Sequence record: MW812339.1
Strand: one strand, 5' to 3'
Length of the DNA: 64,000 nt
Shown: one piece after another, positions 1-64,000 of the stretch
Layout of the letters: the number at the start of each line of letters is the position of its first letter
Position numbering within the stretch: position 1 is the first letter of the stretch
Translations under genes and position numbers: made by a program
Notes under the pieces: generated by a model
The model's database searches: none
The model's input: only the letters and a program-made list of their open reading frames with translations
What the model was told of the DNA's origin: nothing

Positions 1-309
1 AGTACCCAGATAAGCCAGGTCGTCGGAATCGCCGAGATAAATCTGGTCCACGCCACCAACACCACGACGGTTCTTAATCGTGATTTGTTTCTGCGGCCCT
101 ACAACGGTACGGCCCGTCACAGTGACCGAGAGCAAGTAATAGTAGGTCGTGTTGAGAATAACAGTGGCGTCTGTCCAGGAGTTCTCACCATTTGACAGCG
201 TTGCAATGGGTGCAGGTAACGCAGTCGGCACAAGTGCTTTGGTGTCCCGGTAAACATTGACCACAGAACCTGCTGGGTTTTGGTTATTCCAGCGTAGGGT
301 AAAGGCCAT
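1..309 (-). CDS. Tail-associated protein, partial (runs off left edge); paralog of 2756..3757
   Basis: Not in ORF track; manual translation from ATG at 309: MAFTLRWNNQNPAGSVVNVYRDTKALVPTALPAPIATLSNGENSWTD...RRGVGVDQIYLGDSDDLAYLG, aligns with N-terminus of 2756..3757; AGGAG RBS upstream. Confidence 0.9.
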   Translation of the reverse strand, partial: MAFTLRWNNQNPAGSVVNVYRDTKALVPTALPAPIATLSNGENSWTDATVILNTTYYYLLSVTVTGRTVVGPQKQITIKNRRGVGGVDQIYLGDSDDLAYLGT

Positions 310-319
310 AACTTACTCC

Positions 320-1795
320 TCAAAGAAAGCCGTTCAACTCGCCGTTGCACGAAGACAAGGACGTTTTAGAAGATTTATCACTTTGGTCACTTTTCACCAC
401 TAACGGCTTAGGACCGGTATAGTGAGGTGAGTCGATCCCTATTGGACGAACGCCAGAGCCTGCATTGGCACTGCCTACCATCGGTTTCACGATGTCGACA
501 TGCGGTGCATCGATCCCTACTGGAATCACCGTCAGGTCATTGTTGTTCGCTTTTAGCACCATCGGCAATGGAACCGCTTCTGTTGCAATCTCCGTGATAA
601 AGACAGGAGTAATCGCCGCATCTTTAACCGTGCCACTCGAGAGTGGCCAGGTGGCAGCATTGGTTACTTCCGTAGTGACGTCGGCTAATGGTACCACCAT
701 CCCGGTTGGGTCGATGAGTTCCACTACTGGCCACCAGTCCGCTGTTGTCCAGTCAGAGATCCAGGAACTGTAACCGCCATTAATGGCCATCCTCAGACTC
801 AGCGTCCCCGTGTCGTGCTCTTGCATGTGCACGTAGTCACTGAACACCAATCCTGATTCCTGCCCCCAACCACCAGATGCGGTGTTTTTGTTAATGAGAG
901 AAACCAGCTTTAATGCAGACGCATCATCCCAGTTTCCTACCAGGTTTAACGAGGCGTTAAACCACGGACAGCGTAACTGGAAATAACGGGCTTTCCCTTC
1001 GAACGTTTTCGCCATGTACAGTAATTGGTTGACAGGTGTAGTGGCACCCGGAACTTTACCAGGGCCATCTGTGCCGAATACCGCACCGTACTTGTACAGG
1101 TTTTGCCAGGTTGTACCGCCTATCCCTCGGGACGGGAGATACGTCACCTTTCCGTTCATGAAGAACTTCAACCAGGTGAACGATGTATCGAATCCTGGTG
1201 CACCGTTAGGCGATAACCCGTTCCACATCTCATACCCGGTAAAGAACTCTTGCTGCGAGACTTTCCCGAAATAACCGAAGACGTTATCCCCCGCCAACAG
1301 TTGTTTCGGACCAGGACCACTGTCTGGGTAATTCCCATAAGGCGCACTGGTGTAGGATACGGTTACGCGACCGGTATAACAGAGCGCGGTGTTTTGCACC
1401 GTTAACGACACCGTCCCCACACCAATCTGACGCGGTAGTACGGTATCTGGCAATGCAACATCGGCGCGTTCAATGTTTATCCCGTAGAGTTCATTGATGC
1501 TTGGCAGCAAATCCCCCAACGTAATCATTTCTGGCGTCAAAACGAGTGTCAAAGCGGCACTCGTAAACAACGACGGTAAAGAGAGACGGTCGTAAGAGAC
1601 CACCAACTCACCGATGAATCCTTTCCCCGGTTTCCCTATCAACGTAACCTGCGAATTACGCCCATTCAAATTTCGAAAGACCGGACTCCCATTCACCCCA
1701 ATGGTGTCTGGGGAAATCCGGCCTGCCAAATCTGGGTTATCTCGCACGACTTGTTGACAGAGTTGCTGCAATGCAGACTCTGTGTAGTACGCCAT
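320..1795 (-). CDS. Tail fibre/baseplate-associated virion protein (anchor domain + GPGP..GYFG domain)
   Basis: 491 aa; N-terminal 'N..N....YDRLSL' anchor domain shared with array; paralog of 3770..5194; ends GELNGFL. Confidence 0.75.
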   Translation of the reverse strand: MAYYTESALQQLCQQVVRDNPDLAGRISPDTIGVNGSPVFRNLNGRNSQVTLIGKPGKGFIGELVVSYDRLSLPSLFTSAALTLVLTPEMITLGDLLPSINELYGINIERADVALPDTVLPRQIGVGTVSLTVQNTALCYTGRVTVSYTSAPYGNYPDSGPGPKQLLAGDNVFGYFGKVSQQEFFTGYEMWNGLSPNGAPGFDTSFTWLKFFMNGKVTYLPSRGIGGTTWQNLYKYGAVFGTDGPGKVPGATTPVNQLLYMAKTFEGKARYFQLRCPWFNASLNLVGNWDDASALKLVSLINKNTASGGWGQESGLVFSDYVHMQEHDTGTLSLRMAINGGYSSWISDWTTADWWPVVELIDPTGMVVPLADVTTEVTNAATWPLSSGTVKDAAITPVFITEIATEAVPLPMVLKANNNDLTVIPVGIDAPHVDIVKPMVGSANAGSGVRPIGIDSPHYTGPKPLVVKSDQSDKSSKTSLSSCNGELNGFL

Positions 1796-1805
1796 CGTGC
1801 GCCCC

Positions 1806-2744
1806 TTATGGAAGAATCAGCTCCAACGCTAAGAAGTACCCGACGTTCACGTTAAGCGAGTTAGTTGTCGTGATGATGTTTGGGTTGTAAGCGTAGTTGT
1901 AGAACATGGTGCCTGCAGCATACGGTGGTGCCATTGCAGAACAACCTGCATCAGTCAAGTTACTACTGGTACTGAGTAACGCCAATCCATCCAACTTACC
2001 CTGCCCACGACCCTGCTTATCAACAATTTCGGTGTAGTTATAACCGGTGTTGTAAAGACGCGCCATGGTCATCCGCCACTCACCTTCATCGTACGCCGTA
2101 TTCCCGCCACCAGAATTATAATCCAGCGCATAAGGTAGCCGTACTCGATATTGTCTCCCCGCCTTTGAAACGCGGGTGTTCTGAGACGTAGCACCTACAC
2201 CCGTTGGGACGATTGCACCATTGTCGTCTGTACCGTACACCATCCCCCGACCGTAAATGTTGAGGAATGTCGCTTGTCCGGATTGTGTTGTTGGGAAGTA
2301 GACGATGCGACCTTTATAGATGAACTTATGCCACCCCAGAATACCGTTCTGGAACATACTGGCCTGCGCAGTAGATAACTGTGCCTGAATCTCCGCTCGG
2401 TTGATGAAGTCATCCGTGGAAACCACACCGAAATAACCGCAATACCAGTCACCGCGAATCGGGGCCTGTGGGCCTGGACCTACGTCGAGGTAAAACGGCT
2501 GCACCAGCTTTGCACCGAAGACACGCTCTGTTCCTTTCACTGAGGCGACCCAATACGAGTACATGGTTTTCTCAGTGAGGTTGGCTACGTTCTCAACGTA
2601 CTCAGTTGCATTCCCAGGCAGTGTGGCCACGGGCGTGCCTGGGTTATTAACATCAATAACAGCATCGTAGCCAGTCTTGCGGTAAATCTCGATGCTTGTT
2701 AAAGCTTTACTGGCTTGTGACGGCCAGCTTAAACGAATGGTCAT
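1806..2744 (-). CDS. Tail-associated protein (FN3-like N-domain + GPGP..GYFG domain)
   Basis: 312 aa; 'IRLSW...IEIYR...ATLPGNATEYVE...YSYWV' beta-sandwich pattern, then GPGPQAPIRGDWYCGYFGVV. Confidence 0.7.
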   Translation of the reverse strand: MTIRLSWPSQASKALTSIEIYRKTGYDAVIDVNNPGTPVATLPGNATEYVENVANLTEKTMYSYWVASVKGTERVFGAKLVQPFYLDVGPGPQAPIRGDWYCGYFGVVSTDDFINRAEIQAQLSTAQASMFQNGILGWHKFIYKGRIVYFPTTQSGQATFLNIYGRGMVYGTDDNGAIVPTGVGATSQNTRVSKAGRQYRVRLPYALDYNSGGGNTAYDEGEWRMTMARLYNTGYNYTEIVDKQGRGQGKLDGLALLSTSSNLTDAGCSAMAPPYAAGTMFYNYAYNPNIITTTNSLNVNVGYFLALELILP

Positions 2745-2755
2745 GACCGCTCCTA

Positions 2756-3757
2756 TTATTCAACCAGTTCAAAGATGGGAATGTAACGACCGATTTGGCT
2801 AGGTGGCATGTAGAGAATCTTCTGAAACTGCGCCGGATAAACTGCGGCAGCCACGGTATTGATACCACGATGCAGTACCCGATCTTGCACTGTGTCGTGT
2901 TCTTGACACAATATACCTGCATTCAGGTAAGGGTACGTGGTGGTGTTGTTTGGTAGCCCGCCATTTGCCAACGTAGCGCCGCTACCGTAGTAGAAATTAG
3001 GCCAGCGCTGTTTGACAGGGAACTCGTTCACCATCGCGTACATTAAATCGTTGTACTCGCAGTTATCCGTTAGCGCAGAGACTGCGTCGTGGTCTTTACC
3101 AGCGTAAGCATCGTTGAAAGCAAAAACGGGGGAATCGCTGTCCTTCGTTAACCCGCGCGGTAAGCGGATACGATAGGTATCGTTGAGGTGAATCATCTTC
3201 GCATCTTGCTTAGTGTCCACCAGACTACCGTGACCACCCGTAGGTCCAAAGTCGTCCGTACCATACACCATACCAGCTTGATACAGTGCACCCCAGCTTA
3301 CTGAACCAATGAACGCCCCAGGCAGCACGGTATACAGAACCTTGCCGTTGCGAATGAATTTATACAACGGAATGCGGTCGGGGAAGACACCGGGGAACAT
3401 GGCCTGGAAGGCAGCTGGCATTTGCGAGAACAGTGGCTGTTCTGCATACGGAACCTGTCCAAGATAGGCTAAACGGTCGTCGCCTTGAATGAAGGTCATC
3501 GGACCTACGCCACGTTTCACCGCAACGGTATATTGTTGGTTAGCGCTGGCAATTGTTTTTCCGTTGGCGGTTACAGTCAGTAAGTAGAAATACGTCTGAC
3601 CTGCCACTGCCGTCGTATCGCGATACGAGGTTTCGCCATTAGACAATGTCACCAACGGTGCAGGTAAGGCGGATACTGAAATGGTTTTCGTGTCACGGTA
3701 CACATTGACTACCGTGGCGGCGGTGTTAGGGTTCGTCCACCGTAATGTAAATGACAT
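2756..3757 (-). CDS. Tail-associated protein (FN3-like N-domain)
   Basis: 333 aa; 'FTLRW...VNVYR...TLSNGETSYRD...YFYLL', then GVGP..GDDRLAYLG. Confidence 0.7.
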   Translation of the reverse strand: MSFTLRWTNPNTAATVVNVYRDTKTISVSALPAPLVTLSNGETSYRDTTAVAGQTYFYLLTVTANGKTIASANQQYTVAVKRGVGPMTFIQGDDRLAYLGQVPYAEQPLFSQMPAAFQAMFPGVFPDRIPLYKFIRNGKVLYTVLPGAFIGSVSWGALYQAGMVYGTDDFGPTGGHGSLVDTKQDAKMIHLNDTYRIRLPRGLTKDSDSPVFAFNDAYAGKDHDAVSALTDNCEYNDLMYAMVNEFPVKQRWPNFYYGSGATLANGGLPNNTTTYPYLNAGILCQEHDTVQDRVLHRGINTVAAAVYPAQFQKILYMPPSQIGRYIPIFELVE

Positions 3758-3769
3758 GACGTCTTACCT

Positions 3770-5194
3770 CTATTTGAAACCGTTAAGTTCACCGTTGGTG
3801 GTGGAAAGGTTCGTTTTAGCAGGCGCGGTGTACGCCTCGGTCTTCACTGGTGCAGGCGTGTAGTCTAGCGTCTTCGGCAGACCCAAACTAACCGGGGCAA
3901 TCGCAAGCTGATTCTCCGTACGCGCAGGCGCTGGAGTAATATCTACCGTTCCCGGTAAGCCGAATACAGGCGGTGCCAACATCAGCAGGTTCTCAGTGCG
4001 CGTAACTGGCGCAGTCACCGTATAATCCATCCGCCCAATGATGTCCTGCAAAGCAATCGTGTTGGAAGAAGTATCCACTAACTCTACGACAGGCCACCAG
4101 TATTGGGTAGTGGCCGCCAATCCCTTCTGCACAGCATTCCAAATCGTAGAAGCCATCGTCGCCAAGCGGTGGTTAGTGGTGTTTGTCGACATGGTGTTTT
4201 GACAAACGATATACGCCGTCCATTCCCCACTCGTGTTGGATTCCCATTCGCCATTACGAACCTTGATCATCATCCCCAAAATACTACCAGCATATTGCGC
4301 AGCAGTAGGCGGTGATGTCGTCACTGTATCCGGATCGTTCATTGTTGACGTCGGCAATCGTGGACGTATGTAGAAACGGCCTTCCGGGGTTTGAATAGGT
4401 ATAATTTTCGACTGATTAACAGGACTGGCTACTGGATACGAATACTTTCCGTTGTTATCGGTTCCGTATGCCATGCCTGCCTGATAAATCATCTGCCAAC
4501 TGATATTTGAAGCGACGGGGCTGACTGGAATGTAAACCACACTGCCCTGGTAGTAGAATTTATACCACCCTTCATTTCCGCCAACGTATTGCGTATATCC
4601 AGTTAAACCGGTTGCAGTTACAAACGCCTGACGGGCTATAAATTCAGCAGCAGTTACCCGACCGAAGTAACCCATCAGCGTATCACCTGCCAGCAGGTAT
4701 TTTGGCCCAGGGCCAGAATTCGGATAATAACCAATTTGTTCCGTCTGGTACGAGAAATACAGCGAACCCGTAAATGCCGCGCAAGCAGCCGTCACATTAA
4801 GCTGTGCGTCTTGCTTAGTAGCATTAGGGTTAATAGCCGTAGTCAGGTTACTGACCTCGTCCGGACGGAGAGTGATCCCCAACGCGTCATTAATAATCGG
4901 TAAGGCATCGGCGATGCTTTTAATGTCTGACGAGAAATAGAGGACCGGTCGCAGTGAAGAACTCCAGAGATTACTCAGCAGCACACGGTCGTAGTTGAGC
5001 GTTAGCGTTCCGATTAACCCAGAGCCAGGATAGGCGGTAAACTTCACTTCAGTATTACGGCCGTTCGCGCTACGAGCGACGGGTCCGGAGGTTAGCGCCG
5101 TATTAGCCGGAGTCAACTTCACAGGTAGGTTCGGGTTATCCCGATTCACCTGGTCGTAGACGAGCTGCAGCGCTTCCTTGGAATAGAATTGCAT
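3770..5194 (-). CDS. Tail fibre/baseplate-associated virion protein
   Basis: 474 aa; paralog of 320..1795 (NSGPGPK.LLAGD..MGYFG; WWPVVELVD; ends GELNGFK). Confidence 0.75.
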   Translation of the reverse strand: MQFYSKEALQLVYDQVNRDNPNLPVKLTPANTALTSGPVARSANGRNTEVKFTAYPGSGLIGTLTLNYDRVLLSNLWSSSLRPVLYFSSDIKSIADALPIINDALGITLRPDEVSNLTTAINPNATKQDAQLNVTAACAAFTGSLYFSYQTEQIGYYPNSGPGPKYLLAGDTLMGYFGRVTAAEFIARQAFVTATGLTGYTQYVGGNEGWYKFYYQGSVVYIPVSPVASNISWQMIYQAGMAYGTDNNGKYSYPVASPVNQSKIIPIQTPEGRFYIRPRLPTSTMNDPDTVTTSPPTAAQYAGSILGMMIKVRNGEWESNTSGEWTAYIVCQNTMSTNTTNHRLATMASTIWNAVQKGLAATTQYWWPVVELVDTSSNTIALQDIIGRMDYTVTAPVTRTENLLMLAPPVFGLPGTVDITPAPARTENQLAIAPVSLGLPKTLDYTPAPVKTEAYTAPAKTNLSTTNGELNGFK

Positions 5195-5226
5195 AACGAC
5201 TCCTAACTTCCGCGTGGTGCAGTAAA

Positions 5227-5240
5227 GGCCCCGAAGGGCC
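5227..5240 (-). terminator. Intrinsic terminator (possibly bidirectional)
   Basis: Minus strand GGCCC-TTCG-GGGCC-TTT; T-run also on the + side. Confidence 0.7.
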
Positions 5241-5245
5241 TCTTT

Positions 5246-6073
5246 TTAGCTGTTGTAGTGGTAATACGCCACACCTTTCACCCCAGCTTCATCGATGCCC
5301 GTTTGGATAACAACGCGGTCGTAATCCTTGTTGGCACTCGCTGCAGTTGTGGTGGCCACATCCTGAACGGTGTTACTGTTCAGTGGTGCGGAGTAAGGCG
5401 GAATACCCAGACTATCCAGCAGATTGCGCAGACCTTCCCATTGCGGCAAGCCTGCGGCCGTTACTGTCAGCAGGTTCTTGTACGCTGTGAAATCGATGCC
5501 GTAAGTCAGCATGTCGATACACTTCTGATTCAGCGCTGGGTCAACATTGTGCGTCAACGCAGGCACCGCATCTTTCGTGATAGACGTGTCGAGCACCGGA
5601 AGACCACGACTGTAACGGATAGTCACTGCCCCGCGATACGCAGGAGAAGTAGCCAGAGCCGACAAAGTCTGGGTGTTCGTGTAGTTAGGGCTACCGACAC
5701 CCGCTAACGAGTAGTTCTGCAAGTCCCACGTTGAGAAGTTAATCCCGTAGGTATCGAACAGCACCGGCAGTGCGGCATGAATATTACCTGCATCGAATGT
5801 CACAAACTGGCCTTGCACATTTGACCCATTCGGGAACAGAGTTGGCAAGTTAATGCGATCGTAGAACAGCGTAATCTGATCACGGAAACCAGCACCCTGT
5901 ACGCCACGCAGACGTACAGAAGTGTTACGGTTGCCACTGTTCGAGTTCACTGCCACGTTAGTGATTTTTTCGATGATGCAGTTATCCGCAGAAACCGGAA
6001 TCGGCAGATTAGGGTTATCGCGGTTAATCAGGTCAAAGACCAATACGTTCGAGGGTTTTCCGTAGATAAGCAT
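5246..6073 (-). CDS. Virion structural protein, tail paralog family
   Basis: 275 aa; 'LVFDLINRDN...FYDRINL' anchor domain; C-terminal 'TYGIDFT...GVAYYHYN'. Confidence 0.75.
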   Translation of the reverse strand: MLIYGKPSNVLVFDLINRDNPNLPIPVSADNCIIEKITNVAVNSNSGNRNTSVRLRGVQGAGFRDQITLFYDRINLPTLFPNGSNVQGQFVTFDAGNIHAALPVLFDTYGINFSTWDLQNYSLAGVGSPNYTNTQTLSALATSPAYRGAVTIRYSRGLPVLDTSITKDAVPALTHNVDPALNQKCIDMLTYGIDFTAYKNLLTVTAAGLPQWEGLRNLLDSLGIPPYSAPLNSNTVQDVATTTAASANKDYDRVVIQTGIDEAGVKGVAYYHYNS

Positions 6074-6075
6074 CG

Positions 6076-6963
6076 TTACACCTCGTTCGGATCGTCAAGG
6101 TCGTTGAACTGCAGGTACATGGTACCTTTGAACGACGTGTTGGTAGCCGGGAGTTTCAACGCCACTACGTATTTGTACTTCGCGTTGGTCGGCATCGCGA
6201 CAGGGTTGTTCAGACCGACGCTGAGCACCTCTGCACCTGCCAGACCCCATGAGGCGTTGGTGGTTGCCAGCCAAGACCCACCTGAGATATCTTTCAGGAT
6301 ATTGACCATATCCGTCAACGGCTGACCGGTAAGCACGCCCGGAGTAAACGCCAACATCTGGTCATGGTACTTGGTGAAGTTGAACGGATAGCTGTACACC
6401 TCAGCGATAGTACCGGAGACAGTCTCGGAACCCATCTGGCCATTCGGGTATTTCAGACCCGCCAGGACGCTGTTGGAAACAGTAGACACCAGAGATTCAT
6501 CGCCTTTCACGACTTTGAAGTTGTACTGGTCAATCCAGCCCAGAGACGTAGTCTTCGCTTTCACCACAACGGTACCGGCAGTTTTGTCGGTGTTCCAGAG
6601 GATGTCTGCCTCTTCCAGGTCATCGGTAGTGAACACGAAGCCGTAGCGCTGGTTCAGACCAGTGAGAGCCTGAGAGAGTTTGGCGTTTGATGGACCAATT
6701 GCGAGCGTGTCGCCAATCAGCATAACGATGTCTTGCACCTTCAGACGGTTGTAATAGATGTTCTTCTTACCTGACCAGGTAGAACCAGCTACACCGTCCG
6801 CCGTGATTTTAACCTGAGTGTTCTTCTCAGTCGTGTTACCTTTGTCAGTACCACGAATGTCCTTCGGCGCGCTCCAGACGAAATCAGTCGCCTTGATGCT
6901 TAGCGAGTTTGCGTTATTGATCGCACTCAGCAGCACGTCTTTAGCAGGAATATAGATTGCCAT
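6076..6963 (-). CDS. Virion structural protein, tail paralog family
   Basis: Start moved to MAIYIPAK (ATG 6963); 'LLSAINNAN...YYNRLKV'; 'YSYPFNFT...GTMYLQFN'. Confidence 0.75.
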   Translation of the reverse strand: MAIYIPAKDVLLSAINNANSLSIKATDFVWSAPKDIRGTDKGNTTEKNTQVKITADGVAGSTWSGKKNIYYNRLKVQDIVMLIGDTLAIGPSNAKLSQALTGLNQRYGFVFTTDDLEEADILWNTDKTAGTVVVKAKTTSLGWIDQYNFKVVKGDESLVSTVSNSVLAGLKYPNGQMGSETVSGTIAEVYSYPFNFTKYHDQMLAFTPGVLTGQPLTDMVNILKDISGGSWLATTNASWGLAGAEVLSVGLNNPVAMPTNAKYKYVVALKLPATNTSFKGTMYLQFNDLDDPNEV

Positions 6964-6973
6964 TCGCTTTTTC

Positions 6974-7822
6974 CTAGTTGTTGTAGTGCAGCAGCAAATC
7001 GCCACCAACATGAGTGTCTTTGATGTTGTAGATCAACAGTGCGTTGTCATACATCGTGTTCATGCGGTCGTCTCCTGGCGCTGTACCAGTTTTCAAACGC
7101 ACAACAGAAGACCCCGTTGGATCGAACGTCGGAATGCCGTACGCCGTTAACGTTTCCATCAGGCTCGTAGTAAAGCCCTGGTCGAAGTTGTAACCTACGT
7201 CCAGACGACCGTTCTTAAACGCCGCCATCAGCTGAGGCTCATCAGTAAAATCGGAACCGTAAGCCAGCATCGTGAGACACTTTTTAGGCAACTCACCACC
7301 TGGATAAGGATGCTCTAATACCAGCAGGATATCGTTTACCACCTGGTCTTCAAAGCTGTTCTTACCTTTGACGGACATGAAGGAAACAGACCCGGTATAT
7401 TGAATGCAGCTTGCCAGCACACTCACGGTATTCTTGAGGTTCAGGTAAACGTACACATCCGGAATATCTTCCGGCACCAGGTTCAAGCCATAACGTCCAT
7501 TCAGGTTCTGAACAAACGCGGTTTTCTTCGAGGTCGCATTCAACCAACCGTATGCGTTAGGCGACGTCACCTGTGGCGTCATGTTCTTGAATAAGTCGTT
7601 CAGCGACAAGCGTTTGTAACGGAACGTCTGCGCCCCGATGTAGCCACGACCTTGACGTCCACGAATGGTAATCTCGGTATTGGCTCCGCTCGCTGTCGGT
7701 GTGATTGCCCGTGGAACACCAATGTTGGCATTATCCAAACCCATGGGCATGATGGCACCGGGAGTCTCGGCGTTAATCGCATCGTACAGGAATTGTCGCT
7801 GAGACAGACTATATAAAGCCAT
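6974..7822 (-). CDS. Virion structural protein, tail paralog family
   Basis: Start moved to MALYSLSQ; 'LYDAINAE...YKRLSL'; 'AYGSDFT...GDLLLHYN'. Confidence 0.75.
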   Translation of the reverse strand: MALYSLSQRQFLYDAINAETPGAIMPMGLDNANIGVPRAITPTASGANTEITIRGRQGRGYIGAQTFRYKRLSLNDLFKNMTPQVTSPNAYGWLNATSKKTAFVQNLNGRYGLNLVPEDIPDVYVYLNLKNTVSVLASCIQYTGSVSFMSVKGKNSFEDQVVNDILLVLEHPYPGGELPKKCLTMLAYGSDFTDEPQLMAAFKNGRLDVGYNFDQGFTTSLMETLTAYGIPTFDPTGSSVVRLKTGTAPGDDRMNTMYDNALLIYNIKDTHVGGDLLLHYNN

Positions 7823-7838
7823 AATAGCCTCCTCGGCC

Positions 7839-7882
7839 AAAAAAGAAAGGAGAAGCTGAGAGGAGGATTTCCCCCTCCCAGC
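7839..7882 (-). terminator. Intrinsic terminator
   Basis: Minus strand GCTGGGAGGGGG-AAAT-CCTCCTCTCAGC followed by TTCTCCTTTCTTTTTT. Confidence 0.65.
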
Positions 7883-7891
7883 GAGGCCTTA

Positions 7892-8803
7892 TTAGGCGTT
7901 ATAGTGCAGGAACAGAACACCTGTGAAGTTAGAGCACAGGGTATCAGACAACTCCAGTTTCAGGATGCTGTTGTACTCAGTGTTCGCGCCTTCAACCGGT
8001 TTCTTCGGCTCATCACCAGTAGCGGTACCGTCGTCGGTAGTAGAACCAACATACAGCACGTTTGCGCCGTGCAGGTTGTAGTCTGCAGCATCAGTGCTGT
8101 CGACCCACAGCTCTGGAACGACTTTGTTCAGCTCAGTTGGGAACGCAGAGTCTTCTGCGATAACGCCTTCTGCCTGCACTTTCAGGAACGGAGCAATTGC
8201 GGTGCAATCTACGCCGTAGGAGTAGATGTACGCCTGACCTTTCGCTGCATCCGGACCATCCGGGTAAACCAGACCGTCAAGTTTGGTTTCAGTAACCACC
8301 AGGCTCAGACGTTCACCAACCTGTGGTTTCGCACCGATTTTAACCGGGATAGCGCCCAGGTAAGCATAGCAACCATCGTTAAAGGTAATAACGTGGTCAA
8401 CTGGAGCCGGGTCTGGATCGTCTGGGTTGGTCAGTGGTGGGTTGGTGTTATCAGGGATAACCGCCGGCGTGATGTCGTCTACGGTGATACCCAGGCCGTA
8501 CTGTTTGTTCAGAGTGGCCAGCAGGTCGGTAGAGGTTTTCGGCAGCTTAACATCGAGATACGCAGTCACGTTACGGAACAGCGCAGCACCTTCCAGACGG
8601 TCATAAGTGACGTCCTGAGTACCGATGTAACCTGAGTTCTTCTTCGCCGTCAGACGCATACCGGTGTTGCGGTCTGCACCTTCGTCGGTAATAGGAGTTG
8701 GATCGCCCAGAGTAACCATGGACAGTTCCAGTTCAGCCTGTGGGTTCTTCTCGTTGATGAAGTCAAGAACCAGCAGGTCAGACGTTTTGTTTAAAGGTTT
8801 CAT
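7892..8803 (-). CDS. Virion structural protein, tail paralog family
   Basis: 303 aa; 'LVLDFINEKN...YDRLEG'; 'KLDGLVYP..GQAYIYSYGVD'; 'GVLFLHYN'. Confidence 0.75.
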   Translation of the reverse strand: MKPLNKTSDLLVLDFINEKNPQAELELSMVTLGDPTPITDEGADRNTGMRLTAKKNSGYIGTQDVTYDRLEGAALFRNVTAYLDVKLPKTSTDLLATLNKQYGLGITVDDITPAVIPDNTNPPLTNPDDPDPAPVDHVITFNDGCYAYLGAIPVKIGAKPQVGERLSLVVTETKLDGLVYPDGPDAAKGQAYIYSYGVDCTAIAPFLKVQAEGVIAEDSAFPTELNKVVPELWVDSTDAADYNLHGANVLYVGSTTDDGTATGDEPKKPVEGANTEYNSILKLELSDTLCSNFTGVLFLHYNA

Positions 8804-8824
8804 TCTTACTTCCTTTACTCAGGA

Positions 8825-9670
8825 TTAATCAGGGTCGTTGTAATGGAGATACAGACGCCCGCCAAGGTTCAGACAGTACAACGACAGTTCCACGATGAGA
8901 ACGTTATCGACTGACGGATTGGTTGGGAGACTTGCACTGTTGCGCCCGTTGTAAACGACTATCGCCTCTTTGAGGTTATAGTCCACCGGGTTACGGTAGG
9001 TCAGCCAGCCATCGCCGGTAACCGTTTTGAGAATCTGCGCTAAGCGTTCTGGGGTGATAGTGGTACCTAAGCGCTGGAACTCTGCCGCGTAATCGTCGAA
9101 ACGCCACGGATACGAATATATCGCACCCTGACCGACTTTGGTGTTGAAGTACGGATATGCGTACGGTGTCACTGTTAACGGGTCAAAGTTCGACGGCAGT
9201 AAAGCATCGCCCGGTAACAGCTGCACTTCTTGTTGCCCAATCCAACCTAACGAGGTCGGAGTAGCAACCAACTGCACAACCCAGGTCGTCCGGTCGATTT
9301 CGGTATTCTCGACATCTTCCGGTTTCAGACTCAGGCCGTAATACTGGTTAATCAAACTGACGATGTCGTGAGCCCATGAGACGCTCTCTAAGAGCGCGGG
9401 GACACGCAAGGGTTGTAATCCATCGAGGTCAGTAAACATCTCTGAGAAGTCCACACGGTCGTAATAAACGGTGGTGGCTCCAATAGCGTTCGCCGTAGCG
9501 AGTGCCTGGATACGCACCATCGAATTGTGACCGTTAGCTTTCGCTAAGTCTTCGTCGGAGGTAGGAACCGCTGGGACACCGAACACCACCTCGTCGACTT
9601 TCAAGTCCAGATGGTTTTCTGTGTTAATCTCAGCGATAAGGATTTGTTCAGCAGTGGCTAAAAGTGGCAT
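8825..9670 (-). CDS. Virion structural protein, tail paralog family
   Basis: Start moved to MPLLATAEQ (ATG 9670); 'ILIAEINTEN...YYDRVDF'; 'GRLYLHYN'. Confidence 0.75.
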   Translation of the reverse strand: MPLLATAEQILIAEINTENHLDLKVDEVVFGVPAVPTSDEDLAKANGHNSMVRIQALATANAIGATTVYYDRVDFSEMFTDLDGLQPLRVPALLESVSWAHDIVSLINQYYGLSLKPEDVENTEIDRTTWVVQLVATPTSLGWIGQQEVQLLPGDALLPSNFDPLTVTPYAYPYFNTKVGQGAIYSYPWRFDDYAAEFQRLGTTITPERLAQILKTVTGDGWLTYRNPVDYNLKEAIVVYNGRNSASLPTNPSVDNVLIVELSLYCLNLGGRLYLHYNDPD

Positions 9671-9680
9671 GTCAGAATCC

Positions 9681-10523
9681 TTACTTCGGCTGATAGTGAA
9701 GGATGAGATTACCCGCGTAGTTGCTTGTGGTAGCCAACTTGATAATCGCCACGCGATTGTAATCCGGGTCGTACGCATCCCCAGGAGTGACCGCAGTCGT
9801 TCCCATGTAGCGTGCGCCCGACAACGCAATCTGACCCGTTTGAGCATTTGCACCCGTAACGAATGCAAACTTCAACGGCACCACTTCATTCAGCAAGTCC
9901 ACATCAGCGGCTGTTAACGCACGGTTGTACGCCCAGTCCGTGGTAAACTGCTGTTGCATCTCTGTCCAGTCGTAACCGTAGGCTACGTACTCGGCTTGCG
10001 GTTTATCTGCGACCACAAACGGCGCAATAATCGCACTGAGGTCAACGTCAGTAACTACATCAGCCAAGTTCGGGAAGAACTTCGCATAGCGTAGACGGAA
10101 ACCACCTTGCCAGGCCAAGCAACCCGGTTTGATAGCAATGTCTAACAACCAGCTCTCACCTAAGTCTTTCACCGACTGGTCGACAATGTCGTCCGCGATT
10201 AAGGACAGGCCGTATTTCTTGTTCAGGAACGGTAACAGCTGGGATACGTTCTGTACCGGGTCAGCAATCACCACCGGAATCGCGTTTCGGAATAGAATCT
10301 CCATTTCGATACGGTCGTACTCGATAGTGACGTTACCTTTATACCCTTTCCCGTTCAACCCGTATAACAGTACACGCGTATTCCGGTCAGCGCCCGGTGT
10401 CAGGACTTGCTCAGGATAACCCGAAGCAACCTGTTCCCAAGTGAGGGGATTGGCGGTCAAGCCATTTTGCCTGTTGATGGCCTCTAACAACATCTCTTTC
10501 GAGGGCTTATCGTAAATAGACAC
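9681..10523 (-). CDS. Virion structural protein, tail paralog family
   Basis: 280 aa; 'MLLEAINRQN...YDRIEM'; 'AYGYDWT...GNLILHY'. Confidence 0.75.
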   Translation of the reverse strand: MSIYDKPSKEMLLEAINRQNGLTANPLTWEQVASGYPEQVLTPGADRNTRVLLYGLNGKGYKGNVTIEYDRIEMEILFRNAIPVVIADPVQNVSQLLPFLNKKYGLSLIADDIVDQSVKDLGESWLLDIAIKPGCLAWQGGFRLRYAKFFPNLADVVTDVDLSAIIAPFVVADKPQAEYVAYGYDWTEMQQQFTTDWAYNRALTAADVDLLNEVVPLKFAFVTGANAQTGQIALSGARYMGTTAVTPGDAYDPDYNRVAIIKLATTSNYAGNLILHYQPK

Positions 10524-10533
10524 CTAGACCCTC

Positions 10534-11331
10534 CTAGTTGTTAAAGTGTAAGTTGAGGTTACCCTGGAAGTTAGTGCATTTGTCTGTCAGTGCAACCGAC
10601 ACGACTTTTGCAAACTCCGTATTTGCGCCCACAAGGTCTGCTGGAACACCGTCGAAGACGACAGTTGCACCACGCAAGTTATACGGGGCCGGGGTGTCTT
10701 GTGCCACCCAGACTTCAGGAACCACTTTGTTGAGTTCAACCGCTAACGCCGTGTCATCCACTTCGATACCGACCGCTAAGAGGCTCAGGAAACGAGAGAT
10801 GTGGCTGCAGTCAATGTCCCGCGAATAGATATACGCTTGACCCAACTGAGTGTCTTGATGATCAGGGTACAGAAGACCGTTCAACTCTGTATTGGTTACT
10901 ACTTCTGCCAGAGGTGTTGAGTGCTTCAGTTCGATAACTGCTTCACTTCGCCACTCGTGGGAAAGGGAAACAGCTACAACCGTGTGCGTCTGACCTTCTA
11001 CCGGATTATCTTCTAAATCCTCCGGTAAAATGTTCAGTTCGAAGCGTTCGTTAATCGCAGTGAGTAAGTCGTGCGTGGTGTGCACATCCTCGTCACCGAA
11101 GACATTATTGCCTACGAGGTAATCCTCTAATGGGCGACGATGGTAGTCAACAGTTACCTGTGAACCTTCATCGCCTCGCATTTTTGAGGTGAGGACAACT
11201 TCCGAATCCCGACCGTCTACTGACACAACCTCCGGCAGTCCGATATCAACATCGTCAAAGGTAAGCGGTGGGCTTATCTTATTCTCTTCGTTGATGAGTT
11301 TTAGCAGATTCTGTTTTGAAGTAAAAGACAT
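10534..11331 (-). CDS. Virion structural protein, tail paralog family
   Basis: Start moved to MSFTSKQN; 'LLKLINEEN...YHRRPL'; 'ELNGLLYP..GQAYIYS'; close to 7892..8803. Confidence 0.75.
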   Translation of the reverse strand: MSFTSKQNLLKLINEENKISPPLTFDDVDIGLPEVVSVDGRDSEVVLTSKMRGDEGSQVTVDYHRRPLEDYLVGNNVFGDEDVHTTHDLLTAINERFELNILPEDLEDNPVEGQTHTVVAVSLSHEWRSEAVIELKHSTPLAEVVTNTELNGLLYPDHQDTQLGQAYIYSRDIDCSHISRFLSLLAVGIEVDDTALAVELNKVVPEVWVAQDTPAPYNLRGATVVFDGVPADLVGANTEFAKVVSVALTDKCTNFQGNLNLHFNN

Positions 11332-11450
11332 CGCGTTAACTCGTTGTAAAGGGATTATCGAGGCCGTAATGTAACGACCCCCTGCCAGCATAATAAAGGC
11401 TGAGCCTGTTCAGGAGTCGACTGTCGAGGACAAAAAAATAAAGGGCAAAC

Positions 11451-11479
11451 AAAAAAAGAAGGGAGAGCCGAAGCTCCCC
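11451..11479 (-). terminator. Intrinsic terminator
   Basis: Minus strand GGGAGC-TTCG-GCTCTCCC then TTCTTTTTTT. Confidence 0.8.
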
Positions 11480-11492
11480 TTATCTTCAAAGA

Positions 11493-11714
11493 CTAGCAGA
11501 CCCACAGGAGGCCATTAGTCTTTGGGCGGTCTTTGACTCCGTACGTAACCTGTACGTCATCAATCATTTTGTCGCCGGCTTTCAGTGCTTCCATTACAGC
11601 TTTACGTTCAGTGTGGGACAGTTTCAACAGCAGGTCCAACACGTCTGGTTTACGAGAAGTAGTTTTGGTTTCAACGACAGGTTTGATAGCTGATTTATTG
11701 AACAGATTACGCAT
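11493..11714 (-). CDS. Hypothetical protein
   Basis: 73-aa ORF directly upstream of a terminator. Confidence 0.6.
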   Translation of the reverse strand: MRNLFNKSAIKPVVETKTTSRKPDVLDLLLKLSHTERKAVMEALKAGDKMIDDVQVTYGVKDRPKTNGLLWVC

Positions 11715-11792
11715 GGTCGAATTCCTTATTAAGGTATGTTGTTGTGTTTGCAGGTGATGGTGGCGGGACCGTAATCCCGCCTATTGATTTTA

Positions 11793-12215
11793 TTAGTGCA
11801 GTTCAGCGCGTGCCTTTTCCATGAAAGCGTCTTCCAAGCGACGGACTGATTCGCTGAGTTGAGTGTGCGCTTCCCATACTTCCTCATGGCATTCCATGCG
11901 GTCGTACATCTCAACAACCATCGCTGGGATAGTGTCGGCAGTAAATCCGTAGTTGAGCTTGGTGCTCAGTGCACGGATGATTTCCAGCTGGTTAGCCTGG
12001 TCGTTATAAGCCTGGTCGCTTTCGAAATCGTCACGTTTCATCTTAGGTGTGTTGATTCCTGCTGCCAGGGCTTTCTCTACACCTTCTTCCAGTGTTTCGA
12101 TGGAGAGGTTATTGACACGGCCGGTAGCTGCGTACATGCCAATGAGTGTTAATAATGCAACTGGAGAACGGCGAGCGAATTCACGGATGTCATTGTTCAG
12201 AGTGATAGTAGTCAT
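11793..12215 (-). CDS. Hypothetical protein (helical)
   Basis: 140 aa; TAAGGAG RBS; downstream of promoter motif. Confidence 0.75.
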   Translation of the reverse strand: MTTITLNNDIREFARRSPVALLTLIGMYAATGRVNNLSIETLEEGVEKALAAGINTPKMKRDDFESDQAYNDQANQLEIIRALSTKLNYGFTADTIPAMVVEMYDRMECHEEVWEAHTQLSESVRRLEDAFMEKARAELH

Positions 12216-12260
12216 GTTAAATCTCCTTAAGGATAATAGTCGGTTAGGAGAGTTATTGGT

Positions 12261-12291
12261 TAACTCTCACCTAAGTAATATATATCTGAAA
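12261..12291 (-). promoter_or_regulatory. Putative early (virion-RNAP) promoter
   Basis: Minus strand TTTCAGATATATATTACTTAG contains TATATTAC, the core reported for phiKZ early promoters; motif recurs 6 times. Confidence 0.65.
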
Positions 12292-12313
12292 TCTTTTCTA
12301 ATCAAACTGTGAC

Positions 12314-12353
12314 AAAAAAAGAAGAATACCCTACTCCCGTGAGGAGTAGGGTA
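12314..12353 (-). terminator. Intrinsic terminator
   Basis: TACCCTACTC/GAGTAGGGTA 10-bp stem, U-tract on minus strand. Confidence 0.8.
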
Positions 12354-12361
12354 CTGCTTAT

Positions 12362-12772
12362 TTATTTCCCAACCAGATGCACGCCTTCTGCTTCTTTAGC
12401 AGATTCGAGTGGGATGTAGTGTTTCAGAGACTTGTTAGGAACAAATTCGTCAAAACGATACTCAGCCTTCAACGACAGGTTTCTGGCAGGGGTAGCCAAC
12501 AATCCCGCGACCAACGACGAAGCGACAAATTGAGGCGGCTTGGCATCGGGATAGTTACGTTTCATAAATCGCAAGTACCAACCACCCAGGGACTTACCAA
12601 TCATACCGCATTCCTGGGCACGTTTACCAAAACCTGACGATGCGTTACTGAAAAGCATAAACTCTTCTTTTACATCTTCCGGCTTGACACACACCAATTT
12701 CTTACCCACTGCGATACTGACGCGTGGTGAGAGTATTACCATCGCTTTACGGCACTTACGCGGTTTTAACAT
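12362..12772 (-). CDS. Hypothetical protein, MLKPRK family
   Basis: 136 aa; starts MLKPRKCRK. Confidence 0.75.
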   Translation of the reverse strand: MLKPRKCRKAMVILSPRVSIAVGKKLVCVKPEDVKEEFMLFSNASSGFGKRAQECGMIGKSLGGWYLRFMKRNYPDAKPPQFVASSLVAGLLATPARNLSLKAEYRFDEFVPNKSLKHYIPLESAKEAEGVHLVGK

Positions 12773-12974
12773 AACCCTTCCTTACCTGTTCAAGAACTCC
12801 ACGAATAACTTTCATTGCTGAAGGATATCGATAGTCTGGACTGTAGACGAGTAGGATGCCGTTAATACCATCTTCTGGGATAGGTATACGGACATCCCCA
12901 CGGTAGCCGACAATACCGCCATCTTTACTGCGCATGATGTGGATAGCCTTCTTGCGCTTACGCGGCTTAAGCAT
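12756..12974 (-). CDS. Hypothetical protein, MLKPRK family
   Basis: Start moved to ATG 12974 (MLKPRKRKK), overlapping the upstream stop (ATGCTTAA). Confidence 0.7.
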   Translation of the reverse strand: MLKPRKRKKAIHIMRSKDGGIVGYRGDVRIPIPEDGINGILLVYSPDYRYPSAMKVIRGVLEQVRKGYVKTA

Positions 12975-14064
12975 CTTCACCGTCCTCCTTGTGGTCTTCG
13001 AACAACGCATCGAACGGAGACTTGGTTGAAAAGTTAAACTCAGCCTCCCCTTCTACACGCCCTTTAACGATACGCAGTCTCGCATCTGGGTCGATGGTTT
13101 TATCGTAGACATGACGACGACCCCAGTGCAGGACACCGTCTTTGGGAACCTTGTTGAGGTATGAGCGGTCATTGCTGTGGACTTGAATCATCATCTCTTC
13201 AACTTCTTCGGGGCTACGGCGTTTAGCCAAGCTCTCAGGAGTCAGTATATCGAAATTATAACGCGCTACGATTTCGCGAATACGTTCCACATCGTCAGGT
13301 GCAATATCACGAAGTTTCGGAAGCGTTGGTGTAGCGTACGCTTCTTCGACGTCACGATCACCTAACAACTTAGCAAGACGTTCACTGAACGCTTCACCGC
13401 CAGCAGTGGAAATGTACACGAGACGCCCGTTTTCCAATTTCAAATCATCCCCAAATATTTCAGGGGGTAACTTGTCTACATTCTCGGGATTCATTAGCGC
13501 AGTTGGGACTGGATAGAACAGTCCAGGGTTGTCGTCGCCATCTGTAAGTTGGCGTATAATCTGCGCTGCTCTTTCCCCGGCTGATTGCTGTGGACGGTTG
13601 GCATTAATACCAATGTGACTGAAGTTGCGAGGTAAAACACCATCCTTTAACTGATGCCCAACGATTGGATTGCCTGTAGCGATAGGTTTGTCTTTACTCG
13701 CGAAGTTGTCGAATATACGTTGCATGAACTGGAGCTGGTTTTCAGTAGAGCGTTGTACTGGGCGTGGGAACTTGCGCAGCATGTACAGCGTGTCGCGTCC
13801 GTACACCCAGCTCAGTAGCCATTCGAGCTGGTTCAGACGGTACAGGTCACGATAGATTTTCTTTTGCTGGAAATAATCGCCTTTGTCTTGATCGCGAGCT
13901 TCAATCATTTCTTTCAGATGACGGGCAACCTTAACCATTACCTGCCATTCAACTTTGTAGACAAGCTTCTTACCGATATAGGCGTTCGCAGCAATTGCAC
14001 GAGAAGAACGTGGTTGAGTAATCTTAACAGTTTGTAAGCGTTTCTGTTTACGTGGTTTTAACAT
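12967..14064 (-). CDS. Hypothetical protein, MLKPRK family
   Basis: 365 aa; TAAGGAG RBS; starts MLKPRKQKR. Confidence 0.8.
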   Translation of the reverse strand: MLKPRKQKRLQTVKITQPRSSRAIAANAYIGKKLVYKVEWQVMVKVARHLKEMIEARDQDKGDYFQQKKIYRDLYRLNQLEWLLSWVYGRDTLYMLRKFPRPVQRSTENQLQFMQRIFDNFASKDKPIATGNPIVGHQLKDGVLPRNFSHIGINANRPQQSAGERAAQIIRQLTDGDDNPGLFYPVPTALMNPENVDKLPPEIFGDDLKLENGRLVYISTAGGEAFSERLAKLLGDRDVEEAYATPTLPKLRDIAPDDVERIREIVARYNFDILTPESLAKRRSPEEVEEMMIQVHSNDRSYLNKVPKDGVLHWGRRHVYDKTIDPDARLRIVKGRVEGEAEFNFSTKSPFDALFEDHKEDGEDA

Positions 14065-14090
14065 TTTAATACTCCTTAAGGGTTTTACTA

Positions 14091-14402
14091 TTAAGTTAAC
14101 GCTGTAACGTTGACTTGGGAGAGAATGGGTAATGAGGCAAAATGCTTGTGTCTGGGTTGAACCATGTAACCTTCCGGCGGAATCGCTGCGTTTTGGTCAC
14201 GAATGCGATCTTTACGCTTTTTGGCTAAAGCAGCCCTTGCTAATGTCCTCTTGAGTTTAGACCATTGTTTAGCCAACCCGTGGATAACAACATCGACAAG
14301 CAACTTATTAGGTTCGTACTCAAGCGTGCCAATTAACTGCTTACCTTTATAGAGCCGTGCACGACCCTTCTGAAACACTATCTGCGTTCGTTGCTTTTTC
14401 AT
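14091..14402 (-). CDS. Hypothetical basic protein
   Basis: 103 aa; MKKQR...YKGKQLI weakly resembles MLKPRK-family N-domain. Confidence 0.65.
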   Translation of the reverse strand: MKKQRTQIVFQKGRARLYKGKQLIGTLEYEPNKLLVDVVIHGLAKQWSKLKRTLARAALAKKRKDRIRDQNAAIPPEGYMVQPRHKHFASLPILSQVNVTALT

Positions 14403-14721
14403 CAGGTTTGATATCCAGTATCATGGGAAAGTCAATCACAGGACATTCTGTCAATTCAGGCGGCACGATACCGTCATTCATTTCCAGAATCTTTTCATTC
14501 ACGGCGTCTTTAAACGCATTATCTTCACCCTGCAGCAACACGGCGAGAATTTCGAAGCGTGTGAAGTCTTTACGGAGCATATACTGCAGCGCTGCATAGA
14601 GGAAAATCTTCTCCTCCACTAGAGACGCTTCGTATTCACGTCGACACTTTAACGCCTCCTGAAAAGCGACACGTTCCTCATGACCAAAGAACAGGCGTCG
14701 CCACCACAAACTAATCTTCAT
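14347..14721 (-). CDS. Hypothetical protein
   Basis: 124 aa; start overlaps upstream stop. Confidence 0.65.
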   Translation of the reverse strand: MKISLWWRRLFFGHEERVAFQEALKCRREYEASLVEEKIFLYAALQYMLRKDFTRFEILAVLLQGEDNAFKDAVNEKILEMNDGIVPPELTECPVIDFPMILDIKPDEKATNADSVSEGSCTAL

Positions 14722-15115
14722 CCTTTACCTCGTATCCGTGACCTTCAAAATATTCCTTAGCTGCACTGCGTTTCCCATGCAGACTAAGGTGTTTGTAGAT
14801 GAACTCCAGAGCAACCCTGGTATCCCAGCGTTTTTCTGTAAAGAGGATGAGTTGTCCGAAGAACATCCCCACCATACGGTCACGACTTCTTAATTCACGA
14901 TGCCCCGTCTCGAGTTCATCTTGCAGCGCTTTGACGTCACGCTCCAACTGAGCCTTCTCGTCCTTCAGCTTAGCGTTTTCAATGAAGGCATCCTTAAGAG
15001 CTTTCTGGTACGTTTCTTTCGTCGCCCCGAGACCCACTTTCTGGATTGTCAATTCCAGCTCCAGGCATTCCACACGGTGACGAAGACGATTGCGTTCCCG
15101 GAATACTCCGAACAT
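14711..15115 (-). CDS. Hypothetical coiled-coil protein
   Basis: 134 aa; AAGGAG RBS; heptad stretch ENAKLKDEKAQLERDVKALQDEL. Confidence 0.75.
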   Translation of the reverse strand: MFGVFRERNRLRHRVECLELELTIQKVGLGATKETYQKALKDAFIENAKLKDEKAQLERDVKALQDELETGHRELRSRDRMVGMFFGQLILFTEKRWDTRVALEFIYKHLSLHGKRSAAKEYFEGHGYEVKDED

Positions 15116-15198
15116 TGTTACTCCTTTCCATTACGGTTTTAATGCGGCGATTAATAGCTTCACGAGAGAGGCCGCCGCGCCACCACTCTGTGTCGACC

Positions 15199-15519
15199 TT
15201 AGAACCCACTGCGTCCACCGCGCGCGATAAACAACCCGCATTCGGTGTTCAGTCTGTCGATGGATGAGATTAACAGCATGACACCGCCCAAAGTACGCGG
15301 CACACGCTGTGCTTCCCATTCTCGGCCAGGAGTACGAACACAATACTCGTCACCGAGAATAGCAATCTCGTAGTAGTTACTGCGCAGGGGAAGAAAGAGT
15401 TTCAGCAACGCATCGGCATGTTCCCGATCATCGACTAGTTTCCCTCCTTCGAGTAAGTACCTTTGGATTTCCAAAGGCGTCAACTGTAGCATCGTAGAAG
15501 ACACCGGCTTCTCCTTCAC
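15199..15519 (-). CDS. Hypothetical protein
   Basis: 106-aa ORF; start uncertain (15519 or 15492). Confidence 0.55.
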   Translation of the reverse strand: MKEKPVSSTMLQLTPLEIQRYLLEGGKLVDDREHADALLKLFLPLRSNYYEIAILGDEYCVRTPGREWEAQRVPRTLGGVMLLISSIDRLNTECGLFIARGGRSGF

Positions 15520-15865
15520 GGTTAATTAAAAAGAGTTGTGGCTGTTCTTCGTACAGCACGGACTTACCACGCTCCATAGCGCGATACAAGCGATTATAAA
15601 TCGCAGACGGTAGAACGTTCATGTCTACACGGCAAATCATCACACGATGCATTCTAGGGTGGTAGAATTCACCGTGACAGATAGCAAGCTCAACCAACCA
15701 CAGGCAGAGTTCCCTCGCGCCCATCCGATTGTAAATGTCCATGGCAATACGGTCGAAGTGATTACCGACGACAGCATGGAGTGCGTCCTGGGGAATGTTC
15801 AGTCTCTGAACACCAATACGACGCAGCTCTTCAGCAATCCCGTCGAGGATGGTTCTCATTGGCAT
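15428..15865 (-). CDS. Hypothetical protein
   Basis: 145-aa ORF in operon orientation. Confidence 0.65.
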   Translation of the reverse strand: MPMRTILDGIAEELRRIGVQRLNIPQDALHAVVGNHFDRIAMDIYNRMGARELCLWLVELAICHGEFYHPRMHRVMICRVDMNVLPSAIYNRLYRAMERGKSVLYEEQPQLFLINREGEAGVFYDATVDAFGNPKVLTRRRETSR

Positions 15866-15899
15866 GATAATTACTCTTGTCTAAAGTTTTACATTTAAC

Positions 15900-16289
15900 T
15901 TATCGCTCGAAGCCGGTGTATTCATTGACGGGAGCGTCCTTAATGAACACACCGCCTTTCAGGGTTTCGCGCCGCGGGTCGTCCAGTGTGCCTTCACCAT
16001 TGCACTGCACGTTCCATTCGCTTTCAAGACGTTCCATTTCACGACTGGCGTACATCCGCACGTCGGTCACTTTGTCGGACGCATCAGACAACCCTTTCGA
16101 GTGGACAACGCCATTCTCCAAACTGTAGAGTTTGGCCAGCAGAACTTTGTTCAACGCGATGGCCGACTTTGCTACCAGGGCGTACCCTTTACGCTGATGA
16201 TCGGTGTGCGCATTCAACTTGGTTAACTGGTCGACTTTCATGTGTTCAATAGCCAGTGCTAGTGTTTCGGTTTCTTTTTCGGTTAACAT
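15900..16289 (-). CDS. Hypothetical protein
   Basis: 129 aa; translationally coupled to upstream ORF. Confidence 0.65.
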   Translation of the reverse strand: MLTEKETETLALAIEHMKVDQLTKLNAHTDHQRKGYALVAKSAIALNKVLLAKLYSLENGVVHSKGLSDASDKVTDVRMYASREMERLESEWNVQCNGEGTLDDPRRETLKGGVFIKDAPVNEYTGFER

Positions 16290-16585
16290 TTCTTTTCCCT
16301 TCTCTTTTCAACGATTGATATTGCGTTATCTACTAACGCATCCCCTTTTACGATACTATCAAGCGCGCTCTCGTACTGAATACGTCCTTCATCGGTCAGT
16401 TTATAGTGGCCAATGCGACGGTATGCTTGCTGGCAGAACGTGGCATGTTGACAAAGTTTGACTACTAATCCGGCATACTCAACAGCCGATCGGCGGGCAT
16501 ATAACGCTTCTTCTTTCAGACGCAGGTTCTCCTGATAAAGTTGCCGCTGGCGTTTATTGATTAATCCCAATAACCAATCGAACAT
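16283..16585 (-). CDS. Hypothetical protein
   Basis: 100 aa; amphipathic N-terminus MFDWLLGLI. Confidence 0.65.
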   Translation of the reverse strand: MFDWLLGLINKRQRQLYQENLRLKEEALYARRSAVEYAGLVVKLCQHATFCQQAYRRIGHYKLTDEGRIQYESALDSIVKGDALVDNAISIVEKRREKKC

Positions 16586-16587
16586 GA

Positions 16588-17115
16588 TCAGTTCCCCTGT
16601 CGCTTGATGTAAACTACGTTGATGTTTTCATAGCGGGCACACGTCCATGTCAGTTCCCAGTAATGGCGTCGGTTATCCGCAATCTTCATGTCGATGTCAA
16701 GAATGGCATCATGCTTCACTTGACTCAACACGCTAACGATACTTGCCAACTCGCTGTGTGGGCGGTCAACAATCGTTTCCAGATAACTGTCCAGACGAGC
16801 CGGGGTGGCTACGGTACGGATATGTGTTTTGGTATCATCGGAACCGTAATAGAGGTAGAACGGAGTGCGGGGAACGTACCAACGCCAGATGCCCATATAC
16901 GGCGCATTCTGATAGGCAGACAATTCCTTGATTGCATTCAAAACCGCCGAGCAGCGGAAATACCAAACGTCCCATTCGTCTTGAGGGAAGAGTTCGGCAA
17001 CTTTGACCTTGAGTGGGTCAATGTTAATGTCCCCTGCGGCCAAGACTTCCGGGGTAACGCCGGCTTCCAGAATGTTGCGTTCCCGTTTGGTGTACAGGTT
17101 CATTGTAATATTCAC
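16588..17115 (-). CDS. Hypothetical protein
   Basis: 175 aa; TAAGGAG RBS before GTG. Confidence 0.75.
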   Translation of the reverse strand: MNITMNLYTKRERNILEAGVTPEVLAAGDINIDPLKVKVAELFPQDEWDVWYFRCSAVLNAIKELSAYQNAPYMGIWRWYVPRTPFYLYYGSDDTKTHIRTVATPARLDSYLETIVDRPHSELASIVSVLSQVKHDAILDIDMKIADNRRHYWELTWTCARYENINVVYIKRQGN

Positions 17116-17155
17116 TTAATACTCCTTAAGGTTAATCGTTTATATCTGTTCTAAA

Positions 17156-17491
17156 TCATCCACGGTGGCTAAAGATGGCACCAGGGCCTGGCAATGGACT
17201 ACGGTCAAGTTCTTCCATCTTTAAAGACAGACGATTAACCTTCTCCGCATTACGGTCGTTAGGCTCACGACGTAACTCACCTAACGCGACAGCGAACTGA
17301 GTAGAGAGAATGCGGCTGCCGTAGAAGCCCCGCCTGTTAATTGGTAACGGTTCAAAGCGAGCGTCGAAGTTGTTAGTGTTGTTCAACGCATTTACGAATT
17401 CCATAATTCCTTGTTGCATCCGGATTTCGGATTCGCCTTCCATGTCGGTTGCTGTCTGGATTACAGCTACCTGGTAGACTTTCTGAGTCAT
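17156..17491 (-). CDS. Hypothetical protein
   Basis: 111 aa; TAAGGAG RBS; first gene after promoter motif. Confidence 0.75.
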   Translation of the reverse strand: MTQKVYQVAVIQTATDMEGESEIRMQQGIMEFVNALNNTNNFDARFEPLPINRRGFYGSRILSTQFAVALGELRREPNDRNAEKVNRLSLKMEELDRSPLPGPGAIFSHRG

Positions 17492-17550
17492 CTTTAATAC
17501 TCCTTAGCATATAGACATAAGCACTGTTGCTAACGTAAAAACTGAGAGAT

Positions 17551-17574
17551 TCACGTAGATAAAATCTATCTGAA
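17551..17574 (-). promoter_or_regulatory. Putative early promoter
   Basis: Minus strand TTCAGATAGATTTTATCTACGTGA, just downstream of a terminator. Confidence 0.55.
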
Positions 17575-17592
17575 TTCGAATGGAATCCATCG

Positions 17593-17630
17593 CAAAGAAA
17601 AAAAAAAAGAAAGAGCCCCGAAGGGCTCTT
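17593..17630 (-). terminator. Intrinsic terminator
   Basis: AAGAGCCC-TTCG-GGGCTCTT with very long U tract on minus strand. Confidence 0.85.
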
Positions 17631-17633
17631 GTC

Positions 17634-20600
17634 TTACGACACAAATCCGTTCAACGTGGTCTTATCCAGTTCACTGACGTCTCTGGTGAGTTTGTCATCC
17701 GGTAACACGTAAGTGATATCCAGTGACGCTACGGCGTGATCAGGAACCGCCAAGTCGTGATAGAAATCGTAACCTGTCCCATGTTGTTTATAGAGCAAGT
17801 ACAAACCCATCGCACGCATCGCCTCCCCGGTGTAGAACCCAAACGCTTGACCGTTGTCAGTCGTTGGATTCGCCCAAGGCGACCACGCCCCATTGATGGC
17901 TTTACCCGGAATGTCAGTAACGGTGAAGTTATCCCCCATTTCCTTCATTCCCTTATCCATAATCCTGTCCAGTCCCTCAACCGTACACCCAGCCATTGCA
18001 GCATAGCAGCTACCGGCAATCCACAGAGCACACATGTGAGCCGTGAAATCGTTCTCCACCCAAACCGGTTTATTCGGTTTCGTTGGGAACTCATTCGGTG
18101 TGTGATTGTCGAACTTATCCAGGAACTGAACCAACCAAACGGCCCAAGTCTCAACATACGTTTTCAACTTGTCGGGCACTGGCTTGCCACGAACGACCAG
18201 CTCGTACCAACATCGTGCAGCAGCGTTATACGCACGACACTGATAACCTGCCCACGGATGGCCGTCTCCCCAGTGGAACGTTGTCCAGGTGTCTGGGTCG
18301 CCGTAGGAGTAGTTATCCCAGCGGTTCCAGACGTAAGCAGCACAACCCGGACCCAACTCACCGATTTGCGCGTTGTACGCAATCTGCGAATCGTACATAA
18401 ACGTAATCTGGTTATCGAACCAATCTGCGAACCGGTCATCTTTGTGGATGGTGTACATAAACGGATACTGATAACCCGGATACGGCATCCCGTGCCATGC
18501 GCCCAACTGCGCAGTACCCTCTGAATAGATGTTCGAGAACGGTATCGTCCCCGGACAGTACGCCAGAGAATCCAGACGGTAATCTTTCACCGTGCAATCA
18601 CCGACTAAGCCGGTATACGCAGAACTACCACGGATAACGATACGGAAGGTTAATGTCCAACCATCGTCTTTATCGAACACCGGAGGAATGTCATTCACGC
18701 AGTAGTACGAGAAATGCGCATTGTCCACCGTTGAGTCAGGCAGAATTGTAACCTGGTCGATAGTGTCGTAGTTCGGTGCAGACGGTTCTGGGTCAGTGTC
18801 TTCATGGTCTGGCTGATATCCAGACAACGTCGCTTTCGCTGGGTCGATGATAACCTGAGCCCACGCTCCATTCGTTGCCGGTAACATCCACCACCAACGC
18901 CACTTATCAGTGTCCTCAAAACGGAAGTTAAAATCAGCATCCGCTTTATAGACAATCGACTGAGGTTTTGCGACACCTGCATCGGTTAACCAGAAACCGA
19001 TAATGAAACCAGCGTCGTCATCCGGGAACAGAGCTTCCACGATTGTACCGGAACGTCCATCGTAAATGTTCTGTTCGAACTTCTCAGCCCAGGTACAACC
19101 GCCATAGTCCGAACATGCGCGCGCATCCGCGATGATATAATCATCGTTCGTGGCTGGGTTCGTGATTCTTGCCAGTGAGTTGAAGTCGATGTCGTACTGT
19201 TCCACCGCCATCGCACTGGAGCCCGGCAACGTACAACCGTACCAGTTCACTTCCTGGGTATCCGCTTTCACCGGGTTGATGTCAACCATCACCTTACATG
19301 CCAGCGCATCCCCGTTATCGCATACCCCACCGTAAGTCACCCTCAGGCGAGAATCGGTGTTGATGCGGAAACGGATAGCTTGCTGTTCCATGAAGTGTTG
19401 CAAGGCTTCGGCTGATTTGAACACGATGTCCCCATCCGCGTTACGACTGTAGGCAACGGTCCCAGTAGAAGGGTAGTTGTAGTCATACGAGATACCATCC
19501 GTAAACGGCGTCTCAGCGAGTTTAGAGCGACGGAAGAATTTATCCGTAGCATCGATGTAGGTGTATTCGTGCGCGGTGTAGAATACGCAATCCAGCGCTT
19601 TCTTGTAACGGTCTTCCCCAGTGATGCGCCACAACAGATAGCAACAATCGATGAACCACACTTCCGCATCAGCCGCGTTACCCATCTGGTTCACAGAACC
19701 TTTGAACGGTGTGTGTACCGGACGGTTATGCCATGCTTCGTTACGAGCGAACTGGTAGCCGCCTTGTGCAACAGGCACTTGTGATGCGTAGTTAATCAGA
19801 TAGACGCCATTAATGGTCTTGTCTTTTAACTGCACGGTACCTTTATCGGCCGTACCAAACCCCGTTCCGACAATCTCCCCGTCCTGAATCTTGTTACCCG
19901 TCCAGGTGATAATCCAGTCCGGTTCGTACAACGTGCCCTTGCTTGCAGAACCTCCCCAGACCGGCGTATAACCAGAAGGGTCGCCGAGCATGGTATTCCA
20001 GTCCACCCACGCTTTAACATCGTACGGTTCCGCGGGATTGGTAATCAGGAACTGTGGCACCTTAGACCAATCGATTTTTCCATCGAGGTCTTCTTGAATC
20101 TTCTGAACGTCCGCGTTCACAGCACCCCAGGTAGGATGGCCGCGGTGCGCAGAGAAGAAACTGTTCAGGTATTCACCAAAGAATGGGGCACCCTGTGGGA
20201 TTTTAGCCAGGCCGTTAGTGAACGTTACGGGTACGCATTTGTAACCGCCGTGGGTAGGCTCCGTTGGATGTACTGGATAATCTGCCAGCACCGGTTCCTT
20301 CCCGTTCACAAGCCAGTTACAAATCCAACGTCCGGCTTCTTCTGGAATTGGCTGATTAGCGTAGAAGTACGTAACGTACGCCTCCCACGCTTTCACTGCT
20401 GCATCCAACCACATCTGGTGTTTAGTGGCGATGTACATGTGGCAGTAACCGATAACCAACAGAGACTGACCTTCTGTGGTCGCATCCCCATTCGGTTGAT
20501 ATTCAGCCATCGTGTCCGCAATAAAGTGACGGTTGTTCGACAATACCCCTTCTGGGTTAATCAGATAGTGGTCATTGTGAGCATCGTTGGTCTGCCCGGT

Positions 20601-20690
20601 ATTTCGACGCACAAAATCCTGATGACCATAAGCCAACTGCATCGCGTAGTTTAATGCGTGACGTCCTGCGGCTATTTTAAATCTGCTCAT
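17634..20690 (-). CDS. Large virion-associated (tail fibre/spike-like) protein with GH8-like glycoside hydrolase motifs
   Basis: 1018 aa; DATTEGQSL and GNAADAEVWF resemble GH8/BcsZ TTSEGQSY and SASDGDVWM; Trp/aromatic-rich; ends TTLNGFVS. Confidence 0.7.
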   Translation of the reverse strand: MSRFKIAAGRHALNYAMQLAYGHQDFVRRNTGQTNDAHNDHYLINPEGVLSNNRHFIADTMAEYQPNGDATTEGQSLLVIGYCHMYIATKHQMWLDAAVKAWEAYVTYFYANQPIPEEAGRWICNWLVNGKEPVLADYPVHPTEPTHGGYKCVPVTFTNGLAKIPQGAPFFGEYLNSFFSAHRGHPTWGAVNADVQKIQEDLDGKIDWSKVPQFLITNPAEPYDVKAWVDWNTMLGDPSGYTPVWGGSASKGTLYEPDWIITWTGNKIQDGEIVGTGFGTADKGTVQLKDKTINGVYLINYASQVPVAQGGYQFARNEAWHNRPVHTPFKGSVNQMGNAADAEVWFIDCCYLLWRITGEDRYKKALDCVFYTAHEYTYIDATDKFFRRSKLAETPFTDGISYDYNYPSTGTVAYSRNADGDIVFKSAEALQHFMEQQAIRFRINTDSRLRVTYGGVCDNGDALACKVMVDINPVKADTQEVNWYGCTLPGSSAMAVEQYDIDFNSLARITNPATNDDYIIADARACSDYGGCTWAEKFEQNIYDGRSGTIVEALFPDDDAGFIIGFWLTDAGVAKPQSIVYKADADFNFRFEDTDKWRWWWMLPATNGAWAQVIIDPAKATLSGYQPDHEDTDPEPSAPNYDTIDQVTILPDSTVDNAHFSYYCVNDIPPVFDKDDGWTLTFRIVIRGSSAYTGLVGDCTVKDYRLDSLAYCPGTIPFSNIYSEGTAQLGAWHGMPYPGYQYPFMYTIHKDDRFADWFDNQITFMYDSQIAYNAQIGELGPGCAAYVWNRWDNYSYGDPDTWTTFHWGDGHPWAGYQCRAYNAAARCWYELVVRGKPVPDKLKTYVETWAVWLVQFLDKFDNHTPNEFPTKPNKPVWVENDFTAHMCALWIAGSCYAAMAGCTVEGLDRIMDKGMKEMGDNFTVTDIPGKAINGAWSPWANPTTDNGQAFGFYTGEAMRAMGLYLLYKQHGTGYDFYHDLAVPDHAVASLDITYVLPDDKLTRDVSELDKTTLNGFVS

Positions 20691-20693
20691 GGT

Positions 20694-21170
20694 TTAGTAC
20701 CCTTGTACGCGAATGGCTCCCCGCCAGTGACCACCGCCGTCTGTTGACATCAAGACAATAATGTCTTCTGCACCTGCGGTGTACGATAAGACCGGAACTG
20801 CACCATTAGGCCAGGCAACATTAGCAGGCCAGATGACCTTGTTAGCACCCGACCCCTGGACGAAACTCAGTTGAATCTCATAACGGATATTCAGCAACGG
20901 ATTTTCAATATCCACGAGCGTTATCGTGGTGGACGGATCGTTCAATGTGATGATGAAGTCATCGGATACGTTGGGGTCGACGCGTACCGCGCCCTGAGCC
21001 ACAAACAGAGACTGATAAGGTTTGGTCTCCGAACCTCCACCTAGTTCGCTCAATGGAATCTGGAATTCGTTCTCCCCGTCAGTAACCAGTGCGGCAGATG
21101 CCGCCGCTGTCTTGTCACCGATAAAGGCGGGAAGTTGGTGCAATCGTTTCTTTTTGACTGGAGTTGCCAT
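20694..21170 (-). CDS. Tail-fibre-associated small beta-domain protein
   Basis: 158 aa; 'FVQGSGANKVIWPANVAWPNGAVPVLS..AGAEDII.LMSTDGG..W.G' pattern typical of phage tail-fibre distal modules. Confidence 0.6.
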   Translation of the reverse strand: MATPVKKKRLHQLPAFIGDKTAAASAALVTDGENEFQIPLSELGGGSETKPYQSLFVAQGAVRVDPNVSDDFIITLNDPSTTITLVDIENPLLNIRYEIQLSFVQGSGANKVIWPANVAWPNGAVPVLSYTAGAEDIIVLMSTDGGGHWRGAIRVQGY

Positions 21171-21712
21171 TATGCGTCCTCTTCAATCCCGTAAGTCAAT
21201 ACAGCGTCATCGCCGATGCATAAAACAGTGTCGCCATCTGAGACACCCGCGGCATATTCGAGCTTACCGAACAGCGTAGCACCGAACGTTCCCAACCACG
21301 CTGGTGAGGAATCGTCAATCGTTAAAACCACGGCGTCATCAGTGATAACGATAGGAGCGTCTACGATGTCGTCGGCTGTTAAGTTCGTTCCGCAGTAGTC
21401 GTTCACCACAGCAACCAATTCGCGGGTCTGTTGGGCGTCTTCTACGGATATAAGCAACGGTTGGTTTGCATCGAGGATAACGCTTGCAGATAAACGGTCG
21501 TAATAGATGACGACCTGCTTACCATTAGGCTTACGGGCCTTCGCTACCGATGCTTGCGTATTGCGCGGAATAATTTCCGCGTCTTGATTTGCACCTACCT
21601 CGGTAATCACTAACTCGCTTGGCATCAACGTCATATTGTTATCGTTGTTGATAAGAGCCACGACGAGTGACTTAGCGTCAAGTGTGAGGTCGGGCTGATA
21701 GCGTTCTGCCAT
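21170..21712 (-). CDS. Tail paralog-family anchor protein
   Basis: Start moved to MAERYQPD; 'LVVALINNDN...YYDRLSA...VNDYCGTNL..DDI..W.G' anchor domain. Confidence 0.7.
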   Translation of the reverse strand: MAERYQPDLTLDAKSLVVALINNDNNMTLMPSELVITEVGANQDAEIIPRNTQASVAKARKPNGKQVVIYYDRLSASVILDANQPLLISVEDAQQTRELVAVVNDYCGTNLTADDIVDAPIVITDDAVVLTIDDSSPAWLGTFGATLFGKLEYAAGVSDGDTVLCIGDDAVLTYGIEEDA

Positions 21713-21728
21713 TGATGCCTCCGGAGAA

Positions 21729-21770
21729 ATAAAAAAAATAAAGCTACCACACATATGATCGTGTGGTAGC
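21729..21770 (-). terminator. Intrinsic terminator
   Basis: GCTACCACAC/GTGTGGTAGC 10-bp stem with U tract on minus strand. Confidence 0.8.
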
Positions 21771-21776
21771 CATTTC

Positions 21777-21986
21777 TTATTTCAACTTCGCGATAACAAA
21801 GATGATGGCGAGGATGCAGACAACTATCTTTATCATTGCGTTGCTTTCTTCTTTTTCATACTTCCCGCTACCGTACGGGTTCTTACCGAACGTTGCGTTG
21901 AAGTTGCGGCAGCGCTTCCAGTAAAAGAACGTACGTGCCAGCACGAAGAAAGAAACCAGACCAACGGCAATCCAGAAAATGTTCAA
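21777..21986 (-). CDS. Small membrane protein (2 TM)
   Basis: 69 aa; two hydrophobic segments; AGGAG RBS. Confidence 0.65.
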   Translation of the reverse strand: MNIFWIAVGLVSFFVLARTFFYWKRCRNFNATFGKNPYGSGKYEKEESNAMIKIVVCILAIIFVIAKLK

Positions 21987-21995
21987 AAATGACTC

Positions 21996-22394
21996 CTATT
22001 GTAAGGTTTGGTGTGGGGGATAAAAGATAGCCTTTTCTGGATGTTGTGGCATCCGCGCTTTGCAGGATTCGAGTATCCCATCGAGTCCACGCATCACATA
22101 GTCAGGCAAGCCCATATCGACGAAGACCATTTCGGGTAACGCATCACGGAAAACCTGGCAGCAACGTTCGAGGTATTCGGTCATCGCTTCTTGTTCATCC
22201 GCGAACATGGCGTGGAATAACGCCGCCCGATACGCTTCAGCGACAAAGGCGAATTCAACGAACTTGTCATAGTCGCATTCTTCGACCTCCACGTTTAAAC
22301 GTTGAGCCACTGATTTAACGGTTGTGCGAAGTGCGTGGATTTCTTGCACTTCGGCGAAGTTGTTACGACGTGGGGCAGGCATTAACAGTTTCAT
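21996..22394 (-). CDS. Hypothetical protein
   Basis: Start moved to MKLLMPAP with AAGGAG RBS. Confidence 0.7.
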   Translation of the reverse strand: MKLLMPAPRRNNFAEVQEIHALRTTVKSVAQRLNVEVEECDYDKFVEFAFVAEAYRAALFHAMFADEQEAMTEYLERCCQVFRDALPEMVFVDMGLPDYVMRGLDGILESCKARMPQHPEKAIFYPPHQTLQ

Positions 22395-22407
22395 TAGAAA
22401 ATACTCC

Positions 22408-22779
22408 TTACGATAATTCACCCATGTAGATAACTTCATAGCCGAACCATTCGCCGATTTCGATAAGGTACTTCACCAGCAGATGCCGATGACAGAACTT
22501 CCCTTCTGGGCAGTAGCACATCAGTACCACTTCTTCGTTGCGAAGAATCTCTATCAGCTTGTCGGTGTCTTCATCGAACAAACGGTTCAGCTTTTGCATG
22601 TATCGGACGGTATACGCCGCTTCTGCTTCGGGACCCTTGTCAGACTTTTTGTAGTCCATCAAGAAGTCCCAGTCCGGGGCCAGATACTTCAGCCCCGATT
22701 TTACTGTGATGTCTAGCTTCGGTAGGCTACGCTTTTCAGCTACCCGCCACTTCGCCAGCTGGAGTGTCCATAGTCGCAC
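22408..22779 (-). CDS. DUF488-like protein
   Basis: 'LDITVKSG...LAPDWDFL...VVLMCYCPEGKFCHRHLL'; probable GTG start at 22779 (MRLWTLQLAKWR). Confidence 0.65.
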   Translation of the reverse strand: MRLWTLQLAKWRVAEKRSLPKLDITVKSGLKYLAPDWDFLMDYKKSDKGPEAEAAYTVRYMQKLNRLFDEDTDKLIEILRNEEVVLMCYCPEGKFCHRHLLVKYLIEIGEWFGYEVIYMGELS

Positions 22780-23743
22780 TTGCTTTTGCACGCTCTGTTC
22801 GCTCCTTTTCTTTTTTCTGCAAGGCTTTGAAGTCGGCTTGATGGTACAACCACTCCGCAGCGCTATACGACCGGATATGTAGACGGTCACCCTCACGGTG
22901 GAAATAATACTGCGGGTAGTCTCTACGGAAGGGGCGATAACGCGCGGCCAGTGGAACATCAAGACCCATCAGCGAAATAGACTCACCTAGCTGGGAACAC
23001 CAAAAACGACGGTACCCATCGTTCATTCGGATGCGCCAAGCGACTGCCGGTTCAATGCCAATGCTACGGTAATACTCAGATTTCGCGCATGGCGTCGCAG
23101 TCACCAACAGACTCATCCCGTCACGGTCGTAAGCAAATTCGTAGTTGTTGTAATTGCTGACCTGAATCAACTCTCTGATGTCAGGAGGTAGCTCTCGCCA
23201 CATCTCGAATTTGTCCTTGTCCCAAGCCGGTGTTTGAAGTGGTGGGATGCGACCAGGGTGGTCCTGGAAATACATCAGCTCGCTGTACAGGTTTTTCATC
23301 CGGGCGTATTCGTCCAAAGACCAATCCCCCATCGTCATGCTGTTCTCCAGCGCATCCATTTTATTCCAACCTAACCAAGCGGTGGAATGGTACTGCCTGC
23401 GAGTAATGCGGTGCATTAACTTCGCCAGTCCCTGAATCACATTACCTTGCTGGATTAACGGCGACCACTCATTCGGGTACGATTTACCCGTAAACGGTTC
23501 GAAATTGTTCTCATTGAGAACTGCCCAGGTGACATAATCGACGTTCACGTCATGTTTGTCCACCAGACGCTCTACAATCGCCACACTGAAGAGCATCTCC
23601 ATGAAGTTGGAGTTACCCCCGTTATACATGGAGAAGTATGCAGGGCGTACGTAATGCGCCTCATTGGGCACACCCTTACACATCAGTTGATACATGATCC
23701 ATGTTGAATCCAGCCCCGCCGAGAAAGAAACTAGTTTAGTCAT
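22736..23743 (-). CDS. QueC-like PP-loop ATPase (adenine nucleotide alpha-hydrolase fold)
   Basis: 335 aa; N-terminal LVSFSAGLDST PP-loop; 'LQTPAWDKDKFEMW' resembles QueC 'ETPLMWIDKAETW'; no Cys4 zinc motif. Confidence 0.65.
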   Translation of the reverse strand: MTKLVSFSAGLDSTWIMYQLMCKGVPNEAHYVRPAYFSMYNGGNSNFMEMLFSVAIVERLVDKHDVNVDYVTWAVLNENNFEPFTGKSYPNEWSPLIQQGNVIQGLAKLMHRITRRQYHSTAWLGWNKMDALENSMTMGDWSLDEYARMKNLYSELMYFQDHPGRIPPLQTPAWDKDKFEMWRELPPDIRELIQVSNYNNYEFAYDRDGMSLLVTATPCAKSEYYRSIGIEPAVAWRIRMNDGYRRFWCSQLGESISLMGLDVPLAARYRPFRRDYPQYYFHREGDRLHIRSYSAAEWLYHQADFKALQKKEKERTERAKASATMDTPAGEVAGS

Positions 23744-24084
23744 TACTTTTCCTCTACTAGCTTCTGTCTCTCCACACGCATCAACCTGGCATTCAGGTCA
23801 ACCATGTATTCTTTTTTCTCCATTATCGTGGCCTCGTAGCCACGACTACCCATCGTGAGGATGATTTTACCCTGGCGCAATGCAATCTCACGTGCGGTAT
23901 CACGACATACTTCAAGAGCTTCATCCAGATCGTTGAAGGTGGTCTTCTGCGGACCGTTAAAGGTTTTAGCGCATTCCAGGAATACACGTTCGTAAACGTC
24001 CTGGTCGATGATGAGTGGTTTGTCTTCGGCATGGACAACCATAGGCGCAACCAGTGCGCCTAACAGAACTAAAACTTTCTTCAC
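23743..24084 (-). CDS. Secreted/periplasmic hypothetical protein
   Basis: 113 aa; signal peptide MKKVLVLLGALVAPMVVHA|ED. Confidence 0.7.
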   Translation of the reverse strand: MKKVLVLLGALVAPMVVHAEDKPLIIDQDVYERVFLECAKTFNGPQKTTFNDLDEALEVCRDTAREIALRQGKIILTMGSRGYEATIMEKKEYMVDLNARLMRVERQKLVEEK

Positions 24085-24094
24085 TTAATGCTCC

Positions 24095-24307
24095 TTACGA
24101 GAATAACGTTTGACCAGGTATCAGCGCAGTGAGCGCCCACACGTGGATTTTCCAGCAGATGTACATGACAACGATTTCGAACAACACGCCGTACCAGTCA
24201 CCAGCCTTGAGTTCTTTCACCGCTTCAATGCTGCGATATAACGCGGTAGAGCCGCTAATCACCATCACTGCCCAGTAGAAGAGTTCAATCATCCGATTAA
24301 ATCCCAA
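24095..24307 (-). CDS. Small membrane protein (2 TM)
   Basis: 70 aa; two hydrophobic helices. Confidence 0.6.
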   Translation of the reverse strand: MGFNRMIELFYWAVMVISGSTALYRSIEAVKELKAGDWYGVLFEIVVMYICWKIHVWALTALIPGQTLFS

Positions 24308-24738
24308 GAAATGATTTTGTCCACCTCGCCCTTCGCATTAGTTAATGCACGCAGAGCAAAGACTGGTTCGGCTTTCTCTTCTTTCAACAGGTCGCGTAGC
24401 ACCGAGGCATGTTTACCCCATGGGCGCAACTCTGCAGTTACTTGACGTTGGTCTACGCGAATATTGGACAGGGCACCACAGATGTTGTCCTGACGTACCG
24501 CAGACTGGCGACAGATGAAGCGATCGCTATCGACCGGATTCAGCACGTTCAGGTAAGACAGGTCAGGCTGACCGAACTCGCAGAAGACGCGAGGTTGACG
24601 CAGTAGCCCTTTCGTTAAAGAACGTGCAGTGGCTTCTGGTGCGTACACCACACCGTTTGCATTAGGTTTAGACATGTCCAACAGACGTACCATCCAGTAA
24701 GCGTCCGATTCCCCATTAACTACTTTTAAAATGTCCAT
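24289..24738 (-). CDS. Prohead-protease-fold protein (T4 gp21/phiKZ gp175-like), catalytic residues apparently lost
   Basis: 149 aa; PNANGVVY, EFGQP (canonical E.GHP), LRPWG, FALRA (canonical .S.R), SWD. Confidence 0.65.
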   Translation of the reverse strand: MDILKVVNGESDAYWMVRLLDMSKPNANGVVYAPEATARSLTKGLLRQPRVFCEFGQPDLSYLNVLNPVDSDRFICRQSAVRQDNICGALSNIRVDQRQVTAELRPWGKHASVLRDLLKEEKAEPVFALRALTNAKGEVDKIISWDLIG

Positions 24739-24748
24739 CTAATGCTCC

Positions 24749-25222
24749 TTAAGCTAACTTGATTGTAGGTTCTTCTAATTCAACGACAACATCCCATGAC
24801 GGCACATCGACGATTTTACCAAACGCGTCTTTGATGAACCGTGCACCCAGGCAGACCTGACCACTGGACTGCATTAAATCCACTACCGCATCCCGATACG
24901 GACCTGACGGAGAAAAGTCTGCGGTGACTTCCACAAACTCAGGAGATACGGAGACACGGGCATTACAGAGATAGCCACCAACCAGCATGTGGTCTATCGT
25001 ACGCATTCGATGAATGATTGCTTCTTCGAAACACGCCTGCGTTTTCGAGAACTCCGGATTACCGTACTCGGTGTAGCATGGGTTACGACGCAAGAACGTC
25101 GTAAATGCTTTGCTGGGGTCATTCTGGTCAGCGAAGTCACTGCGGGGAAGCTTCAGGATAACCCCTGAAGCGTTCGCCACAACTGATGCTGGAATGTGTT
25201 TGATTTCGGCTATCAGTTTCAA
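24749..25222 (-). CDS. Prohead-protease-fold protein, catalytic residues apparently lost
   Basis: 157 aa; EYGNP, FSPSGPY, LGARF, SWDVV align to the neighbouring paralog. Confidence 0.6.
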   Translation of the reverse strand: MKLIAEIKHIPASVVANASGVILKLPRSDFADQNDPSKAFTTFLRRNPCYTEYGNPEFSKTQACFEEAIIHRMRTIDHMLVGGYLCNARVSVSPEFVEVTADFSPSGPYRDAVVDLMQSSGQVCLGARFIKDAFGKIVDVPSWDVVVELEEPTIKLA

Positions 25223-25231
25223 GTATATTCC

Positions 25232-26989
25232 TTACTTTTCTAAATTGACCACTTTCCGTAGACGTTCACCGGTGATGTCGTAGACTGGATACAACCTGGA
25301 GTCGTACAACGCCGGTTGGAAGATAGAATGAACGATGTCTGCCAAACGTCGGGCACCTAAGTCGTCGACCTGATTTGCTTTCACAGTACGTTCTGCAATG
25401 TACTGGTAAGTGTCCATGTCGTACTTGGTCTCGACCCCGTCAGTTTTAAGCAGTTTAATCATTCCGTGGAACTCGCTGTTATCCAACTTACAGATAGCAA
25501 CCAGTGCATTCTCGTCTAACGGGTCCATCGTTGCCCGTAATGGGAAACGACCTTGCAGTTCTGGCATTAACTTCGACGGAGGGGCCGCTGCAAAGCTCCC
25601 TGCGGCTACGAAGAGAATATTCGTAGTGTCGATGCCATGATAGTTGCCGCCCTCAACCAGCTTCAATAGGCTGCGTTGTACGCCGCTTCGTGAAACGTGG
25701 CTGTTTGTGTTACCGCCCTGCTCAATAAGTTTGTCAAACTCATCCAAAAAGACCACCGCAAAGTTCTCAACGAAGTCATGCCCATTGCAATTCGGCAACT
25801 TCTTGAGGTCTTGGCGGCTTATCGTTTCTTTTTCTGGGATGTCAGCTTTCGGGATTTCGTAGCACCAGGGACGCGTGTCCGCGTATTTGGTAAACTCCTG
25901 ACAACCTTCAAATACATCATCCCACCACGCACACCATTTTTCTGGTGTTTCTAACCGACGCAACATATCCATCGTGAACTTCGTCGGGTCACGCGATATC
26001 CAGTCGATGCCAGCGGGTTCGACACCCTCCGTATCACCTTTGAACGTTTCAAACCCATCCCAGAACTCCGACCCGTCTGCACAAGACAACAGTACGTCAT
26101 CGGACATCAAAACCTGACCACGTGAGATGTACATGTCGATGTGTTCGGAGATTGTCATTAACGACATAATTTCAGCCATGAACGATAAAGCCCCAGGAGT
26201 ATCACCGTCCATGATCTCGTCGATACGGTCACCGATCTCCTCGGTCTCCAGCAAATCGGAGATTGATCCGAGACCAAGCAGCTTCTGTATCATTTCCGTG
26301 ATAACAGTTAGCCACTGTTGTACAGTACGCCCACCCAAATCGACTTCAAAGATGTCAAAATCTTCGTAGCCCATCGAGTGTTCGTGACAGTAGCCCACCA
26401 TAAACGCCCGCAAACAATAAATGTCCTGGATTTCCTCATAGACGTCCTGCTCATCGAGGATACCTTGTCGGCGGAGAAGATCAGTGTGGTCACGCTTGGC
26501 TTGAATATCCAATTGACGTTCAGCCGCCCGTTCGTTCATCTCACGTTCAACTTGCTTACGCGATTCACGTTCCCACTCGTCACGACTCAAACGTCCGTCA
26601 CCCCCTTCCTTTTCTACTTTGCGTTTGGTACGCATTTCGATATACCAGTCAGGCAAGTGAACGTTCTTTGCCAAATCGTTCAGGTCTTTACCGACCGAGG
26701 AAACTTCACGGCCCACATAACCCGATTCGGTATACGCAGTCATGTCAAGTTCCAACACCGGCAGACCGAACTGGGTTTTCAGGACACGCATTAAAGCAGT
26801 CTTACCCGTACCCGTTGGCCCCACGATTAACAGGTTCTGTTTGTGGACGGACATTCGGTCAGGCATGTTGAGTTTGTTGACGCGATAGCGGTTACGCATC
26901 GCAATTGCCAGCATCTTCTTCGCCTGCGATTGCCCGTAGACGTATTTATCGAAGATTTTGACAATCTCAACCGGGGTTAAGTTTTCCAT
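25232..26989 (-). CDS. hslU: HslU/ClpY-like AAA+ ATPase with enlarged I-domain
   Basis: 585 aa; LTPVEIV..DKYVYGQ..AKK.LAIA.RNRYR, Walker A GPTGTGKT, pore loop GYVG, Walker B FLDEFDK, SRSGVQRSLLKLVEG, PELQGRFP, LGARRL. Confidence 0.9.
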   Translation of the reverse strand: MENLTPVEIVKIFDKYVYGQSQAKKMLAIAMRNRYRVNKLNMPDRMSVHKQNLLIVGPTGTGKTALMRVLKTQFGLPVLELDMTAYTESGYVGREVSSVGKDLNDLAKNVHLPDWYIEMRTKRKVEKEGGDGRLSRDEWERESRKQVEREMNERAAERQLDIQAKRDHTDLLRRQGILDEQDVYEEIQDIYCLRAFMVGYCHEHSMGYEDFDIFEVDLGGRTVQQWLTVITEMIQKLLGLGSISDLLETEEIGDRIDEIMDGDTPGALSFMAEIMSLMTISEHIDMYISRGQVLMSDDVLLSCADGSEFWDGFETFKGDTEGVEPAGIDWISRDPTKFTMDMLRRLETPEKWCAWWDDVFEGCQEFTKYADTRPWCYEIPKADIPEKETISRQDLKKLPNCNGHDFVENFAVVFLDEFDKLIEQGGNTNSHVSRSGVQRSLLKLVEGGNYHGIDTTNILFVAAGSFAAAPPSKLMPELQGRFPLRATMDPLDENALVAICKLDNSEFHGMIKLLKTDGVETKYDMDTYQYIAERTVKANQVDDLGARRLADIVHSIFQPALYDSRLYPVYDITGERLRKVVNLEK

Positions 26990-26992
26990 AGG

Positions 26993-27532
26993 TTATCCGT
27001 TGTATTTGCTAACAAGTTCACCTGCCTGCTCGTGCGTTAAGCCCTGGATGTTGCCTAGCGCTATACGTTGCAGTGTTTGCGTGTCGAGAACCGTCATCGT
27101 GACCACCAGAGGTCGTAACGAGTAATAGTCAACCGCGAGTTTTGGTTCGTGACTGGATGCCATGACGAACGTAATGAAACTTGACTCGACGTGGCTAATC
27201 AGTGCACTCAGGTTGGTGAACACGGTAGGGTGATCGCGGTCGATAAGGGTAGGTATCCATGTAACTGGTTGTTGCTGAAACACGCGCTGTCGGATATGCG
27301 TGACAATCAAGTGCCGGTCTAACTCGTTGCAACGTACCCGTACGTTATCAGCTACGTCTTCGTTTTCGATTTGTTTCCACATCTCGAAGACCGATGGATA
27401 AGCCAGCGTCCTTGCCAGTTCCTCCATGTCCCACACACCACCTTTCAGTGCATCGTCTATGGCACGGTCCAGAACGGTGTAGTCGGTACCTCGTATTTTC
27501 CTGAACAGATTCTTAAAGCGTTTCCAGATCAT
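26993..27532 (-). CDS. Hypothetical protein
   Basis: 179 aa; coupled to upstream ORF. Confidence 0.7.
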   Translation of the reverse strand: MIWKRFKNLFRKIRGTDYTVLDRAIDDALKGGVWDMEELARTLAYPSVFEMWKQIENEDVADNVRVRCNELDRHLIVTHIRQRVFQQQPVTWIPTLIDRDHPTVFTNLSALISHVESSFITFVMASSHEPKLAVDYYSLRPLVVTMTVLDTQTLQRIALGNIQGLTHEQAGELVSKYNG

Positions 27533-28182
27533 TACCCCTCCAGAATTTGCTCCGCGACCTTTTTGTATTCGTCGGTACGGTTCACACGTTCATCCACCAC
27601 ACAGTTGAATTTGCGATGGTCGACCAATAGCATCATGGCCAGTTCCTGACGAGTCACAATCAGCTTTTCTTCTGGCCAGTGTGTCTCACGCTCCAGTAAG
27701 CCGGAAGCAATGAAGTTCTCTGCCAGTCGGTCATCGGACTGTTCAAGGTCGTACTTGTCATTTGGTGCCGCAAAGAACGCCCAGCCGATATAGTTCGGAT
27801 CATCTTTCCATTCTTCAGGTTTGGTGTGGTTCACCAGATGCATCACGTTTTCGGTGAAATCAGACAACGTGAAGTCGGCTTGTGACATGATAGCGGTATC
27901 CATCTGAATCTCGCCATCGTGGTCGTAGAAGTGACCCATCCACATCTTCCATTCACGGGCATCGTGGAACAACGTTGACGCCAATGCATCACTGACCACC
28001 CGACGAATCTTCGGCTCAACCGTGAAGTGGAAACCGCGTCCGCCATACGGCTGAATACGACGGTTAGACGCGCCAATAAAGGCAATGCGGTTTAACGCAT
28101 TCTCACACGTCTGACGTGCGATTTCTTCGAAGGCTTTAACTGGGCTGTACTTTTTAGTGCGGGCTTTTTTCTGCTTGCTCAT
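27532..28182 (-). CDS. Hypothetical protein
   Basis: 216 aa; basic N-terminus. Confidence 0.75.
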   Translation of the reverse strand: MSKQKKARTKKYSPVKAFEEIARQTCENALNRIAFIGASNRRIQPYGGRGFHFTVEPKIRRVVSDALASTLFHDAREWKMWMGHFYDHDGEIQMDTAIMSQADFTLSDFTENVMHLVNHTKPEEWKDDPNYIGWAFFAAPNDKYDLEQSDDRLAENFIASGLLERETHWPEEKLIVTRQELAMMLLVDHRKFNCVVDERVNRTDEYKKVAEQILEG

Positions 28183-28661
28183 TTTTTGCGGAATACCTTG
28201 TATGCTGCGTCATTAAGAATTTTACGGACCTTGCGAAGAGTCGGCTCCGTGTGGCAATATTCGTAAGTGATTTTCCAGGCGTTGTACGTGTCTTTCAACG
28301 TCAGGTCTTCTACGAAGTACATGGTCTCTAACGGGGCATCGGGATACACCAACCGACACATCGTGATGCTCCACAACGGGGCCAACTCACTCCCCATGAG
28401 TTCATCCATAAACTCATCTAACAGCGGGAGTGCTTCTGCGCCTAAAGCCATGACAATATGGCAATGCCCTGGCGCATTCTTTTTGGAATAAGGGCCATGT
28501 CCTTGACAGGCCCACACAGTGGTGGCTAACGGGTGCTTATTGATAACCTTGCAGGTATCCTCCACACCCTTCTCAATCCACCCTTCATCGAGTGCTTTAA
28601 ACGTTCGTCGTTTGAACTTGTTCAGGTCCCGAAGCCCGACGCTGCCGTAACGCTGCTTCAT
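28179..28661 (-). CDS. Hypothetical protein (TxxxC.GH motif, possibly TYW3-like fold)
   Basis: 160 aa; 'INKHPLATTVWACQGH'; paralog of 28688..29155. Confidence 0.6.
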   Translation of the reverse strand: MKQRYGSVGLRDLNKFKRRTFKALDEGWIEKGVEDTCKVINKHPLATTVWACQGHGPYSKKNAPGHCHIVMALGAEALPLLDEFMDELMGSELAPLWSITMCRLVYPDAPLETMYFVEDLTLKDTYNAWKITYEYCHTEPTLRKVRKILNDAAYKVFRKK

Positions 28662-28687
28662 GCTAATTCTCCTTAAGGGGTCTACAT

Positions 28688-29155
28688 TTAAAGGTCATGA
28701 TTTGTAAAAACTGCGATAGCCAGCCAGTTCTTCAATACCTCTTCTACGATGTCGGGGTCGGGGCGGTAGTTCAGACGAAACACCCACGCAGGATAGTCCA
28801 CTGTGCGATTGTCGTCTTTGTGTAAATACATCATGGTGACGTGGAAACGTTTGCCGAGCGGATGCTTGTGCCACTGACCGACAATGCGGTCAAGTAACTC
28901 TAAGCCTGGCTCGGTGCAAACGAACGTCATGCTGTGTGGTTTACGAGTACGGAGCTTATCACCTTCTTTCCGTGTCTCGCCGGCAAAGGCCCAAACTGTG
29001 GCAATGTGCGGCCAAGCATGAAACGCCTGGACGATAGCACGCATCTTTGGGTCGGTCGGTTTATCAGCACTCAGCGCTTGGGTCGTGCGCTGTTTGTACG
29101 CGGCCAATTCCGCCTCACTGACTACTGAATATTTGAACATGGTGGTGGTTCCCAA
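28688..29155 (-). CDS. Hypothetical protein, paralog of 28179..28661
   Basis: 155 aa; 'FHAWPHIATVWAFAGE...HSMTFVC'. Confidence 0.6.
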   Translation of the reverse strand: MGTTTMFKYSVVSEAELAAYKQRTTQALSADKPTDPKMRAIVQAFHAWPHIATVWAFAGETRKEGDKLRTRKPHSMTFVCTEPGLELLDRIVGQWHKHPLGKRFHVTMMYLHKDDNRTVDYPAWVFRLNYRPDPDIVEEVLKNWLAIAVFTNHDL

Positions 29156-29166
29156 ATTGGGTTTAA

Positions 29167-29202
29167 AATGAAATAGCCCTACCTAACCGGAGTTAGGTAG
29201 GG
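29167..29202 (-). terminator. Intrinsic terminator
   Basis: CCCTACCTAAC/GTTAGGTAGGG 11-bp stem. Confidence 0.75.
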
Positions 29203-29208
29203 ACTTAG

Positions 29209-29532
29209 TCACGCAACGGCAAGTTTGCCTTTGGCGCGAGCTTTACCAGCAACACTTTTAGACGCCGCCTTCTTTACGCCTTTCCCTTTGGCGGGAATGG
29301 TGTCAACAGGTACATCAGCGACGAGCGGTTTCTCCGTGCCGTTCGCGAGCAGAATACGCAGATTGCGTGCTTGCGGCAGGCCCTTGAAGATAATGGTTAA
29401 TCCCTTACGCAGCCCTTTAAACAGAAACCCGTCGAGTTTCAGTTTCTTGGCAGTGGCTTCTTTATCGCCACCTTTCTCTACGTAGTAAAGGACATTATCT
29501 TTACGTTCTACAACTTCGTACTGTTTTGCCAT
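29209..29532 (-). CDS. Small basic protein with K/A-rich tail (possible DNA-binding)
   Basis: 107 aa; ends KGKGVKKAASKSVAGKARAKGKLAVA; promoter motif upstream. Confidence 0.7.
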   Translation of the reverse strand: MAKQYEVVERKDNVLYYVEKGGDKEATAKKLKLDGFLFKGLRKGLTIIFKGLPQARNLRILLANGTEKPLVADVPVDTIPAKGKGVKKAASKSVAGKARAKGKLAVA

Positions 29533-29565
29533 TTGCTTTCCCTCCAGAGGGGTTGTGTCAACGAA

Positions 29566-29583
29566 ATAACATCTATCTGAAAA
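29566..29583 (-). promoter_or_regulatory. Putative early promoter
   Basis: Minus strand TTTCAGATAGATGTTAT. Confidence 0.5.
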
Positions 29584-29685
29584 GTCGTGCGTTAAAGCAT
29601 CAGTTCCAGGCGCAGATATTCTTTACGCTTTGGATGAACCTGAGCCTGAAAGCGCTGCTGCAGCTCTTCAAACGTTAAATCTGGA

Positions 29686-30021
29686 TCAATGGGGCTTAGG
29701 CTCGACATGATGGTTCTCGCTGATAACCAGGCAGCCTTCGCTTGGCATGGTGGCAACAGCCCACATCCATTTCCCGGTTTCGGCATCTTTCCAGGAAGTC
29801 AGCCACACACCGTCTTTAATTTCAGAGGTGTCTACTTCAGGATGGAACAACATGAACTCGTTGTCGTTGTCGTCAATAACGACAAACTGACCTTCTTCCA
29901 TACGGTCGAAGCGAGTAAAGCCCACAGCCACCTGAGTGGGTTCTACGGATTGGTTACCGTTAGCATCGAGGCCAAAGTTAACGGTCTTCGGCAGGTCACG
30001 ATGAATAGCACTTAGCCACAT
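29686..30021 (-). CDS. Hypothetical protein
   Basis: 111 aa; GAGG RBS. Confidence 0.6.
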   Translation of the reverse strand: MWLSAIHRDLPKTVNFGLDANGNQSVEPTQVAVGFTRFDRMEEGQFVVIDDNDNEFMLFHPEVDTSEIKDGVWLTSWKDAETGKWMWAVATMPSEGCLVISENHHVEPKPH

Positions 30022-30076
30022 GTTCTTCTTTCCTCATTAAATTGTGCGGTTTTCACATAAGTTAGAGCAGGTTTGT

Positions 30077-30118
30077 AAAAAAGAAGGCACCTCCTCACCC
30101 GCAGGCAAGGAGGGAAAC
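30077..30118 (-). terminator. Intrinsic terminator (imperfect stem)
   Basis: CCTCCT...GGAGG arms with A-run (U tract on minus strand). Confidence 0.5.
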
Positions 30119-30119
30119 C

Positions 30120-30635
30120 TTAGAGCTGGTTCTCTTCGCGGTCGTCAGACAGAATCGCCGCGCAGATGAAACGTGCCAAACGTAAGCGCGCTTCACGACG
30201 TTGTTCGTCAGTTGGGTTCGGGTCAACAGGAGCACATAACTCCAGGTCACCCAACTCTTCCACAAACTTCTCAGCCGCTTCATCGAACGCATTGCGAATT
30301 GTCGCCAGCGCATCCTGGACTTCATCACTCGGGATAGGGCCATCGAGCAGAATCTTCTGCGCATCCAACGGCTCCACCGAGGCGAAGTTCATCTCATTCA
30401 GCATACCGGCGTGCATAGCGTTCGTGGAGATGAGATTGACCAGAACCTTTTCAAAGCGGTTCACATGCTCATCTTCCAGCGGTTGACCTGTCAGCATTTC
30501 GTGATAGCGGGACAGGAGGGTATTAGCATCGCCGCCCTCTTCATCACGAACTCGAAGATCGAAGTCGTGCTGAGGGAGCTGACCGAGTTCGATCATATCC
30601 ATAGTTAACCTCAACGGTGTATAAGGGTCATACAA
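30120..30635 (-). CDS. Hypothetical acidic protein
   Basis: 171-aa ORF. Confidence 0.75.
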   Translation of the reverse strand: MYDPYTPLRLTMDMIELGQLPQHDFDLRVRDEEGGDANTLLSRYHEMLTGQPLEDEHVNRFEKVLVNLISTNAMHAGMLNEMNFASVEPLDAQKILLDGPIPSDEVQDALATIRNAFDEAAEKFVEELGDLELCAPVDPNPTDEQRREARLRLARFICAAILSDDREENQL

Positions 30636-30642
30636 TGGCGAG

Positions 30643-30930
30643 TTACGCGACTGCTGTCAGCGCCGGATTAGATGTAATAACCAACTCACCTTCGATTTCG
30701 CGCATGACACAACCCGTCATTACGTTGTACGTCTTGATGCCATCGCGTGCTTTAGCCTTCGCGATCAGTTTCTCTAGCGTGCGACCGTGGGCACGAGTAA
30801 CTTCTGCAGCGGGATAAACCACCTGCAGCACATGGTTCTCATCGATAACGGCCGTAAACTGTTCCACACCATTGTCTTCGACGCTGTACATCACTTCACG
30901 AGACTTAGAAACTGAACGATTAATTGACAT
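30643..30930 (-). CDS. Hypothetical protein
   Basis: Start moved to MSINRSV, coupled to upstream stop with GGAG RBS. Confidence 0.7.
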   Translation of the reverse strand: MSINRSVSKSREVMYSVEDNGVEQFTAVIDENHVLQVVYPAAEVTRAHGRTLEKLIAKAKARDGIKTYNVMTGCVMREIEGELVITSNPALTAVA

Positions 30931-31741
30931 TATTTTCTCCATTGGGAAGTTTAAGGGTACGTCCATACAGATAACTATCAGGTAACCAGCCGTGTTCTAA
31001 TAACCACATGGCTTCGCAGCCGCCGTCGTACTGATGATAAGTAAAGATTAACTCATCACCTTCCGGCAGGGCGGATTGAATACAACGCATCAGTCGGGCG
31101 TATTGAATTCGCGTCATGTTGCGAACCACGCCTTCTGTGTTCATCCAAGAACCGAGTAACCATCTATCCTGATTATTCGCGACAGCGGTGACCATCACTG
31201 TGCCATCTTCGCCACGACAAGACATCAGTCGGCCGCCGGTAGACACGATGGCATAGATGGAATTCTGTCCGTAGATAAATCGTACCCAATCCAGGAATTC
31301 TTTACGGCTGGGGAACATTGAGGACACGTCATCGCAGAATTCCAAATCCGGGTCCACAGTAGGACGGGGGTTCAGTTTGCGATAGTTAACGGTCTCACAG
31401 CAGAAACCCATTCGTGCATACTCCTCGCCTTCGTTGCGAGTGTAGCACGTCACGTAATTACGTCCGGCAGCTTTCAGCAACGCATCCGCCATCGAACGTA
31501 ACTGGGCATCTAGCGAACGGGCCATGTCGATAATCTCCAACATAAACCCGTGGTCCAGACAGAGCACGGTAGCATCAGGTGCTACGGTGTCACGACTGAA
31601 CACCTCAAAGACACGGTAATAAAGACGACGTTCATCACGCAATACCAGCGGGTCGACGTTATTCAGAAACGACAACGCTTTGCGGTCTTCCAGCCACTCT
31701 CTGTCCAGAATCTTTTCGGTACGTTCTACAACCCTAAGCAT
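30920..31741 (-). CDS. Degenerate tandem GNAT-fold protein
   Basis: 273 aa; 'ADALLKAAG..YVTCYT...EEYARMGF' and 'MWLLEHGW' resemble GNAT C-terminal motif in each half. Confidence 0.5.
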   Translation of the reverse strand: MLRVVERTEKILDREWLEDRKALSFLNNVDPLVLRDERRLYYRVFEVFSRDTVAPDATVLCLDHGFMLEIIDMARSLDAQLRSMADALLKAAGRNYVTCYTRNEGEEYARMGFCCETVNYRKLNPRPTVDPDLEFCDDVSSMFPSRKEFLDWVRFIYGQNSIYAIVSTGGRLMSCRGEDGTVMVTAVANNQDRWLLGSWMNTEGVVRNMTRIQYARLMRCIQSALPEGDELIFTYHQYDGGCEAMWLLEHGWLPDSYLYGRTLKLPNGENNVN

Positions 31742-31750
31742 AATGACTCC

Positions 31751-32554
31751 TTACGCAAGAGTATAGTGGTGAGTCACGACGCGCGTCTCCACACCTTCAA
31801 CTGAAGGAAGTTCGTGTTCGATAGGCACCCCAAGATTAATCACCTTGCCGAGTTTAGCGGCCAGACGAAGAATCATGTCAAAGTGTTTACGGTATTCGTT
31901 AGCGGACGTTATCGGGTCGAACGACTGACAACAGAACTGCTCAGTGATAATCGACTTCGGAAACTCCTTGTACAGTAACAGGGAGAAAGGTTTCTCGCCG
32001 TGCATACCGACGAAGGCCGACACGAACCCGTTAGCCAACTCACCAAGCATTTCCCGTGTGCCTGCATCCTTCAAAGTCGGACGCATTAAATAACACACAG
32101 CTTCGGTTTGCTCGAGCGTTAACTCTTCAAGCGCCTTGACATCGTCCGGAGCCGGATAATCGAACTCACCAACCACCTTCACTTCTACACGCTTAGTGAC
32201 CGCTTCGAAGCCGAGCTTCTGATACAGGGCAGCGTGTTCAGTGTCGTGTGGGAAACAACTGATGTCTAACATCAACACTTCGAGTGCACGGGTCAGACGT
32301 TTCCATTCTGAGAAGAACGGTTCACCCAGGACATGCAGCTCGTAAATGTAAAAGACGTTCCCGGACTTCTGCCCACGGAAATACAACTGGGCTTTTCCGG
32401 AGTTAGAGAAGACTAACCAATGGTCGTCTCCGTCGCCCTCGTAAGGACGTAACTGTTGAATCCGTTCACGCATTGTCCCCAACGTGATCAAACGACCACT
32501 GAACTCCACGGTCATGTCGTTTTTGTCGACACCGTGTAAATTTAATAGAAGCAT
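31751..32554 (-). CDS. Degenerate tandem GNAT-fold protein
   Basis: 267 aa; 'FYIYELHV' and 'HAALYQKLGFE' GNAT-type motifs. Confidence 0.55.
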   Translation of the reverse strand: MLLLNLHGVDKNDMTVEFSGRLITLGTMRERIQQLRPYEGDGDDHWLVFSNSGKAQLYFRGQKSGNVFYIYELHVLGEPFFSEWKRLTRALEVLMLDISCFPHDTEHAALYQKLGFEAVTKRVEVKVVGEFDYPAPDDVKALEELTLEQTEAVCYLMRPTLKDAGTREMLGELANGFVSAFVGMHGEKPFSLLLYKEFPKSIITEQFCCQSFDPITSANEYRKHFDMILRLAAKLGKVINLGVPIEHELPSVEGVETRVVTHHYTLA

Positions 32555-32563
32555 TGATGTACC

Positions 32564-33382
32564 TTATAAGGTGCCGATGAGTTCACCGACCGAGCCACGT
32601 TTGCTGGCGTCTGCCGCCATGTTACGACCGACCTGAATCTCCCGCCAGGTGAAGCCGTAATAGATGTCTCGGGTCAGTAAGGTGTCTGCGTTAGACAGCA
32701 CCACTTTGTTCCCATTAGCAGCTTGTTGAAGTAGAAGTTTCGCCAACTCGCGATGGTCAGCTTGTGAAAATTCCTTTTTGTGGTACTGGGCGTGCTTCGA
32801 AGTATCCGACAGAGGAATGTACGGTGGGTCAGCGTAGATAAGCGCGTTCGGCGGACAGTTCTCTAACACGGTACGGAAGTCGGCACAGATAAGTTCCACA
32901 TTACATTCACTGCAGCGTTTCGCCCATTGGCGGATTTCCTCTTCTGGGAAATACGCGCCATCGGGGTGTGCACCGAAGGGAACGTTAAAGCCGCCAGATT
33001 GGTTGTAACGACACATCCCATTATATCCGTGGCGGGTTAGGTACAGAAACATCGCCGCGCGGTATGGCATAGGCTTACCGGTCGTGGTGTGTTCATTAAA
33101 CAGGTCACGACGTTTCATGTACAGCGCACGGTCGTTACCCTTTTCAAACAACGCTGCGGTTTCAAGAATCAGCTTTTCAGGATTCTCTTTGGCGCAGGTC
33201 AGCAGTTCAATCAAATCGGGGTTAGTGTCGGAAAGAATGTAATTCGGATAGTTGGTGTTCAGGAAGATTGACCCTGCACCCACGAAAGGTTCAACAAAGC
33301 AATCAGCCTCAGGGAACACTTTCAACAATTCCGGTAGCACACGGGTCTTACCGCCCATCCATTTTAAAATCGGTCGTATCAC
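32564..33382 (-). CDS. dam: DNA adenine methyltransferase, Dam/D12 class
   Basis: 272 aa; LKWMGGK, FVEPFVGAGS, FLYL.RHGYNGMCRYN..GGFNVPFG, DPPY. Confidence 0.95.
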   Translation of the reverse strand: MIRPILKWMGGKTRVLPELLKVFPEADCFVEPFVGAGSIFLNTNYPNYILSDTNPDLIELLTCAKENPEKLILETAALFEKGNDRALYMKRRDLFNEHTTTGKPMPYRAAMFLYLTRHGYNGMCRYNQSGGFNVPFGAHPDGAYFPEEEIRQWAKRCSECNVELICADFRTVLENCPPNALIYADPPYIPLSDTSKHAQYHKKEFSQADHRELAKLLLQQAANGNKVVLSNADTLLTRDIYYGFTWREIQVGRNMAADASKRGSVGELIGTL

Positions 33383-33388
33383 CAGACG

Positions 33389-34420
33389 TTATCCTCTGAA
33401 ACCCGACAGGAACGCATTCGCGTCCGTGCGGTGGTCTTCTTTAACGGGTGCGACTGAAGGTTCATCCTTAATCGCGCGCTCAACCAGATTCCCTTTAGCT
33501 CTTTTCCAAGTAACCAGTTCTGGGTTGCGCTTTAGGGTCATGGTACGTAATACCTGCGTGCAACGTAGAATATTGCCGTAGAGGTGATTAGCCGCTTCGT
33601 TACAGGCACCCGTTTCAATGAACACGGTGTCGCTATGGCGAGCAGCATACTCGAACAGTGCACCAATCAAACGACGACCGATACCTTTGCGTTGGTGTTG
33701 GGCTTTAACCACGACACCACTCAGTATCACCACGCCTTTCTCTTGTAGACGAATTTGCGCTACGCCAACGATTTCTTTCCCTTCACGCCACACGACGGTT
33801 TCATTACCTGCAAACGGAATGCGATTTACGACCAAGTCTGCAATCGGTGCTGTGTAGGTATAATGTCCCCGCACATCCAATTCCAGTTCTTCGTAAACCC
33901 CCACACCGACTAACGAACGCACGTCTTCCTTATCAGTCTTCGACAGTTCATGCCACGCATCCCCCGAGATAGACTTAATCTCCGTAGCGGTAATCACACC
34001 ATCAAACAAACGAGAAGGTGCCGTCCAGACAAAATCAGAAAGCACGAAGCCGCGTTGTAGCAACTTCTCCTCTGTATCCGGTGTCGGTGCAGGACATGAC
34101 ATGTATTCAAAGCCGGTGTGGTCGAGAACCAAAGCCATACCGACGGTGTCTAACGCGTTCGGAACGAACTCTTCAAAATAGTGGCAGGATAACGTAGGGT
34201 CACCGTGTTGATAAGTGGCCACTAAATAACCTTCCCATTTGGCTTGCAGTCCGTAGATAACGTAAACTGAATATTGCTCGTCCTTGAGAAAACCCATCAA
34301 GCGCTTAGCACGTGGGGTAGAGATACCGACCTGTTCAGCGAACTGAGCGGTGCGGATATCAGCGCGAAATAACCTGCCCACTGTTTTCATTGTAATACCC
34401 TCAAAAGGTGTTGCTGTCAC
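33389..34420 (-). CDS. Tandem GNAT acetyltransferase
   Basis: 343 aa; C-terminal domain has acetyl-CoA motif 'VVVKAQHQRKGIGRRLI' and 'NEAANHLY'; N-terminal domain degenerate ('KLLQRGF'). Confidence 0.8.
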   Translation of the reverse strand: MTATPFEGITMKTVGRLFRADIRTAQFAEQVGISTPRAKRLMGFLKDEQYSVYVIYGLQAKWEGYLVATYQHGDPTLSCHYFEEFVPNALDTVGMALVLDHTGFEYMSCPAPTPDTEEKLLQRGFVLSDFVWTAPSRLFDGVITATEIKSISGDAWHELSKTDKEDVRSLVGVGVYEELELDVRGHYTYTAPIADLVVNRIPFAGNETVVWREGKEIVGVAQIRLQEKGVVILSGVVVKAQHQRKGIGRRLIGALFEYAARHSDTVFIETGACNEAANHLYGNILRCTQVLRTMTLKRNPELVTWKRAKGNLVERAIKDEPSVAPVKEDHRTDANAFLSGFRG

Positions 34421-34447
34421 ATCATGAGCATAAATTGTAAAAAGGCA

Positions 34448-34476
34448 AAAAAAGTAAGGGGGCGAAAAGCCCCCTT
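34448..34476 (-). terminator. Intrinsic terminator
   Basis: AAGGGGGC/GCCCCCTT stem, U tract on minus strand. Confidence 0.8.
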
Positions 34477-34489
34477 ATACACATCACGA

Positions 34490-35155
34490 TTAGCGAACTA
34501 ATGCAGCATCAAGATTGAAGCTGACGTCGCCAACCGGCCCGCGAGCGCCATTGTGGGCGTAGCGGTTATAAGCCTGTGCAAACTTATTGAGGTGGGTCAG
34601 AACTTCCGGATCATCAACGCCGCCCATCACGACGCGACCTGCGTCACCCAGCAGGAAATACCCAGGCTTGCCATCATCAGTAAAACTGACGTCCATGGCA
34701 ACTGGTTGTACAGAAACGTTGTTCGGCAGGATACTTTCCACCAGACCCGCCAGACCGAGGAGAAGCTGAGATTCTTTTTCTTTCCCTTCCAGGAACAGAC
34801 GAAGTGCAGCAACGGCAATCATCGGATAGACGTTGATTTTGCTGTTTTCGCTACGTGCCACACCAACGACTTTGTCCTTGACGAACACAGCGAACGTCCA
34901 CAGGTGTTCACCGCGATACGCCGCAAACTTAACCCACGGGGCAGGGGTGACCGTAAACACTTCGGCACCGGCTTCGATAAGGAAGTCTTGCTCGACTTTA
35001 ATGCGCGCGATGCGTGCTTCGAATTTCGCTTTCAGTTCTTCTGGTGATGCTTCGGGTGCTGGTACATTCATAGTTTGTTTATCTGCAGGTGCTGCAGCCT
35101 TCTGTTGAGTGGAAGTACGTTTAGTAGTGACACGTGTGCCAGGTGCTTTTGCCAT
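34490..35155 (-). CDS. Hypothetical protein
   Basis: 221 aa; TAAGGAG RBS; low-complexity basic N-terminus. Confidence 0.8.
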   Translation of the reverse strand: MAKAPGTRVTTKRTSTQQKAAAPADKQTMNVPAPEASPEELKAKFEARIARIKVEQDFLIEAGAEVFTVTPAPWVKFAAYRGEHLWTFAVFVKDKVVGVARSENSKINVYPMIAVAALRLFLEGKEKESQLLLGLAGLVESILPNNVSVQPVAMDVSFTDDGKPGYFLLGDAGRVVMGGVDDPEVLTHLNKFAQAYNRYAHNGARGPVGDVSFNLDAALVR

Positions 35156-35182
35156 GATAATACTCCTTACGGATTTACAGGG

Positions 35183-35566
35183 TTAATATTCCGCGTCTTC
35201 CGGAAACTCGCGTGCATACGCCAGTTTGTCATTTTCGACACGGTTAAGATGTGTAGGTAATGAGATGCAGTTGTTGCAAATGCACAACGCTTCGTCGCCT
35301 TGTTGGTGATCAAAGTCGTACCATTTCCACTCCGTGGTGTCACGTTGCGGGAAGGCACCTTTACAGTCACTGCAAATAACTTCAGTGCCTGCGATTTCAG
35401 CTTGCAGTTTTTCCCAGCAGGAAACGCACATGTAGTACGTCTCACGGCCTAGGAGGTCGCACTCCGCTGTATAGCGTGGTGCCACTTCACCGACTTTCAA
35501 ATGTTTGCAACGGTCGTCATCTTCTTTAATAACGCGTTTGGTGATGCCATTAACAAACCAATTCAT
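35183..35566 (-). CDS. Cys-rich (zinc-finger-like) protein
   Basis: 127 aa; CKH, CVSC, CSDC, CICNNC. Confidence 0.7.
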   Translation of the reverse strand: MNWFVNGITKRVIKEDDDRCKHLKVGEVAPRYTAECDLLGRETYYMCVSCWEKLQAEIAGTEVICSDCKGAFPQRDTTEWKWYDFDHQQGDEALCICNNCISLPTHLNRVENDKLAYAREFPEDAEY

Positions 35567-36022
35567 TTATACGACCTCCGCATCGGTTGCAACGAAGATA
35601 ATTTGGTTGAGGTTGTCGTAGTTCAACAACGTAACCCCCTGAATGACTGGAATCTCCGCATCGCTTGCACGGTTCACAGCCGCGGCAGCATAACGCTTAT
35701 TACCTTCCCAGTCCCACGCCAAAGATACTTCGTTGTAACCGTGGCTTTGGTACGCGTCATTCAGTTTAATAGCATCAATGTCATCGTCCGGATTGACACG
35801 TGGGAATACCGTGTAGTGGTATTCGACGAGTTCCGGCGTGTCTTCATTGAACTGCAGTTTCTCGGCGATGAAGAAATCGTTGGTGCGTAGTTTGCCCTTG
35901 ACGATTTCTCCAATAGCGTAGGGTAATCCGCCGTAGTCTTTCATGAAGTCAACTAGCTTCATTTCTCCCCGTACGTGACCTAATTCCGTAACGGAGACAT
36001 TTTCAGAGATAAGATGAATCAT
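35567..36022 (-). CDS. Hypothetical protein
   Basis: 151 aa; AGGAG RBS. Confidence 0.75.
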   Translation of the reverse strand: MIHLISENVSVTELGHVRGEMKLVDFMKDYGGLPYAIGEIVKGKLRTNDFFIAEKLQFNEDTPELVEYHYTVFPRVNPDDDIDAIKLNDAYQSHGYNEVSLAWDWEGNKRYAAAAVNRASDAEIPVIQGVTLLNYDNLNQIIFVATDAEVV

Positions 36023-36030
36023 ACCGACTC

Positions 36031-36402
36031 CTAGTGCAGTACGTTAGAACTACGACGTTGTACAGTGAACAGACCGCGAGTTTCATGCTGACGGATTGGA
36101 CAGTCTTTCATGTACTCGACTGCTGCTTCGATACGGAACGCATGTTTGCATTTGCCGTTGCGAGAACTGTATTCAACTACGTAGGCCAGACGCAGGGTAT
36201 CCGCTACACGCATTAAGGTTTCGATAGTCACCGCGTGCTCACGTTCGTTCTTGATGGCAGATATCTGGGAAGCCGAGCACCCCACCAACTGCGCGATTTC
36301 TTTTTGGGTTACGTCAATCTCTGTGATTCTTTTAATGATAAAGGAGAGACGTACCAGGAATGCTTTCTTTGCCAACACAACTGCTGAATGTTTAAAACGC
36401 AT
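36031..36402 (-). CDS. XRE-family helix-turn-helix protein
   Basis: Start moved to MRFKHS; 'VTQKEIAQLVGCSASQISAIKN...VTIETLMRVADTL'. Confidence 0.85.
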   Translation of the reverse strand: MRFKHSAVVLAKKAFLVRLSFIIKRITEIDVTQKEIAQLVGCSASQISAIKNEREHAVTIETLMRVADTLRLAYVVEYSSRNGKCKHAFRIEAAVEYMKDCPIRQHETRGLFTVQRRSSNVLH

Positions 36403-36460
36403 GATAATACTCCTTGAGATTAATAGTCGAATAAGCATTTCGATGTGAATGCTCATGTAG

Positions 36461-36478
36461 GTAATATCTATCTGAAAA
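36461..36478 (-). promoter_or_regulatory. Putative early promoter
   Basis: Minus strand TTTTCAGATAGATATTAC. Confidence 0.6.
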
Positions 36479-36506
36479 CATTTTGCATAGGACTTGGTCG
36501 AAGTGT

Positions 36507-36542
36507 AAAAAAGAGAAGCCCCCTTACCCGAAGGTAAGGGGG
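36507..36542 (-). terminator. Intrinsic terminator
   Basis: CCCCCTTACC-TTCG-GGTAAGGGGG on minus strand. Confidence 0.85.
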
Positions 36543-36547
36543 TACTG

Positions 36548-37171
36548 CTAACCGGCCAGGATACGTTCCACGATCCGGGCAGCAGTCAATGCAACGTCGT
36601 CGTCTGACACAACGTTCATCAGTGGGAACTTCTCACCACCTTCGGTGATGATTTGATGGGCGAAACGGTAAGAGTCCCGTAAAGCCTCCCAGGAGCGATT
36701 GTCGCGCAGATACTTCGCGGTCAATACTTCGTCATCCCAGTTCTTCCCTTGTGCTTCTACGCGCTTCCTGAAGCGTTCTGTGGCCGTTTCAAAGTCTACA
36801 TCCATGGCCACGTACAATTGTGGTGCGTTAGGATGGTCGGCTACTTTAGAACGGAACACTTCGCCTTTCCCTTCTACGCCCTGATAGACAATGGTCGACA
36901 GGCAGAAGCGGTCAAAGATAACCACGTCGTATTCCGGTACCACATTCTCAAGCGTGTGTAAGAAGTCTTCGCACATTGCTTTTGCGATACGTTCATGCGA
37001 CGCGTGCTGAACAACGAGCGACCTTGCCCGTACGCCAGCTTCTGTGGTGTTCGTTGGGTGGTTAACCACCACGGCGTTGATCCCCGCAGCTCGCAGCATG
37101 GCACACACCAGTTTAGCCAATGTGCTTTTACCTGCGAAGTCCGGAGCGTCGAACGACACCGATTTTAACAT
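36548..37171 (-). CDS. tmk: Thymidylate (dTMP) kinase
   Basis: 207 aa; P-loop DAPDFAGKST, 'VVIFDRFCLSTIVYQG'. Confidence 0.9.
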   Translation of the reverse strand: MLKSVSFDAPDFAGKSTLAKLVCAMLRAAGINAVVVNHPTNTTEAGVRARSLVVQHASHERIAKAMCEDFLHTLENVVPEYDVVIFDRFCLSTIVYQGVEGKGEVFRSKVADHPNAPQLYVAMDVDFETATERFRKRVEAQGKNWDDEVLTAKYLRDNRSWEALRDSYRFAHQIITEGGEKFPLMNVVSDDDVALTAARIVERILAG

Positions 37172-37230
37172 GATAATTCCCCAAGTGATTGATAGAGACG
37201 GTTGTTCACACTATAGCCACTTGACGTAAA

Positions 37231-37271
37231 CAAAATAAATAGGGTGCACCCACCCCCGAAGGAGTGGGTTA
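37231..37271 (-). terminator. Intrinsic terminator
   Basis: ACCCAC.CC-TTCG-GG.GTGGGT on minus strand with downstream U-rich tract. Confidence 0.65.
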
Positions 37272-37275
37272 CCGC

Positions 37276-37875
37276 TTACTGATGGTCGACGGTAGGTTCC
37301 GACCATTCAGGTACTTCTGGTAATTTGATTTCACCGGCATAAGCGCTGGGGACAGCCAGCGTAGCCATGCCTCGACATGCCAGGTAGTGCTGCATACGTG
37401 CAGCCTGATTTGGCGTATCGGTAATCACCAGATGCGTTTTGCGCATGAGCGCTAACACTGCTTGACCTTCTTGCGGCGACGGTGAACGGGCGTTCTTACT
37501 GATAACACTCGTCAACCAATCCCGCGCGAGACCCACGACGTTACAAGTGGCTTCACGCAGATCGACAACACCTTCCCCTTCCCCGACTACCTGTTTAGTG
37601 GAATTCGGATAGAAACGGAATGGTGACCGTCGACGTTTGCGACGCACTTCTGAGATAGCCCGGCCCAGAATCATTTGTGCGTGCTTAACACTGCACCCTT
37701 CTCCTGGTCTTCGCATCGCGGTTACCAGACAGGCAATTTCAAGCACCTTGCTAATCTGGTAACGACGCTTGAAGCCGTGACGACTGATGTCAACGTGCTC
37801 CGGGAGTTTGCCGTTTTTGTTGATGTGGGCAACGGTAATCAAAAACAGCGAATCGAGAATCATCTCAGACATCAC
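37276..37875 (-). CDS. Hypothetical protein
   Basis: 199-aa ORF. Confidence 0.75.
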   Translation of the reverse strand: MMSEMILDSLFLITVAHINKNGKLPEHVDISRHGFKRRYQISKVLEIACLVTAMRRPGEGCSVKHAQMILGRAISEVRRKRRRSPFRFYPNSTKQVVGEGEGVVDLREATCNVVGLARDWLTSVISKNARSPSPQEGQAVLALMRKTHLVITDTPNQAARMQHYLACRGMATLAVPSAYAGEIKLPEVPEWSEPTVDHQ

Positions 37876-37884
37876 AGTTTCCCC

Positions 37885-38256
37885 TTAGAACCCCGCAACC
37901 ACAGCAGCCATAAAGTCGTGAACGTCTTTACGGTGCTCTGCCAACGGGTAGCCAAACTTAGAAAAGTCACTTGCCCAACGTGCCGAATAGACATCGCCGT
38001 CGTGACTGAAAAATGAGCGGAGCACCAAGAAGTAATCAGCACTCACCCGAAAGTTCAGCGTACAGCAACCGTGTTTGGCACGAATGGTCAGTTGAATACG
38101 CTTTACACCTTCACCCAAATACTGGGAATCTACAACGACGTTCAACACACCCGGAACACGCCGGATTGCCGTTGCTACATCTTCTAAATCCCCGTTCTTC
38201 TCTACAACATCAGCAGCGAGGGCTGCGGTGAACTTTTGAAGTTCTCGATAGAACAT
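37885..38256 (-). CDS. Hypothetical protein
   Basis: 123-aa ORF. Confidence 0.7.
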   Translation of the reverse strand: MFYRELQKFTAALAADVVEKNGDLEDVATAIRRVPGVLNVVVDSQYLGEGVKRIQLTIRAKHGCCTLNFRVSADYFLVLRSFFSHDGDVYSARWASDFSKFGYPLAEHRKDVHDFMAAVVAGF

Positions 38257-38810
38257 CCTTCCAGTCTCCTGTCCCTACCGTACGGCAAGGGATGTTTATA
38301 ATGCCAATCATCCTCCACAGGACTGACCCGGACATAACGACCGTAGAACAGAAGATACTTATAAAAGGTCGCTATTGAGACATCCTTTCTCACCGTTAAG
38401 TAATAGTTCAACTCAGGCGAGTCTGGGAACTCCACATAGATACCTGTATAGCGGTCACCGCGATACTCCCCATTGATTGGCGTCACTTTGTATTCCATAT
38501 CGACACCATCTACCTGGAAAGCATGTTGTCCCGTCCAGTATATCCCACGACCGGTTGCATCTCGCGTCTTGCTGCCTTCACGGCACGCAATCCCATCCAT
38601 AAAACTAGCCCGCTGGCTAGAGTCTGCAGCCTTCAAAAACTGCATAATCTGTTCTACCGACAAATATTTCAACGTGTCAGGAGGCAGATGCCAAAAGGTG
38701 CCCGCAACACGCACCACTTTCCAACCTGGACGATGTCTCAGGCCAAACCGCTTTACACCAAAAGTATAACGCGAGCCAGTCGAGTGTGGCACGCTGCGAA
38801 CACTAACCAT
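38202..38810 (-). CDS. Hypothetical protein
   Basis: 202 aa; 3' end overlaps next gene by 55 nt. Confidence 0.65.
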   Translation of the reverse strand: MVSVRSVPHSTGSRYTFGVKRFGLRHRPGWKVVRVAGTFWHLPPDTLKYLSVEQIMQFLKAADSSQRASFMDGIACREGSKTRDATGRGIYWTGQHAFQVDGVDMEYKVTPINGEYRGDRYTGIYVEFPDSPELNYYLTVRKDVSIATFYKYLLFYGRYVRVSPVEDDWHYKHPLPYGRDRRLEGCSIENFKSSPQPSLLML

Positions 38811-38811
38811 G

Positions 38812-39276
38812 TTAAAGCTCCTTCACCATGTCGTGATATTCGGTTCGAAAACCGAAGCGTTCGTAAAACGCAAGTGCCCTGTCGTTGTTCCCCAGGACGG
38901 TAAGCTGCATCCATGCACAGCCCTTCGACTTGCCGTAAGTCTCTACGGCCGAAATCAGTTCTTTGCCCACCCCTTGAGAGCGGACGTCTTCCTCAACGAA
39001 GAAGTTATATACCCAGAGGAAGCGCTGACCCTTTTTGGTATAGCCAAAGGTAATGAAGCCCACAGCCACGCCGCGGTCATCAATGGCACAAGCACACATC
39101 GTCCCTTCATTCCAGATTTCCTCTAACTTCGAAATGTTCGCAAAACCTTCACGACCATTCAGATCCGCCAGTTTGGATTTCTGGTCATCGTAAAGTTTGT
39201 TGTGTAGGGCCAATAAGTCGGTGTAGTATTTCTTACCGTAGGGTGAGTCGGGTTTCGTTACAAAGACAATTTTCAT
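38812..39276 (-). CDS. GNAT acetyltransferase
   Basis: 154 aa; 'FFVEEDVRSQGVGKELI', 'NDRALAFYERFGF'. Confidence 0.9.
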   Translation of the reverse strand: MKIVFVTKPDSPYGKKYYTDLLALHNKLYDDQKSKLADLNGREGFANISKLEEIWNEGTMCACAIDDRGVAVGFITFGYTKKGQRFLWVYNFFVEEDVRSQGVGKELISAVETYGKSKGCAWMQLTVLGNNDRALAFYERFGFRTEYHDMVKEL

Positions 39277-39277
39277 G

Positions 39278-40408
39278 TCAGTGTACCTCCGCCAACGACT
39301 GCTTTATCCACTCCATCAACCCTTCGGCCACACGCACCAGTGCGGTGGTAAAAGCATCTTCCATCGCCAGCGCGTTACGGTAGCGCTGAGTCACCACGCG
39401 AAGCTCTTTCCCTTCCAGGTCTTTTAATTCACCCTTCATGGTTTCGACTTCAGCATAGATCCCCGTATAACCGAATACCCGGCTTTTCGTTCCCCGGTCA
39501 CGGATGGATTTGATTAACGCGTCAACAGCTTCAATGGCTTTACCGCACTGATGCATGTCCAACGATTTAATCGTCTCACCGTATTGACCTTCGCGGGCGA
39601 TAGCCCAACCCACCTTACCACTGTGGTGCGTAACCACAATGATATTTCCTGGGATAGGGTACGCTTCAATTTTCTTGAAGGGGTCAACAATCCCCATCAG
39701 ACCCGCCGCACGTTTAACTGCCCAGCTGGTCGAGCGACCAATCTGCTTCATGCCAGGACCGTCGGTGAATTGACTCTTCTTCAGCGCGGTACGAGTATAA
39801 ACCGTATACTTCTGCACCACACCTTCATAAGCTTGTGTTTGCTTAGAGAACGTCAGGCAGGCCTCGAAGTCAACCTTATCCTCGTAACAAACTTTAGACG
39901 TCCAGCTACTAGTGTGTACGTCTACCGCGTCCATTGTCTTGTTATCATCTAACAGCGACATACGCTTTTTCAGTTTGTCGAGTTTACGTTCCATGAATGC
40001 AGCTTTCGAAGTTGCATCCTTTAATCGGTCAGCCTGTTCTTTGGCTAACTCTTCTGCGAAGTCGTAGAAACGACCAGCCAACTTCTTAGACAGATTAACA
40101 GTTCCACGCCCTGCCGCAGCAGCGCCTTTACCTGCCAATTTACCGACACCTTTCACGCCTTTCGCAACCAAACGACCCGCGGCGCGATGTACGCCAGCGG
40201 TTGGATCGGTATCAGTCATGAACTGTGCCTGCTCCATCATTTCCCGCGATTCGGTCGCAACCAACAGCCCATCGTCGTCAGTTAAACCCCAACGTTGACT
40301 GATGGCGCAAACCGCAGGAAAGTCGGGCTTGACCCCAAGGGCCTCTAATGCGACTAGTCTGTCGTAATCGTCGCACAAGATTTCAAAATCAAGATCAAGC
40401 GTCGACAT
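39278..40408 (-). CDS. Inner head/virion protein with propeptide (processed-head-protein family)
   Basis: Start moved to MSTLDLD; acidic leader with A-x-E sites (VALE, VATE); paralog of 40419..41408. Confidence 0.65.
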   Translation of the reverse strand: MSTLDLDFEILCDDYDRLVALEALGVKPDFPAVCAISQRWGLTDDDGLLVATESREMMEQAQFMTDTDPTAGVHRAAGRLVAKGVKGVGKLAGKGAAAAGRGTVNLSKKLAGRFYDFAEELAKEQADRLKDATSKAAFMERKLDKLKKRMSLLDDNKTMDAVDVHTSSWTSKVCYEDKVDFEACLTFSKQTQAYEGVVQKYTVYTRTALKKSQFTDGPGMKQIGRSTSWAVKRAAGLMGIVDPFKKIEAYPIPGNIIVVTHHSGKVGWAIAREGQYGETIKSLDMHQCGKAIEAVDALIKSIRDRGTKSRVFGYTGIYAEVETMKGELKDLEGKELRVVTQRYRNALAMEDAFTTALVRVAEGLMEWIKQSLAEVH

Positions 40409-40418
40409 CTGTGACTCC

Positions 40419-41408
40419 TTAACTGTTGGCTTTAAGTGAGGCACCAACCCAGTTGATTAAACCATCAGCAACGCGAGCGAGTGCGGTAGTAAACGCGTCT
40501 TCGAGCTGAACGGCATTCTTGAATCGTCTGGTGGCAACTCGCAATTCGTCCCCGCCCATCTTCTTCATTTCGCCTTTCATTTTCTCAAGCTCAGTGTATA
40601 TACCGCTGTAGCCCAAGGCACCGTTCTTGGCCGCACGCTTTTCCAGACTCTTAATGATAGTCCGAACTGCTTTGAGGGCTTGGGTGCACTGTGCTTTGTT
40701 GAGAGAAACGATTTCGCTCTTATAGTCACCGCCATGCGCGACTGCGAATTCGACTTTGGCTTTATCGCCTTCACCGCGAGTAACAACGATAACATTACCG
40801 GCCAGTGGTCTGGCTTCAACGTCGTCCTCACCGAAGCGACCCAGAATACCCGAGGCACGGTGAATCGCCGCGTTAGAACTGTAGCTGATTTTCTTCAGCT
40901 CACCGTTTTCCATCTTGCGACGGTCAACAACAGGCGATGTTACGATTTGTCGTGTAACGACAGTGTACTGTTTCACCACCGCATCGATTGCATCGGCGCT
41001 ATTTGCCAGTTTTAAACACTGCGGCAAATCAGGGACGTCTTCAAAACAGACCTTAGACGTCCAACTACCCGATTTGGCTTCTTTAGCGTCGAGCGTAGCC
41101 TGTTTTGCCAACCAGCTTTCCATCTGGTCACAATGCTTTTCTAGCTGGGCGGTTTCATCACTGAGTTTCTTCAACGCCTCACCATAGCGGGTGCCGAAGT
41201 AACCAGCCAGGTCGTTATACATCTGGCTCAGCAAAGAGGAGGTGGTGCGGCTTTTGTCGCGCGCTTCGTGGGCCACACCAACATCTAAACACCAACGCTT
41301 TCGGATGGCTTGAATGGCTGGGTTGGTAATGGGCGCACCCATTGACTCCAACGCAACCAAACGATCCATATCCTCTTCGAGGGTGATGTAATCTAATTCA
41401 AGAGACAT
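40419..41408 (-). CDS. Inner head/virion protein with propeptide
   Basis: 329 aa; VALES, VAHE; shares TSSWTSKVC/SGSWTSKVC and EDAFTTAL.RVA.GL..W with neighbour. Confidence 0.65.
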   Translation of the reverse strand: MSLELDYITLEEDMDRLVALESMGAPITNPAIQAIRKRWCLDVGVAHEARDKSRTTSSLLSQMYNDLAGYFGTRYGEALKKLSDETAQLEKHCDQMESWLAKQATLDAKEAKSGSWTSKVCFEDVPDLPQCLKLANSADAIDAVVKQYTVVTRQIVTSPVVDRRKMENGELKKISYSSNAAIHRASGILGRFGEDDVEARPLAGNVIVVTRGEGDKAKVEFAVAHGGDYKSEIVSLNKAQCTQALKAVRTIIKSLEKRAAKNGALGYSGIYTELEKMKGEMKKMGGDELRVATRRFKNAVQLEDAFTTALARVADGLINWVGASLKANS

Positions 41409-41417
41409 ACAGACCTC

Positions 41418-41684
41418 TTACACCTGCGATAGCAGATAATAGAAATTACGATTCGGCCAACGAACACACATGGCAAAGACTTCACCAGTCTCTGGGTCGA
41501 CGTATACGGTGGGCTTTGGATTGTTTTCATCCAGAGGAACGCGAGCTTCGTAGCCATGGCGGTTCAAATAATCGAAGAACTCTTCTTCAGTTCCAGGGTA
41601 AGAACGGAACATGGTCAGTTTCTTCGACGGTTCCGGGGGAAAGAAAGCTTCCCACAAACGACGTGCTAATCCAGTAGTTTGCAT
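41418..41684 (-). CDS. Hypothetical protein
   Basis: 88-aa ORF with GAGG RBS. Confidence 0.6.
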   Translation of the reverse strand: MQTTGLARRLWEAFFPPEPSKKLTMFRSYPGTEEEFFDYLNRHGYEARVPLDENNPKPTVYVDPETGEVFAMCVRWPNRNFYYLLSQV

Positions 41685-41713
41685 AGCTACGGCCTCTCTT
41701 TAATGCGGTCCGG

Positions 41714-42310
41714 TCATAATAAACGCAGGCTCTCAAGCCACGCTGCACCGTCCAACGCATGATGATAACAGGGTATACCGCATTGCTTGGCGTACTTCAC
41801 ACCCATCGCGGTACCCCCAGTGGGTTCGCCGTGTTTATTTAGTGGCGCTGAATAATAGACAGCATCCACTGGGTCGTCTAAGTCGTCGCCCATAATTATA
41901 TTCAAATTGCGTCCATGAAGCGCCCAGGCGAACTCCTGAAGCTTTTCTGGGTACGGGTGAAGCTTACCTACTATCTCTCGATAACGCTCGTCCTGGGGGA
42001 TTACACGGAACTCTACGGTGGGGTGCTGCTTCGCCAGCCAGAGCTTTTTATCGTCGGGTAAATAGCAGATGAACTTATCAGTAAGGATTAATTTTTCCCC
42101 GGTGTCCTGGTCGTACGTATTGGCCCACTGTCGTGCAAACTGGAACTGCAACTGGTCAGGTCCTTTCCAACAACCCCCTGACGTGTAACGAAACTCGTAG
42201 CCCCGACAACGCAGTGCATTAAAGCCACGGAGTAACAACATATACATCTCTTGCATGGTCTCTTTATCGGTCTCACGTGAGCCGATAACGGCTATCTTGT
42301 ATTGTTTCAT
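41714..42310 (-). CDS. SLOG-superfamily (DprA/Smf/YspA-like) nucleotide-binding protein
   Basis: Start moved to MKQYKIAVIGSR; 'TSGGCWKGPD', 'HGRN', 'GGTAMGVKYAKQCGIP'. Confidence 0.75.
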   Translation of the reverse strand: MKQYKIAVIGSRETDKETMQEMYMLLLRGFNALRCRGYEFRYTSGGCWKGPDQLQFQFARQWANTYDQDTGEKLILTDKFICYLPDDKKLWLAKQHPTVEFRVIPQDERYREIVGKLHPYPEKLQEFAWALHGRNLNIIMGDDLDDPVDAVYYSAPLNKHGEPTGGTAMGVKYAKQCGIPCYHHALDGAAWLESLRLL

Positions 42311-42344
42311 GGCAGTCCTCCTATATACTTGCACGCAAACGCAA

Positions 42345-42376
42345 AAAATAAGAGAAACCCTGCCCGAAGGCAGGGT
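42345..42376 (-). terminator. Intrinsic terminator
   Basis: ACCCTGCC-TTCG-GGCAGGGT on minus strand with U tract. Confidence 0.85.
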
Positions 42377-42380
42377 GATG

Positions 42381-42998
42381 CTATACGAACTCCCGATACT
42401 TGAATCCGTCCAGTCGTGTGACCAACACCAACTCCTGAAGTTTACGACCCCAGAAGCTCCCCAAATCGTATTCCAGACCCGGCAGTTTGGTGACAGTCAA
42501 ATCTTGGCCAATGTTGTACGGCAACACGATACGGGTACGCGGGGCATACACGTAAGAATCGCATTCGTAGATCAGTACGTAGCGGTCTAAGGCGATATCG
42601 TATTCAACATGGCATTGTGACGGATTCTCCCAGGCTTTGGGAACAACCATGCCCAGGTCAGTACATGTGTCTTCAAACGCTTTCATTGCCGGTTCAGACC
42701 AGACCTTTAAGTCTGATGGTTTACCCTTGGACAAGTCAAACCAGCCGAGATGTTTCTCAGGCATCGTAATGAAGTCGCCCAAATTCAATTGGTAATACTG
42801 AACCTGAATCGCGTCGGTCGGTTTTCGTTTACTGGTCAGCGTGACCGTTACACGCCCATCACGAGCTGGCGGAGTGAGAGCACTTAACTGTATCTCATCC
42901 GTCGTGAGCGGAACGTAGACCGTATCCGCATTACACGCATTAACCAAGTCGAGCAATGTCTGACTGTGATGGTGCGAGAAATCAATAACAAAAGACAT
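42381..42998 (-). CDS. Tail paralog-family protein
   Basis: 205 aa; 'LLDLVNACN...YYQLNL'; ends TRLDGFKYREFV. Confidence 0.6.
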   Translation of the reverse strand: MSFVIDFSHHHSQTLLDLVNACNADTVYVPLTTDEIQLSALTPPARDGRVTVTLTSKRKPTDAIQVQYYQLNLGDFITMPEKHLGWFDLSKGKPSDLKVWSEPAMKAFEDTCTDLGMVVPKAWENPSQCHVEYDIALDRYVLIYECDSYVYAPRTRIVLPYNIGQDLTVTKLPGLEYDLGSFWGRKLQELVLVTRLDGFKYREFV

Positions 42999-43033
42999 GC
43001 TCTACTCCTGCCGTGTATGGGGTTAGTTTCATA

Positions 43034-43543
43034 TTACCAAGGGGTCAGTGGAAGTTGGCCCAGGTAGTATTTACCCGCCAGCGCTAACCGTGGGGCGGTG
43101 AGCTTATATTGCGCGTTGTAACGGAACTTCACGTTCGTTGCGAACACGGGTGTCATGGAAATGGTTTGTTCGAGCGACGTGGTATTGATACTGATGGTGC
43201 TAACGAAGTCATCTGGGTCGAGCTTGTGTAAAGCTCCAGCGTCCTGATGCAGCTTCTCAAGATGTGCAACACGGTCTGCGTGCGAAGCAAAGATGGTTGC
43301 GCTCTCGTACGGTGTCGCAGGGTCAGGTGTGACATAATCACGCAGATTCAATCGTGTATACGTAAATGTCTGCTCGCCTTGCCAGCGATTCTTTCCCTTT
43401 ATCAGTATCGATGCGTTCAACGATAACCCGGTACTGAGGTTTACCACTTCTCCCATTTCCACGTCCTCGAGGTCTATTGCATTAGGTGCCATCCCGTTAG
43501 CCTCGAGTATCATGTCCAGCAGTTGTTGCTTTACCGACTTCAT
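43034..43543 (-). CDS. Tail paralog-family protein
   Basis: 169 aa; 'LLDMILEAN...TYTRLNL'. Confidence 0.6.
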   Translation of the reverse strand: MKSVKQQLLDMILEANGMAPNAIDLEDVEMGEVVNLSTGLSLNASILIKGKNRWQGEQTFTYTRLNLRDYVTPDPATPYESATIFASHADRVAHLEKLHQDAGALHKLDPDDFVSTISINTTSLEQTISMTPVFATNVKFRYNAQYKLTAPRLALAGKYYLGQLPLTPW

Positions 43544-44025
43544 GCTGCCTCCGTGCCACGTATCACTACGTTAACAAACCAATACCCCGACCAACAATAC
43601 ATGTACTGCGGCTGTGCACGGTAACTGCGCATAGTCTCCGTGGTAGACAGCGTGGTGGATTGTAGGTTGTCCTTAACTTCTAATCGGTGCGACCAACCGC
43701 GCTCAGCCAGTTTCTGGTTAATCACTTCTACCAGACCGGTGTATGCGTTTGCCCATCCGTCGAAGTTATCAACATAGATAGTCAGTGGATCGATCGTGTC
43801 GTTTATCATTAACTGGAGCGGATTTTGCGTGCAATACGCCCAGCCAGATCCGGTAAAGCAAGGGTGCGTCAGGCCAGCGTAAAACTGAAGACGTTTCTCG
43901 TAACCCGCTTCATCGCTGTTATAGGAGTTAAGTGTCGTGGACGATAGACCGTCACGTCCATACCCAAGGTGCTCGGACAGTATCTGATAAAAGCGCAGCC
44001 TGTCCGTATCTGTAAAAGAAGCCAT
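43540..44025 (-). CDS. Hypothetical (probably virion) protein
   Basis: 161 aa; first gene of terminator-bounded trio. Confidence 0.6.
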   Translation of the reverse strand: MASFTDTDRLRFYQILSEHLGYGRDGLSSTTLNSYNSDEAGYEKRLQFYAGLTHPCFTGSGWAYCTQNPLQLMINDTIDPLTIYVDNFDGWANAYTGLVEVINQKLAERGWSHRLEVKDNLQSTTLSTTETMRSYRAQPQYMYCWSGYWFVNVVIRGTEAA

Positions 44026-44092
44026 AGTTTTTCCTTTTTCACTTGTGAGTCCAGATACCCCTTTTCTCCATGGGAGTATTCATAGGATTTCG

Positions 44093-44129
44093 CAAAAAAA
44101 GAAAAGATTGTAGGGGCCGAAGCCCCTAC
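44093..44129 (-). terminator. Intrinsic terminator
   Basis: GTAGGGGC-TTCG-GCCCCTAC on minus strand. Confidence 0.8.
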
Positions 44130-44137
44130 GCTGTGTA

Positions 44138-44533
44138 TCAGTAGTTGTACAAAGGATACCGTGCGGCGATATCCTTCCCCACCCAGAAAGTCAAAACCTG
44201 GGTATTGGCACTCCTACGTGTGCGGTTTGTTTCTTCAATCGTTACCTTTGCTGAACTGGCACACGTACCAGCATCTATCAGTTGATAGGTCATGCGTTTG
44301 GTATTGACCAGATAGAAACCTCCGGCCGGACATAAGTCCGACTGACCGTAATTCACCACGGCGAACTCGCCCTTCTGTACGACAGTCCGAGGATTATCGT
44401 CTTTGTCGAACACTACAGGTTTATCCGTAGGCACTGTCGGTTTGAACTGCTGAATATCCGCAGGACTAAACGCCATTGCCTGATTGCCCACCGCGACGAA
44501 GGCCAAAAACACAGCTAATACAGTACGCATCAT
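44138..44533 (-). CDS. Secreted/periplasmic protein
   Basis: 131 aa; signal peptide MMRTVLAVFLAFVAVGNQAMA|F; one Cys pair. Confidence 0.75.
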   Translation of the reverse strand: MMRTVLAVFLAFVAVGNQAMAFSPADIQQFKPTVPTDKPVVFDKDDNPRTVVQKGEFAVVNYGQSDLCPAGGFYLVNTKRMTYQLIDAGTCASSAKVTIEETNRTRRSANTQVLTFWVGKDIAARYPLYNY

Positions 44534-44535
44534 AT

Positions 44536-45012
44536 CTAATCCTCTTCCAAGTAGGGACGAAGCCAGTCCATTTGCTCTAAGCGATGTATCATGTTTCTGG
44601 TGTTAGGTGACCAGCGCAAAGCTTCATGGAACTGTTTTTTGAAGTGATGCCAGTGGTAGGAAAAAGGTTTCGTTGGATATCCTGCTTCCTTGAGGACCTC
44701 TTCCCAATCCAACTTCTTGATGAGGTGTTCTTCAATGACCACATCAACAAGTGCTTTCCATGCACTCCGACGGAAATGTCGGGACAACCGATGCTGTAAC
44801 TCGGTAAAACTTTTTCTTTTACTGGACCGTATCGCGGGTGTAGTCTTACTTTTACAAAATGAACGTCTACTGTGGTGAAGTATCTTCACCGGCCTGCCCC
44901 GCAACGTACCGGCTTCTAAATCCAGTTCGTGTACAGGAACAAGCTCAACACAGCGGAGGACGTCCGCGTGGAGGTCATCCACGGTTCGTGTTTCATACGC
45001 AACACGTATCAT
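44536..45012 (-). CDS. Hypothetical protein
   Basis: 158-aa ORF. Confidence 0.65.
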   Translation of the reverse strand: MIRVAYETRTVDDLHADVLRCVELVPVHELDLEAGTLRGRPVKILHHSRRSFCKSKTTPAIRSSKRKSFTELQHRLSRHFRRSAWKALVDVVIEEHLIKKLDWEEVLKEAGYPTKPFSYHWHHFKKQFHEALRWSPNTRNMIHRLEQMDWLRPYLEED

Positions 45013-45029
45013 TATTTTCTCACTCGCTG

Positions 45030-45512
45030 CTAGATTACCTTACCTTCTGCCATCGAGAGAAAAATAGGAACGTTATCCACAAAGGTAGTTAAATCTATTT
45101 CTTCCGATGGCGCGTGTGACGGCACTAAAGTGTGATTCGTCATACGAAAATACCGTTGGTTGTCATTTGCAATGAACCAACGGTCAATCTGGAAGCCGTT
45201 TTGATGGAAGAAACAGATAGCTGCTACGTTTGAAGGATGAACACGACACTGCACGTGTTTGCGTTCAGACTGAGTGAGCAAGTAGCGCAGCATGTACTTG
45301 GCCACACCTCCACGTCGCGAATCCTTTTGCACGACCATGTAAATCAGATTGCCGGGCTCCCACACCATCACGCCGCGAGCAATGTCATCTTCTACCGCCA
45401 AGGTCACTTTAACCGGGACGTCACGGATACTGTTTAAATCCTTAATCCATGCCGCCAGTCCTGGGTAGGTGGCTTCTGATATTTTGTCTACTGATACGTT
45501 GATGATGAGCAT
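45030..45512 (-). CDS. GNAT acetyltransferase
   Basis: 160 aa; 'VVQKDSRRGGVAKYML', 'NVAAICFFHQNGF'. Confidence 0.85.
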   Translation of the reverse strand: MLIINVSVDKISEATYPGLAAWIKDLNSIRDVPVKVTLAVEDDIARGVMVWEPGNLIYMVVQKDSRRGGVAKYMLRYLLTQSERKHVQCRVHPSNVAAICFFHQNGFQIDRWFIANDNQRYFRMTNHTLVPSHAPSEEIDLTTFVDNVPIFLSMAEGKVI

Positions 45513-46165
45513 TATTTGACTCCGTTGAGCAGTTCGAGGGCAGCCGCCCAGGTTAAGTCGGGATCTAACAAGGTACTTAAGGGCATTGCCTGAATACGTT
45601 CCCGTGTTTCAGGGGACGTCTTCCGATTCGCTTCCAGCAGTGTATTAACATAACTGCTTACCCCCATCTCTTGCCATTCAACGGTCGGGCGGACCCAGCT
45701 AATCTGTAACCATCGTCCCAGCGATACGTTTCGCTTACCACGAGGCATAACAACAGCCAGCTTATAGCCATGATCAAAGATGCGAGGCGGATGCCCTGGT
45801 TCCCACGGCACATTAACTCGAAGCGCACTGACCATTAATCCGGTCTTTAAAAGTAGCTCTTCAATGACCTCAAAAAGCTTGCTGCGCATCCCCGCAATCT
45901 CATCACGCAATGTAATGGGATTCTGGCGTTTGGCCGTAATCATTGCCACCAGGCTTTTGGAAAGCTTACCTTCTACAAAGGGAGCCTGTAGTGTTCCGCT
46001 CAGCGGCGAAACATAAAATTCTGACCACAACAATTCTTCCATTGCAGCCAGGACTAATACACGTCTGTCGTCATCCGTGAAGCGTACGGTGGATAAGTTG
46101 GACACGGCACCCAACAAACCGCTCAATGGCAGCAGTATAGACCGCTGACGAAATTCAAGTCTCAT
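45512..46165 (-). CDS. Hypothetical protein
   Basis: 217-aa ORF. Confidence 0.7.
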   Translation of the reverse strand: MRLEFRQRSILLPLSGLLGAVSNLSTVRFTDDDRRVLVLAAMEELLWSEFYVSPLSGTLQAPFVEGKLSKSLVAMITAKRQNPITLRDEIAGMRSKLFEVIEELLLKTGLMVSALRVNVPWEPGHPPRIFDHGYKLAVVMPRGKRNVSLGRWLQISWVRPTVEWQEMGVSSYVNTLLEANRKTSPETRERIQAMPLSTLLDPDLTWAAALELLNGVK

Positions 46166-46217
46166 TTATGTATTCCTTTTGGGCACGGGCCTTCACAGTA
46201 ACTTACGTGGACGTAAT

Positions 46218-46260
46218 AAAAGAAAATAAAAAAGAAGACTCTTCCCCACCAGGGGAAGAG
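46218..46260 (-). terminator. Intrinsic terminator
   Basis: CTCTTCCCC/GGGGAAGAG stem, U tract on minus strand. Confidence 0.8.
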
Positions 46261-46267
46261 ATCTTGA

Positions 46268-46843
46268 CTACTCTTTCGGTGCAGCTGGGGCCGGTGTTTT
46301 GGCATTACCTTTGTTGAGCTTGTACTCCAACACTTTGGCACCAATAGCCATTGAGTTGTACGCCAAGGTTTTGATAGGCCAGGTGAAGAACACCGCCTGT
46401 GCCATCAAAGGTAACAAAGCCACGATTAACACATCCGTCAGTTCGTTCGGGAAGTGGACGTGGGTGTCCCAGGCCATTGCTGCAGATACCAGTACAGTGG
46501 TCAACACCAGCAAGACGATAAGAACACGTTGGCCGTTCTTTAAGTTCGGCCAGAGCGTCAATAACGTCTCTTTGGCAATTGCTTCATCCATACCTTCGAC
46601 AGCAGCGGTCGCTTGTGCTTCGAACGACTTTGCCATGGTTCCGACGTGCTCCAGAATCATGGGACGCAAAGAGTTCAGAATCACGTTAGCTGGTTTCGTT
46701 ACGTCGATATCGACGGCTGACCCCAGTGCGGTTTCTGCGGCGGTTTTGAGTCGTGTGCTTTCTTCCAGGCTAAGTTTGTTGGTGCCTGCCTGGATAAGAA
46801 CATCCAACACATCCGTCGAAGCTTCTTGCAAAGACTGCGACAT
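46268..46843 (-). CDS. Membrane protein (2 TM, cytoplasmic N-domain)
   Basis: 191 aa; 'VLIVLLVLTTVLVSAAMAW' and 'VLIVALLPLMAQAVFFTW'. Confidence 0.75.
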   Translation of the reverse strand: MSQSLQEASTDVLDVLIQAGTNKLSLEESTRLKTAAETALGSAVDIDVTKPANVILNSLRPMILEHVGTMAKSFEAQATAAVEGMDEAIAKETLLTLWPNLKNGQRVLIVLLVLTTVLVSAAMAWDTHVHFPNELTDVLIVALLPLMAQAVFFTWPIKTLAYNSMAIGAKVLEYKLNKGNAKTPAPAAPKE

Positions 46844-46845
46844 CG

Positions 46846-47496
46846 CTATTTCCTCCGGCGTCTCTTCTTACCCGATTTGGCTTTGGCCTTAGGAGCTTTC
46901 ACCCTTGGCGGGAGGAGACTGTTTAGGTTTAATAGATTGACCCTGACGAAGATATTCCCTACCGCCACGGCGTCAATGCTGTGTTCATCGAGCAAAGACA
47001 AATCACAACGCGTGTGGTTTGCGTAGAGTCGAGTCACCGCACTTTGCATGTGCGATTTGTCAGTACCCTTTGCTTCCACCCCTACGTAGGATTTCACAAT
47101 AATAGGATTAAACCCATGGAGAGACTTTTCGGGATAGACTTCCCAAAGCGAACGTCGCAGCATGAGCTGCAATTCCACTCCTGATTCGTACGCCGAAAGT
47201 TTAGCACGGCGCATGAACGGCGTTTCAGTGGCAATGAAAGTCGGACAGGAGAGTCGTAGAAACTCTTTGAACTGTTCTTCTAATTGCACTAAACGCGCGT
47301 CGCGTTTCCCTACACACTCGCCAAAGGCGCTGTTGTGTGTAGGGTCTGCAACGTGAGCCGTTCCTGCCCAAACAACTTCGGCTTGGTCCTGACCGAATTC
47401 CCAGTCAAGTATTGCCATCCCAAGATGTGCAGTACCGGGGTCAACGGCCGCAATGCGGACCATCCTGTCGGGTATTCTCGGCTCAGGGATCAGCAT
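46846..47496 (-). CDS. ruvC: RuvC-like Holliday junction resolvase
   Basis: 216 aa; 'IAAVDPGTAHLG', 'ATETPF', 'P..VK..V', 'EHSIDAVAVG'; basic C-tail. Confidence 0.9.
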   Translation of the reverse strand: MLIPEPRIPDRMVRIAAVDPGTAHLGMAILDWEFGQDQAEVVWAGTAHVADPTHNSAFGECVGKRDARLVQLEEQFKEFLRLSCPTFIATETPFMRRAKLSAYESGVELQLMLRRSLWEVYPEKSLHGFNPIIVKSYVGVEAKGTDKSHMQSAVTRLYANHTRCDLSLLDEHSIDAVAVGNIFVRVNLLNLNSLLPPRVKAPKAKAKSGKKRRRRK

Positions 47497-48383
47497 TAAT
47501 TCGCCATCCCTAAGAAGAACGGAGCAGGCTGGCCGATACGAATCGTCAGCGACAGACGGTCGTTAGTCTGTGCCAGGTTGGTGAACAGGGAGATGTGGTA
47601 CAGCGCCTGCACACCAATCGCTTCATCGTAGCTAAACTGTGAACCCGTAGTAGATTCGCCTGTTGATGGGGTATCCACGCCAGAGCACAGTGCGATTTCA
47701 GAGATGATAGAACTGCGTGGCGTGCCGCGCAGAATGCTGGTTACGTTCATGTATTCCTGAACGTCAAACTCCGTCCACGGGATCACCAGGTCTGCGCCGG
47801 ATTCCACATAACGACCATCTGGGATTTCGACGGTGCCGTCGTCATCGTAGTCGTAATCTGGCAGCTCTTTCGGTACCGGGTTGAGTTCGGTGTCGGTGTA
47901 GACGAAGTCTTTCACCGTTTCCACACCGTCTTCGCGCGTGATGTCCAGGTCAGTGGTCTTCACCGCCCGCATGTCGATGCGTTTGAGGTAATAAGCCCAA
48001 TAGTCACGACTGTTAATCGTTTCACGGACACGGAATGCGTAGCTCTTACGCTGTTCATCAGACAGGTCATTGTCCAGTGTACGCAGAACCAGTGGCACAC
48101 GGGAGAACATCCCCGAGGCAATAGGTGACTTCGCAACAGGCACAACATCAGCAACCACATCAGACTGGTCGACAATGTGACCACGATTACCCACAGCCAT
48201 GTAACCAAGATGCGGACGGGTTGTACCGTCAGGAACCTTAGCGGTCATGATTTTGTAGAATTCGTTCAGAGTCGATTTCTGCGGGTACTGCACATCACAG
48301 CCCGTCAGCAACGCCGTCGTCAGACGCATGGCATTGAGGGTGACCGTTGACAGTTTACCATCGTAAACTTTGGTGTTAGCCAT
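47496..48383 (-). CDS. Virion structural protein (baseplate region, phiKZ-like core)
   Basis: 295 aa; conserved position downstream of the baseplate gene divergent from portal. Confidence 0.65.
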   Translation of the reverse strand: MANTKVYDGKLSTVTLNAMRLTTALLTGCDVQYPQKSTLNEFYKIMTAKVPDGTTRPHLGYMAVGNRGHIVDQSDVVADVVPVAKSPIASGMFSRVPLVLRTLDNDLSDEQRKSYAFRVRETINSRDYWAYYLKRIDMRAVKTTDLDITREDGVETVKDFVYTDTELNPVPKELPDYDYDDDGTVEIPDGRYVESGADLVIPWTEFDVQEYMNVTSILRGTPRSSIISEIALCSGVDTPSTGESTTGSQFSYDEAIGVQALYHISLFTNLAQTNDRLSLTIRIGQPAPFFLGMAN

Positions 48384-48903
48384 TTAAAAATTCTCCTGGG
48401 CGAAACCCGTCGAGTGCCCGTTTAGTCACCAGCATTGCCAGCTTACGGGGAGTTGGGTCAACAAAAGTAATCGCAATAGTGCCTTTGAAAGAAAGGTGGT
48501 GCGGGATTAAGCGCGCCTCATACGATTCCATTTCTGGAAGAATCGGCTCCACCATAATGTCGTAGGTGTCTAATTGCAGTCCCAGCTCGTCCGTAATAAA
48601 CGGTACCAACTCGTGACTCCATTCGACAGCACCTTTCGGTACCTCTACATCCAAACCTTTCAAAAGCTTATTTAAGTCTGCGCGGGTCAGGTAGAATTCC
48701 TGCGACCCCGACACACCGTTGACAAAGCGGGCAGCGACTTTCGACTCTACCCCTTTCGCACGGATTTCATCGAGCGTTAACGGCCATACCCCACGGGAGT
48801 TGAATTCATAGTTATCTTCGCTATACGATAACTTGAAAACGTAATTGATTCTCTCCACCAGAATCTGTTTAGGGGTTTTCGATAAATCTATACGGTATCC
48901 CAT
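48376..48903 (-). CDS. Baseplate-region protein of the tail anchor family
   Basis: 175 aa; 'ILVERINYVF...LTRADL'; ends RALDGFRPGEFLNG. Confidence 0.65.
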   Translation of the reverse strand: MGYRIDLSKTPKQILVERINYVFKLSYSEDNYEFNSRGVWPLTLDEIRAKGVESKVAARFVNGVSGSQEFYLTRADLNKLLKGLDVEVPKGAVEWSHELVPFITDELGLQLDTYDIMVEPILPEMESYEARLIPHHLSFKGTIAITFVDPTPRKLAMLVTKRALDGFRPGEFLNG

Positions 48904-48913
48904 AAGGCTCTCA

Positions 48914-51094
48914 CTATGGTAATTGGTCTAGCCTGAAACCGTCGAGGTCACGTTCAATCACCCGTTCGGCAAGCGTCCATTCATCAGCGGACATTGTTAC
49001 ATTCACAACGTCGACTGTCGGCTGAATAATATCGACCACCACCTCTTGTGTGACTTTCACTCGAATCCCCGGATAGATGTTCATCCGCAGTTTGATTCGT
49101 TGTGGAATTGCCAATTCTTTAATTACCGGTGCAACTGGTATTGGCTTGTCAGTGGTCATGGCCATATTGCGGCTCACACGCTGAATACCCGTTAACGGCT
49201 CAATGATACTCATGCTATCATCGGCAGCTGCGGCAATGTCATCCAACATCGGTACAACTGGGTCGGTGACATCGTAAGAATCAGAACCCATACGGGCGGC
49301 AAAGTGGACGGTGTAGGATGACAGCTTCGACATCAACCGTACCATTGCGCGTTGGATTTCAGCTTGTGAGACAGACGCACGGGTTTCCAGATTGGTTGCC
49401 ACGTTAAATGCGTCAGTGGCGATATCCTGCCATGTTTCTGCGGAGACCAGCTCGTAATCAAACCCGAAGGTTTTGAAGAACTCGTCGTAGCTTTTATACG
49501 GCAGTTTTAAATCGCACTTATAGTCGCGGTAATGGTACGCGAACAAGCATACCCCCGCTGCACGGTCCGTCAGCTTGTGACGGTTGTACGAGTAACGGTA
49601 GCGACGACGTTTCTGCAACATGATAGTATCAGCCATGTCATACAGTTCATCCGCCGAAAGGATGCTACCCACGATCTCGTAGTGCGTGTCGGTGTAATAG
49701 TTAATCAACGCATCGAAACGACCAGCGTAAGACGGCACCAAGTGCTGTTCCATCTCATCAAAGCCAACCCAACGCTTGATTAATACCCCAAACACATTCC
49801 ACACTGGAATCGTGGTCAAATCCACATCCGAATATCCTTTAAAACTCGCGTACAGGAATAAAGCCATCAGCTCTTTTGAGGTGAGCTTCAACGTATCCCC
49901 ATTCGTTGGGTTCAGGATTTCGTGATAGATGTTGTAGTTGCCACGAGCAACCACATGCATCCACTCGTTAAACAGACCGTGCATATATTCCCAGCGCTCA
50001 ATGGCTTCTGGGTCAATTGCGGTGACTTCAATCAACTTGGTTGGCAGATTAGGGTACTGGGTGAGACTCAAACGACGGTCTAAGTCTTCCTGGTACTCTG
50101 GTTCGTGGACGGGGTTATTATACGCCAGTGCCACTTCCTTTTGAATGATGTCCGTTGTTGACACGATATCCAGGTCCCGACCTGAATCACGTTCCGTGTA
50201 GTTCAACGAAGACTGATACCCGATGGGTAAAGGTGTCAGGTCATCATCACTGCCCGTTGTTGGGTCGTGAATCTGTTGGGCGACAACGTAACCCACCGCA
50301 GGCATACCCCATCCGGTCAACAGGGTGTCAATCATCCAGGTAAAGATTTCCTCTTTACCGGAGTTGCGTTCCCAGTAACGGATATTGCGGTACAGCGTGA
50401 ACTTTTGCTTCTGGGTCAGGTAAGGCATGAACTCATGCAGTTCCTGATGCGATGCTAAGAACTCGGTCACGTAGTACGAGTGGGTTTCAGTTGTAAACTG
50501 CAAGCGCTTACGGATGTACATGATAGCCCCCGGCAATACCGGGAACAGCTGCATGTAGAACGCCAACACAAAGCAATCGTTATGTACTTTCCATCCGTCC
50601 GCCATAAACCGCACATGCACTGCACGGATGAAGTTCTCCATCTGCGAGATAAGAGAGGTTTCTTGCGATTCGACTAAGGCGGGATCGTAGTACAGAATAG
50701 AACAGTCATCTACCCGCAAAGCGTAAGCAACATCGACAGGGTTAAAGACGCCCCGGATGTAAACCGTGTAGTCCAGATAATCGGCAATCAGGTCGTCGAT
50801 ATACTCCGGGTTGGAACGGTATACGTTTGAGGTCTTTTTATGACGGGAGAGGTTCTGCGTCGTTAACTCTATCTGCTCTTGCGTGTCGAGTGACGTAATG
50901 TAAATCGGCTTGTCGATAGCATGACGTTTACCTGCTAAGTGTAGGTAATACCGCCACGTCTCACGGTTATCGGAAACGTAACCGCCGTTTTTGGTTATCG
51001 CCAGGTTCATCTGCTCGGCAATGGTCTCTGATTTGATAATCAGTGATTTCGCCAGCGTGATAGCCTGGTCACGAAAAATGTTAAATCTCTGCAT
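48914..51094 (-). CDS. Baseplate (wedge-like) virion protein, phiKZ-like core
   Basis: ~726 aa from MQRFNIF; 'WRYYLHLAG', 'LYRNIRY..RNSGKEE'; divergent from portal. Confidence 0.7.
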   Translation of the reverse strand: MQRFNIFRDQAITLAKSLIIKSETIAEQMNLAITKNGGYVSDNRETWRYYLHLAGKRHAIDKPIYITSLDTQEQIELTTQNLSRHKKTSNVYRSNPEYIDDLIADYLDYTVYIRGVFNPVDVAYALRVDDCSILYYDPALVESQETSLISQMENFIRAVHVRFMADGWKVHNDCFVLAFYMQLFPVLPGAIMYIRKRLQFTTETHSYYVTEFLASHQELHEFMPYLTQKQKFTLYRNIRYWERNSGKEEIFTWMIDTLLTGWGMPAVGYVVAQQIHDPTTGSDDDLTPLPIGYQSSLNYTERDSGRDLDIVSTTDIIQKEVALAYNNPVHEPEYQEDLDRRLSLTQYPNLPTKLIEVTAIDPEAIERWEYMHGLFNEWMHVVARGNYNIYHEILNPTNGDTLKLTSKELMALFLYASFKGYSDVDLTTIPVWNVFGVLIKRWVGFDEMEQHLVPSYAGRFDALINYYTDTHYEIVGSILSADELYDMADTIMLQKRRRYRYSYNRHKLTDRAAGVCLFAYHYRDYKCDLKLPYKSYDEFFKTFGFDYELVSAETWQDIATDAFNVATNLETRASVSQAEIQRAMVRLMSKLSSYTVHFAARMGSDSYDVTDPVVPMLDDIAAAADDSMSIIEPLTGIQRVSRNMAMTTDKPIPVAPVIKELAIPQRIKLRMNIYPGIRVKVTQEVVVDIIQPTVDVVNVTMSADEWTLAERVIERDLDGFRLDQLP

Positions 51095-51105
51095 CGGAGA
51101 CCCCA

Positions 51106-53883
51106 ATGGAAGATATTAGTAATATAACGGGCGACCCCGCGGTAGCCGCTATACTGCGTAAGTCAACTGGGCCATCAGCCCAGCAAGAACGCGGTAAGCG
51201 CGAAGAAGGTGGCGTAACACCCACCCGTTCAGAACTCACAGGTATTGCGAGTTCCCGCATCCGCACCGTTAAAAATGCCGAACGTATCTTTGATGCGCTC
51301 CCAGAGCTAGAGGTCATTGTTACCATCGCTACCTCCTCGCTCCTGTCCACAAAAGATTTGATTAACACCACTCTGATATACGACAACGTGGCTGATATTC
51401 CTATCGACCTGCGTGCTCAGATGTTGGAGCCAGTAAAAGAGTTCCACGACCATACCCGTCAGCTTCCGACTAAGCTGTATCAGTGGATGTACGATGCGCT
51501 GAAATCCAAAGGGGCCAGTCCGGTTCTGTTAATTTCAGATACCGGGTTTGACCAACTGTTCGGCTTAAAACCATCCGTCGCAACGGAATCGGTCCGCAGA
51601 AGTCAAGCGGCCTTCTTTGAAACTCAGCTGGGTATCCTCGGTGATATTAACGCGAAGGATAAACCGAAAGTCGGTGTTGAAAGCATTCTAGGTCGTGCAT
51701 CTGGTGCAAGCAAACCGTCACGTCCGCAGACGTTGACGTTGAACTTTGCCAACGCACCAGACAGTCCGTTCAAAGCAGACGGCCTGTTAGGCACCCTGGA
51801 TATCACGGTGACGGATAACCCACGTATTACCATGCTGCCAGAGGCTTATCGCCGTGTGGCGCAGGAGAATGCGCGTACTGGGTTGTTCGGGCAGTTAGAG
51901 CAGTACGCATATGAACAAACCACGACGCCTAACGGTTCGTCGGAATACAATGCGGACGGCTTCAAGGACAGCGAAGAAGAGAAGAACAAACTCGGTCTTA
52001 TCAACCTCGGTGACCTGAACGAAACGTATAAGAATACCCCGCAGCAGAAACTGTATGCCGAAGTGCCGAAGATGAGTTTTGCTGATGCAAACAAAATCGA
52101 ATACACCGAACGCTTACTGCCTGCGGAATCCACCCTGCCGTTGGTTATCGGCGATGACGTCCGTAACCCAATCGGTTATCTGACCATCGTCGACGAAATG
52201 GGTAACTTCATCAACTCGCGCTCCACGCTGTACGGTGATGCGAACTTCATGAACTATCTGAACAACGACGGCATGACCGATTCCACGATTAACCGTGCGA
52301 ACCTCGGTATGGGCAACACCTCTCGCGTCACACCTGATATCGCGAACCGTTTGACCTCGCGCTACGGTGAGATTGCGGAAGACCAGCTGACCAAAGCGTT
52401 GGGTGAAGCTCTCGGTGGTGCTGAAATCAGCATGACGGTAACGGAAACGTTCAGCCGCATTATGCTGGCACGTCACCTGGCGAAGCGTCACACGCAGGTT
52501 ATCTATATTCCGGCAGAGAACTTGTGTTACTTTGCTACCGACTTCGATGAAGACGGTATCGGTGTATCGATTACTGAACGTTCGTTCGTTATCTCTACCG
52601 TGCGTATGGCGCTGCTGTTTGCAACCATGAACTCTGCGGTATTGAACTCTGCACGTCACATGCAGTACGACATCGAGTTGTCTCCGGACGACATGAACCC
52701 GCAGAAAACGATTGACCAAGTGAAAACCGACATCATGAACTCCTACAACCGGCGTCAGCCGATGTGGGGCGACATGAACGACACTTGGGCAATGACCACG
52801 AACGCCGGTGTGGCCTTTAACGTCACCGGTAACGACTACTATGCTTCTACACGCATCAGTGTGTCGGATACCACCCCTGACTATAAAGCGCCTGACCCGC
52901 AGTTTGATGAAACCCTGCTGCGTCGTACCTGTCACATTGCAGGCGTTGACCCAGACTTGGTAATGACCCCAGAGAACATCGAATTTGCTTCGCAGATTTT
53001 CTCCAAGTCTTTGCTGGTTACTCAGCAAATTACCAAGAAGCAGGAAATCCTGTCTAAGCCTTTGACCCGCTACGTGGTTAACGGTCTGTTAGCTTCCCCG
53101 TCACTGCAGGCTTCACTGATTAAGATTATCGTGGAGTACATGAACGTGAACGGTAACGGCATGTCAACCGACCAAATCACGAAGAAGGTTTCTGAGTATC
53201 TGGCTGCCTTTATCAATGGCATGAAAGTTACTCTGCCACCACCAGACACATCAGCTGCAGCTTCTCAAATGGACTTGTTCGATAAGCGTATGGAGTTCTT
53301 CGAGAAGATTGCTGACCTGGTCGTGACGGAAGACCTGTCTAATGCTCTGCAGAACGAAGGCATTAAGATGTCGCCTGATGACCTGAAGACCATGATCAAG
53401 TCCTTCTACGCCCGTAACTGGTTGCGTAAACAGGGTATTGAGAATGACTTCTTCGACCTCATCTACGACGATGAGAATCGTCAGGACAACATTAAGATGA
53501 TGGTCGATGACAGCATGTCTGCTGCGAAGGGTCTGATACAACTGGCAGGCAAGTTCACTGGTCGTCTGGAGACGTTGGCGAAGAATGCCGACCTTGACCC
53601 GAATGATGCTTCTGGCGGATTCGGTGGAGGTGGCTTCGGAGGTGATGATAACACTGGCGGTGGCGACGACGATGGTTTAGGTGGAGGCGACGACTTCGGT
53701 GGTGATGACGGGCTGGGGGGCGGTGATGACTTCTCAGACGATGGCACCGATGGTGGGGATGGCGGTACCGGAGATGATGACGGTGCGGCTGGGGACGACG
53801 GCGCTGGCGGTGACCTGAATGCAGTTGATGGTGATAATGCAGGTGGCGATGATGGTACGGGTGGAAACAATCCTCCGATCTAA
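51106..53883 (+). CDS. Portal protein, phiKZ-like
   Basis: 925 aa; 'IFDALPELEVIVTIATSSLLS', 'YIPAE..CYFA.DFD.DG.G', opposite-strand orientation, acidic G/D C-tail, VATE processing motif. Confidence 0.8.
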   Translation: MEDISNITGDPAVAAILRKSTGPSAQQERGKREEGGVTPTRSELTGIASSRIRTVKNAERIFDALPELEVIVTIATSSLLSTKDLINTTLIYDNVADIPIDLRAQMLEPVKEFHDHTRQLPTKLYQWMYDALKSKGASPVLLISDTGFDQLFGLKPSVATESVRRSQAAFFETQLGILGDINAKDKPKVGVESILGRASGASKPSRPQTLTLNFANAPDSPFKADGLLGTLDITVTDNPRITMLPEAYRRVAQENARTGLFGQLEQYAYEQTTTPNGSSEYNADGFKDSEEEKNKLGLINLGDLNETYKNTPQQKLYAEVPKMSFADANKIEYTERLLPAESTLPLVIGDDVRNPIGYLTIVDEMGNFINSRSTLYGDANFMNYLNNDGMTDSTINRANLGMGNTSRVTPDIANRLTSRYGEIAEDQLTKALGEALGGAEISMTVTETFSRIMLARHLAKRHTQVIYIPAENLCYFATDFDEDGIGVSITERSFVISTVRMALLFATMNSAVLNSARHMQYDIELSPDDMNPQKTIDQVKTDIMNSYNRRQPMWGDMNDTWAMTTNAGVAFNVTGNDYYASTRISVSDTTPDYKAPDPQFDETLLRRTCHIAGVDPDLVMTPENIEFASQIFSKSLLVTQQITKKQEILSKPLTRYVVNGLLASPSLQASLIKIIVEYMNVNGNGMSTDQITKKVSEYLAAFINGMKVTLPPPDTSAAASQMDLFDKRMEFFEKIADLVVTEDLSNALQNEGIKMSPDDLKTMIKSFYARNWLRKQGIENDFFDLIYDDENRQDNIKMMVDDSMSAAKGLIQLAGKFTGRLETLAKNADLDPNDASGGFGGGGFGGDDNTGGGDDDGLGGGDDFGGDDGLGGGDDFSDDGTDGGDGGTGDDDGAAGDDGAGGDLNAVDGDNAGGDDGTGGNNPPI

Positions 53884-53894
53884 TCGCTGAGATC

Positions 53895-53951
53895 AAAAAA
53901 AATAAAGAGCCCGCGCCACCCCTTCGGGGGTGGACGGGTTATCTTTTTTTC
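53895..53951. terminator. Bidirectional terminator between convergent genes
   Basis: A-run, CCCG.CCACCCC-TTCG-GGGGTGGACGGG, T-run; cUUCGg loop on the + (portal) strand. Confidence 0.85.
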
Positions 53952-54257
53952 TTAATCTTCATCTGCCTCAGTTTTAGGCTTGTTCACCAATTCGTCGAGC
54001 ATGATACCAATCGCCAGAGGGTCTCCCAGGAACGGTTCTAGCTTCGCCAGTACATCAGGTAGCTTCGCTGCCTCTAAAGCCGGCATAAGCGATTTACGGG
54101 CATTATAGAAGATTTGCCAACGACGTCCGAACGTAATGGAAGTCTTTGCGTTACGGAACTGCGTTAAGAACGCCTCAGTAGCTTTCGTTTCAGGAAGTTC
54201 AAAGCGAAAACGTTTACTGCGATCGTAGTCCATGTTAATGACGATAAACTTTACCAT
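53952..54257 (-). CDS. Hypothetical protein
   Basis: 101 aa; GAGG RBS. Confidence 0.65.
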   Translation of the reverse strand: MVKFIVINMDYDRSKRFRFELPETKATEAFLTQFRNAKTSITFGRRWQIFYNARKSLMPALEAAKLPDVLAKLEPFLGDPLAIGIMLDELVNKPKTEADED

Positions 54258-54277
54258 GCTCGAACCTCGTTATAGAG

Positions 54278-54490
54278 CTACTCTATATTAAGGCCTAAAT
54301 CATCAACTCGCAGATTGAGGATGTCGGCATAGAGTTCCATGGCATTCAGCTGCATCATCATCAGTCCCTGTTGTTTAACCGGTAGCTCATTAAACTCGAC
54401 GGTGCCACGCATTTCCCGTAGGGATTTAATCTTCACTTCCAGATCCGCGCTTTCTGCTTTCAAAGAAGCAATCACGTCTTCATTACTCAT
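54278..54490 (-). CDS. Small helical-hairpin protein (crAss001_48-like pattern)
   Basis: 70 aa; 'E..DL..KI..L...F..L...QQ.L...QL.AM..Y..IL..R'. Confidence 0.65.
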   Translation of the reverse strand: MSNEDVIASLKAESADLEVKIKSLREMRGTVEFNELPVKQQGLMMMQLNAMELYADILNLRVDDLGLNIE

Positions 54491-54502
54491 CTAACACTCC
54501 TT

Positions 54503-54537
54503 GCAAATAAAAAATAATAGGAGACCCGAAGGTCTCC
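54503..54537 (-). terminator. Intrinsic terminator
   Basis: GGAGACC-TTCG-GGTCTCC on minus strand. Confidence 0.8.
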
Positions 54538-54551
54538 GTATTAGTTACGCC

Positions 54552-56204
54552 TTAGTAATGCACGGCTGCAGTTTTCTCACCGTTGCTCAGCAACAGATAA
54601 GTACGCTGTGGCAGTTGCAGCATTACTTGGGTGTGTGGGCACTGTTCCAGTACCGTTTCGTAGATAGACACTACCGGGTCGGCTGTGTTGCCCAGAGAGG
54701 CTACAGTAACCACGTCGTGTTTCTCAACAGAACTGTACATGCCAGGTACCACGATGGTGATCAGGCTCTGAATCAGATTGATTGTAGAACCAGAATCGCT
54801 CAGCTTGATAGTCAGCTTACGCAGAGAGGTCGCTACCATCAGGAACAGGTCACGGAACCAATCTTCCTGCTCGCTCACACCGTTCGCGCCCGTTGTGGCG
54901 TTGAACAGGTCATTGGCGAAGAAGACGATATCGTCCGGAGCACGCTCCAGTTCGATGCTGCCGTTGATGGTTGGCACTTCGGTACCACGATTAGTGCCCA
55001 GTGACAATGCGTTGTGAACCAGCAGAGTGATGTTGGCGATATACGCATTCGCGAAACGCGCCACTTCACTAACAACTACTTCAGACTCATCGCTGTGTTC
55101 TACTGCGTAGTCATGCAGCTCGATAGCATTGTTGCGCAGGCCGGTTAATGCATCGGTTACTTTGGTAATCAGCGTTTCGATGTCGTCTACAGTGGCCAGG
55201 CTGTCGAGGTCGGATTTCAGTGCGTCATGCTGCGCAACAAATTGACGTACTTTGTCCTGCATGTCTTTGTTCACACCAACCAGATATGCACGATAGCTAT
55301 CACGCGCACGCACAATCAGGTCAGCCCCAGCGTAATATACCACTTCTTCTTTACCGCTGAAGATATCCTGCAGTGGAGAAGACCAGTCGCGCTGTTCAGC
55401 AAAGGTGGATTGCTTGATGCGACTGTTGGCTTCTTTCGCCGGAATGGTTACACGTGGTTCTGGCGTTTTCAGCTCATGGTATTTGTAATCTTCCACATCA
55501 ATCTCCTGCAAAATATTGTTAACTGGACTATTGGTGTCTACGCTGCTACGTTCCCCGATGGCCACACCGAGTGTGTCGTTGACAGGTTGGTTAAATTGCG
55601 ACTGCGGTTCCATAGATGCAACGGGTGCCACATCGATGGTTACAGGCGCTGCTTGTTGTTGCGGCTGCTGCGCAGGTGCTGCAGAAGGATTCAGCAGTGG
55701 GTCATTAACGAGATCGATTTCCGCACTTGGCGCGATAACAGAAATCCCGTTAGTGGTGCTACCGATTTGTACGCCAGTTGACGGCTGGTTAGACATCGTC
55801 AGGCCATCCGCTACACGGATGCCGCCAGAGTTACCCCCCAGCAGACCACCGGCGTTACCACCACCCAGACTGCTTTCCTGCGCCTTACGCATGGCTTGCA
55901 GAATCTCAGAGACCTGATTCCACGCCGCGGTCAGTTTGTTGTGGCGGTCATCGTTATACTGGTTACCGCTACGGGACATCTGCTGGTATACGGTTGCTTT
56001 ATACGCATCAACGGCATACGCGATAATCTGCGCTTCAGACCCGCCTTTACTCTGCGCATACTGCGCCACAATCGTCGCGATCTTCAACGCCTGGTCCGGA
56101 GCCATGTTCAGCTTTTTCATTACGCCGTTCAGTTCGTTCAGGACTGCATCGTTGTTCAGGTGGCGGACGATGACATTCTTGATTTGTTCAACAGTGAGGC
56201 TCAT
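54552..56204 (-). CDS. Conserved-core hypothetical protein
   Basis: 550 aa; TAAGGAG RBS; G/Q/P-rich linker; lies between RNAP subunit and portal. Confidence 0.8.
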   Translation of the reverse strand: MSLTVEQIKNVIVRHLNNDAVLNELNGVMKKLNMAPDQALKIATIVAQYAQSKGGSEAQIIAYAVDAYKATVYQQMSRSGNQYNDDRHNKLTAAWNQVSEILQAMRKAQESSLGGGNAGGLLGGNSGGIRVADGLTMSNQPSTGVQIGSTTNGISVIAPSAEIDLVNDPLLNPSAAPAQQPQQQAAPVTIDVAPVASMEPQSQFNQPVNDTLGVAIGERSSVDTNSPVNNILQEIDVEDYKYHELKTPEPRVTIPAKEANSRIKQSTFAEQRDWSSPLQDIFSGKEEVVYYAGADLIVRARDSYRAYLVGVNKDMQDKVRQFVAQHDALKSDLDSLATVDDIETLITKVTDALTGLRNNAIELHDYAVEHSDESEVVVSEVARFANAYIANITLLVHNALSLGTNRGTEVPTINGSIELERAPDDIVFFANDLFNATTGANGVSEQEDWFRDLFLMVATSLRKLTIKLSDSGSTINLIQSLITIVVPGMYSSVEKHDVVTVASLGNTADPVVSIYETVLEQCPHTQVMLQLPQRTYLLLSNGEKTAAVHY

Positions 56205-56235
56205 TGTGAATAATACTCCTTAAGAGATAATAAGA

Positions 56236-58029
56236 TTAACGGCCGATTTTCGCGATATCTTCTTCGGTCGGCTTAATAAACGGTGCAAGCTTAGGATTAC
56301 GAACCATTACCAAGCTTGGGTTGGTTTTCATGTACGGGTTGAGGATGTTAGCCTTGAATGGTGCCGACTTCGGAATATAGAACACGTTACCACATTCCAA
56401 ATGTGAAGCGGAGGCGTGCTTCGTACGGTCATTCAGGTTAACGGTCTTCCCTCCTTTCTTCGAACGTTTCGCGTCTGTTTCAGTTTGTCCGATGGCATGA
56501 GTTGAGACTGCCAGTACCATGGACTCAGTTGACGCATTGAAGAAGCTGATGCCGCCGTTGCCGGTGATGTTACGCAACACCAGGTTCAGGACAATCTGTT
56601 TATTCAGTGCATCGCGAATAGACTTCGCAGCCGTTTCTGGAGTACGGTGTTCCAATTGCCCCAGCTTCCAGCGTATCTTCGAGATCGTTGTGGTGAACCC
56701 ACGCTGACCCAACAACAGATAGTCGGTTACGGTGAGACGCTTCCCGTACATTGACGGAATATCGTCCTGCTTAGTCAGACGGGTACGTACCATTAACTGC
56801 GTGGTGTACCAAAGGAAGTCAAACATATCCATGTCGTCTGGGATCGACGGGTCATTCGCCATCAGCTCGCCACGGAAGGTGCTATTGACATAGCGCTCAC
56901 ATTCCTGGAAGTGGCTATCCATACTGCGGCCCAATTCGATATCAGATGGCTTCAGTCCACGGATGCTACGCCCTAACACTTCACGCCATGATGCAGCGGA
57001 GTTCAAGTTGGCGATGTCTTCATCCATGGCCATTTCATTGATTTGGGTAAACAGGCCCGGCAGCACAGGTGCACGACCGTTCTTACTATTCTGTTTCCCG
57101 GCGTAGTAATGCGCAGCTTTAAAGAACGCAGCCAGAGCCACCAGTAACAGGTGCTCTTGTGGTTCCCAGCGGGCTACATCCACACTTGGTAAATCAGACT
57201 TCTTCACAACCAACACGTACTGAATCGACTTCGCAAGCTGTGGTTCACCCGATTGGATCACCACGTACTTGTTAAGATCGAGGTCACGGACTTTGATTGC
57301 TGGCCAGATATTCACAGACACGCCCGTAAAGCGCTCCACAGCCTGCTTAAAGCCATAGCGACCGAACATCCAGTACATCAGTGGCTTCTCGTCTGTGTCG
57401 TGCCCTATAGGGCCTGTAGAGACGAATAGGTTCGAGGTACCCGGCAGGAACAATTGTTCAGGGCGACCGTTGACCAGGATTTTGGTTGGTTTCTTACAGA
57501 ACTTGATCGACACCTTGCGAGTGAAGTCAAAGTTGATGAAGATACCACCGTGTTCACGACAGATACCCGGCTGGTGAATTACCGGCGCAACGTGATACGT
57601 GGTGCCGTAATAGTTCATCAATCCACCCCGTCGGATGAATGGTAAACTAATCGGTCGCATCACTGGTCGTGAATCCCCTGGAATACGGAACGATGCCATG
57701 ACCATATACGTATCCGTAGCGGAGATGTTGATAATCGACCGCCCACGGTTGTTCCGTGAGTTGTTGTCTGACTTCGACAACTTAAAGATGTACGCTTCAA
57801 ACGGTGACATGTGACGACAACCTAGCACCGTTAAACCTTCCGGTAACTTAGGGTTGTCAATCTCGTCATAGGTCAGCTCACGACGCAGGATTGTACTTAC
57901 CCGATCATGGATGCCATCTTTCGCTTGTGTGTACCCAACTCCCTCTGCGATTGCGCGGTTAAAGGGGACTATCTCACCGCCTTCCTTTAACGCCCTGATT
58001 GCATCTTTAAACACACCGGCCTCCCTCAA
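56236..58029 (-). CDS. Non-virion RNA polymerase beta subunit, N-terminal half (phiKZ gp123-like)
   Basis: 597 aa; 'ISLPFIRRGGLMNYYGTTYHVAPV' matches the beta 'P....GtFiinG.erV' region; 'HASASHLECG..P' matches the beta 'H.SH.Gr.Cp..TP' region; synteny with capsid gene. Confidence 0.8.
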   Translation of the reverse strand: MREAGVFKDAIRALKEGGEIVPFNRAIAEGVGYTQAKDGIHDRVSTILRRELTYDEIDNPKLPEGLTVLGCRHMSPFEAYIFKLSKSDNNSRNNRGRSIINISATDTYMVMASFRIPGDSRPVMRPISLPFIRRGGLMNYYGTTYHVAPVIHQPGICREHGGIFINFDFTRKVSIKFCKKPTKILVNGRPEQLFLPGTSNLFVSTGPIGHDTDEKPLMYWMFGRYGFKQAVERFTGVSVNIWPAIKVRDLDLNKYVVIQSGEPQLAKSIQYVLVVKKSDLPSVDVARWEPQEHLLLVALAAFFKAAHYYAGKQNSKNGRAPVLPGLFTQINEMAMDEDIANLNSAASWREVLGRSIRGLKPSDIELGRSMDSHFQECERYVNSTFRGELMANDPSIPDDMDMFDFLWYTTQLMVRTRLTKQDDIPSMYGKRLTVTDYLLLGQRGFTTTISKIRWKLGQLEHRTPETAAKSIRDALNKQIVLNLVLRNITGNGGISFFNASTESMVLAVSTHAIGQTETDAKRSKKGGKTVNLNDRTKHASASHLECGNVFYIPKSAPFKANILNPYMKTNPSLVMVRNPKLAPFIKPTEEDIAKIGR

Positions 58030-59030
58030 ATTATCATCCCGACTAGAGCCACGCCAGCGGCGAGGTAGGCAGGAATCGATTTCATAAAGTCCGAACTATC
58101 CTTACGCTGATAGGCTCGGGACTCGTAATGGTCTTTTCGTACATCCGAACGAAGCTTCAGCTCATTCGACTGTAAAGTGTTAAGTGTGCTTACCCTCTCT
58201 TTCTCTAAAGCCAAGTTATTAAGTTGAGTACGGTAATCCAATTCTTGAGCGGCTTTCCGGTCATCGAGATCTTGCAGTTTGTTTTGATACGTAGCTTCTA
58301 ATTTAGCTTTGATATCCCGCAAGTCTGGCATTGAGTCTATCCAGCGATAACTCCTCGCCTCATCTTCAGTTGCAAACGCCCTAAACGGTGACAATGCATC
58401 GTCGAATGGAAACAGCAGCATCCTGCCATTCTCCACACACTCCGCGCCACCAATGACCATGTAAATCCCTTCGTCGTAATACTTCGACCGAATCGGTTCC
58501 ACTTCTAACATCGAAGTATAGAACCTCACCCACTTCAATTGCTTCGGATCATCGTACCGCTGAACTACTACCACGCCTAAGGCAAATTCCTTACGGTCCC
58601 CGCCTGGTCTCCCAACCAACTCGGAATCCAGTTTGACCGGCTGTGTCGAGAAAGCCATACCGAGCTTTCGCAACACGACCAAATCACCACGCATTAATGC
58701 ACCAATATCATCCACAACGTACATCAATGTTGTGGTACCGGTTGTTGTTAACTCTTTGCACATCTGCGTATACTGCTTTAGGGAGTGTCCATCGCGCAAG
58801 CCCGATAGATTAGCCCCACCCCCTCTGACCGTATAGGTGACATACACCACAATCCCAAACTCCGCTGCTGTCTTCATCGACGGGGCTAAAACAAAATGCC
58901 CGCCACTGAGTTCAGTGACGTAGATGGGAAACCCGGTATTATTCTCGTACGTGATAGTCTTCGACACAGCACCATGATACATGGGCTGCTGGGTTAGCGT
59001 TGGTTCAATGTCTAAATCATAACGATTCAT
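58026..59030 (-). CDS. Conserved phiKZ-like protein upstream of RNAP subunit
   Basis: Start moved to MNRYDLD; coiled coil, then 'YESRAYQRKDSSDFMK' and hydrophobic C-terminal tail. Confidence 0.75.
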   Translation of the reverse strand: MNRYDLDIEPTLTQQPMYHGAVSKTITYENNTGFPIYVTELSGGHFVLAPSMKTAAEFGIVVYVTYTVRGGGANLSGLRDGHSLKQYTQMCKELTTTGTTTLMYVVDDIGALMRGDLVVLRKLGMAFSTQPVKLDSELVGRPGGDRKEFALGVVVVQRYDDPKQLKWVRFYTSMLEVEPIRSKYYDEGIYMVIGGAECVENGRMLLFPFDDALSPFRAFATEDEARSYRWIDSMPDLRDIKAKLEATYQNKLQDLDDRKAAQELDYRTQLNNLALEKERVSTLNTLQSNELKLRSDVRKDHYESRAYQRKDSSDFMKSIPAYLAAGVALVGMII

Positions 59031-59062
59031 CAAGCGTCCCAGTAATAATACCAAACAACAGT

Positions 59063-59086
59063 TCACGTAGATAATATCTATCTCAG
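59063..59086 (-). promoter_or_regulatory. Putative early promoter
   Basis: Minus strand CTGAGATAGATATTATCTACGTGA. Confidence 0.55.
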
Positions 59087-59136
59087 TTTACTTTGGGCGC
59101 GAGTACATACTCACCGCACCAATCGTAAAAAAGACA

Positions 59137-59835
59137 CTAAGGAATCAGTCGTTCCGCCATCGCACGCAGTTGGTCACGGTTTAACTCGGCCAAAGTCTGC
59201 TCACCGAAACCTAACTTCAAGTTAAGAAGATACCCAGCTTGTGGGTACGTGGCGGTATTAGCAATAGACAATAAAGAGTCGGCTGTGCGAACCATACTGA
59301 GATCGGTCGTCGCCAAAGGGGCAGGGTTCGGCTCAGCGGTGGTGCGATAACCGTAAACAAGAGAATCTCTTTCGAAGCCATAGCAGATCATCATACCGGG
59401 TTTGTTGTGCGATTCCCCGGCGGGACCAGGCCTACCGTTATACTGCTGATGCCATCTGATGCGTTCAAAGCCTGTGGTAAAGTTGGTACGAATCGTATCA
59501 AACAAAGCTTCGAGCTGTGTAGGGTGTATTTGATGCAATGGTGTGAAATCGTAGTCTGCGGAACTATAAAGGATGAAGTCAATGCCGTCGACGTTTAAGC
59601 TCTCAGGCATGTACTTCACTTCCTCGTCACGCGCGATACAACGCTGCCACATATTCGCCCATTCCAGTATACCTTCTACAGCATCGCGACTTAAGTACAT
59701 CTCCACATCACTCATCAGTGCGGCAGTCAGACCCCGCCGTTCGCCATTATCACACGCCGATACCAGAAACCCACGACCGTCAAACATACTGGCGGTAATC
59801 TTTGACTTCTCTAAAACGTAACACAATTTCATCAT
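59137..59835 (-). CDS. Hypothetical protein, paralog of 59846..60547
   Basis: 232 aa; C-terminal GYLLNLKLGFG..L....D.L.A. Confidence 0.75.
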   Translation of the reverse strand: MMKLCYVLEKSKITASMFDGRGFLVSACDNGERRGLTAALMSDVEMYLSRDAVEGILEWANMWQRCIARDEEVKYMPESLNVDGIDFILYSSADYDFTPLHQIHPTQLEALFDTIRTNFTTGFERIRWHQQYNGRPGPAGESHNKPGMMICYGFERDSLVYGYRTTAEPNPAPLATTDLSMVRTADSLLSIANTATYPQAGYLLNLKLGFGEQTLAELNRDQLRAMAERLIP

Positions 59836-59845
59836 TGACTCCTTA

Positions 59846-60547
59846 TTACTTCGTTAATTTTTTCTGGATGGCTGTCAAGTCGTCTTTGGTAATACGGCCA
59901 AGTTCCAGTGCACCCAGTCCACACGCCAACTTCAACTCGTATCCATCGTGGGATAGGCTGTTTGTTTCTGTCACGCCGCCCAGCAAATCGGCCAGGTATG
60001 CTGCGTATGGATGCTGTTGCTCGAAAGGCTCGATGTCGTCATACACGTTATTGACTTCCGCTTCCACGTAGTGCTTGAGGCGACCGATTTCAACCCAGCG
60101 TTTGTTTTCTTTGCGACGGAAAGCAAACCCGGCATCCAAAGATAACATCCCTGACCGGCGAACACAGACCACCAGGTCTTTCCCTGGTAAGATGTGCATA
60201 TACGGCGGTATGTAAACAAATTCTGTCTCACGATGGTAGAAGCCCAGGAGTTGGTCGATGCGCGTCAGGCCTTCTTCCAGTTCTCGCTGCGGATCAACGC
60301 AGCCCCAATTGATAAGAAACTTGAATTTCCCGTATGCAACGTAATCTGGTCGGATGACATCGTAACCTATGCCGTGATGGTGAATGTGGTCGTCGTAGTT
60401 CTCAACCACATAACGGATTGCTGAATGGAAACAGATGAACTGCTCCTCGGTGAAGTGGCAATCACCGTGGTCCAATATATTCAGAACAATCCCGCCACGG
60501 ACGGCTTTAATAGAAACGACGTCTTTTAATCGAACTGGGTATTCCAT
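59846..60547 (-). CDS. Hypothetical protein, paralog of 59137..59835
   Basis: 233 aa; C-terminal GYELKLACGLG..L....D.L.A; TAAGGAG RBS. Confidence 0.75.
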   Translation of the reverse strand: MEYPVRLKDVVSIKAVRGGIVLNILDHGDCHFTEEQFICFHSAIRYVVENYDDHIHHHGIGYDVIRPDYVAYGKFKFLINWGCVDPQRELEEGLTRIDQLLGFYHRETEFVYIPPYMHILPGKDLVVCVRRSGMLSLDAGFAFRRKENKRWVEIGRLKHYVEAEVNNVYDDIEPFEQQHPYAAYLADLLGGVTETNSLSHDGYELKLACGLGALELGRITKDDLTAIQKKLTK

Positions 60548-60570
60548 ACATGCTCCTTAAGTAAAAACAG

Positions 60571-60603
60571 TTAACTCTCACTAAGATAAAATCTATCTAT
60601 AAA
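60571..60603 (-). promoter_or_regulatory. Putative early promoter
   Basis: Minus strand ATAGATAGATTTTATCTTAGTGAGAGTTAA; extended match to the copy at 12261. Confidence 0.55.
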
Positions 60604-60606
60604 TTT

Positions 60607-60648
60607 TTAGAAAAAAAGAAAAAGCTTACACCCCGAAGGGTGTAAGCT
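60607..60648 (-). terminator. Strong intrinsic terminator after capsid gene
   Basis: AGCTTACACCC-TTCG-GGGTGTAAGCT plus long U tract on minus strand. Confidence 0.9.
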
Positions 60649-60670
60649 ATTCTTAGCGCGAGACTAACTC

Positions 60671-62959
60671 TTATGGAGTTGGAGTCTGGCTGCCGTTGTC
60701 GCCGCCATCAACGTTACCTGCGTTGCCGCCATCAGTACCGTCAGTGCCGTTGGAAGTGGTAGTGACGTTGTACGCCAGTTTGTCTTCCACGAACTTGGTG
60801 ATACCTTTGATCCAGATCAGACCAGTGATCGGGCAGTGGCAGATGTGCGCGTTACGAGGCTGTACAGCAAGTTCTTTGCTGGTAGCGCCGTTACGCTGGA
60901 TGTTGATGTTGGTAACCATGATTGGAGACCAGAAGTGGTTACCCCAGTTCAAGACGCAGTAAGAACCATCATCGCTAGTAGGAACTTTCAGAACCCACTG
61001 CAGACGACGAGTCCAGCTGCCATCAGCTTCGTTCTTCACACGCCAGCGGTCATCGTTGGTGGTGATAACTTCGTACTCGTAGCGGTCGCCCAGCAGACGC
61101 TGGTCACCCTGAGTCAGCAGCAGCATTGCAGCAGTTGGCTCATCGGTAGCGATAACTACTTTCGGCAGCGCATCCGGGTTAGACGTCAGCAGGCGCAGAG
61201 CCGGCATGAAGCGAGAATCCTGAATAGCACGAGTTACCTGGTCACCGATACGCTGTACCAGACCCTGACGGGCGTTGATGAGCGCATCTTTGGTATCCAG
61301 GGACTGGATCACTTTGTCGACTTCGTAGTCACTTTCGTTATACCACGGAGCAACCCAGTGACGGCCCAGACCACGGATGGCTGGTTTGTCCCACGGAGTG
61401 ATCATGGACGCAGCTGCGTTCTTAACCGCTTCGGTGTAGGACAGAGTCTGAGTGATGGCCAGCATTTCGTTACGGATGTTAACCGCAGAAACGAGGTCGT
61501 CCAGACGTTCGGTGTCGTCATACTCAACGCCAACCGGAGATTTGGTCATGATCGGAGAACCGTACTGCAGTTTGTAGTTCTCTTGTTCCCAAATCGGGTC
61601 GAGCAGCAGGCCCTGAGTACGACGGTTCTCGTTGGTACGAGTACCATCGAAGCGCCAGCCCAGCAGTTCGATTTTCAGGTTGTCGATGATAACTTTACCA
61701 GTACCGGTGGTGATGTCCACAGCAGTACCAGTTGCGTCGTAGATACCTTCGATATCCAGTTTCGCGCCAGAGATATCCACGCGGCCGGAATACTGACCGT
61801 TAGTGAACAGGCTCATGGAGATATTCATGGTGTAGCGAACGGTGTAGTCGTTCTGAGCCAGAGCAGCCAGCGCAGGGATGGCAGCACCTTTCCAGTCCAG
61901 AGACTTGGAGTTCAGCGCGAATACGGTACGACGGAACTGCAGGACCAGCTCACGGCCGTCACCTTCAGGAGGACGCTGGAAGGTAGCGAACTGCATGTCG
62001 CGTACGTTCAGCTTAACCAGTGCACCGTCTTTTGCATCTTCGGTCGGTTTACGAACGGAGAGCAGCAGGCTGCCCAGAGCAGCACCTGGTGCGATTTCGT
62101 CGGTTTCGTCGTAACCTTCCTGCACGATGCCCGGATGAGCAGACAGCTGGAACAGGTTCAGACGCTCTTCGGCGAAGGTCAGGTAGTTGGTTGGGTACGC
62201 AGGAACGCGGCCCAGCTGAACAGTTTCGTTCTCGATGATATCTTCACCGATGAAGTATTTGCTGTTCTCGCCAGTTTCCATGACGTAAGGAACGATACGG
62301 ATCGCATCATCCTGCAGCACTTTGTGGTTAGACAGAGCGTTGTGTAGCGGCTGACGGTTGTCAGTCACGACGTCTTTGGTCAGCAGCGCGTTCAGAATAC
62401 CACGAGTTACAGTAGTAACTTTGGTACGAACGGTAATACCAACATCGTTGGTGTCAACGGTGATGGTTGGGAACAGGGTTTCGGCGAACTTGGACTGAGT
62501 TTCCAGCGCGCGTACGTTCAGAGTCCAGGTCAGACCCAGGTTTTTGTCCAGGTCTTTGTTGGTGTAGTATTCGGTTGCAACCAGCGGAGTTTTACCGTAG
62601 TCAGCAGCCAGAGTAGCAGCACCAGAGATAGCGATCGGCATGAAGCTGTCGTATTTCGGGTTGTTGCTCTCAGTAGCTACACGGGACATGAACTCTTCTT
62701 CATGACCAGCAGCGCCGAGGATCATCGCCGAAGCAACCTGAGCTGCACGGCTCATGGTTTTGCCAGGGAATGCAGCTTCGTAGTGCTGCTGTGCAGCATC
62801 TTTCAGGTTAGAGAAAGCTGTGCCGTTTTTACGAACAGACTCGCCGGCAACCACGGTTTGCCATACGTCGTTTGCGTGAGTACCAGCCTTGGTGGCGGCA
62901 ACCAGCGCATTGCCCTGCTGGACAAGAGTCTCCAGGTTAGCGATTCGGGTATCTTTCAT
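60671..62959 (-). CDS. Major capsid protein, phiKZ-like
   Basis: 762 aa; 'QSKFAETLFPTITVD', 'QLSA.PG..DETD', 'YGSPI', 'NWGNHFWSP', VATE cleavage motif, strongly biased codons, strong terminator. Confidence 0.9.
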   Translation of the reverse strand: MKDTRIANLETLVQQGNALVAATKAGTHANDVWQTVVAGESVRKNGTAFSNLKDAAQQHYEAAFPGKTMSRAAQVASAMILGAAGHEEEFMSRVATESNNPKYDSFMPIAISGAATLAADYGKTPLVATEYYTNKDLDKNLGLTWTLNVRALETQSKFAETLFPTITVDTNDVGITVRTKVTTVTRGILNALLTKDVVTDNRQPLHNALSNHKVLQDDAIRIVPYVMETGENSKYFIGEDIIENETVQLGRVPAYPTNYLTFAEERLNLFQLSAHPGIVQEGYDETDEIAPGAALGSLLLSVRKPTEDAKDGALVKLNVRDMQFATFQRPPEGDGRELVLQFRRTVFALNSKSLDWKGAAIPALAALAQNDYTVRYTMNISMSLFTNGQYSGRVDISGAKLDIEGIYDATGTAVDITTGTGKVIIDNLKIELLGWRFDGTRTNENRRTQGLLLDPIWEQENYKLQYGSPIMTKSPVGVEYDDTERLDDLVSAVNIRNEMLAITQTLSYTEAVKNAAASMITPWDKPAIRGLGRHWVAPWYNESDYEVDKVIQSLDTKDALINARQGLVQRIGDQVTRAIQDSRFMPALRLLTSNPDALPKVVIATDEPTAAMLLLTQGDQRLLGDRYEYEVITTNDDRWRVKNEADGSWTRRLQWVLKVPTSDDGSYCVLNWGNHFWSPIMVTNINIQRNGATSKELAVQPRNAHICHCPITGLIWIKGITKFVEDKLAYNVTTTSNGTDGTDGGNAGNVDGGDNGSQTPTP

Positions 62960-63498
62960 TTCAAGTTTACCTTATTAAGTAAATGACATGCGTATAACTG
63001 CGTCAGCACTTCATGGGCAGCAAACTGCGTAGACGTGCTGAACGAATCATCCACGACGCGAGTCTTGGTACGCATATATTTAAAAAGTTCTGCGCAGAAC
63101 ATCTTTTGTGCCGCGTGGTCCTCACTCAGAGTGAAACCCGGCTGTTCCGGTTTCGCTTCCGCAAATGATGCCACTGTGACATCGCCACGTTGTGAAAACA
63201 CCCAACGTAGACGACCGTCGAATGATTCCCCATATAAATCAGCGAGAGAATCCTTCGTACCACTTTCAACCAGGTTTAGCACCTGATCATAATATTTAGC
63301 TGGAAGCACTGGCGGTGCCATGAACGCTTTGTAAATGGCCAGCGGGTTGTCTTCCGGCAGAATGATGGAACTGAATCCTGGTGAGCAGTCATATAACCAG
63401 TTGAAGAAGCTTGCCTGGAGCGTTTCCAACTTTTTAACGCCAGCTGCTTTATCTATGTTAGATTGAACTTCCCACGGTGGACTAAAACGAATCTGCAT
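62956..63498 (-). CDS. Hypothetical (virion-associated) protein upstream of capsid gene
   Basis: Start moved to MQIRFSPPW; stop overlaps capsid ATG. Confidence 0.7.
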   Translation of the reverse strand: MQIRFSPPWEVQSNIDKAAGVKKLETLQASFFNWLYDCSPGFSSIILPEDNPLAIYKAFMAPPVLPAKYYDQVLNLVESGTKDSLADLYGESFDGRLRWVFSQRGDVTVASFAEAKPEQPGFTLSEDHAAQKMFCAELFKYMRTKTRVVDDSFSTSTQFAAHEVLTQLYACHLLNKVNLK

Positions 63499-63512
63499 TT
63501 TAAGGATGCTCC

Positions 63513-64000
63513 ATGAATAGTAAAATGATGTTGATAACAGCCTTGGCCGCGCTCTACACAGAGTCACTGATGACCGACCCTGCGAAGGATCATGAAGTCA
63601 TAAGAAAAGTGCTGTTACAGATCAAGCTCCCTGAATACGCGGAAGACGGCGAAGAGCGCTTTGCGCTTATCGAGATCAAGGACATTATCTCATCTATCAT
63701 AGACGGCGGTATGGAGTACGACCACTTAAGCGTTATGAAACGTTTAAAGCTGGCAACCACTCAGGTACGTCCTCTATACGATACGATTGTCAAATTCCTT
63801 GAGGATGATGTCCCAGAAGAAGCGGACAAGCGTATCGAGCATTTCAACCGACAACTGTCCCAATACTATTTCCAGTTACGCCAATGTATTCAGAGCGTGG
63901 AACTGAAAACAAAGATGGGTCGTGCGTTCGGTGCGTTGAACGGAACAGAAACACGCATTGACTTGAACACCGCGATGTTCGAACTCAAAGATGCGCTGTC
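63513..64000 (+). CDS. Probable DnaB-like replicative helicase, N-terminal part (runs off right edge)
   Basis: Not in ORF track; open frame MNSKMMLITALAALYTESLMTDP...FELKDAL with AAGGA RBS; divergent position two genes from the capsid gene as in phiKZ-like phages; P-loop not in window. Confidence 0.6.
   Translation, partial: MNSKMMLITALAALYTESLMTDPAKDHEVIRKVLLQIKLPEYAEDGEERFALIEIKDIISSIIDGGMEYDHLSVMKRLKLATTQVRPLYDTIVKFLEDDVPEEADKRIEHFNRQLSQYYFQLRQCIQSVELKTKMGRAFGALNGTETRIDLNTAMFELKDAL

What the first reader, a model, noticed from the sequence alone, without database searches (positions are those of the whole stretch)
17634..20690. 1018-aa virion-type protein carrying split GH8 (BcsZ/cellulase-like) catalytic motifs
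Seen: DATTEGQSL (nt ~20460-20486) and GNAADAEVWF.....LW..TG..RY (nt ~19620-19685). Established: GH8 enzymes such as BcsZ use TTSEGQSY (catalytic Glu) and SASDGDVWMA..L.EA..LW..Y. Here the two motifs are about 260 aa apart instead of about 60, and a further large beta-rich region follows, implying an (alpha/alpha)6 barrel interrupted by big inserted, possibly carbohydrate-binding, domains. The C-terminal LNGF motif is shared with the tail proteins. Inference: a virion-mounted endoglucanase/depolymerase for cellulose-like biofilm matrix or exopolysaccharide, unlike the usual beta-helix tailspikes.
Basis: partly seen in the sequence, partly recalled or inferred. Interest (0 to 1): 0.75.

Follow-up and report, generated by a model that had tools for sequence, protein, structure and literature searches.

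The report
Phage tail glycosidase with split barrel
This gene of an Erwinia amylovora jumbo phage encodes a tail protein whose sugar-cutting-enzyme fold (an alpha/alpha-6 barrel, most like bacterial cellulases) is split by two large inserted beta domains; it belongs to a widespread, already noticed but uncharacterised family of phage tail "glycosidases".

Summary
The window is bases 1-64000 of Erwinia phage pEa_SNUABM_29, a Seoulvirus (SPN3US-like) jumbo phage. The 1018-aa ORF at 17634-20690 (-) is real.

- **Virion location.** It is the ortholog of SPN3US gp124. That protein was found by mass spectrometry in virions and is absent from tailless particles.
- **Fold.** AlphaFold2 (pLDDT 87) gives an (alpha/alpha)6 barrel in three segments (residues 1-140, 313-380, 705-975), split by two beta-rich inserts. 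Natural relatives without the inserts exist, and their model matches GH8, GH126, GH48 and GH76 enzymes and AGE epimerases at Foldseek probability 1.0. A GH8 endoglucanase is the top hit.
- **Motifs.** They line up in register with Glu55 and Asp116 of E. coli BcsZ, but only as short motifs. Pfam GH8 does not match, HMM-HMM probability is at most 4%, and no equivalent of the GH8 base was found.
- **Earlier annotation.** The family (PHROG 2871; phi92 gp141, already listed as "glycosidase") occurs in 528 phage records, always behind a small adaptor gene.
- **Cellulose link.** Erwinia phage M7, reported to depend on cellulose, carries a 55-67% identical ortholog and no other recognisable cellulase.

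GH8 membership and the substrate are unproven. This is a new member of a known kind.

The parts
17634..20690 (-). Gene pEaSNUABM29_00026, 1018 aa: tail-associated (alpha/alpha)6 glycosidase-like protein, ortholog of SPN3US gp124 and phi92 gp141 (PHROG 2871)
20271..20690 (-). Barrel segment 1, residues 1-140 (helices 2-29, 72-89, 92-109). Retained in insert-free relatives.
20463..20480 (-). Motif TTEGQS, residues 71-76, with near-invariant E73 at the N-terminus of helix 72-89. In register with BcsZ Glu55; candidate general acid.
19755..20270 (-). Insert 1, residues 141-312, beta-rich. Absent from the minimal relatives P0197, P0265 and P0241. M7 gp042 has a further insertion of about 150 aa here.
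19551..19754 (-). Barrel segment 2, residues 313-380 (helices 340-357, 360-376)
19656..19676 (-). Motif AADAEVW, residues 339-345, with near-invariant D341 and W345 at the N-terminus of helix 340-357. In register with BcsZ Asp116.
18579..19550 (-). Insert 2, residues 381-704: several beta-sandwich domains
18678..19202 (-). Mobile beta-sandwich module, residues 497-671 (phrog_23426). A copy at 48% identity sits in the tail fibre gp040 of Erwinia phage M7. Candidate carbohydrate-binding module.
17766..18578 (-). Barrel segment 3, residues 705-975 (helices 755-776, 815-833, 840-859, 884-900, 907-920, 951-970). Carries near-invariant Y740, Q741, Q769, D792, W813, R819, H885 and E956.
17637..17684 (-). 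C-terminal extension of 16 residues (1003-1018) holding LNGF. Absent from all relatives; pLDDT below 50.
17611..17630 (-). Intrinsic-terminator-like hairpin plus T-run directly after the stop codon
20694..21170 (-). Upstream gene, 158 aa (phrog_9017 'tail fiber protein'; SPN3US gp123; phi92 gp140). Proposed adaptor: its C-terminal domain of about 90 aa is conserved directly upstream of family members in five different phage types.
21170..21712 (-). First gene of the three-gene unit, 180 aa (phrog_2935; SPN3US gp122). It is the N-terminal domain type of the virion paralog family.
21742..21771 (-). Terminator-like hairpin upstream of the three-gene unit

Best explanation
The gene encodes a virion-borne, tail-periphery enzyme of the six-hairpin (alpha/alpha)6 glycosidase superfamily. 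Shown: one barrel is built from three sequence segments, with two nested beta-rich insertions. Inferred: at least one insertion looks like a carbohydrate-binding module. Inferred: the protein has no trimeric fibre shaft of its own and is docked to the tail by the small protein encoded just upstream, whose conserved C-terminal domain travels with this family across myo-, sipho- and podophages. Inferred: on contact with the host it binds and cleaves a conserved beta-linked envelope or biofilm glycan, most plausibly bacterial cellulose in Erwinia amylovora. In this model E73 acts as general acid and D341 holds the sugar at subsite -1, as Glu55 and Asp116 do in the GH8 cellulase BcsZ. The base would come from the C-terminal barrel segment (D792, E956 and D767 are candidates). 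It works like a clan GH-M (GH8/GH48-type) cellulase but is too divergent to be filed in GH8.
For: Identity and location: the window is pEa_SNUABM_29. PHROG 2871 'tail protein' matches at E=0. SPN3US gp124 is present in tailed particles and absent from tailless ones.

Fold: AF2 pLDDT 87.3, pTM 0.84, with 11-12 long helices in three blocks. Natural relatives of 504-537 aa contain only the three helical blocks. Their model (pLDDT 87.7) hits GH8 4q2b (E 4.7e-7), GH126 3ren, GH48, BcsZ 3qxf, GH76 and cellobiose 2-epimerases, all at probability 1.0. The full-length model hits CBM11 at probability 1.0 and GH116 at 0.95-0.98. Weak Pfam hits in family members go only to (alpha/alpha) barrel families and CBM_11.

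Active-site candidates: E73 and D341 are both present in 180 of 184 relatives. Other near-invariant polar residues sit at the N-termini of the putative inner helices. The best HMM-HMM local matches to BcsZ put E73 on Glu55 and D341 on Asp116; the roles of those BcsZ residues come from PMC8805304.

Module: the adaptor domain is conserved upstream in Seoulvirus, phi92-like, Kolesnikvirus, T7-like and sipho-like contexts. Terminator-like hairpins bracket the three-gene unit.

Substrate hints: E. amylovora phage M7 is reported as cellulose dependent (PMC13101476). It carries a 55-67% identical ortholog with both motifs and no tblastn-detectable GH5, GH48 or GH8. Phage S6 of the same host needs cellulose and carries GH48 and GH5 enzymes.
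Against: - No curated family model matches: Pfam, NCBIfam and PDB sequence searches are all empty.
- HMM-HMM probability against a narrow GH8 profile is 0.8-3.9%, and against a GH48 sequence below 1%.
- No counterpart of the GH8 base Asp243/Arg246 was found.
- Foldseek scores do not separate hydrolases from AGE-type epimerases.
- The spatial closeness of E73 and D341 was not measured.
- The insert-free relatives lack both E73 and D341, so the scaffold can exist without them.
- Family members are carried by phages that plate on E. coli K-12. In rV5/phi92-like phages, infection depends on ECA or NGR through a different fibre protein, so cellulose cannot be an obligatory receptor for the whole family.
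- No activity has been shown for any member in what I could read.
Confidence: 0.6

Rival explanations
1. It is a non-catalytic receptor-binding or lectin protein. The glycosidase-like barrel and the CBM-like inserts only bind a surface glycan, and the conserved acidic residues serve binding rather than cleavage.
For: No sequence model of any GH family matches. Minimal relatives keep the barrel but lack E73 and D341. No general base was identified. The closest folds include non-hydrolytic epimerases.
Against: E73, D341, Q741, Q769, R819 and E956 are near-invariant across 180-230 relatives spanning less than 30% identity. The motif around E73 copies the GH8 acid motif. Such conservation of carboxylates at helix N-termini is typical of active sites.
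Confidence: 0.15
2. It is an active carbohydrate enzyme of the six-hairpin superfamily but with different chemistry or a different target from a GH8-type cellulase. Examples: a GH76-like or GH116-like retaining glycosidase, a polysaccharide lyase, or an epimerase-like modifier. The target could be LPS core, ECA, NGR, PNAG or amylovoran.
For: Foldseek gives GH76, GH116, GH105 and AGE epimerases at the same probability as GH8 and GH48. Weak Pfam hits go to GH47, GH76 and C5-epimerase. The family is conserved in phages of many gammaproteobacteria, and in phages that use ECA or NGR.
Against: The family has no conserved adjacent Asp-Asp pair of the kind mutated in the GH76 entries among the Foldseek hits. 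The only in-register motif matches are to GH8. The top PDB hit is a GH8 endoglucanase. A cellulose-dependent Erwinia phage carries an ortholog and no other cellulase.
Confidence: 0.2
3. It is mainly a structural scaffold or arm of the tail fibre apparatus, whose enzyme-like fold is vestigial. Its high conservation would reflect contacts with the baseplate and other fibres.
For: It is conserved while neighbouring distal fibre genes vary in rV5/phi92-like phages. In phi92 the L-shaped fibre I needs an unidentified arm, and fibre II is unassigned.
Against: In Seoulvirus the gene stands apart from baseplate genes, with only its adaptor. Conservation is concentrated in polar residues at the putative catalytic face rather than on the surface. 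In T7-like and sipho-like contexts it is the terminal gene of the fibre module.
Confidence: 0.05

Closest known systems
SPN3US gp124 / phi92 gp141 / BASEL 'lateral tail fiber protein with several glycosidase domains' (PHROG 2871)
   Same: Full-length orthologs at 83% (SPN3US-like) and 41% (phi92-like) identity. Same small upstream adaptor gene. Tail location shown for SPN3US gp124. phi92 gp141 is listed as 'Glycosidase'.
   Different: Nothing essential differs. This copy has a unique 16-residue C-terminal extension. In what I could read, none of these has a solved structure, a defined fold assignment or a known substrate.
GH8 endo-beta-1,4-glucanases such as E. coli BcsZ (PDB 3qxf) and P. putida BcsZ (4q2b)
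   Same: (alpha/alpha)6 barrel. Best Foldseek hit of the insert-free relative. The motif around the acid Glu55 and the motif around Asp116 recur in register and in the same order.
   Different: No Pfam GH8 match. HMM-HMM similarity is not significant. No Asp243/Arg246 equivalent was found. Two large insertions put the motifs 268 residues apart instead of 61. The protein is virion-borne rather than periplasmic.
GH48 cellulases, including gp094 of the cellulose-dependent Erwinia phage S6
   Same: Same barrel class (Foldseek TM about 0.53-0.55 normalised to the query). Same host species. Phage-encoded. A weak collinear alignment of the C-terminal half shares GYQ and WAG[YF]Q motifs.
   Different: S6 gp094 is a clear GH48 (Pfam E 1.5e-198) and the window protein is not. 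The acid motif differs. HMM-HMM probability is below 1%.
Beta-helix tailspike depolymerases (e.g. Erwinia phage L1 DpoL1, P22 gp9)
   Same: Virion-mounted polysaccharide-directed proteins used at adsorption.
   Different: No beta-helix and no evident trimeric shaft. The catalytic scaffold is alpha-helical.

Membership tests
GH8 (Pfam PF01270 Glyco_hydro_8) | Matches the family's sequence model | tested here: not met
   No Pfam hit at E<=1 for the protein or for any of 43 relatives. All listed BcsZ relatives carry PF01270.
GH8 | (alpha/alpha)6 barrel fold | tested here: met
   AF2 models. Foldseek probability 1.0 to GH8 4q2b, 3qxf, 6to0 and other six-hairpin enzymes.
GH8 | General-acid Glu in the conserved motif (BcsZ Glu55) | tested here: inconclusive
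   The best local HMM-HMM match puts E73 on Glu55 (8 columns, 63% identity, Prob 0.8%; extended N-segment P 0.011). E73 is present in 189 of 194 relatives. No structural superposition was available.
GH8 | Conserved Asp at subsite -1 (BcsZ Asp116) | tested here: inconclusive
   D341 falls on Asp116 through the P0197 alignment (Prob 1.4%). They share the pattern A.D..VW. D341 is present in 212 of 215 relatives.
GH8 | General base Asp with nearby Arg (BcsZ Asp243/Arg246) | tested here: inconclusive
   No alignment of the C-terminal barrel segment to that region. D767, D792 and E956 are only candidates.
GH8 | Significant profile-profile similarity | tested here: not met
   hhalign Prob 0.8-3.9% against a BcsZ-type profile (Neff 2.5, a narrow profile).
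GH8 | Inverting hydrolysis of a beta-1,4-glycan | not testable with these tools
   No biochemical data were found for any family member.
GH48 (Pfam PF02011) | Sequence model match, or profile similarity to a true GH48 | tested here: not met
   No Pfam hit. hhalign against S6 gp094 gives Prob 0.3-0.9%.
Six-hairpin (alpha/alpha)6 glycosidase superfamily | Barrel of six inner and six outer helices, with conserved polar residues at the inner-helix N-termini | tested here: met
   The face-clustering itself is inferred, not measured.
PHROG 2871 / SPN3US gp124 / phi92 gp141 tail protein family | Full-length homology | tested here: met
   PHROG E=0 over residues 1-1006. 267 homologs were found, 372 clusters at 50% identity and 528 phage records.
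PHROG 2871 / SPN3US gp124 / phi92 gp141 tail protein family | Tail-associated virion protein | not tested
   Shown for the SPN3US ortholog only. No proteome of pEa_SNUABM_29 is available.
PHROG 2871 / SPN3US gp124 / phi92 gp141 tail protein family | Small adaptor gene directly upstream | tested here: met
CBM11-type carbohydrate-binding module | Beta-sandwich fold and family sequence model | tested here: inconclusive
   Foldseek probability 1.0 but TM only 0.43-0.45 to 6r31 and 1v0a, and the aligned region is not reported. Pfam CBM_11 hits 1 of 43 relatives at E 0.0014.
Beta-helix tailspike depolymerases | Right-handed parallel beta-helix | tested here: not met
   The secondary structure and the Foldseek hits show none.

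The most novel reading that the evidence does not exclude
This protein family is an undescribed glycoside hydrolase family of clan GH-M type (related to GH8/GH48), with nested CBM insertions. It is mounted through a portable adaptor on the tails of hundreds of unrelated phages, and it targets bacterial (phosphoethanolamine-)cellulose or another conserved beta-glucan. That would make biofilm cellulose a widespread, overlooked first receptor or barrier for phages of Enterobacterales and other gammaproteobacteria.
Probability: 0.3. Interest if true: 0.7.

Novelty: new member of a known kind. Interest (0 to 1): 0.5.

Why it matters
Characterised phage depolymerases are mostly beta-helix tailspikes aimed at variable capsules and O-antigens. 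This is instead a highly conserved, alpha-helical, cellulase-like tail enzyme family with no entry in Pfam or NCBIfam and no solved structure. It is present in 528 of about 50,700 phage records, in phages of very different morphology.

If its target is a conserved glycan such as cellulose, three things follow. It would explain why the gene is conserved where other fibre genes vary. It would give a molecular candidate for the cellulose dependence reported for Erwinia phage M7. It would also define a new carbohydrate-active enzyme family.

For the window itself the result is mainly a better annotation of a 'hypothetical protein' and its two upstream partners.

Tried and rejected
- Direct sequence searches (Pfam, NCBIfam, PDB phmmer and a profile search) gave nothing usable.
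- Foldseek with the full-length model was dominated by jelly-roll noise because the barrel is split. This was solved by modelling a natural insert-free relative.
- A homolog search with that relative found only three proteins.
- HMM-HMM comparison with a BcsZ profile and with a true GH48 (S6 gp094) was not significant. The GH8 profile was narrow because only the 120 best hits, all at least 61% identical, are returned.
- A 6-of-7 identity between the window's D341 motif and a stretch of S6 gp094 was not chosen by hhalign. I treat it as unproven.
- LNGF as a functional tag shared with tail proteins is rejected for this protein, because it lies in a lineage-specific extension.
- The papers of Schwarzer 2012 and Knecht 2022 are not held. 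Their content is cited only through PMC5380687, PMC9544554 and PMC13101476.
- No model coordinates are exposed, so distances between residues could not be measured.

Every comparison rests on the BcsZ sequence fetched with tools. The route was a primer printed in PMC6712877, then, giving L008.
Full report
**What the window is.** The finding's ORF matches Erwinia phage pEa_SNUABM_29 (MW812339.1) at 100% identity and at the same coordinates, 17634-20690, so the window is bases 1-64000 of that record. This is a 248.8-kb Seoulvirus, that is an SPN3US-like jumbo phage of Erwinia amylovora. Nearly all genes run on the minus strand. The neighbourhood holds the major head protein, internal head proteins and a large array of virion paralogs.

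**Checking the observation.**
- The ORF is exact: 17634-20690 (-), 1018 codons. It is annotated only as 'hypothetical protein'.
- DATTEGQSL is residues 69-77, nt 20460-20486, as stated.
- The second quoted motif was not in the window as typed. The stated place does hold AADAEVW (residues 339-345, nt 19656-19676).
- The spacing from E73 to D341 is 268 residues.
- Patterns built from these two motifs and the tool-fetched BcsZ each occur once in the six-frame translation of the whole window, both in this ORF.
- In an alignment of 43 relatives down to 44% identity, D69, E73, Q75, N338, A339, D341, E343 and W345 are invariant.
- Among 265 fetched family proteins, E73 and D341 occur together in 180 of the 184 that cover both sites.

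The motifs are therefore real and under strong constraint.

**Virion location.** PHROG 2871 ('tail protein') matches residues 1-1006 at E=0. The SPN3US ortholog is SPN3US_0124, 'tail-associated protein'. In Table S4 of Thomas et al. 2016 (PMC5105663), gp124 (113.7 kDa) gave 79, 72 and 64 spectra in three tailed preparations and none in the tailless 64(am27) particles. The small neighbour gp123 (16.5 kDa) gave 5 spectra. A tail location is thus shown for the ortholog and inferred here.

**Fold.** AlphaFold2 with the 43-sequence alignment gave pLDDT 87.3 and pTM 0.84.
- Long helices fall in three blocks: 2-29, 72-89 and 92-109; then 340-357 and 360-376; then 755-776, 815-833, 840-859, 884-900, 907-920 and 951-970.
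- The blocks are separated by beta-rich regions at about 141-312 and 381-704.
- Foldseek with the whole model was noisy. It did give GH116 beta-glucosidases at probability 0.95-0.98, CBM11 at 1.0 and the GH48 enzyme Cel48F at 1.0.

The decisive step came from the exhaustive representative search, which found 372 clusters. It revealed natural relatives of 504-537 aa (P0197, P0265, P0241) that match only profile positions 6-135, 308-371 and 701-958. These are the three helical blocks, contiguous, with both inserts absent. This shows that the helical blocks form one domain and that the beta regions are insertions.

The model of P0197 (pLDDT 87.7, pTM 0.88, twelve helices) matched only (alpha/alpha)6 barrels, all at probability 1.0:
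- GH8 endoglucanase 4q2b (E 4.7e-7, best hit);
- GH126 3ren (TM 0.73);
- GH76 enzymes;
- GH48 CelS and Cel48F (TM 0.53-0.55 on the query);
- BcsZ 3qxf;
- cellobiose 2-epimerases and GH105.

Weak Pfam hits among relatives go to GH47, GH76, C5-epimerase and CBM_11 only, never to GH8.

**Testing GH8 membership with a real comparator.**
- I obtained E. coli bcsZ through a primer printed in PMC6712877 (L008:1498-2604:-).
- I confirmed residues E55, D116, D243 and R246. Their roles (acid, subsite -1 Asp, base, Arg) are described in PMC8805304.
- HMM-HMM comparison of the family with a BcsZ-type profile is not significant: Prob 0.8-3.9%, with a best P of 0.011 for the N-terminal segment.
Window 70-77 falls on BcsZ 52-59 (E73 on Glu55, five of the six core residues identical). 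Through P0197, window D341 falls on Asp116, with A.D..VW shared.
- No counterpart of the base Asp243/Arg246 was found.
- A true GH48 from Erwinia phage S6 (gp094, Pfam E 1.5e-198) is likewise not significantly similar. Its C-terminal half aligns collinearly over 204 columns (P 0.06) and shares GYQ and WAG[YF]Q. Its acid motif differs from the window's.

My reading is that the protein works like a clan GH-M enzyme and is probably a very distant relative. It fails the sequence-model tests and cannot be filed as GH8.

**Where the conserved residues sit.**

| Conserved residues | Position in the model |
|---|---|
| E73 | start of helix 72-89 |
| D341, W345 | start of helix 340-357 |
| Y740, Q741 | before helix 743 |
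| D792 | helix 791-796 |
| W813, Y816, R819 | start of helix 815-833 |
| H885 | start of helix 884-900 |
| E956 | early in helix 951-970 |

In six-hairpin enzymes the N-termini of the inner helices form the catalytic face (established knowledge), so a single shared site is likely. I could not measure distances, because no coordinates are exposed.

**The gene module.** Terminator-like hairpins at 21771-21742 and 17630-17611 bracket three genes:
- 21170-21712 (phrog_2935; SPN3US gp122);
- 20694-21170 (158 aa; phrog_9017 'tail fiber protein'; SPN3US gp123);
- the 1018-aa gene, which starts 3 nt after the previous stop.

The last 90 or so residues of the 158-aa protein are conserved in the protein encoded directly upstream of a family member in five contexts:

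| Phage context | Size of upstream protein |
|---|---|
| SPN3US | 156 aa |
| phi92-like JohannJBalmer | 157 aa |
| Kolesnikvirus M7 | 244 aa |
| T7-like Aeromonas phage | 283 aa (domain at its C-terminus) |
| Siphophage-like contig with the minimal barrel | 205 aa |

I infer a portable adaptor. A variable N-terminus would fit the virion, and a constant C-terminal domain would hold the enzyme.

**Distribution and prior knowledge.** tblastn finds the family in 528 phage records. These include Seoulvirus, Kolesnikvirus, rV5/phi92-like phages, 52-kb siphophages, PBECO4, Goslar, N4-like GAP52, Vibrio phages and T7-like Aeromonas phages. Prior annotation exists:
- The BASEL annotation reads 'lateral tail fiber protein with several glycosidase domains'.
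- Proteus phage 7 has 'glycosyl hydrolase'.
- phi92 gp141 is the ortholog and is listed as 'Glycosidase' after Schwarzer 2012.
- Maffei 2021 noted that such conserved glycan-hydrolysing fibre genes probably target conserved glycans.
- The 2026 phi92 cryo-EM study did not place gp141.

The kind is therefore known. The fold assignment, the split-barrel architecture, the insert-free relatives and the adaptor module are, as far as I could read, undescribed.

**Substrate.**
- Identity follows phage lineage rather than host: 83% to Salmonella SPN3US-likes but 55% to same-host Kolesnikvirus. This argues for a conserved target.
- E. amylovora phage S6 needs bacterial cellulose and carries GH48 and GH5 enzymes (PMC9544554).
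- PMC13101476 states that Kolesnikvirus M7 is also cellulose dependent.
- M7 gp042 is 55-67% identical to the window protein over its whole length and keeps both motifs.
- M7 gp040 carries a copy of the window's residue 498-670 beta-sandwich (48% identity).
- M7 has no tblastn-detectable GH5, GH48 or GH8.

Together with the cellulase-like fold and the CBM11-like insert, this makes cellulose the leading candidate, at roughly 0.4 probability. It is circumstantial. Carriers that infect E. coli K-12, or that use ECA or NGR, show that cellulose cannot be obligatory family-wide.

**LNGF.** The motif ends three ORFs. In the two phrog_3589 paralogs it is part of a conserved C-terminus, NGEL[ND]GF plus one residue, also present in SPN3US. 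In the 1018-aa protein it lies in a 16-residue extension that relatives at 92-93% identity lack, modelled at pLDDT below 50. DNA similarity of the three 3' ends is limited to the motif codons. I leave it unexplained.

**Verdict.** It is suggestive but unproven on GH8-type catalysis, and circumstantially supported on cellulose. The LNGF link to tail proteins does not hold. The gene is a new member of a known but uncharacterised family. Interest 0.5.

Noticed in passing
window 320-1795, 3770-5194 (-); L009:119-1531 and 3488-4984: Two large virion paralogs (phrog_3589) end in a conserved C-terminal motif, NGEL[ND]GF plus one residue, in both pEa_SNUABM_29 and SPN3US. Its function is unknown. The 1018-aa protein carries a similar LNGF only in a lineage-specific 16-residue extension.
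   Followed up: partly
window 5246-11391 (-): Seven tandem paralogs of about 275-303 aa (the one scanned, 5246-6073, is phrog_1037), most ending in an LHYN-like C-terminus. The scanned one shares its N-terminal domain type with the phrog_3589 proteins and with the 180-aa product of 21170-21712. This corresponds to SPN3US 'paralog family B', described as head proteins (PMC5694885).
   Followed up: partly
window 17000-22500: No sigma-70-like promoter sites at all (0 found against 6.8 +/- 2.6 in shuffles), while terminator-like hairpins are frequent. This is consistent with transcription by the phage's own RNA polymerases.
   Followed up: no
window 18678-19202 (-); L012:31137-31643: The beta-sandwich module at residues 497-671 is mobile. 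A copy at 48% identity sits in the C-terminal part of tail fibre gp040 of Erwinia phage M7 (phrog_23426), next to M7's own family member.
   Followed up: partly
L012:32503-35976 (M7 gp042) against window residues 205-211: The Kolesnikvirus orthologs carry an extra insertion of about 150 residues inside insert 1, so this loop of the barrel is a hot spot for nested domain insertion. Other relatives (P0013, P0020 and others, about 1690 aa) add C-terminal Big_2 domains.
   Followed up: no
L005:10001-11539 (P0197): Insert-free 512-aa relatives of the family lack both E73 and D341. They sit after the lysis cassette of a siphophage-like contig, followed by a 1325-aa protein. This may be a non-catalytic or differently catalytic branch.
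   Followed up: partly
window 39278-41408 (-): Two adjacent paralogous internal head proteins (phrog_2497).
   Followed up: no
window 48914-53883: A 925-aa virion structural protein gene (phrog_3004) is the only long plus-strand gene in the window. It starts at the same base (51106) where the longest reading of the divergent minus-strand 730-aa ORF begins.
   Followed up: no
one search hit list: Several records of 135-146 kb named 'Campylobacter phage' (e.g. MG065639) are 97.6% identical in this gene to phi92-like coliphages, which suggests mislabelled hosts.
   Followed up: no

Follow-up and report, generated by a model that had tools for sequence, protein, structure and literature searches.

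The genome of Erwinia phage pEa_SNUABM_29, a jumbo phage that infects the fire-blight bacterium (Seoulvirus, Chimalliviridae; MW812339.1), encodes an HslU-family AAA+ ATPase that lacks the HslV-docking tail, followed by two short, catalytically incompetent paralogs of the prohead protease. The analysed window covers the initial 64 kb of this record. With moderate confidence, we explain the locus as two unrelated modules that are adjacent in a variable, syntenic Seoulvirus region, and not as a three-gene machine. The first module would be an accessory HslU-family AAA+ unfoldase, expected to form a hexamer, to choose its substrates via the I-domain and to unfold or remodel them using ATP. The second would consist of diverged, truncated prohead-protease paralogs of the gp117 type; these proteins probably keep a protease-like peptide-binding cleft and may have a non-catalytic binding or regulatory role linked to head assembly, independent of the ATPase. 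All three gene types are already known in related phages, and so far the locus does not qualify as the new system that the preliminary description had suggested as possible. The gp117 paralog was published in 2017 (PMC5694885), and many relatives already carry an HslU-like annotation for the ATPase gene.

The minus-strand ORFs of the ATPase, the 157-aa protein and the 149-aa protein match the GenBank CDSs _00037, _00036 and _00035 of MW812339.1, see Table 1. The three genes have the same direction with intergenic gaps of 9 and 10 nt, and a search for a terminator-like site between the ATPase and the two paralog genes found none. The 157-aa gene has a TTG start and an AAGGA ribosome-binding site. 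In GenBank all three genes, like the entire record, are labelled only "hypothetical protein"; the analysis places the three in known families. Homologs of the phrog_11712 protein encoded directly upstream of the ATPase are found upstream of the HslU-like gene in Machina and Kwan, and homologs are also present in Asesino and Stratton, which both lack an HslU-like gene, i.e. this protein is not HslU-specific. On the other side of the locus, a protein of 58-67 aa with two transmembrane-like segments adjoins the 149-aa-class paralog in 7 out of 7 lineages checked, and it is this mini-protein, not the ATPase, that is the constant neighbour of the 149-aa class.

Table 1. Features of the locus, with positions in the 64-kb window, strand and basis or remark.
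Feature	Position	Strand	Basis or remark
HslU-family AAA+ ATPase, 585 aa	25232..26989	-	GenBank pEaSNUABM29_00037
AAA+ large domain, N-terminal part, residues 1-109 (Walker A, GYVG)	26663..26989	-	HslU 1-109 alignment
Enlarged I-domain, residues 110-401	25787..26662	-	gap between two HslU-aligned stretches
AAA+ module, C-terminal part, residues 402-585 (Walker B, R481, sensor-2; no docking tail)	25235..25786	-	HslU 242-411 alignment
Short inactive S80/gp21-fold paralog, 157 aa, SPN3US gp117 ortholog class	24749..25222	-	GenBank _00036
Short inactive S80/gp21-fold paralog, 149 aa, second class (SPAsTU 148 aa, Machina gp131)	24289..24738	-	GenBank _00035
Mini-protein, 65 aa, two hydrophobic segments	24095..24292	-	4-nt overlap with stop of 149-aa gene
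179-aa protein, phrog_11712, function unassigned; directly upstream of ATPase; context only	26993..27532	-	

The best matches of the ATPase among solved structures are HslU proteins (phmmer against the PDB, E 7e-51), with residues 1-109 aligned to HslU 1-109 and residues 402-565 to HslU 242-411. The protein also matches phrog_4339 (3.5e-149), and all 50 of the top 50 Foldseek matches of its model are HslU/ClpY. Against the NCBIfam model hslU (TIGR00390) it obtains 226 bits, which is under the equivalog cut-off of 362.45 bits. A ClpX identity was rejected, with 141 versus 226 bits in NCBIfam and E 1e-31 versus 7e-51 in the PDB, where the ClpX alignment covers the N-terminal AAA+ stretch only. 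The motor motifs are complete, as first noticed from the letters of the DNA: Walker A is found at residues 57-64, the GYVG pore-1 loop at 90-93, Walker B (DEFDK) at 416 with the acids D416 and E417, the Arg finger at R481 and the sensor-2 motif, GARRL, at 545-549, in a protein that ends at residue 585. In alignments of the phage homologs with bacterial (Salmonella) HslU the motif columns are invariant, including G57, P58, G60, G62, K63 and T64 as well as G90, Y91 and G93. The gene is under purifying selection, with a dN/dS of 0.065 versus SPAsTU.

The I-domain has 292 aa, compared with about 132 aa in bacterial HslU. It is therefore about 160 aa longer, as previously described, while the insertion point is unchanged. 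The AF2 model (pLDDT 65-87) predicts a near-wholly alpha-helical structure, in which an extra helical bundle comes after a long helical hairpin, and the full-length insert is common only to Seoulvirus-, Machina- and Wellington-type relatives. At the other end, the alignment places the last residue of the ATPase, and of its close relatives among phages, about 10-20 residues before the end of Salmonella HslU, and the residues after the last conserved block are few and unconserved among the phage homologs. The absence of the docking tail, which the preliminary description had reported for this protein, extends in the alignment throughout the phage ATPase clade. [quoted passage not shown]

Neither the ORF list nor the homology search contained an HslV-like ORF in the 64-kb window. 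The earlier statement that hslV is missing is thus correct for the window but not genome-wide, as an HslV-family peptidase of 179 aa, _00163, is encoded at 133705-134244 of the record, about 107 kb from the ATPase gene. The related claim that the ATPase is decoupled from proteolysis is supported by the missing tail and the lack of an adjacent hslV, which make a non-canonical or absent coupling a fair reading, but it is weakened by the presence of this peptidase. The match of _00163 to phrog_1040 (5.9e-35) can be compared with that of a genuine Salmonella HslV over the same profile span (9e-23). The protein starts with Met-Thr-Thr and retains the conserved Asp, Lys and Gly-Ser-Gly positions; M1, T2, T3, D14, K30, G122 and G124 are invariant versus Salmonella HslV. 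It is apparently competent as a peptidase. Its score against Pfam Proteasome is 13.7, under the cut-off of 22.4.

The ATPase could then feed _00163 through a docking that does not depend on the tail, forming a phage HslUV-like protease with the two small proteins as unrelated neighbours. We consider this rather unlikely. It agrees with the phrog_1040 score and the conserved residues of _00163, and among the matches listed every relative with an HslU-like gene also has a _00163-type gene. Further, in CR5-type and Machina-type phages (two related genera) a second or sole HslV-like gene is located 2-2.3 kb upstream of the tail-less HslU-like gene. However, the ATPase has no docking tail and what is left of the C-terminus is unconserved, the two genes are far apart, and the Pfam score of the peptidase is below the threshold. 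In addition, an HslV-family gene is present in 182 phage records, most of them without an HslU-like gene (SPN3US, Asesino, Stratton, phage EL and many phages of 40-50 kb), so that the peptidase does not require a phage ATPase.

Regarding the partner of the ATPase, we rank first, at a little less than an even chance, a chaperone-like remodelling activity with no peptidase docked to it. To our knowledge, HslU-family ATPases are otherwise known solely as peptidase partners; this, together with _00163 and the HslV-like genes near tail-less ATPases, weakens the stand-alone reading. A non-canonical cooperation of the ATPase with _00163 is the next option and distinctly less likely. The existence of a tail-less, I-domain-expanded HslU clade and of widespread phage HslV genes raises the question of how unfoldase and peptidase are coupled, or uncoupled, in nucleus-forming phages.

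The Enterobacterales host encodes HslUV, and the core AAA+ modules of the phage ATPase share the fold and about 30% identity with enterobacterial HslU. An interference of the phage ATPase with the host, by engaging its HslV or by poisoning HslUV through mixed or competing rings, is nevertheless very improbable, as the peptide that binds and activates HslV is missing and the sequence divergence is too great for an obvious co-assembly. The ATPase of phage RAY, gp116, localises inside the phage nucleus (PMC10299810), i.e. away from the host cytoplasmic proteins, although gp116 is only about 31% identical to the ATPase studied here.

Both small proteins are real prohead-protease paralogs of the gp21/S80 fold that are catalytically incompetent, structurally confirmed on the model of the 149-aa protein, in line with the gp21-type pattern and the replaced His and Ser of the preliminary description. 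Against Pfam Peptidase_S80 (PF20034, cut-off 23.4) the 149-aa protein is above the cut-off (2.9e-8, 33.6 bits) and the 157-aa protein below it (1.9e-3, 17.8 bits). Both match phrog_7478 at 1e-27 to 1e-34 (1.5e-27 for the 157-aa protein) and a 10-member family profile, which includes them, at 1e-45 to 1e-56. A profile-profile comparison with 26 true S80 proteases gives a probability of 98.4% and E 5e-15 (hhalign), and the 157-aa protein matches the SPN3US gp117 ortholog at 4.4e-26 (phmmer). The AF2 model of the 149-aa protein has a pLDDT of 89.6 and matches T4 gp21 (5jbl) with a probability of 1.00 and a TM-score of 0.65; the fold comparison rests on this model and the 157-aa protein is placed by sequence profiles. 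The similarity to assemblin-type proteases that the preliminary description had assumed is therefore present.

According to Ali et al., the catalytic triad of the SPN3US protease gp245 is H77, S153 and D178 (PMC5694885), and an alignment of 26 true proteases shows no variation at these positions. In the 149-aa protein the His site is occupied by Gln57 and the Ser site by Ala128, with Asp146 kept and Arg130 conserved. The corresponding residues in the 157-aa protein are Asn55 and Gly126, and Asp144 is kept. The small proteins align to about residues 30-182 of the 267-aa protease and so lack about 30 residues at the N-terminus and about 85 at the C-terminus. In gp245 the C-terminal region probably directs the enzyme into the prohead and is lost by autoproteolysis (PMC5694885). 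The full-length protease of the same genome, _00187 (267 aa, Pfam S80 4.5e-87), is encoded outside the locus.

The two proteins belong to a family of short gp21/S80-fold proteins (about 120-170 aa for the gp117 type) that comprises at least 56 clusters when grouped at 50% identity. None of the 56 short forms recovered in an independent library search has both His and Ser. The Ser is retained in 10 and the His in 5 of them, and 15 different residues are found at the His position. The flanking residues are kept in nearly all short forms (Glu 53/56, Pro 55/56, Arg 55/56, Asp 54/56), and the full triad is found in 20 out of 23 long forms. On sequence grounds, the loss of base and nucleophile next to near-invariant cleft residues marks the family as an apparent pseudoenzyme kept by selection. 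The conserved Asp with the flanking Glu, Pro and Arg, the Ser or His present in some short forms and a His noted seven residues upstream in gp117 (PMC5694885) could also be taken to mean that the short paralogs are active peptidases with non-canonical catalytic residues. We regard this as extremely improbable, since His and Ser never occur together in the short forms, both proteins of this locus lack the two residues, and the variety of residues at the His position is the opposite of how a catalytic site behaves.

In the work of 2017, gp117 is called a "cryptic protease", a truncated and presumably inactive paralog that is also found in Erwinia phages, with the homologs Stratton gp135, Kwan gp144, 201phi2-1 gp206 and PhiPA3 gp143 (PMC5694885). 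The paper is silent on an adjoining ATPase, an HslV-family gene and the two-segment transmembrane-like mini-protein (PMC5694885). Our survey sharpens that observation into a large family with a dead site and a preserved cleft, whose members may have a role in head assembly in jumbo phages.

The three genes had been described as one system, but they are not an obligate unit. The linkage is incomplete, and close relatives show all four combinations of presence and absence. Stratton has a w38-like gene followed by a paralog of 164 aa and one of 153 aa and no ATPase, Asesino has one paralog and SPN3US has gp117, both without the ATPase, and the reverse, an ATPase gene without any paralog, is found in Salmonella phage 1252. 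The two paralogs flank the ATPase in SPAsTU, and in Kwan a paralog is found 1.6 kb upstream of the ATPase; at the CR5 and RAY ATPase loci no paralog was found within 3 kb. The gp117 class is present in 22 records with and 16 without the ATPase; for the 149-aa class the corresponding counts are 21 and 5. Jumbo phages without an HslU-like gene commonly encode short gp21-fold paralogs, which have a far wider spread than the ATPase. The linkage proposed for related phages is thus broken in Stratton, SPN3US, Asesino and 1252. Against the two-module explanation, the 28 phage records whose ATPase is of this type and full-length all belong to lineages where a short paralog is normally found within about 2 kb. 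Given this proximity, the shared direction, the short gaps and the lack of a terminator-like site, the ATPase and the paralogs may be co-expressed and have some functional interplay.

It is improbable that this amounts to a dedicated AAA+/pseudoprotease system, with the paralogs as adaptors or substrate receptors of the ATPase that bind, for instance, cleavage-motif peptides or head proteins. The tight adjacency in the same direction, a neighbourhood that survives local rearrangement in SPAsTU and Kwan, and conserved residues flanking the active site, which suggest that peptide binding is retained, would all fit. On the other hand, the four combinations in close relatives suggest independent gain and loss, the short paralogs occur far beyond the ATPase, and the 149-aa class has the mini-protein and not the ATPase as its constant neighbour. 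There is a similarly small chance that, in Seoulvirus- and Machinavirus-type phages that have both, the tail-less hexamer has swapped its peptidase for the gp21-fold pseudoproteases. As substrate receptors or a non-catalytic cap, these would recognise cleavage-motif or head/ejection proteins. If true, virion proteins would be remodelled by an ATP-driven module, and the two-segment mini-protein could site part of the activity at the membrane.

Compared with bacterial HslU (ClpY; PDB 1g4a, 1e94, 6pxk), the phage ATPase has the same fold, domain order, motor motifs and I-domain insertion point, but its I-domain is larger, the docking tail is absent, hslV is not adjacent and the TIGR00390 score is below the cut-off. 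RAY gp116 (PMC10299810) is also an HslU-family ATPase of a member of Chimalliviridae with the same host, and like the ATPase of pEa_SNUABM_29 it is an accessory and not a core gene. However, the identity covers only half of the length, the I-domain is different, gp116 has a long unrelated C-terminal extension, and there is no S80-like neighbour within 3 kb. The peptidase _00163 belongs with the phage members of phrog_1040, such as the SPN3US gene at 1186-1668, CR5_121, Machina gp1 and gp125; unlike the Machina- and CR5-type genes it is not linked to the ATPase.

The small proteins share the fold and profile-level homology with the prohead proteases T4 gp21 (5jbl), phiKZ gp175 and SPN3US gp245 (MEROPS S77/S80), including the conserved Glu-x-x-[His]-Pro, Arg and Asp positions, but lack the His, the Ser and the N- and C-terminal parts. 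The fold matches of the 149-aa model to the herpesvirus assemblin-fold proteases are weaker than to 5jbl. The closest known counterpart is SPN3US gp117, for which the 157-aa protein represents the direct ortholog class and the 149-aa protein a member of the same wider family. All three are cut to the catalytic core and presumed inactive, with a full-length protease encoded elsewhere, and they differ in that gp117 retains Ser and Asp, whereas both proteins described here are without the Ser.

The three minus-strand reading frames are laid out as the preliminary description had it, with intergenic gaps of 9 and 10 nt. Each of _00035, _00036 and _00037 is preceded by a plausible ribosome-binding site, and no terminator-like site was found on the minus strand from ~28084 to 23024. 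The tight packing is not peculiar to the ATPase and the two paralogs, because the whole region at ~17-34 kb of the window is equally compact and co-directional. The pEa_SNUABM_29 genome (MW812339.1) has 248,836 bp and is annotated with "hypothetical protein" for every CDS; its genus, Seoulvirus, is placed in Chimalliviridae by current taxonomy. A defence-system role for the locus was dropped, as PADLOC gave weak P-loop matches only.

To identify the ATPase, _00037, we compared its sequence and its model with known structures. It belongs to the HslU family: phmmer against the PDB places HslU of E. coli and H. influenzae first, at E 7e-51, with ClpX far behind. The best 50 Foldseek matches of the model (pLDDT 77.6) are HslU/ClpY in 50/50 cases. 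With NCBIfam hslU it obtains 226 bits, below the equivalog cut-off of 362 bits. The HslU motor motifs described earlier are present, i.e. Walker A, GYVG, Walker B, the arginine finger and sensor-2 are invariant in phage and bacterial sequences. Residues 1-109 align to HslU 1-109 and residues 402-565 to HslU 242-411, therefore the I-domain slot bounded by these flanks is enlarged, as had been claimed, to 292 residues compared with ~132. In the predicted structure this domain is almost wholly helical, and a word-indexed homolog search with it returned 4 proteins only. The HslV-docking tail is indeed missing: the phage clade ends with short non-conserved tails, and Salmonella HslU runs ~16 residues further. 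Those further residues are the motif with which HslU binds grooves on HslV (PMC7468587). Compared with its SPAsTU ortholog, the gene has a dN/dS of 0.065.

In many relatives the ATPase gene is labelled as an HslU-domain or heat-shock protein, and a distant homolog, the accessory protein RAY gp116, resides in the phage nucleus (PMC10299810). For pSal-SNUABM-04 the published annotation appears mislabelled. According to the paper, ORF 1 and ORF 116 are HslV and no HslU is encoded (PMC7823757), but by tblastn the genome contains a full-length HslU-like gene, annotated 'putative DnaA protein', see Table. SPLA3-type and CR5-type ATPases (clusters P0075 and P0183, with 135 and 85 members) are found in many NCBI Salmonella enterica surveillance assemblies, on contigs of ~220-243 kb, which suggests that these jumbo phages are often co-sequenced with the isolates, by carrier state or contamination.

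Table. Positions of the genes discussed; L numbers denote loci.
Feature	Position	Strand	Remarks
_00037, ATPase	window 25232-26989	-	585 aa
_00036, gp117 class	window 24749-25222	-	157 aa
_00035, second class	window 24289-24738	-	149 aa
Upstream protein	window 26993-27532	-	179 aa, phrog_11712
Mini-protein	window 24095-24292	-	65 aa
Mini-protein, other lineages	L011:5907-6107, L012:5939-6139, L013:1355-1558, L016:5514-5690, L018:5048-5224, L002:5734-5937
phrog_7413 paralogs	window 28179-28661, 28688-29140	-	tandem
phrog_8825 protein, then DUF488 gene	window 22408-23743	-	phrog_8825 protein 335 aa
_00163, HslV-family peptidase	MW812339.1 133705-134244 = L005:20708-21244	-	179 aa, annotated hypothetical
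_00187, genuine prohead protease	MW812339.1 155787-156590		267 aa, Pfam S80 4.5e-87
HslU-like gene	pSal-SNUABM-04 genome 106144-107874
Machina gp130	L011:4737-5429		gp117 class, extended
pEa_SNUABM_8 _00140	L012:4691-5467		gp117 class, extended
S80 pair, JGI contig Ga0436595_000002	L020:4001-5262		164 and 256 aa

Both small proteins match phrog_7478 strongly; the Pfam Peptidase_S80 threshold is exceeded by the 149-aa protein, and the 157-aa protein scores below. When ten short paralogs and 26 true proteases were compared profile to profile, the probability was 98.4% (E 5e-15) and the alignment spanned protease residues ~30-182. In the alignment, H77, S153 and D178 are invariant among the true proteases; they form the published catalytic triad of gp245 (PMC5694885). 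The corresponding residues are Gln, Ala and Asp in the 149-aa protein and Asn, Gly and Asp in the 157-aa protein, so the replacement of His and Ser reported earlier is correct. The expected structural likeness to prohead proteases was also found: the model of the 149-aa protein (pLDDT 89.6) matches T4 gp21 (5jbl) with a TM-score of 0.65, herpesvirus proteases being next. The 157-aa protein falls in the ortholog class of SPN3US gp117 (E 4.4e-26), while the 149-aa protein forms a second class with a 148-aa protein of SPAsTU and Machina gp131; the similarity between the two is marginal, E ~5e-5. Synonymous sites of _00035 and _00036 are saturated, so no dN/dS value is given for them.

Co-occurrence of the ATPase and the paralogs was compared across relatives. 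In pEa_SNUABM_29 the order is the 179-aa upstream protein, the ATPase, the gp117 class and the 149-aa class. Stratton has the same order without the ATPase, Asesino has a homolog of the upstream protein and one paralog without the ATPase, and SPN3US has gp117 only. SPLA3 combines the ATPase with the gp117 class; in Salmonella phage 1252 the ATPase is followed after 90 nt by the next conserved gene and a paralog is not detectable. SPAsTU carries the ATPase between two paralogs, Kwan has a paralog 1.6 kb upstream of it, and within 3 kb of the ATPases of CR5 and RAY there is no paralog. By record count, the gp117 class is found 22 times with and 16 times without the ATPase, and the 149-aa class 21 and 5 times, respectively. 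The genes are thus neighbours in pEa_SNUABM_29 but their linkage is incomplete, each being seen without the other. From this distribution the ATPase behaves like an accessory gene, coming and going in a syntenic block of which the paralogs are members independent of it. The independent histories in SPN3US, Stratton and Salmonella phage 1252 speak against coupling, and we consider a functional interplay between the ATPase and the neighbouring paralogs quite improbable.

The 149-aa class has a steadier neighbour than the ATPase: a mini-protein of 58-67 aa with two transmembrane-like segments adjoins the paralog in 7/7 lineages checked. In four of the seven the two genes overlap by 4 nt, suggesting translational coupling. 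The 179-aa upstream protein was ruled out as an HslU-specific partner, since it is present in Asesino and Stratton without the ATPase. Further upstream, two tandem phrog_7413 paralogs occupy the slot of the HslV-like gp125 and gp126 of Machina; the idea that they are diverged HslV has no support, no similarity to HslV being seen. A conserved gene pair lies just downstream of the pseudoproteases: the first encodes a phrog_8825 protein that weakly resembles QueC (1.2e-3), the second is a DUF488 gene. Seoulvirus, Machina, Asesino, Kwan and Stratton all have this pair.

The window contains no hslV, as stated before, but the premise is false genome-wide, since the whole-genome check identified the HslV-family gene _00163. 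Single-sequence phmmer of all genome ORFs against Salmonella HslV, CR5_121 and Machina gp125 gave no match because its sensitivity was too low. A three-sequence profile picked out _00163 among the ORFs with a marginal E of 0.02, and PHROG assigned it to the phage HslV family phrog_1040 at 5.9e-35. It starts with Met-Thr-Thr and retains Asp, Lys and Gly-Ser-Gly at the conserved positions; its neighbour is tRNA-Trp, one of four clustered tRNA genes (Asn, Ile2-CAT, Tyr, Trp). HslV-like genes are annotated near the ATPases of relatives (CR5_121, Machina gp125). We tied these to Salmonella HslV through their common family phrog_1040 (1.6e-22, 4.5e-10 and, for genuine Salmonella HslV, 9e-23) and not through hhalign, where a CR5_121/gp125 profile of two sequences only gave a probability of 1.3%. 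The family of _00163 matches 182 phage records in all. Orthologs occur in every ATPase-bearing relative among the matches listed, and also in SPN3US, Asesino, Stratton, phage EL and many small phages, a distribution that is compatible with a partnership with the tail-less ATPase but no proof of it.

The sequence observations of the preliminary description are accurate. Its "new AAA+/pseudoprotease system" finds no support as a unit, given that ATPase and paralogs occur apart in relatives, and the gp117-type family was published in 2017. Most likely, the locus would combine an accessory tail-less HslU-family unfoldase with two proteins from a pseudoprotease family that is known and widespread. 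The unfoldase would work alone or be non-canonically linked to the phage HslV-family peptidase.

To survey this pseudoprotease family an exhaustive profile search was needed, a word-indexed search with the 149-aa protein returning 2 proteins only; it gave 74 clusters at 50% identity. Among 56 short forms, including the window's two proteins and gp117, none has His and Ser together (His is kept in 5/56, Ser in 10/56), while 53-55/56 retain the flanking residues Glu, Pro, Arg and Asp. This pattern points to a pseudoenzyme family maintained by selection rather than to simple gene decay. The full triad is found in 20/23 long forms; the other 3/23 long S80 representatives are without His and Ser, i.e. 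pseudoproteases are long as well as short. By structure search, short forms were found in Phabio (three), 201phi2-1 (two), Psa21, Klebsiella phages, RAY, a Yersinia phage and T4-like Aeromonas phages. Machina gp130 and pEa_SNUABM_8 _00140 carry an extra C-terminal domain of ~80-100 aa (phrog_24315). On the 238 kb contig Ga0436595_000002, from an uncultured jumbo phage, a short S80 paralog lies directly upstream of a longer S80 protein, unlike in cultured relatives, whose true protease is encoded at a distance.

According to Ali et al. 2017 (PMC5694885), gp117 is a truncated, presumably inactive "cryptic protease". Stratton, Kwan, 201phi2-1 and PhiPA3 are listed there as having homologs, and Machina, Caitlin and ChrisDB as having two copies each; an ATPase is not mentioned. 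In the supplementary tables of that study the label gp117 is absent and 117 appears once, as a data value, a weak negative for gp117 in the virion. The inactive truncated prohead-protease paralogs belong to this already published family, and the present survey widens its 2017 description.

Follow-up and report, generated by a model that had tools for sequence, protein, structure and literature searches.

A Dam methyltransferase gene within an array of predicted tandem-GNAT proteins in SPN3US-like jumbo phages

The transcription unit and its Dam methyltransferase

The window analysed here is a stretch of 64,000 nucleotides from Erwinia phage pEa_SNUABM_29 (MW812339.1), an SPN3US-like jumbo phage that infects the fire-blight bacterium. 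On its minus strand, genes for a 333-aa protein (343 aa if read from a GTG), a Dam methyltransferase, a 267-aa protein, and a 273-aa protein follow one another in this order, separated by gaps of 6, 9, and 9 nt (Table 1). A first-pass annotation of the window had described the order as GNAT-dam-GNAT-like-GNAT-like with gaps of 6–9 bp behind a terminator, and both the reading frames and the hairpin (34477–34455) bear this out. The extent that it gave to the unit, 30920–34420, covers the four tightly spaced genes, but two further small genes, encoding 95 and 160 aa, carry the unit past 30920. Neither belongs to a known family; a Pfam search returned no match for the 95-aa product and only a sub-threshold HAAS match for the 160-aa product.

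The first gene of the unit can be read from the GTG at 34420, which accounts for the previously given length of 343 aa. Translation most likely starts at the ATG at 34390, since the GenBank annotation agrees, orthologues begin at this codon, and it is preceded by a GAGGG ribosome-binding site. The pattern of the promoter-like element next to the upstream hairpin occurs at 3 sites in the window, each behind a terminator hairpin, against 0.29 expected, the pattern having been built from the same 3 sites; a scan with the motif TTTACR-N14-16-TGTGA returned just these source sites and thus provides no independent support.

Table 1. Features of the six-gene unit (positions refer to the window)
Feature	Position	Strand	Basis
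Terminator-like hairpin at the end of the 221-aa gene upstream; start of the unit	34455..34477	-	Consensus scan: 9-bp stem, 6 GC pairs, T-run
Promoter-like element TTTACA-N14-TGTGA, immediately 3' of the hairpin; weak	34417..34441	-	Pattern count in the window
333-aa tandem-GNAT protein, SPN3US gp104 orthologue, phrog_8663	33389..34390 (frame open to GTG 34420, 343 aa)	-	Pfam, motif, fold of relatives
Orphan Dam, 272 aa, D12-class N6-adenine DNA methyltransferase of E. coli Dam/DpnM type, GTG start	32564..33382	-	PF02086, TIGR00571, 2G1P alignment
267-aa cryptic protein of predicted tandem-GNAT fold, SPN3US gp106 orthologue, phrog_9941	31751..32554	-	
273-aa cryptic protein of predicted tandem-GNAT fold, SPN3US gp107 orthologue, phrog_13677	30920..31741	-	
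95-aa gene, 11-nt overlap with the 273-aa gene	30643..30930	-	GenBank annotation; position conserved in relatives
160-aa gene, last in the unit	30120..30602	-	GenBank annotation
Terminator-like hairpin closing the unit	30090..30113	-	10-bp stem, 6 GC pairs, T-run

The assignment of the second gene is based on profile matches far above the respective cutoffs, namely PF02086 (E 1e-55, 189.8 bits against 22) and TIGR00571 (253.4 bits against a curated 114.85), together with a visible SAM-binding FxGxG motif and catalytic DPPY motif. In the alignment with E. coli Dam (2G1P, 185 bits), the FxGxG, DPPY, and YNGxCRYN segments coincide. The enzyme appears complete and orthodox, and this score, along with the conserved YNGxCRYN...NVPFG segment, points to GATC specificity. 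A Pfam scan of ten neighbouring genes revealed no nuclease domain and hence no restriction-modification arrangement among them, as the first-pass annotation had stated for restriction nucleases. A literature search found no paper on DNA modification in the SPN3US-like phage group. As a separate small puzzle, the phage genome is strongly depleted in GATC (observed/expected 0.31) despite its own GATC-type Dam.

Predicted folds and motifs of the flanking proteins

The single GNAT match in the first protein is Pfam Acetyltransf_1 (E 6e-14, residues 203–283 of the 343-aa form), located in a canonical C-lobe that carries the acetyl-CoA loop QRKGIG, and the N-lobe is degenerate. Its tandem fold was derived from an Atlas model (pLDDT 0.68) and a BFVD model of the orthologue of phage Kwan, and the N-terminal part (residues 1–190) superposes on bacterial GNAT clusters of 300–330 aa with a TM of 0.79. 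In characterised tandem GNATs, catalysis is restricted to the C-terminal lobe (PMC10936415), and the position of both the Pfam match and motif A in the C-lobe is consistent with this catalytic-lobe layout. The 333-aa protein is a probable acetyl-CoA-dependent N-acetyltransferase, as judged from its sequence. In its orthologues from Machinavirus and Wellingtonvirus, Q/x-x-x-R-x-G replaces the canonical loop.

A Pfam scan of the 267-aa and 273-aa proteins yielded neither GNAT nor other matches. Their AlphaFold (AF2) models, with pLDDT values of 88.7 and 86.8, are full-length tandem-GNAT folds, exhibiting the element order beta1-alpha1-alpha2-beta2-beta3-beta4-alpha3-beta5-alpha4-beta6 and, in these predicted structures, two lobes of one polypeptide around a central cleft. 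For both models, tandem GNATs head the Foldseek list of PDB matches (E 1e-9 to 1e-11), the nearest being VipF, MshD, and CBG. The 267-aa model is aligned over its full length, with 243 of 267 residues aligned to 3tt2 and 230–239 residues to VipF structures; 224 of the 273 residues of the other model are aligned to MshD. Both proteins would thus be GNAT relatives too diverged for sequence detection and revealed by structure prediction only. The presence of two GNAT halves in each flanking protein had previously been guessed from the short motifs KLLQRGF, QRKGIG, ALYQKLGF, EYARMGF, and LLEHGW, all of which are found in the sequences; structure prediction, the check suggested at that time, upholds the guess by returning GNAT folds for both proteins.

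Motif A (Q/R-x-x-G-x-G/A, located in the CoA pyrophosphate-binding loop between beta4 and alpha3) is missing from both lobes in all 13 aligned members of the 267 and 273 families. A canonical acetyl-CoA loop is accordingly present in one of the six lobes of the three proteins, the C-lobe of the 333-aa protein, which agrees with the earlier claim of a single intact motif. In the predicted C-lobe of the 267-aa protein, helix alpha4 is additionally replaced by a loop of 10 residues. Conserved positions in the 267 family comprise F81-x-x-W84-K85, R122, E205 (beta4), K237 (before beta5), and H263 (last strand), and invariant polar residues are retained within each family although identities are just 17–25%. 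The CoA loop binds through backbone amides, and for this reason the missing motif A is no proof of lost CoA binding. Most likely, the two proteins have given up the canonical use of acyl-CoA, as their sequences suggest, and they are probably either pseudoenzymes that bind a ligand or target or enzymes with a non-canonical donor. An exhaustive HMMER search with the 267 family returned nothing distantly related from beyond its clade, and no biochemical or expression data for SPN3US gp104–107 were found in the literature, gp103–108 not being mentioned in the papers checked.

It is conceivable, though unlikely, that one or both of these proteins are active transferases using aminoacyl-tRNA, as Fem, L/F-transferase, and aaPGS do, or another acyl carrier, with the cell envelope, a protein, or a nucleic acid of the host as the target. 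Double-GNAT enzymes without a CoA loop do exist and appear lower in the Foldseek list, including FemX (7z6a, E 5e-7, TM 0.37), A-PGS (4v35), Sbb17 (9wqx), and FemA (1lrz). The F-x-x-W-K segment of the 267 family occupies the motif A site of the N-lobe, and the invariant polar residues (E205, K237, H263, and R122 in this family) could form a real active site. However, acyl-CoA tandem GNATs match clearly better than the Fem type (E 1e-10 versus 1e-7; TM 0.5 versus 0.3–0.4), no Pfam signal of Fem, aaPGS, or L/F-transferase was detected at E up to 1, and both proteins fall short of the length of Fem enzymes by about 100 residues and have no Fem coiled-coil arm. A bolder and decidedly doubtful variant regards the two proteins not as dead copies but as a new class of phage effectors, either non-acyl-CoA enzymes or high-affinity decoys or sensors of a ligand of host defence or metabolism, which, in SPN3US-like phages, might cooperate with Dam within the phage nucleus, with phage DNA or proteins bound to DNA as the target.

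Distribution and relationship of the array members

The families phrog_9941 and phrog_13677 occur in all SPN3US-like, Erskine-, Machina-, and Wellington-type jumbo phages. The metagenomic Logan contig L023 has no 273-type gene. All sampled members of Seoulvirus, Erskinevirus, Machinavirus, and Wellingtonvirus have dam linked with the array, as do two metagenomic contigs. Since the genomes of these genera are collinear overall, the linkage carries no independent weight for or against; a facultative functional link between dam and the array may exist in this lineage. The first-pass annotation had itself regarded dam unlinked from these genes in close relatives as contrary to its reading, and such a case is provided by the sister genus Derbicusvirus, in which the array lies at the post-thymidylate-kinase site without dam. 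In Derbicus, CR5, and Phobos, the array stands directly behind tmk with no dam within it, and no PF02086 (D12 methylase) match was obtained anywhere in the Derbicus genome.

These observations bear on the proposal, made in the first-pass annotation, of a heteromeric acyltransferase made up of the three proteins, with a catalytic 333-aa subunit and with the 267-aa and 273-aa proteins as scaffold or substrate-binding subunits. It would work with Dam in one pathway of DNA or nucleotide modification, for which a Mom-like further modification of adenine is an example, or of anti-defence acetylation. The tight spacing within a single unit, the linkage in four genera and two contigs, and the single canonical cofactor loop among six lobes are in line with it, and Mom demonstrates that acylation of adenine in phage DNA by a member of the GNAT superfamily exists (PMC7824862). 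Against it, the array persists without dam in the Derbicus group; Erskinevirus is devoid of the 343-family gene, the supposed catalytic subunit, as a genome-wide search of Asesino found none, while dam-267-273 are retained; the L023 lineage is devoid of the 273-type gene; and Caitlin and ChrisDB carry an additional 273-type copy. Moreover, two array members of Derbicus have canonical motifs, so the pattern of one catalytic subunit is not ancestral, and the Pfam matches are to generic GNAT families only. The division of labour between catalytic and scaffold subunits cooperating with Dam is thus left unsupported, and the proposal as a whole is very unlikely; the separation of the dam gene from the array corrects an attractive "pathway" reading.

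The three flanking proteins are very probably paralogues. Among viral structures other than its orthologues, the 267-aa model is matched best by the 343-family member from phage Kwan (E 3e-14, TM 0.71), compared with a TM of only 0.52 to the best tandem GNAT in the PDB, and the N-lobe secondary-structure elements of the 267-aa and 273-aa models coincide nearly residue by residue. Profile comparison by hhalign provides a bridge through the Derbicus proteins: the 343 family is matched to Derbicus gp102 and gp103 with a probability of 99%, gp102 to gp104 with 70% (E 4e-5), and gp104 to the 267 family with 45% (E 2e-4, 173 collinear columns). The 267 and 273 families reach a score of 31, against at most 21.6 in 28 reversed controls and 19.1 in 30 comparisons with unrelated neighbour families. 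The 273 family matches the extra gene of Caitlin (93%), which in turn matches the fourth gene of Wellington (95%). Fold in the models and a low profile score weakly suggest a link of the 273 family to the other members. Profile scores for the upstream 221-aa gene, the downstream 216-aa gene, and Wellington gp128–130, considered as possible extensions of the array, were all at background, and these comparisons served at the same time as negative controls.

That the three are independently acquired or convergent double-GNATs, neighbours by chance, is scarcely credible: pairwise BLASTP among them is blank, an hmmsearch with the family profiles against ORFs of the neighbourhood links no families except through the Caitlin duplicate, and direct hhalign probabilities between families are low (6–18%), but the calibrated profile bridge, the structural proximity of the 267-aa model to the family of a neighbouring gene, the closest among viral structures, the nearly coincident N-lobes, and the recent tandem duplication directly visible in Caitlin all speak against it, and since tandem GNATs make up a small part of all GNATs (PMC10936415), a chance run of three is improbable.

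Proposed explanation and comparison with known systems

The explanation preferred here, considered reasonably probable, is a birth-and-death family of tandem GNATs whose members act independently, namely a probable acetyltransferase and two derivatives lacking the motif; an orphan Dam would have come to lie among them. Tandem duplication would have produced an array of double-GNAT proteins inside a transcription unit conserved among SPN3US-like jumbo phages, and a GATC-type Dam would have been inserted later between the first and second members. The 333-aa member may N-acetylate a host protein, a phage protein, or a small amine. The other two would be extremely diverged paralogues that kept the double-GNAT scaffold and lost motif A in both lobes, the 267-aa member having presumably also lost helix alpha4 of the C-lobe. 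The array members would act independently of each other and of Dam, as suggested by the Derbicus-group array without dam, Asesino without the 343 gene, and L023 without the 273-type gene, and Dam, like other orphan phage Dams, would methylate GATC without their help. A role of the array in host takeover or counter-defence is suggested.

Under this birth-and-death explanation, a fold and an evolutionary origin can be proposed for the hypothetical families represented by SPN3US gp106 and gp107. The tandem-GNAT array of these phages appears to diversify rapidly, a pattern typical of host-interaction and counter-defence genes. SPN3US has working amber-mutant genetics, which makes the predictions directly testable.

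Among phage proteins of the GNAT superfamily, Rac of phiKMV acts in host takeover and Mom of Mu in DNA protection (PMC7824862). The array proteins are likewise phage-encoded members of this superfamily, and a functional analogy is plausible, although Rac and Mom are single-domain proteins, the array proteins are double GNATs, and no specific sequence similarity between them was found. Compared with the tandem GNATs MshD (1OZP), VipF (6WQB/7WX5-7), CBG (2WPW), GlmA (5KF1), and MAB_4324 (7Q3A), sequence identity is 7–13%. The 333-aa protein is laid out like MshD and VipF, its N-lobe being degenerate and its C-lobe canonical, with an acetyl-CoA pyrophosphate loop, whereas neither lobe of the 267-aa or the 273-aa protein contains a Q/RxxGxG/A loop, in contrast to the acetyl-CoA binding by both lobes of MshD and VipF.

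The true relatives of the array are Derbicus gp102–gp104, the CR5 proteins named "GCN5-related N-acetyltransferase 1 and 2", and SPN3US gp104. The Derbicus and SPN3US groups share the position after thymidylate kinase and an array of three genes of about 270–330 aa; the former has two motif-bearing members and no dam, while the latter has one, with dam between members one and two. The phage Dam belongs to the D12 class with FxGxG and DPPY, like E. coli Dam, DpnM (2DPM), and T4 Dam (1YFJ), and is much nearer to the E. coli enzyme than to that of T4 (44 bits). Like other orphan Dams, it is found without a cognate nuclease, but unlike them it lies inside an array of GNAT paralogues, in a GATC-depleted genome.

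The gene block and its limits

The window matches the 248.8-kb genome of Erwinia phage pEa_SNUABM_29 (MW812339; genus Seoulvirus) at 100% identity, and its numbering is that of the record. This SPN3US-like jumbo phage infects Erwinia amylovora, and GenBank labels every block gene 'hypothetical protein'. As described in the first-pass annotation, four minus-strand ORFs lie in the order GNAT protein, Dam, 267-aa and 273-aa protein, with gaps of 6, 9 and 9 nt and a terminator-like hairpin upstream, and the short motifs quoted there are all found in the proteins. The first ORF is open to a GTG (343 aa); the ATG at 34390 (333 aa) is the likelier start, since orthologues begin there, a GAGGG ribosome-binding site lies ahead of it and the upstream GTG falls within a promoter-like element. 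The block is also longer than claimed: next come a 95-aa gene, which shares 11 nt with the 273-aa gene, and a 160-aa gene, so that the putative unit runs on to a second hairpin and comprises six genes.

Within a few bases after each terminator-like hairpin stands the pattern TTTACR-N14-16-TGTGA, and such pairs may be terminator-promoter cassettes; three sites compare with 0.29 expected, an enrichment that is circular, the pattern being derived from the same three sites. Upstream of the block, between an HTH regulator and a 221-aa gene, lies a 127-aa protein that may be zinc-ribbon-like, judging by its several CxxC pairs; its Pfam matches are sub-threshold only.

Coordinates of the block and of associated features (MW812339.1 unless another handle precedes the position)
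Feature	Position	Strand	Remark
343-aa ORF from GTG	33389-34420	minus	annotated ATG 34390 gives 333 aa
Dam ORF, 272 aa	32564-33382	minus	ORF and Pfam D12
267-aa ORF	31751-32554	minus	ORF; PHROG without assigned function
273-aa ORF	30920-31741	minus	ORF; PHROG without assigned function
Terminator-like hairpin ahead of block	34477-34455	minus	
Terminator-like hairpin after 160-aa gene	30113-30090	minus	
TTTACR-N14-16-TGTGA	30053-30079, 34417-34441, 37206-37230	minus	
127-aa CxxC protein	35183-35566	minus	
154-aa GNAT and two neighbour genes	38812-39276, 39278-40408, 40419-41408	minus	also 45192-45380
Wellingtonvirus fourth-position gene	L008:5796-6533, L009:5842-6579		
Caitlin extra gene	L016:5610-6371		

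Folds and cofactor motifs of the array proteins

Pfam places a GNAT domain in the first protein (residues 203-283 of the 343-aa form, E 6e-14) and in no other block protein; its scan yields no domain in the 267-aa or 273-aa protein, and BLASTP among the three proteins flanking dam gives no similarity. Models of the latter two (pLDDT 88.7 and 86.8, respectively), built from 13-sequence alignments of relatives with identities down to 17-23%, both contain the GNAT order of elements twice. Their best Foldseek matches in the PDB are VipF, MAB_4324, the clavulanic-acid CBG protein and MshD (E 1e-9 to 7e-11), characterised tandem GNATs whose fold they share. Although predicted from shallow alignments, the models are backed by consistent fold searches and, for the 267-aa protein, by a BFVD model made independently (TM 0.93 to the one built here). 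Both are predicted to be double-GNAT proteins, in agreement with the two GNAT halves first proposed for each. Four BFVD proteins from Erwinia jumbo phages (A0A1B2IBG0, A0A1B2IE03, A0A8E7G123 and A0A1B2IDM8; 213-215 aa) also match the 267-aa model (Foldseek E 1e-5 to 1e-7, TM by target 0.34-0.45); candidate neighbour families for these proteins reach background profile scores only.

The fold of the 333-aa protein is assigned indirectly, from an Atlas model whose residues 1-190 superpose on bacterial GNAT proteins of 300-330 aa (TM 0.79), and from the BFVD model of its orthologue in phage Kwan, which aligns with the 267-aa tandem model over 278 columns. Mapping of the beta4-alpha3 loops onto the family alignments leaves a single lobe with Q/RxxGxG, the C-terminal one of the 333-aa protein (QRKGIG), as had been noted at first reading; in Machinavirus and Wellingtonvirus orthologues, Arg replaces the first Gly of this motif. 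The 267 family has a conserved F-x-x-W-K at the N-lobe beta4-alpha3 loop and, in its C-lobe, a 10-residue loop at the expected alpha4 position. Both motif-less families keep invariant polar residues (R122, K237 and H263, with E205 nearly invariant, in the 267 family; E6, R43, D63, Y120 and Y257 in the 273 family), which indicates functional constraint.

Distribution and paralogy of the array

The families are named here 343, 267 and 273 after the three proteins (orthologues of SPN3US gp104, gp106 and gp107). Seoulvirus, Machinavirus, Wellingtonvirus and two metagenomic contigs all have the order GNAT-Dam-267-273; as these genomes are collinear over long distances, the linkage with dam is inherited and not independent evidence.

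Array components by lineage
Lineage	343 family	dam	267 family	273 type
Seoulvirus (pEa_SNUABM_29, SPN3US, SPAsTU)	present	present	present	present
Erskinevirus (Asesino)	absent genome-wide	present, full length	present	present
Machinavirus (Caitlin, ChrisDB)	present	present	present	present, plus extra copy
Wellingtonvirus	present	present	present	fourth gene, Caitlin-extra-copy subfamily
Logan metagenomic contig L023	present	present	present	absent
Derbicusvirus (Derbicus, CR5, Phobos)	gp102, gp103, both with canonical motifs	absent from array; none in Derbicus genome	gp104: no Pfam family, weak profile link	not identified

The first-pass annotation had read the block as a heteromeric acyltransferase co-expressed with Dam, perhaps in a modification pathway. 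The heteromer and pathway interpretation is not supported, as each component is dispensable on its own in one lineage or another, which argues against both an obligate heteromer and obligate coupling with Dam. The linkage itself breaks in the sister genus Derbicusvirus, where the array directly follows thymidylate kinase and contains no dam, no D12 methylase being found anywhere in the Derbicus genome; unlinked dam in close relatives is an outcome that the first-pass annotation had named as refuting its reading. On L023, small downstream genes directly follow the 267-type gene. Orthologues in Salmonella phages SPFM1, 5, 7, 9, 10, 12, 14 and 15 (LR5359xx) give only short, fragmented matches; the called SPFM proteins match in many small stretches, which suggests frameshift-rich assemblies, not real gene loss.

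The array is the product of repeated tandem duplication and divergence, as follows from a structural match and a profile network scoring above controls. Beyond its own orthologues, the closest viral structure to the 267-aa model is the Kwan 343-family protein (E 3e-14, TM 0.71, rmsd 3.9 Å), exceeding PDB tandem GNATs (TM at most 0.52). Direct profile-profile links among the three families are weak (probabilities 6-18%), landing on topologically equivalent segments with scores above controls. In the hhalign network, the Derbicus-group proteins appear as bridges: the 343 family matches gp102 (98.8%) and gp103 (99.0%), gp102 matches gp104 (70%, E 4e-5, 163 columns), and gp104 matches the 267 family (45%, E 2e-4, 173 collinear columns). 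The 267 and 273 families score 31, against at most 21.6 for 28 reversed alignments and at most 19.1 for 30 comparisons with unrelated neighbour families. The Wellington fourth gene, which the 273-family profile does not detect, is linked to Caitlin's extra gene (95%), and that gene to the 273 family (93%), so that the sub-paralogue occupying the '273 slot' differs between genera. An exhaustive HMMER search of 1.84 billion representatives with the 267-family profile recovers just 11 proteins, none of them weaker than E 1e-23 and none in a twilight-zone tail; the family is confined to this phage clade.

Dam and the proposed roles

Judged by its sequence, the 272-aa Dam is complete and orthodox: it has a Pfam D12 domain (E 1e-55), scores 253 bits to TIGR00571, and keeps the FxGxG and DPPY motifs and the YNGxCRYN recognition segment. 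It is much closer in score to E. coli Dam (185 bits) than to T4 Dam (44 bits). The Pfam scan of neighbouring genes found no nuclease, as first reported. GATC is strongly depleted although the phage encodes a GATC-type Dam, with 94 sites in window positions 1-64000 where trinucleotide frequencies predict about 301 (ratio 0.31); among other 4-mer palindromes, CTAG is comparable (0.42), AATT reaches 0.66 and most lie at 0.8-1.05. In Asesino (NC_031107), the methyltransferase gp121 as annotated (start L005:4259) appears 5'-truncated; with the in-frame ATG at L005:4173 as its start, this dam (L005:4173-4990) regains the conserved N-terminus MIKPILKWMGGK and is full length. Dam would be an orphan GATC methylase, either gained by the array in the lineage of SPN3US-type phages or lost on the Derbicus branch.

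Canonical use of acyl-CoA has probably been lost in the two diverged paralogues, the 267-aa and 273-aa proteins, whose role may be that of a binding protein, a decoy or an enzyme using a different donor. The array fits an accessory host-interaction family, a functional reading we infer from the pattern of gain, loss and duplication and from the four Pfam-detectable GNAT domains across the genome. These lie at 33.6, 39.0, 45.3 and 204.9 kb, four in all in the phage record; one further GNAT, a single-domain protein of 154 aa (Pfam E 2e-17), directly adjoins two genes that match phiKZ-like internal head proteins below threshold. Our literature search found no expression, proteomic or biochemical reports on the block's products; for jumbo-phage GNATs, modification of host proteins in the manner of phiKMV Rac has been proposed (PMC7824862).

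In architecture the 333-aa protein is of the MshD/VipF type, and it probably acts as an acetyl-CoA-dependent N-acetyltransferase. Characterised tandem GNATs catalyse in the C-terminal lobe only (PMC10936415), a rule that it fits. The block carries strongly diverged tandem GNATs in an evolutionarily dynamic phage gene array.
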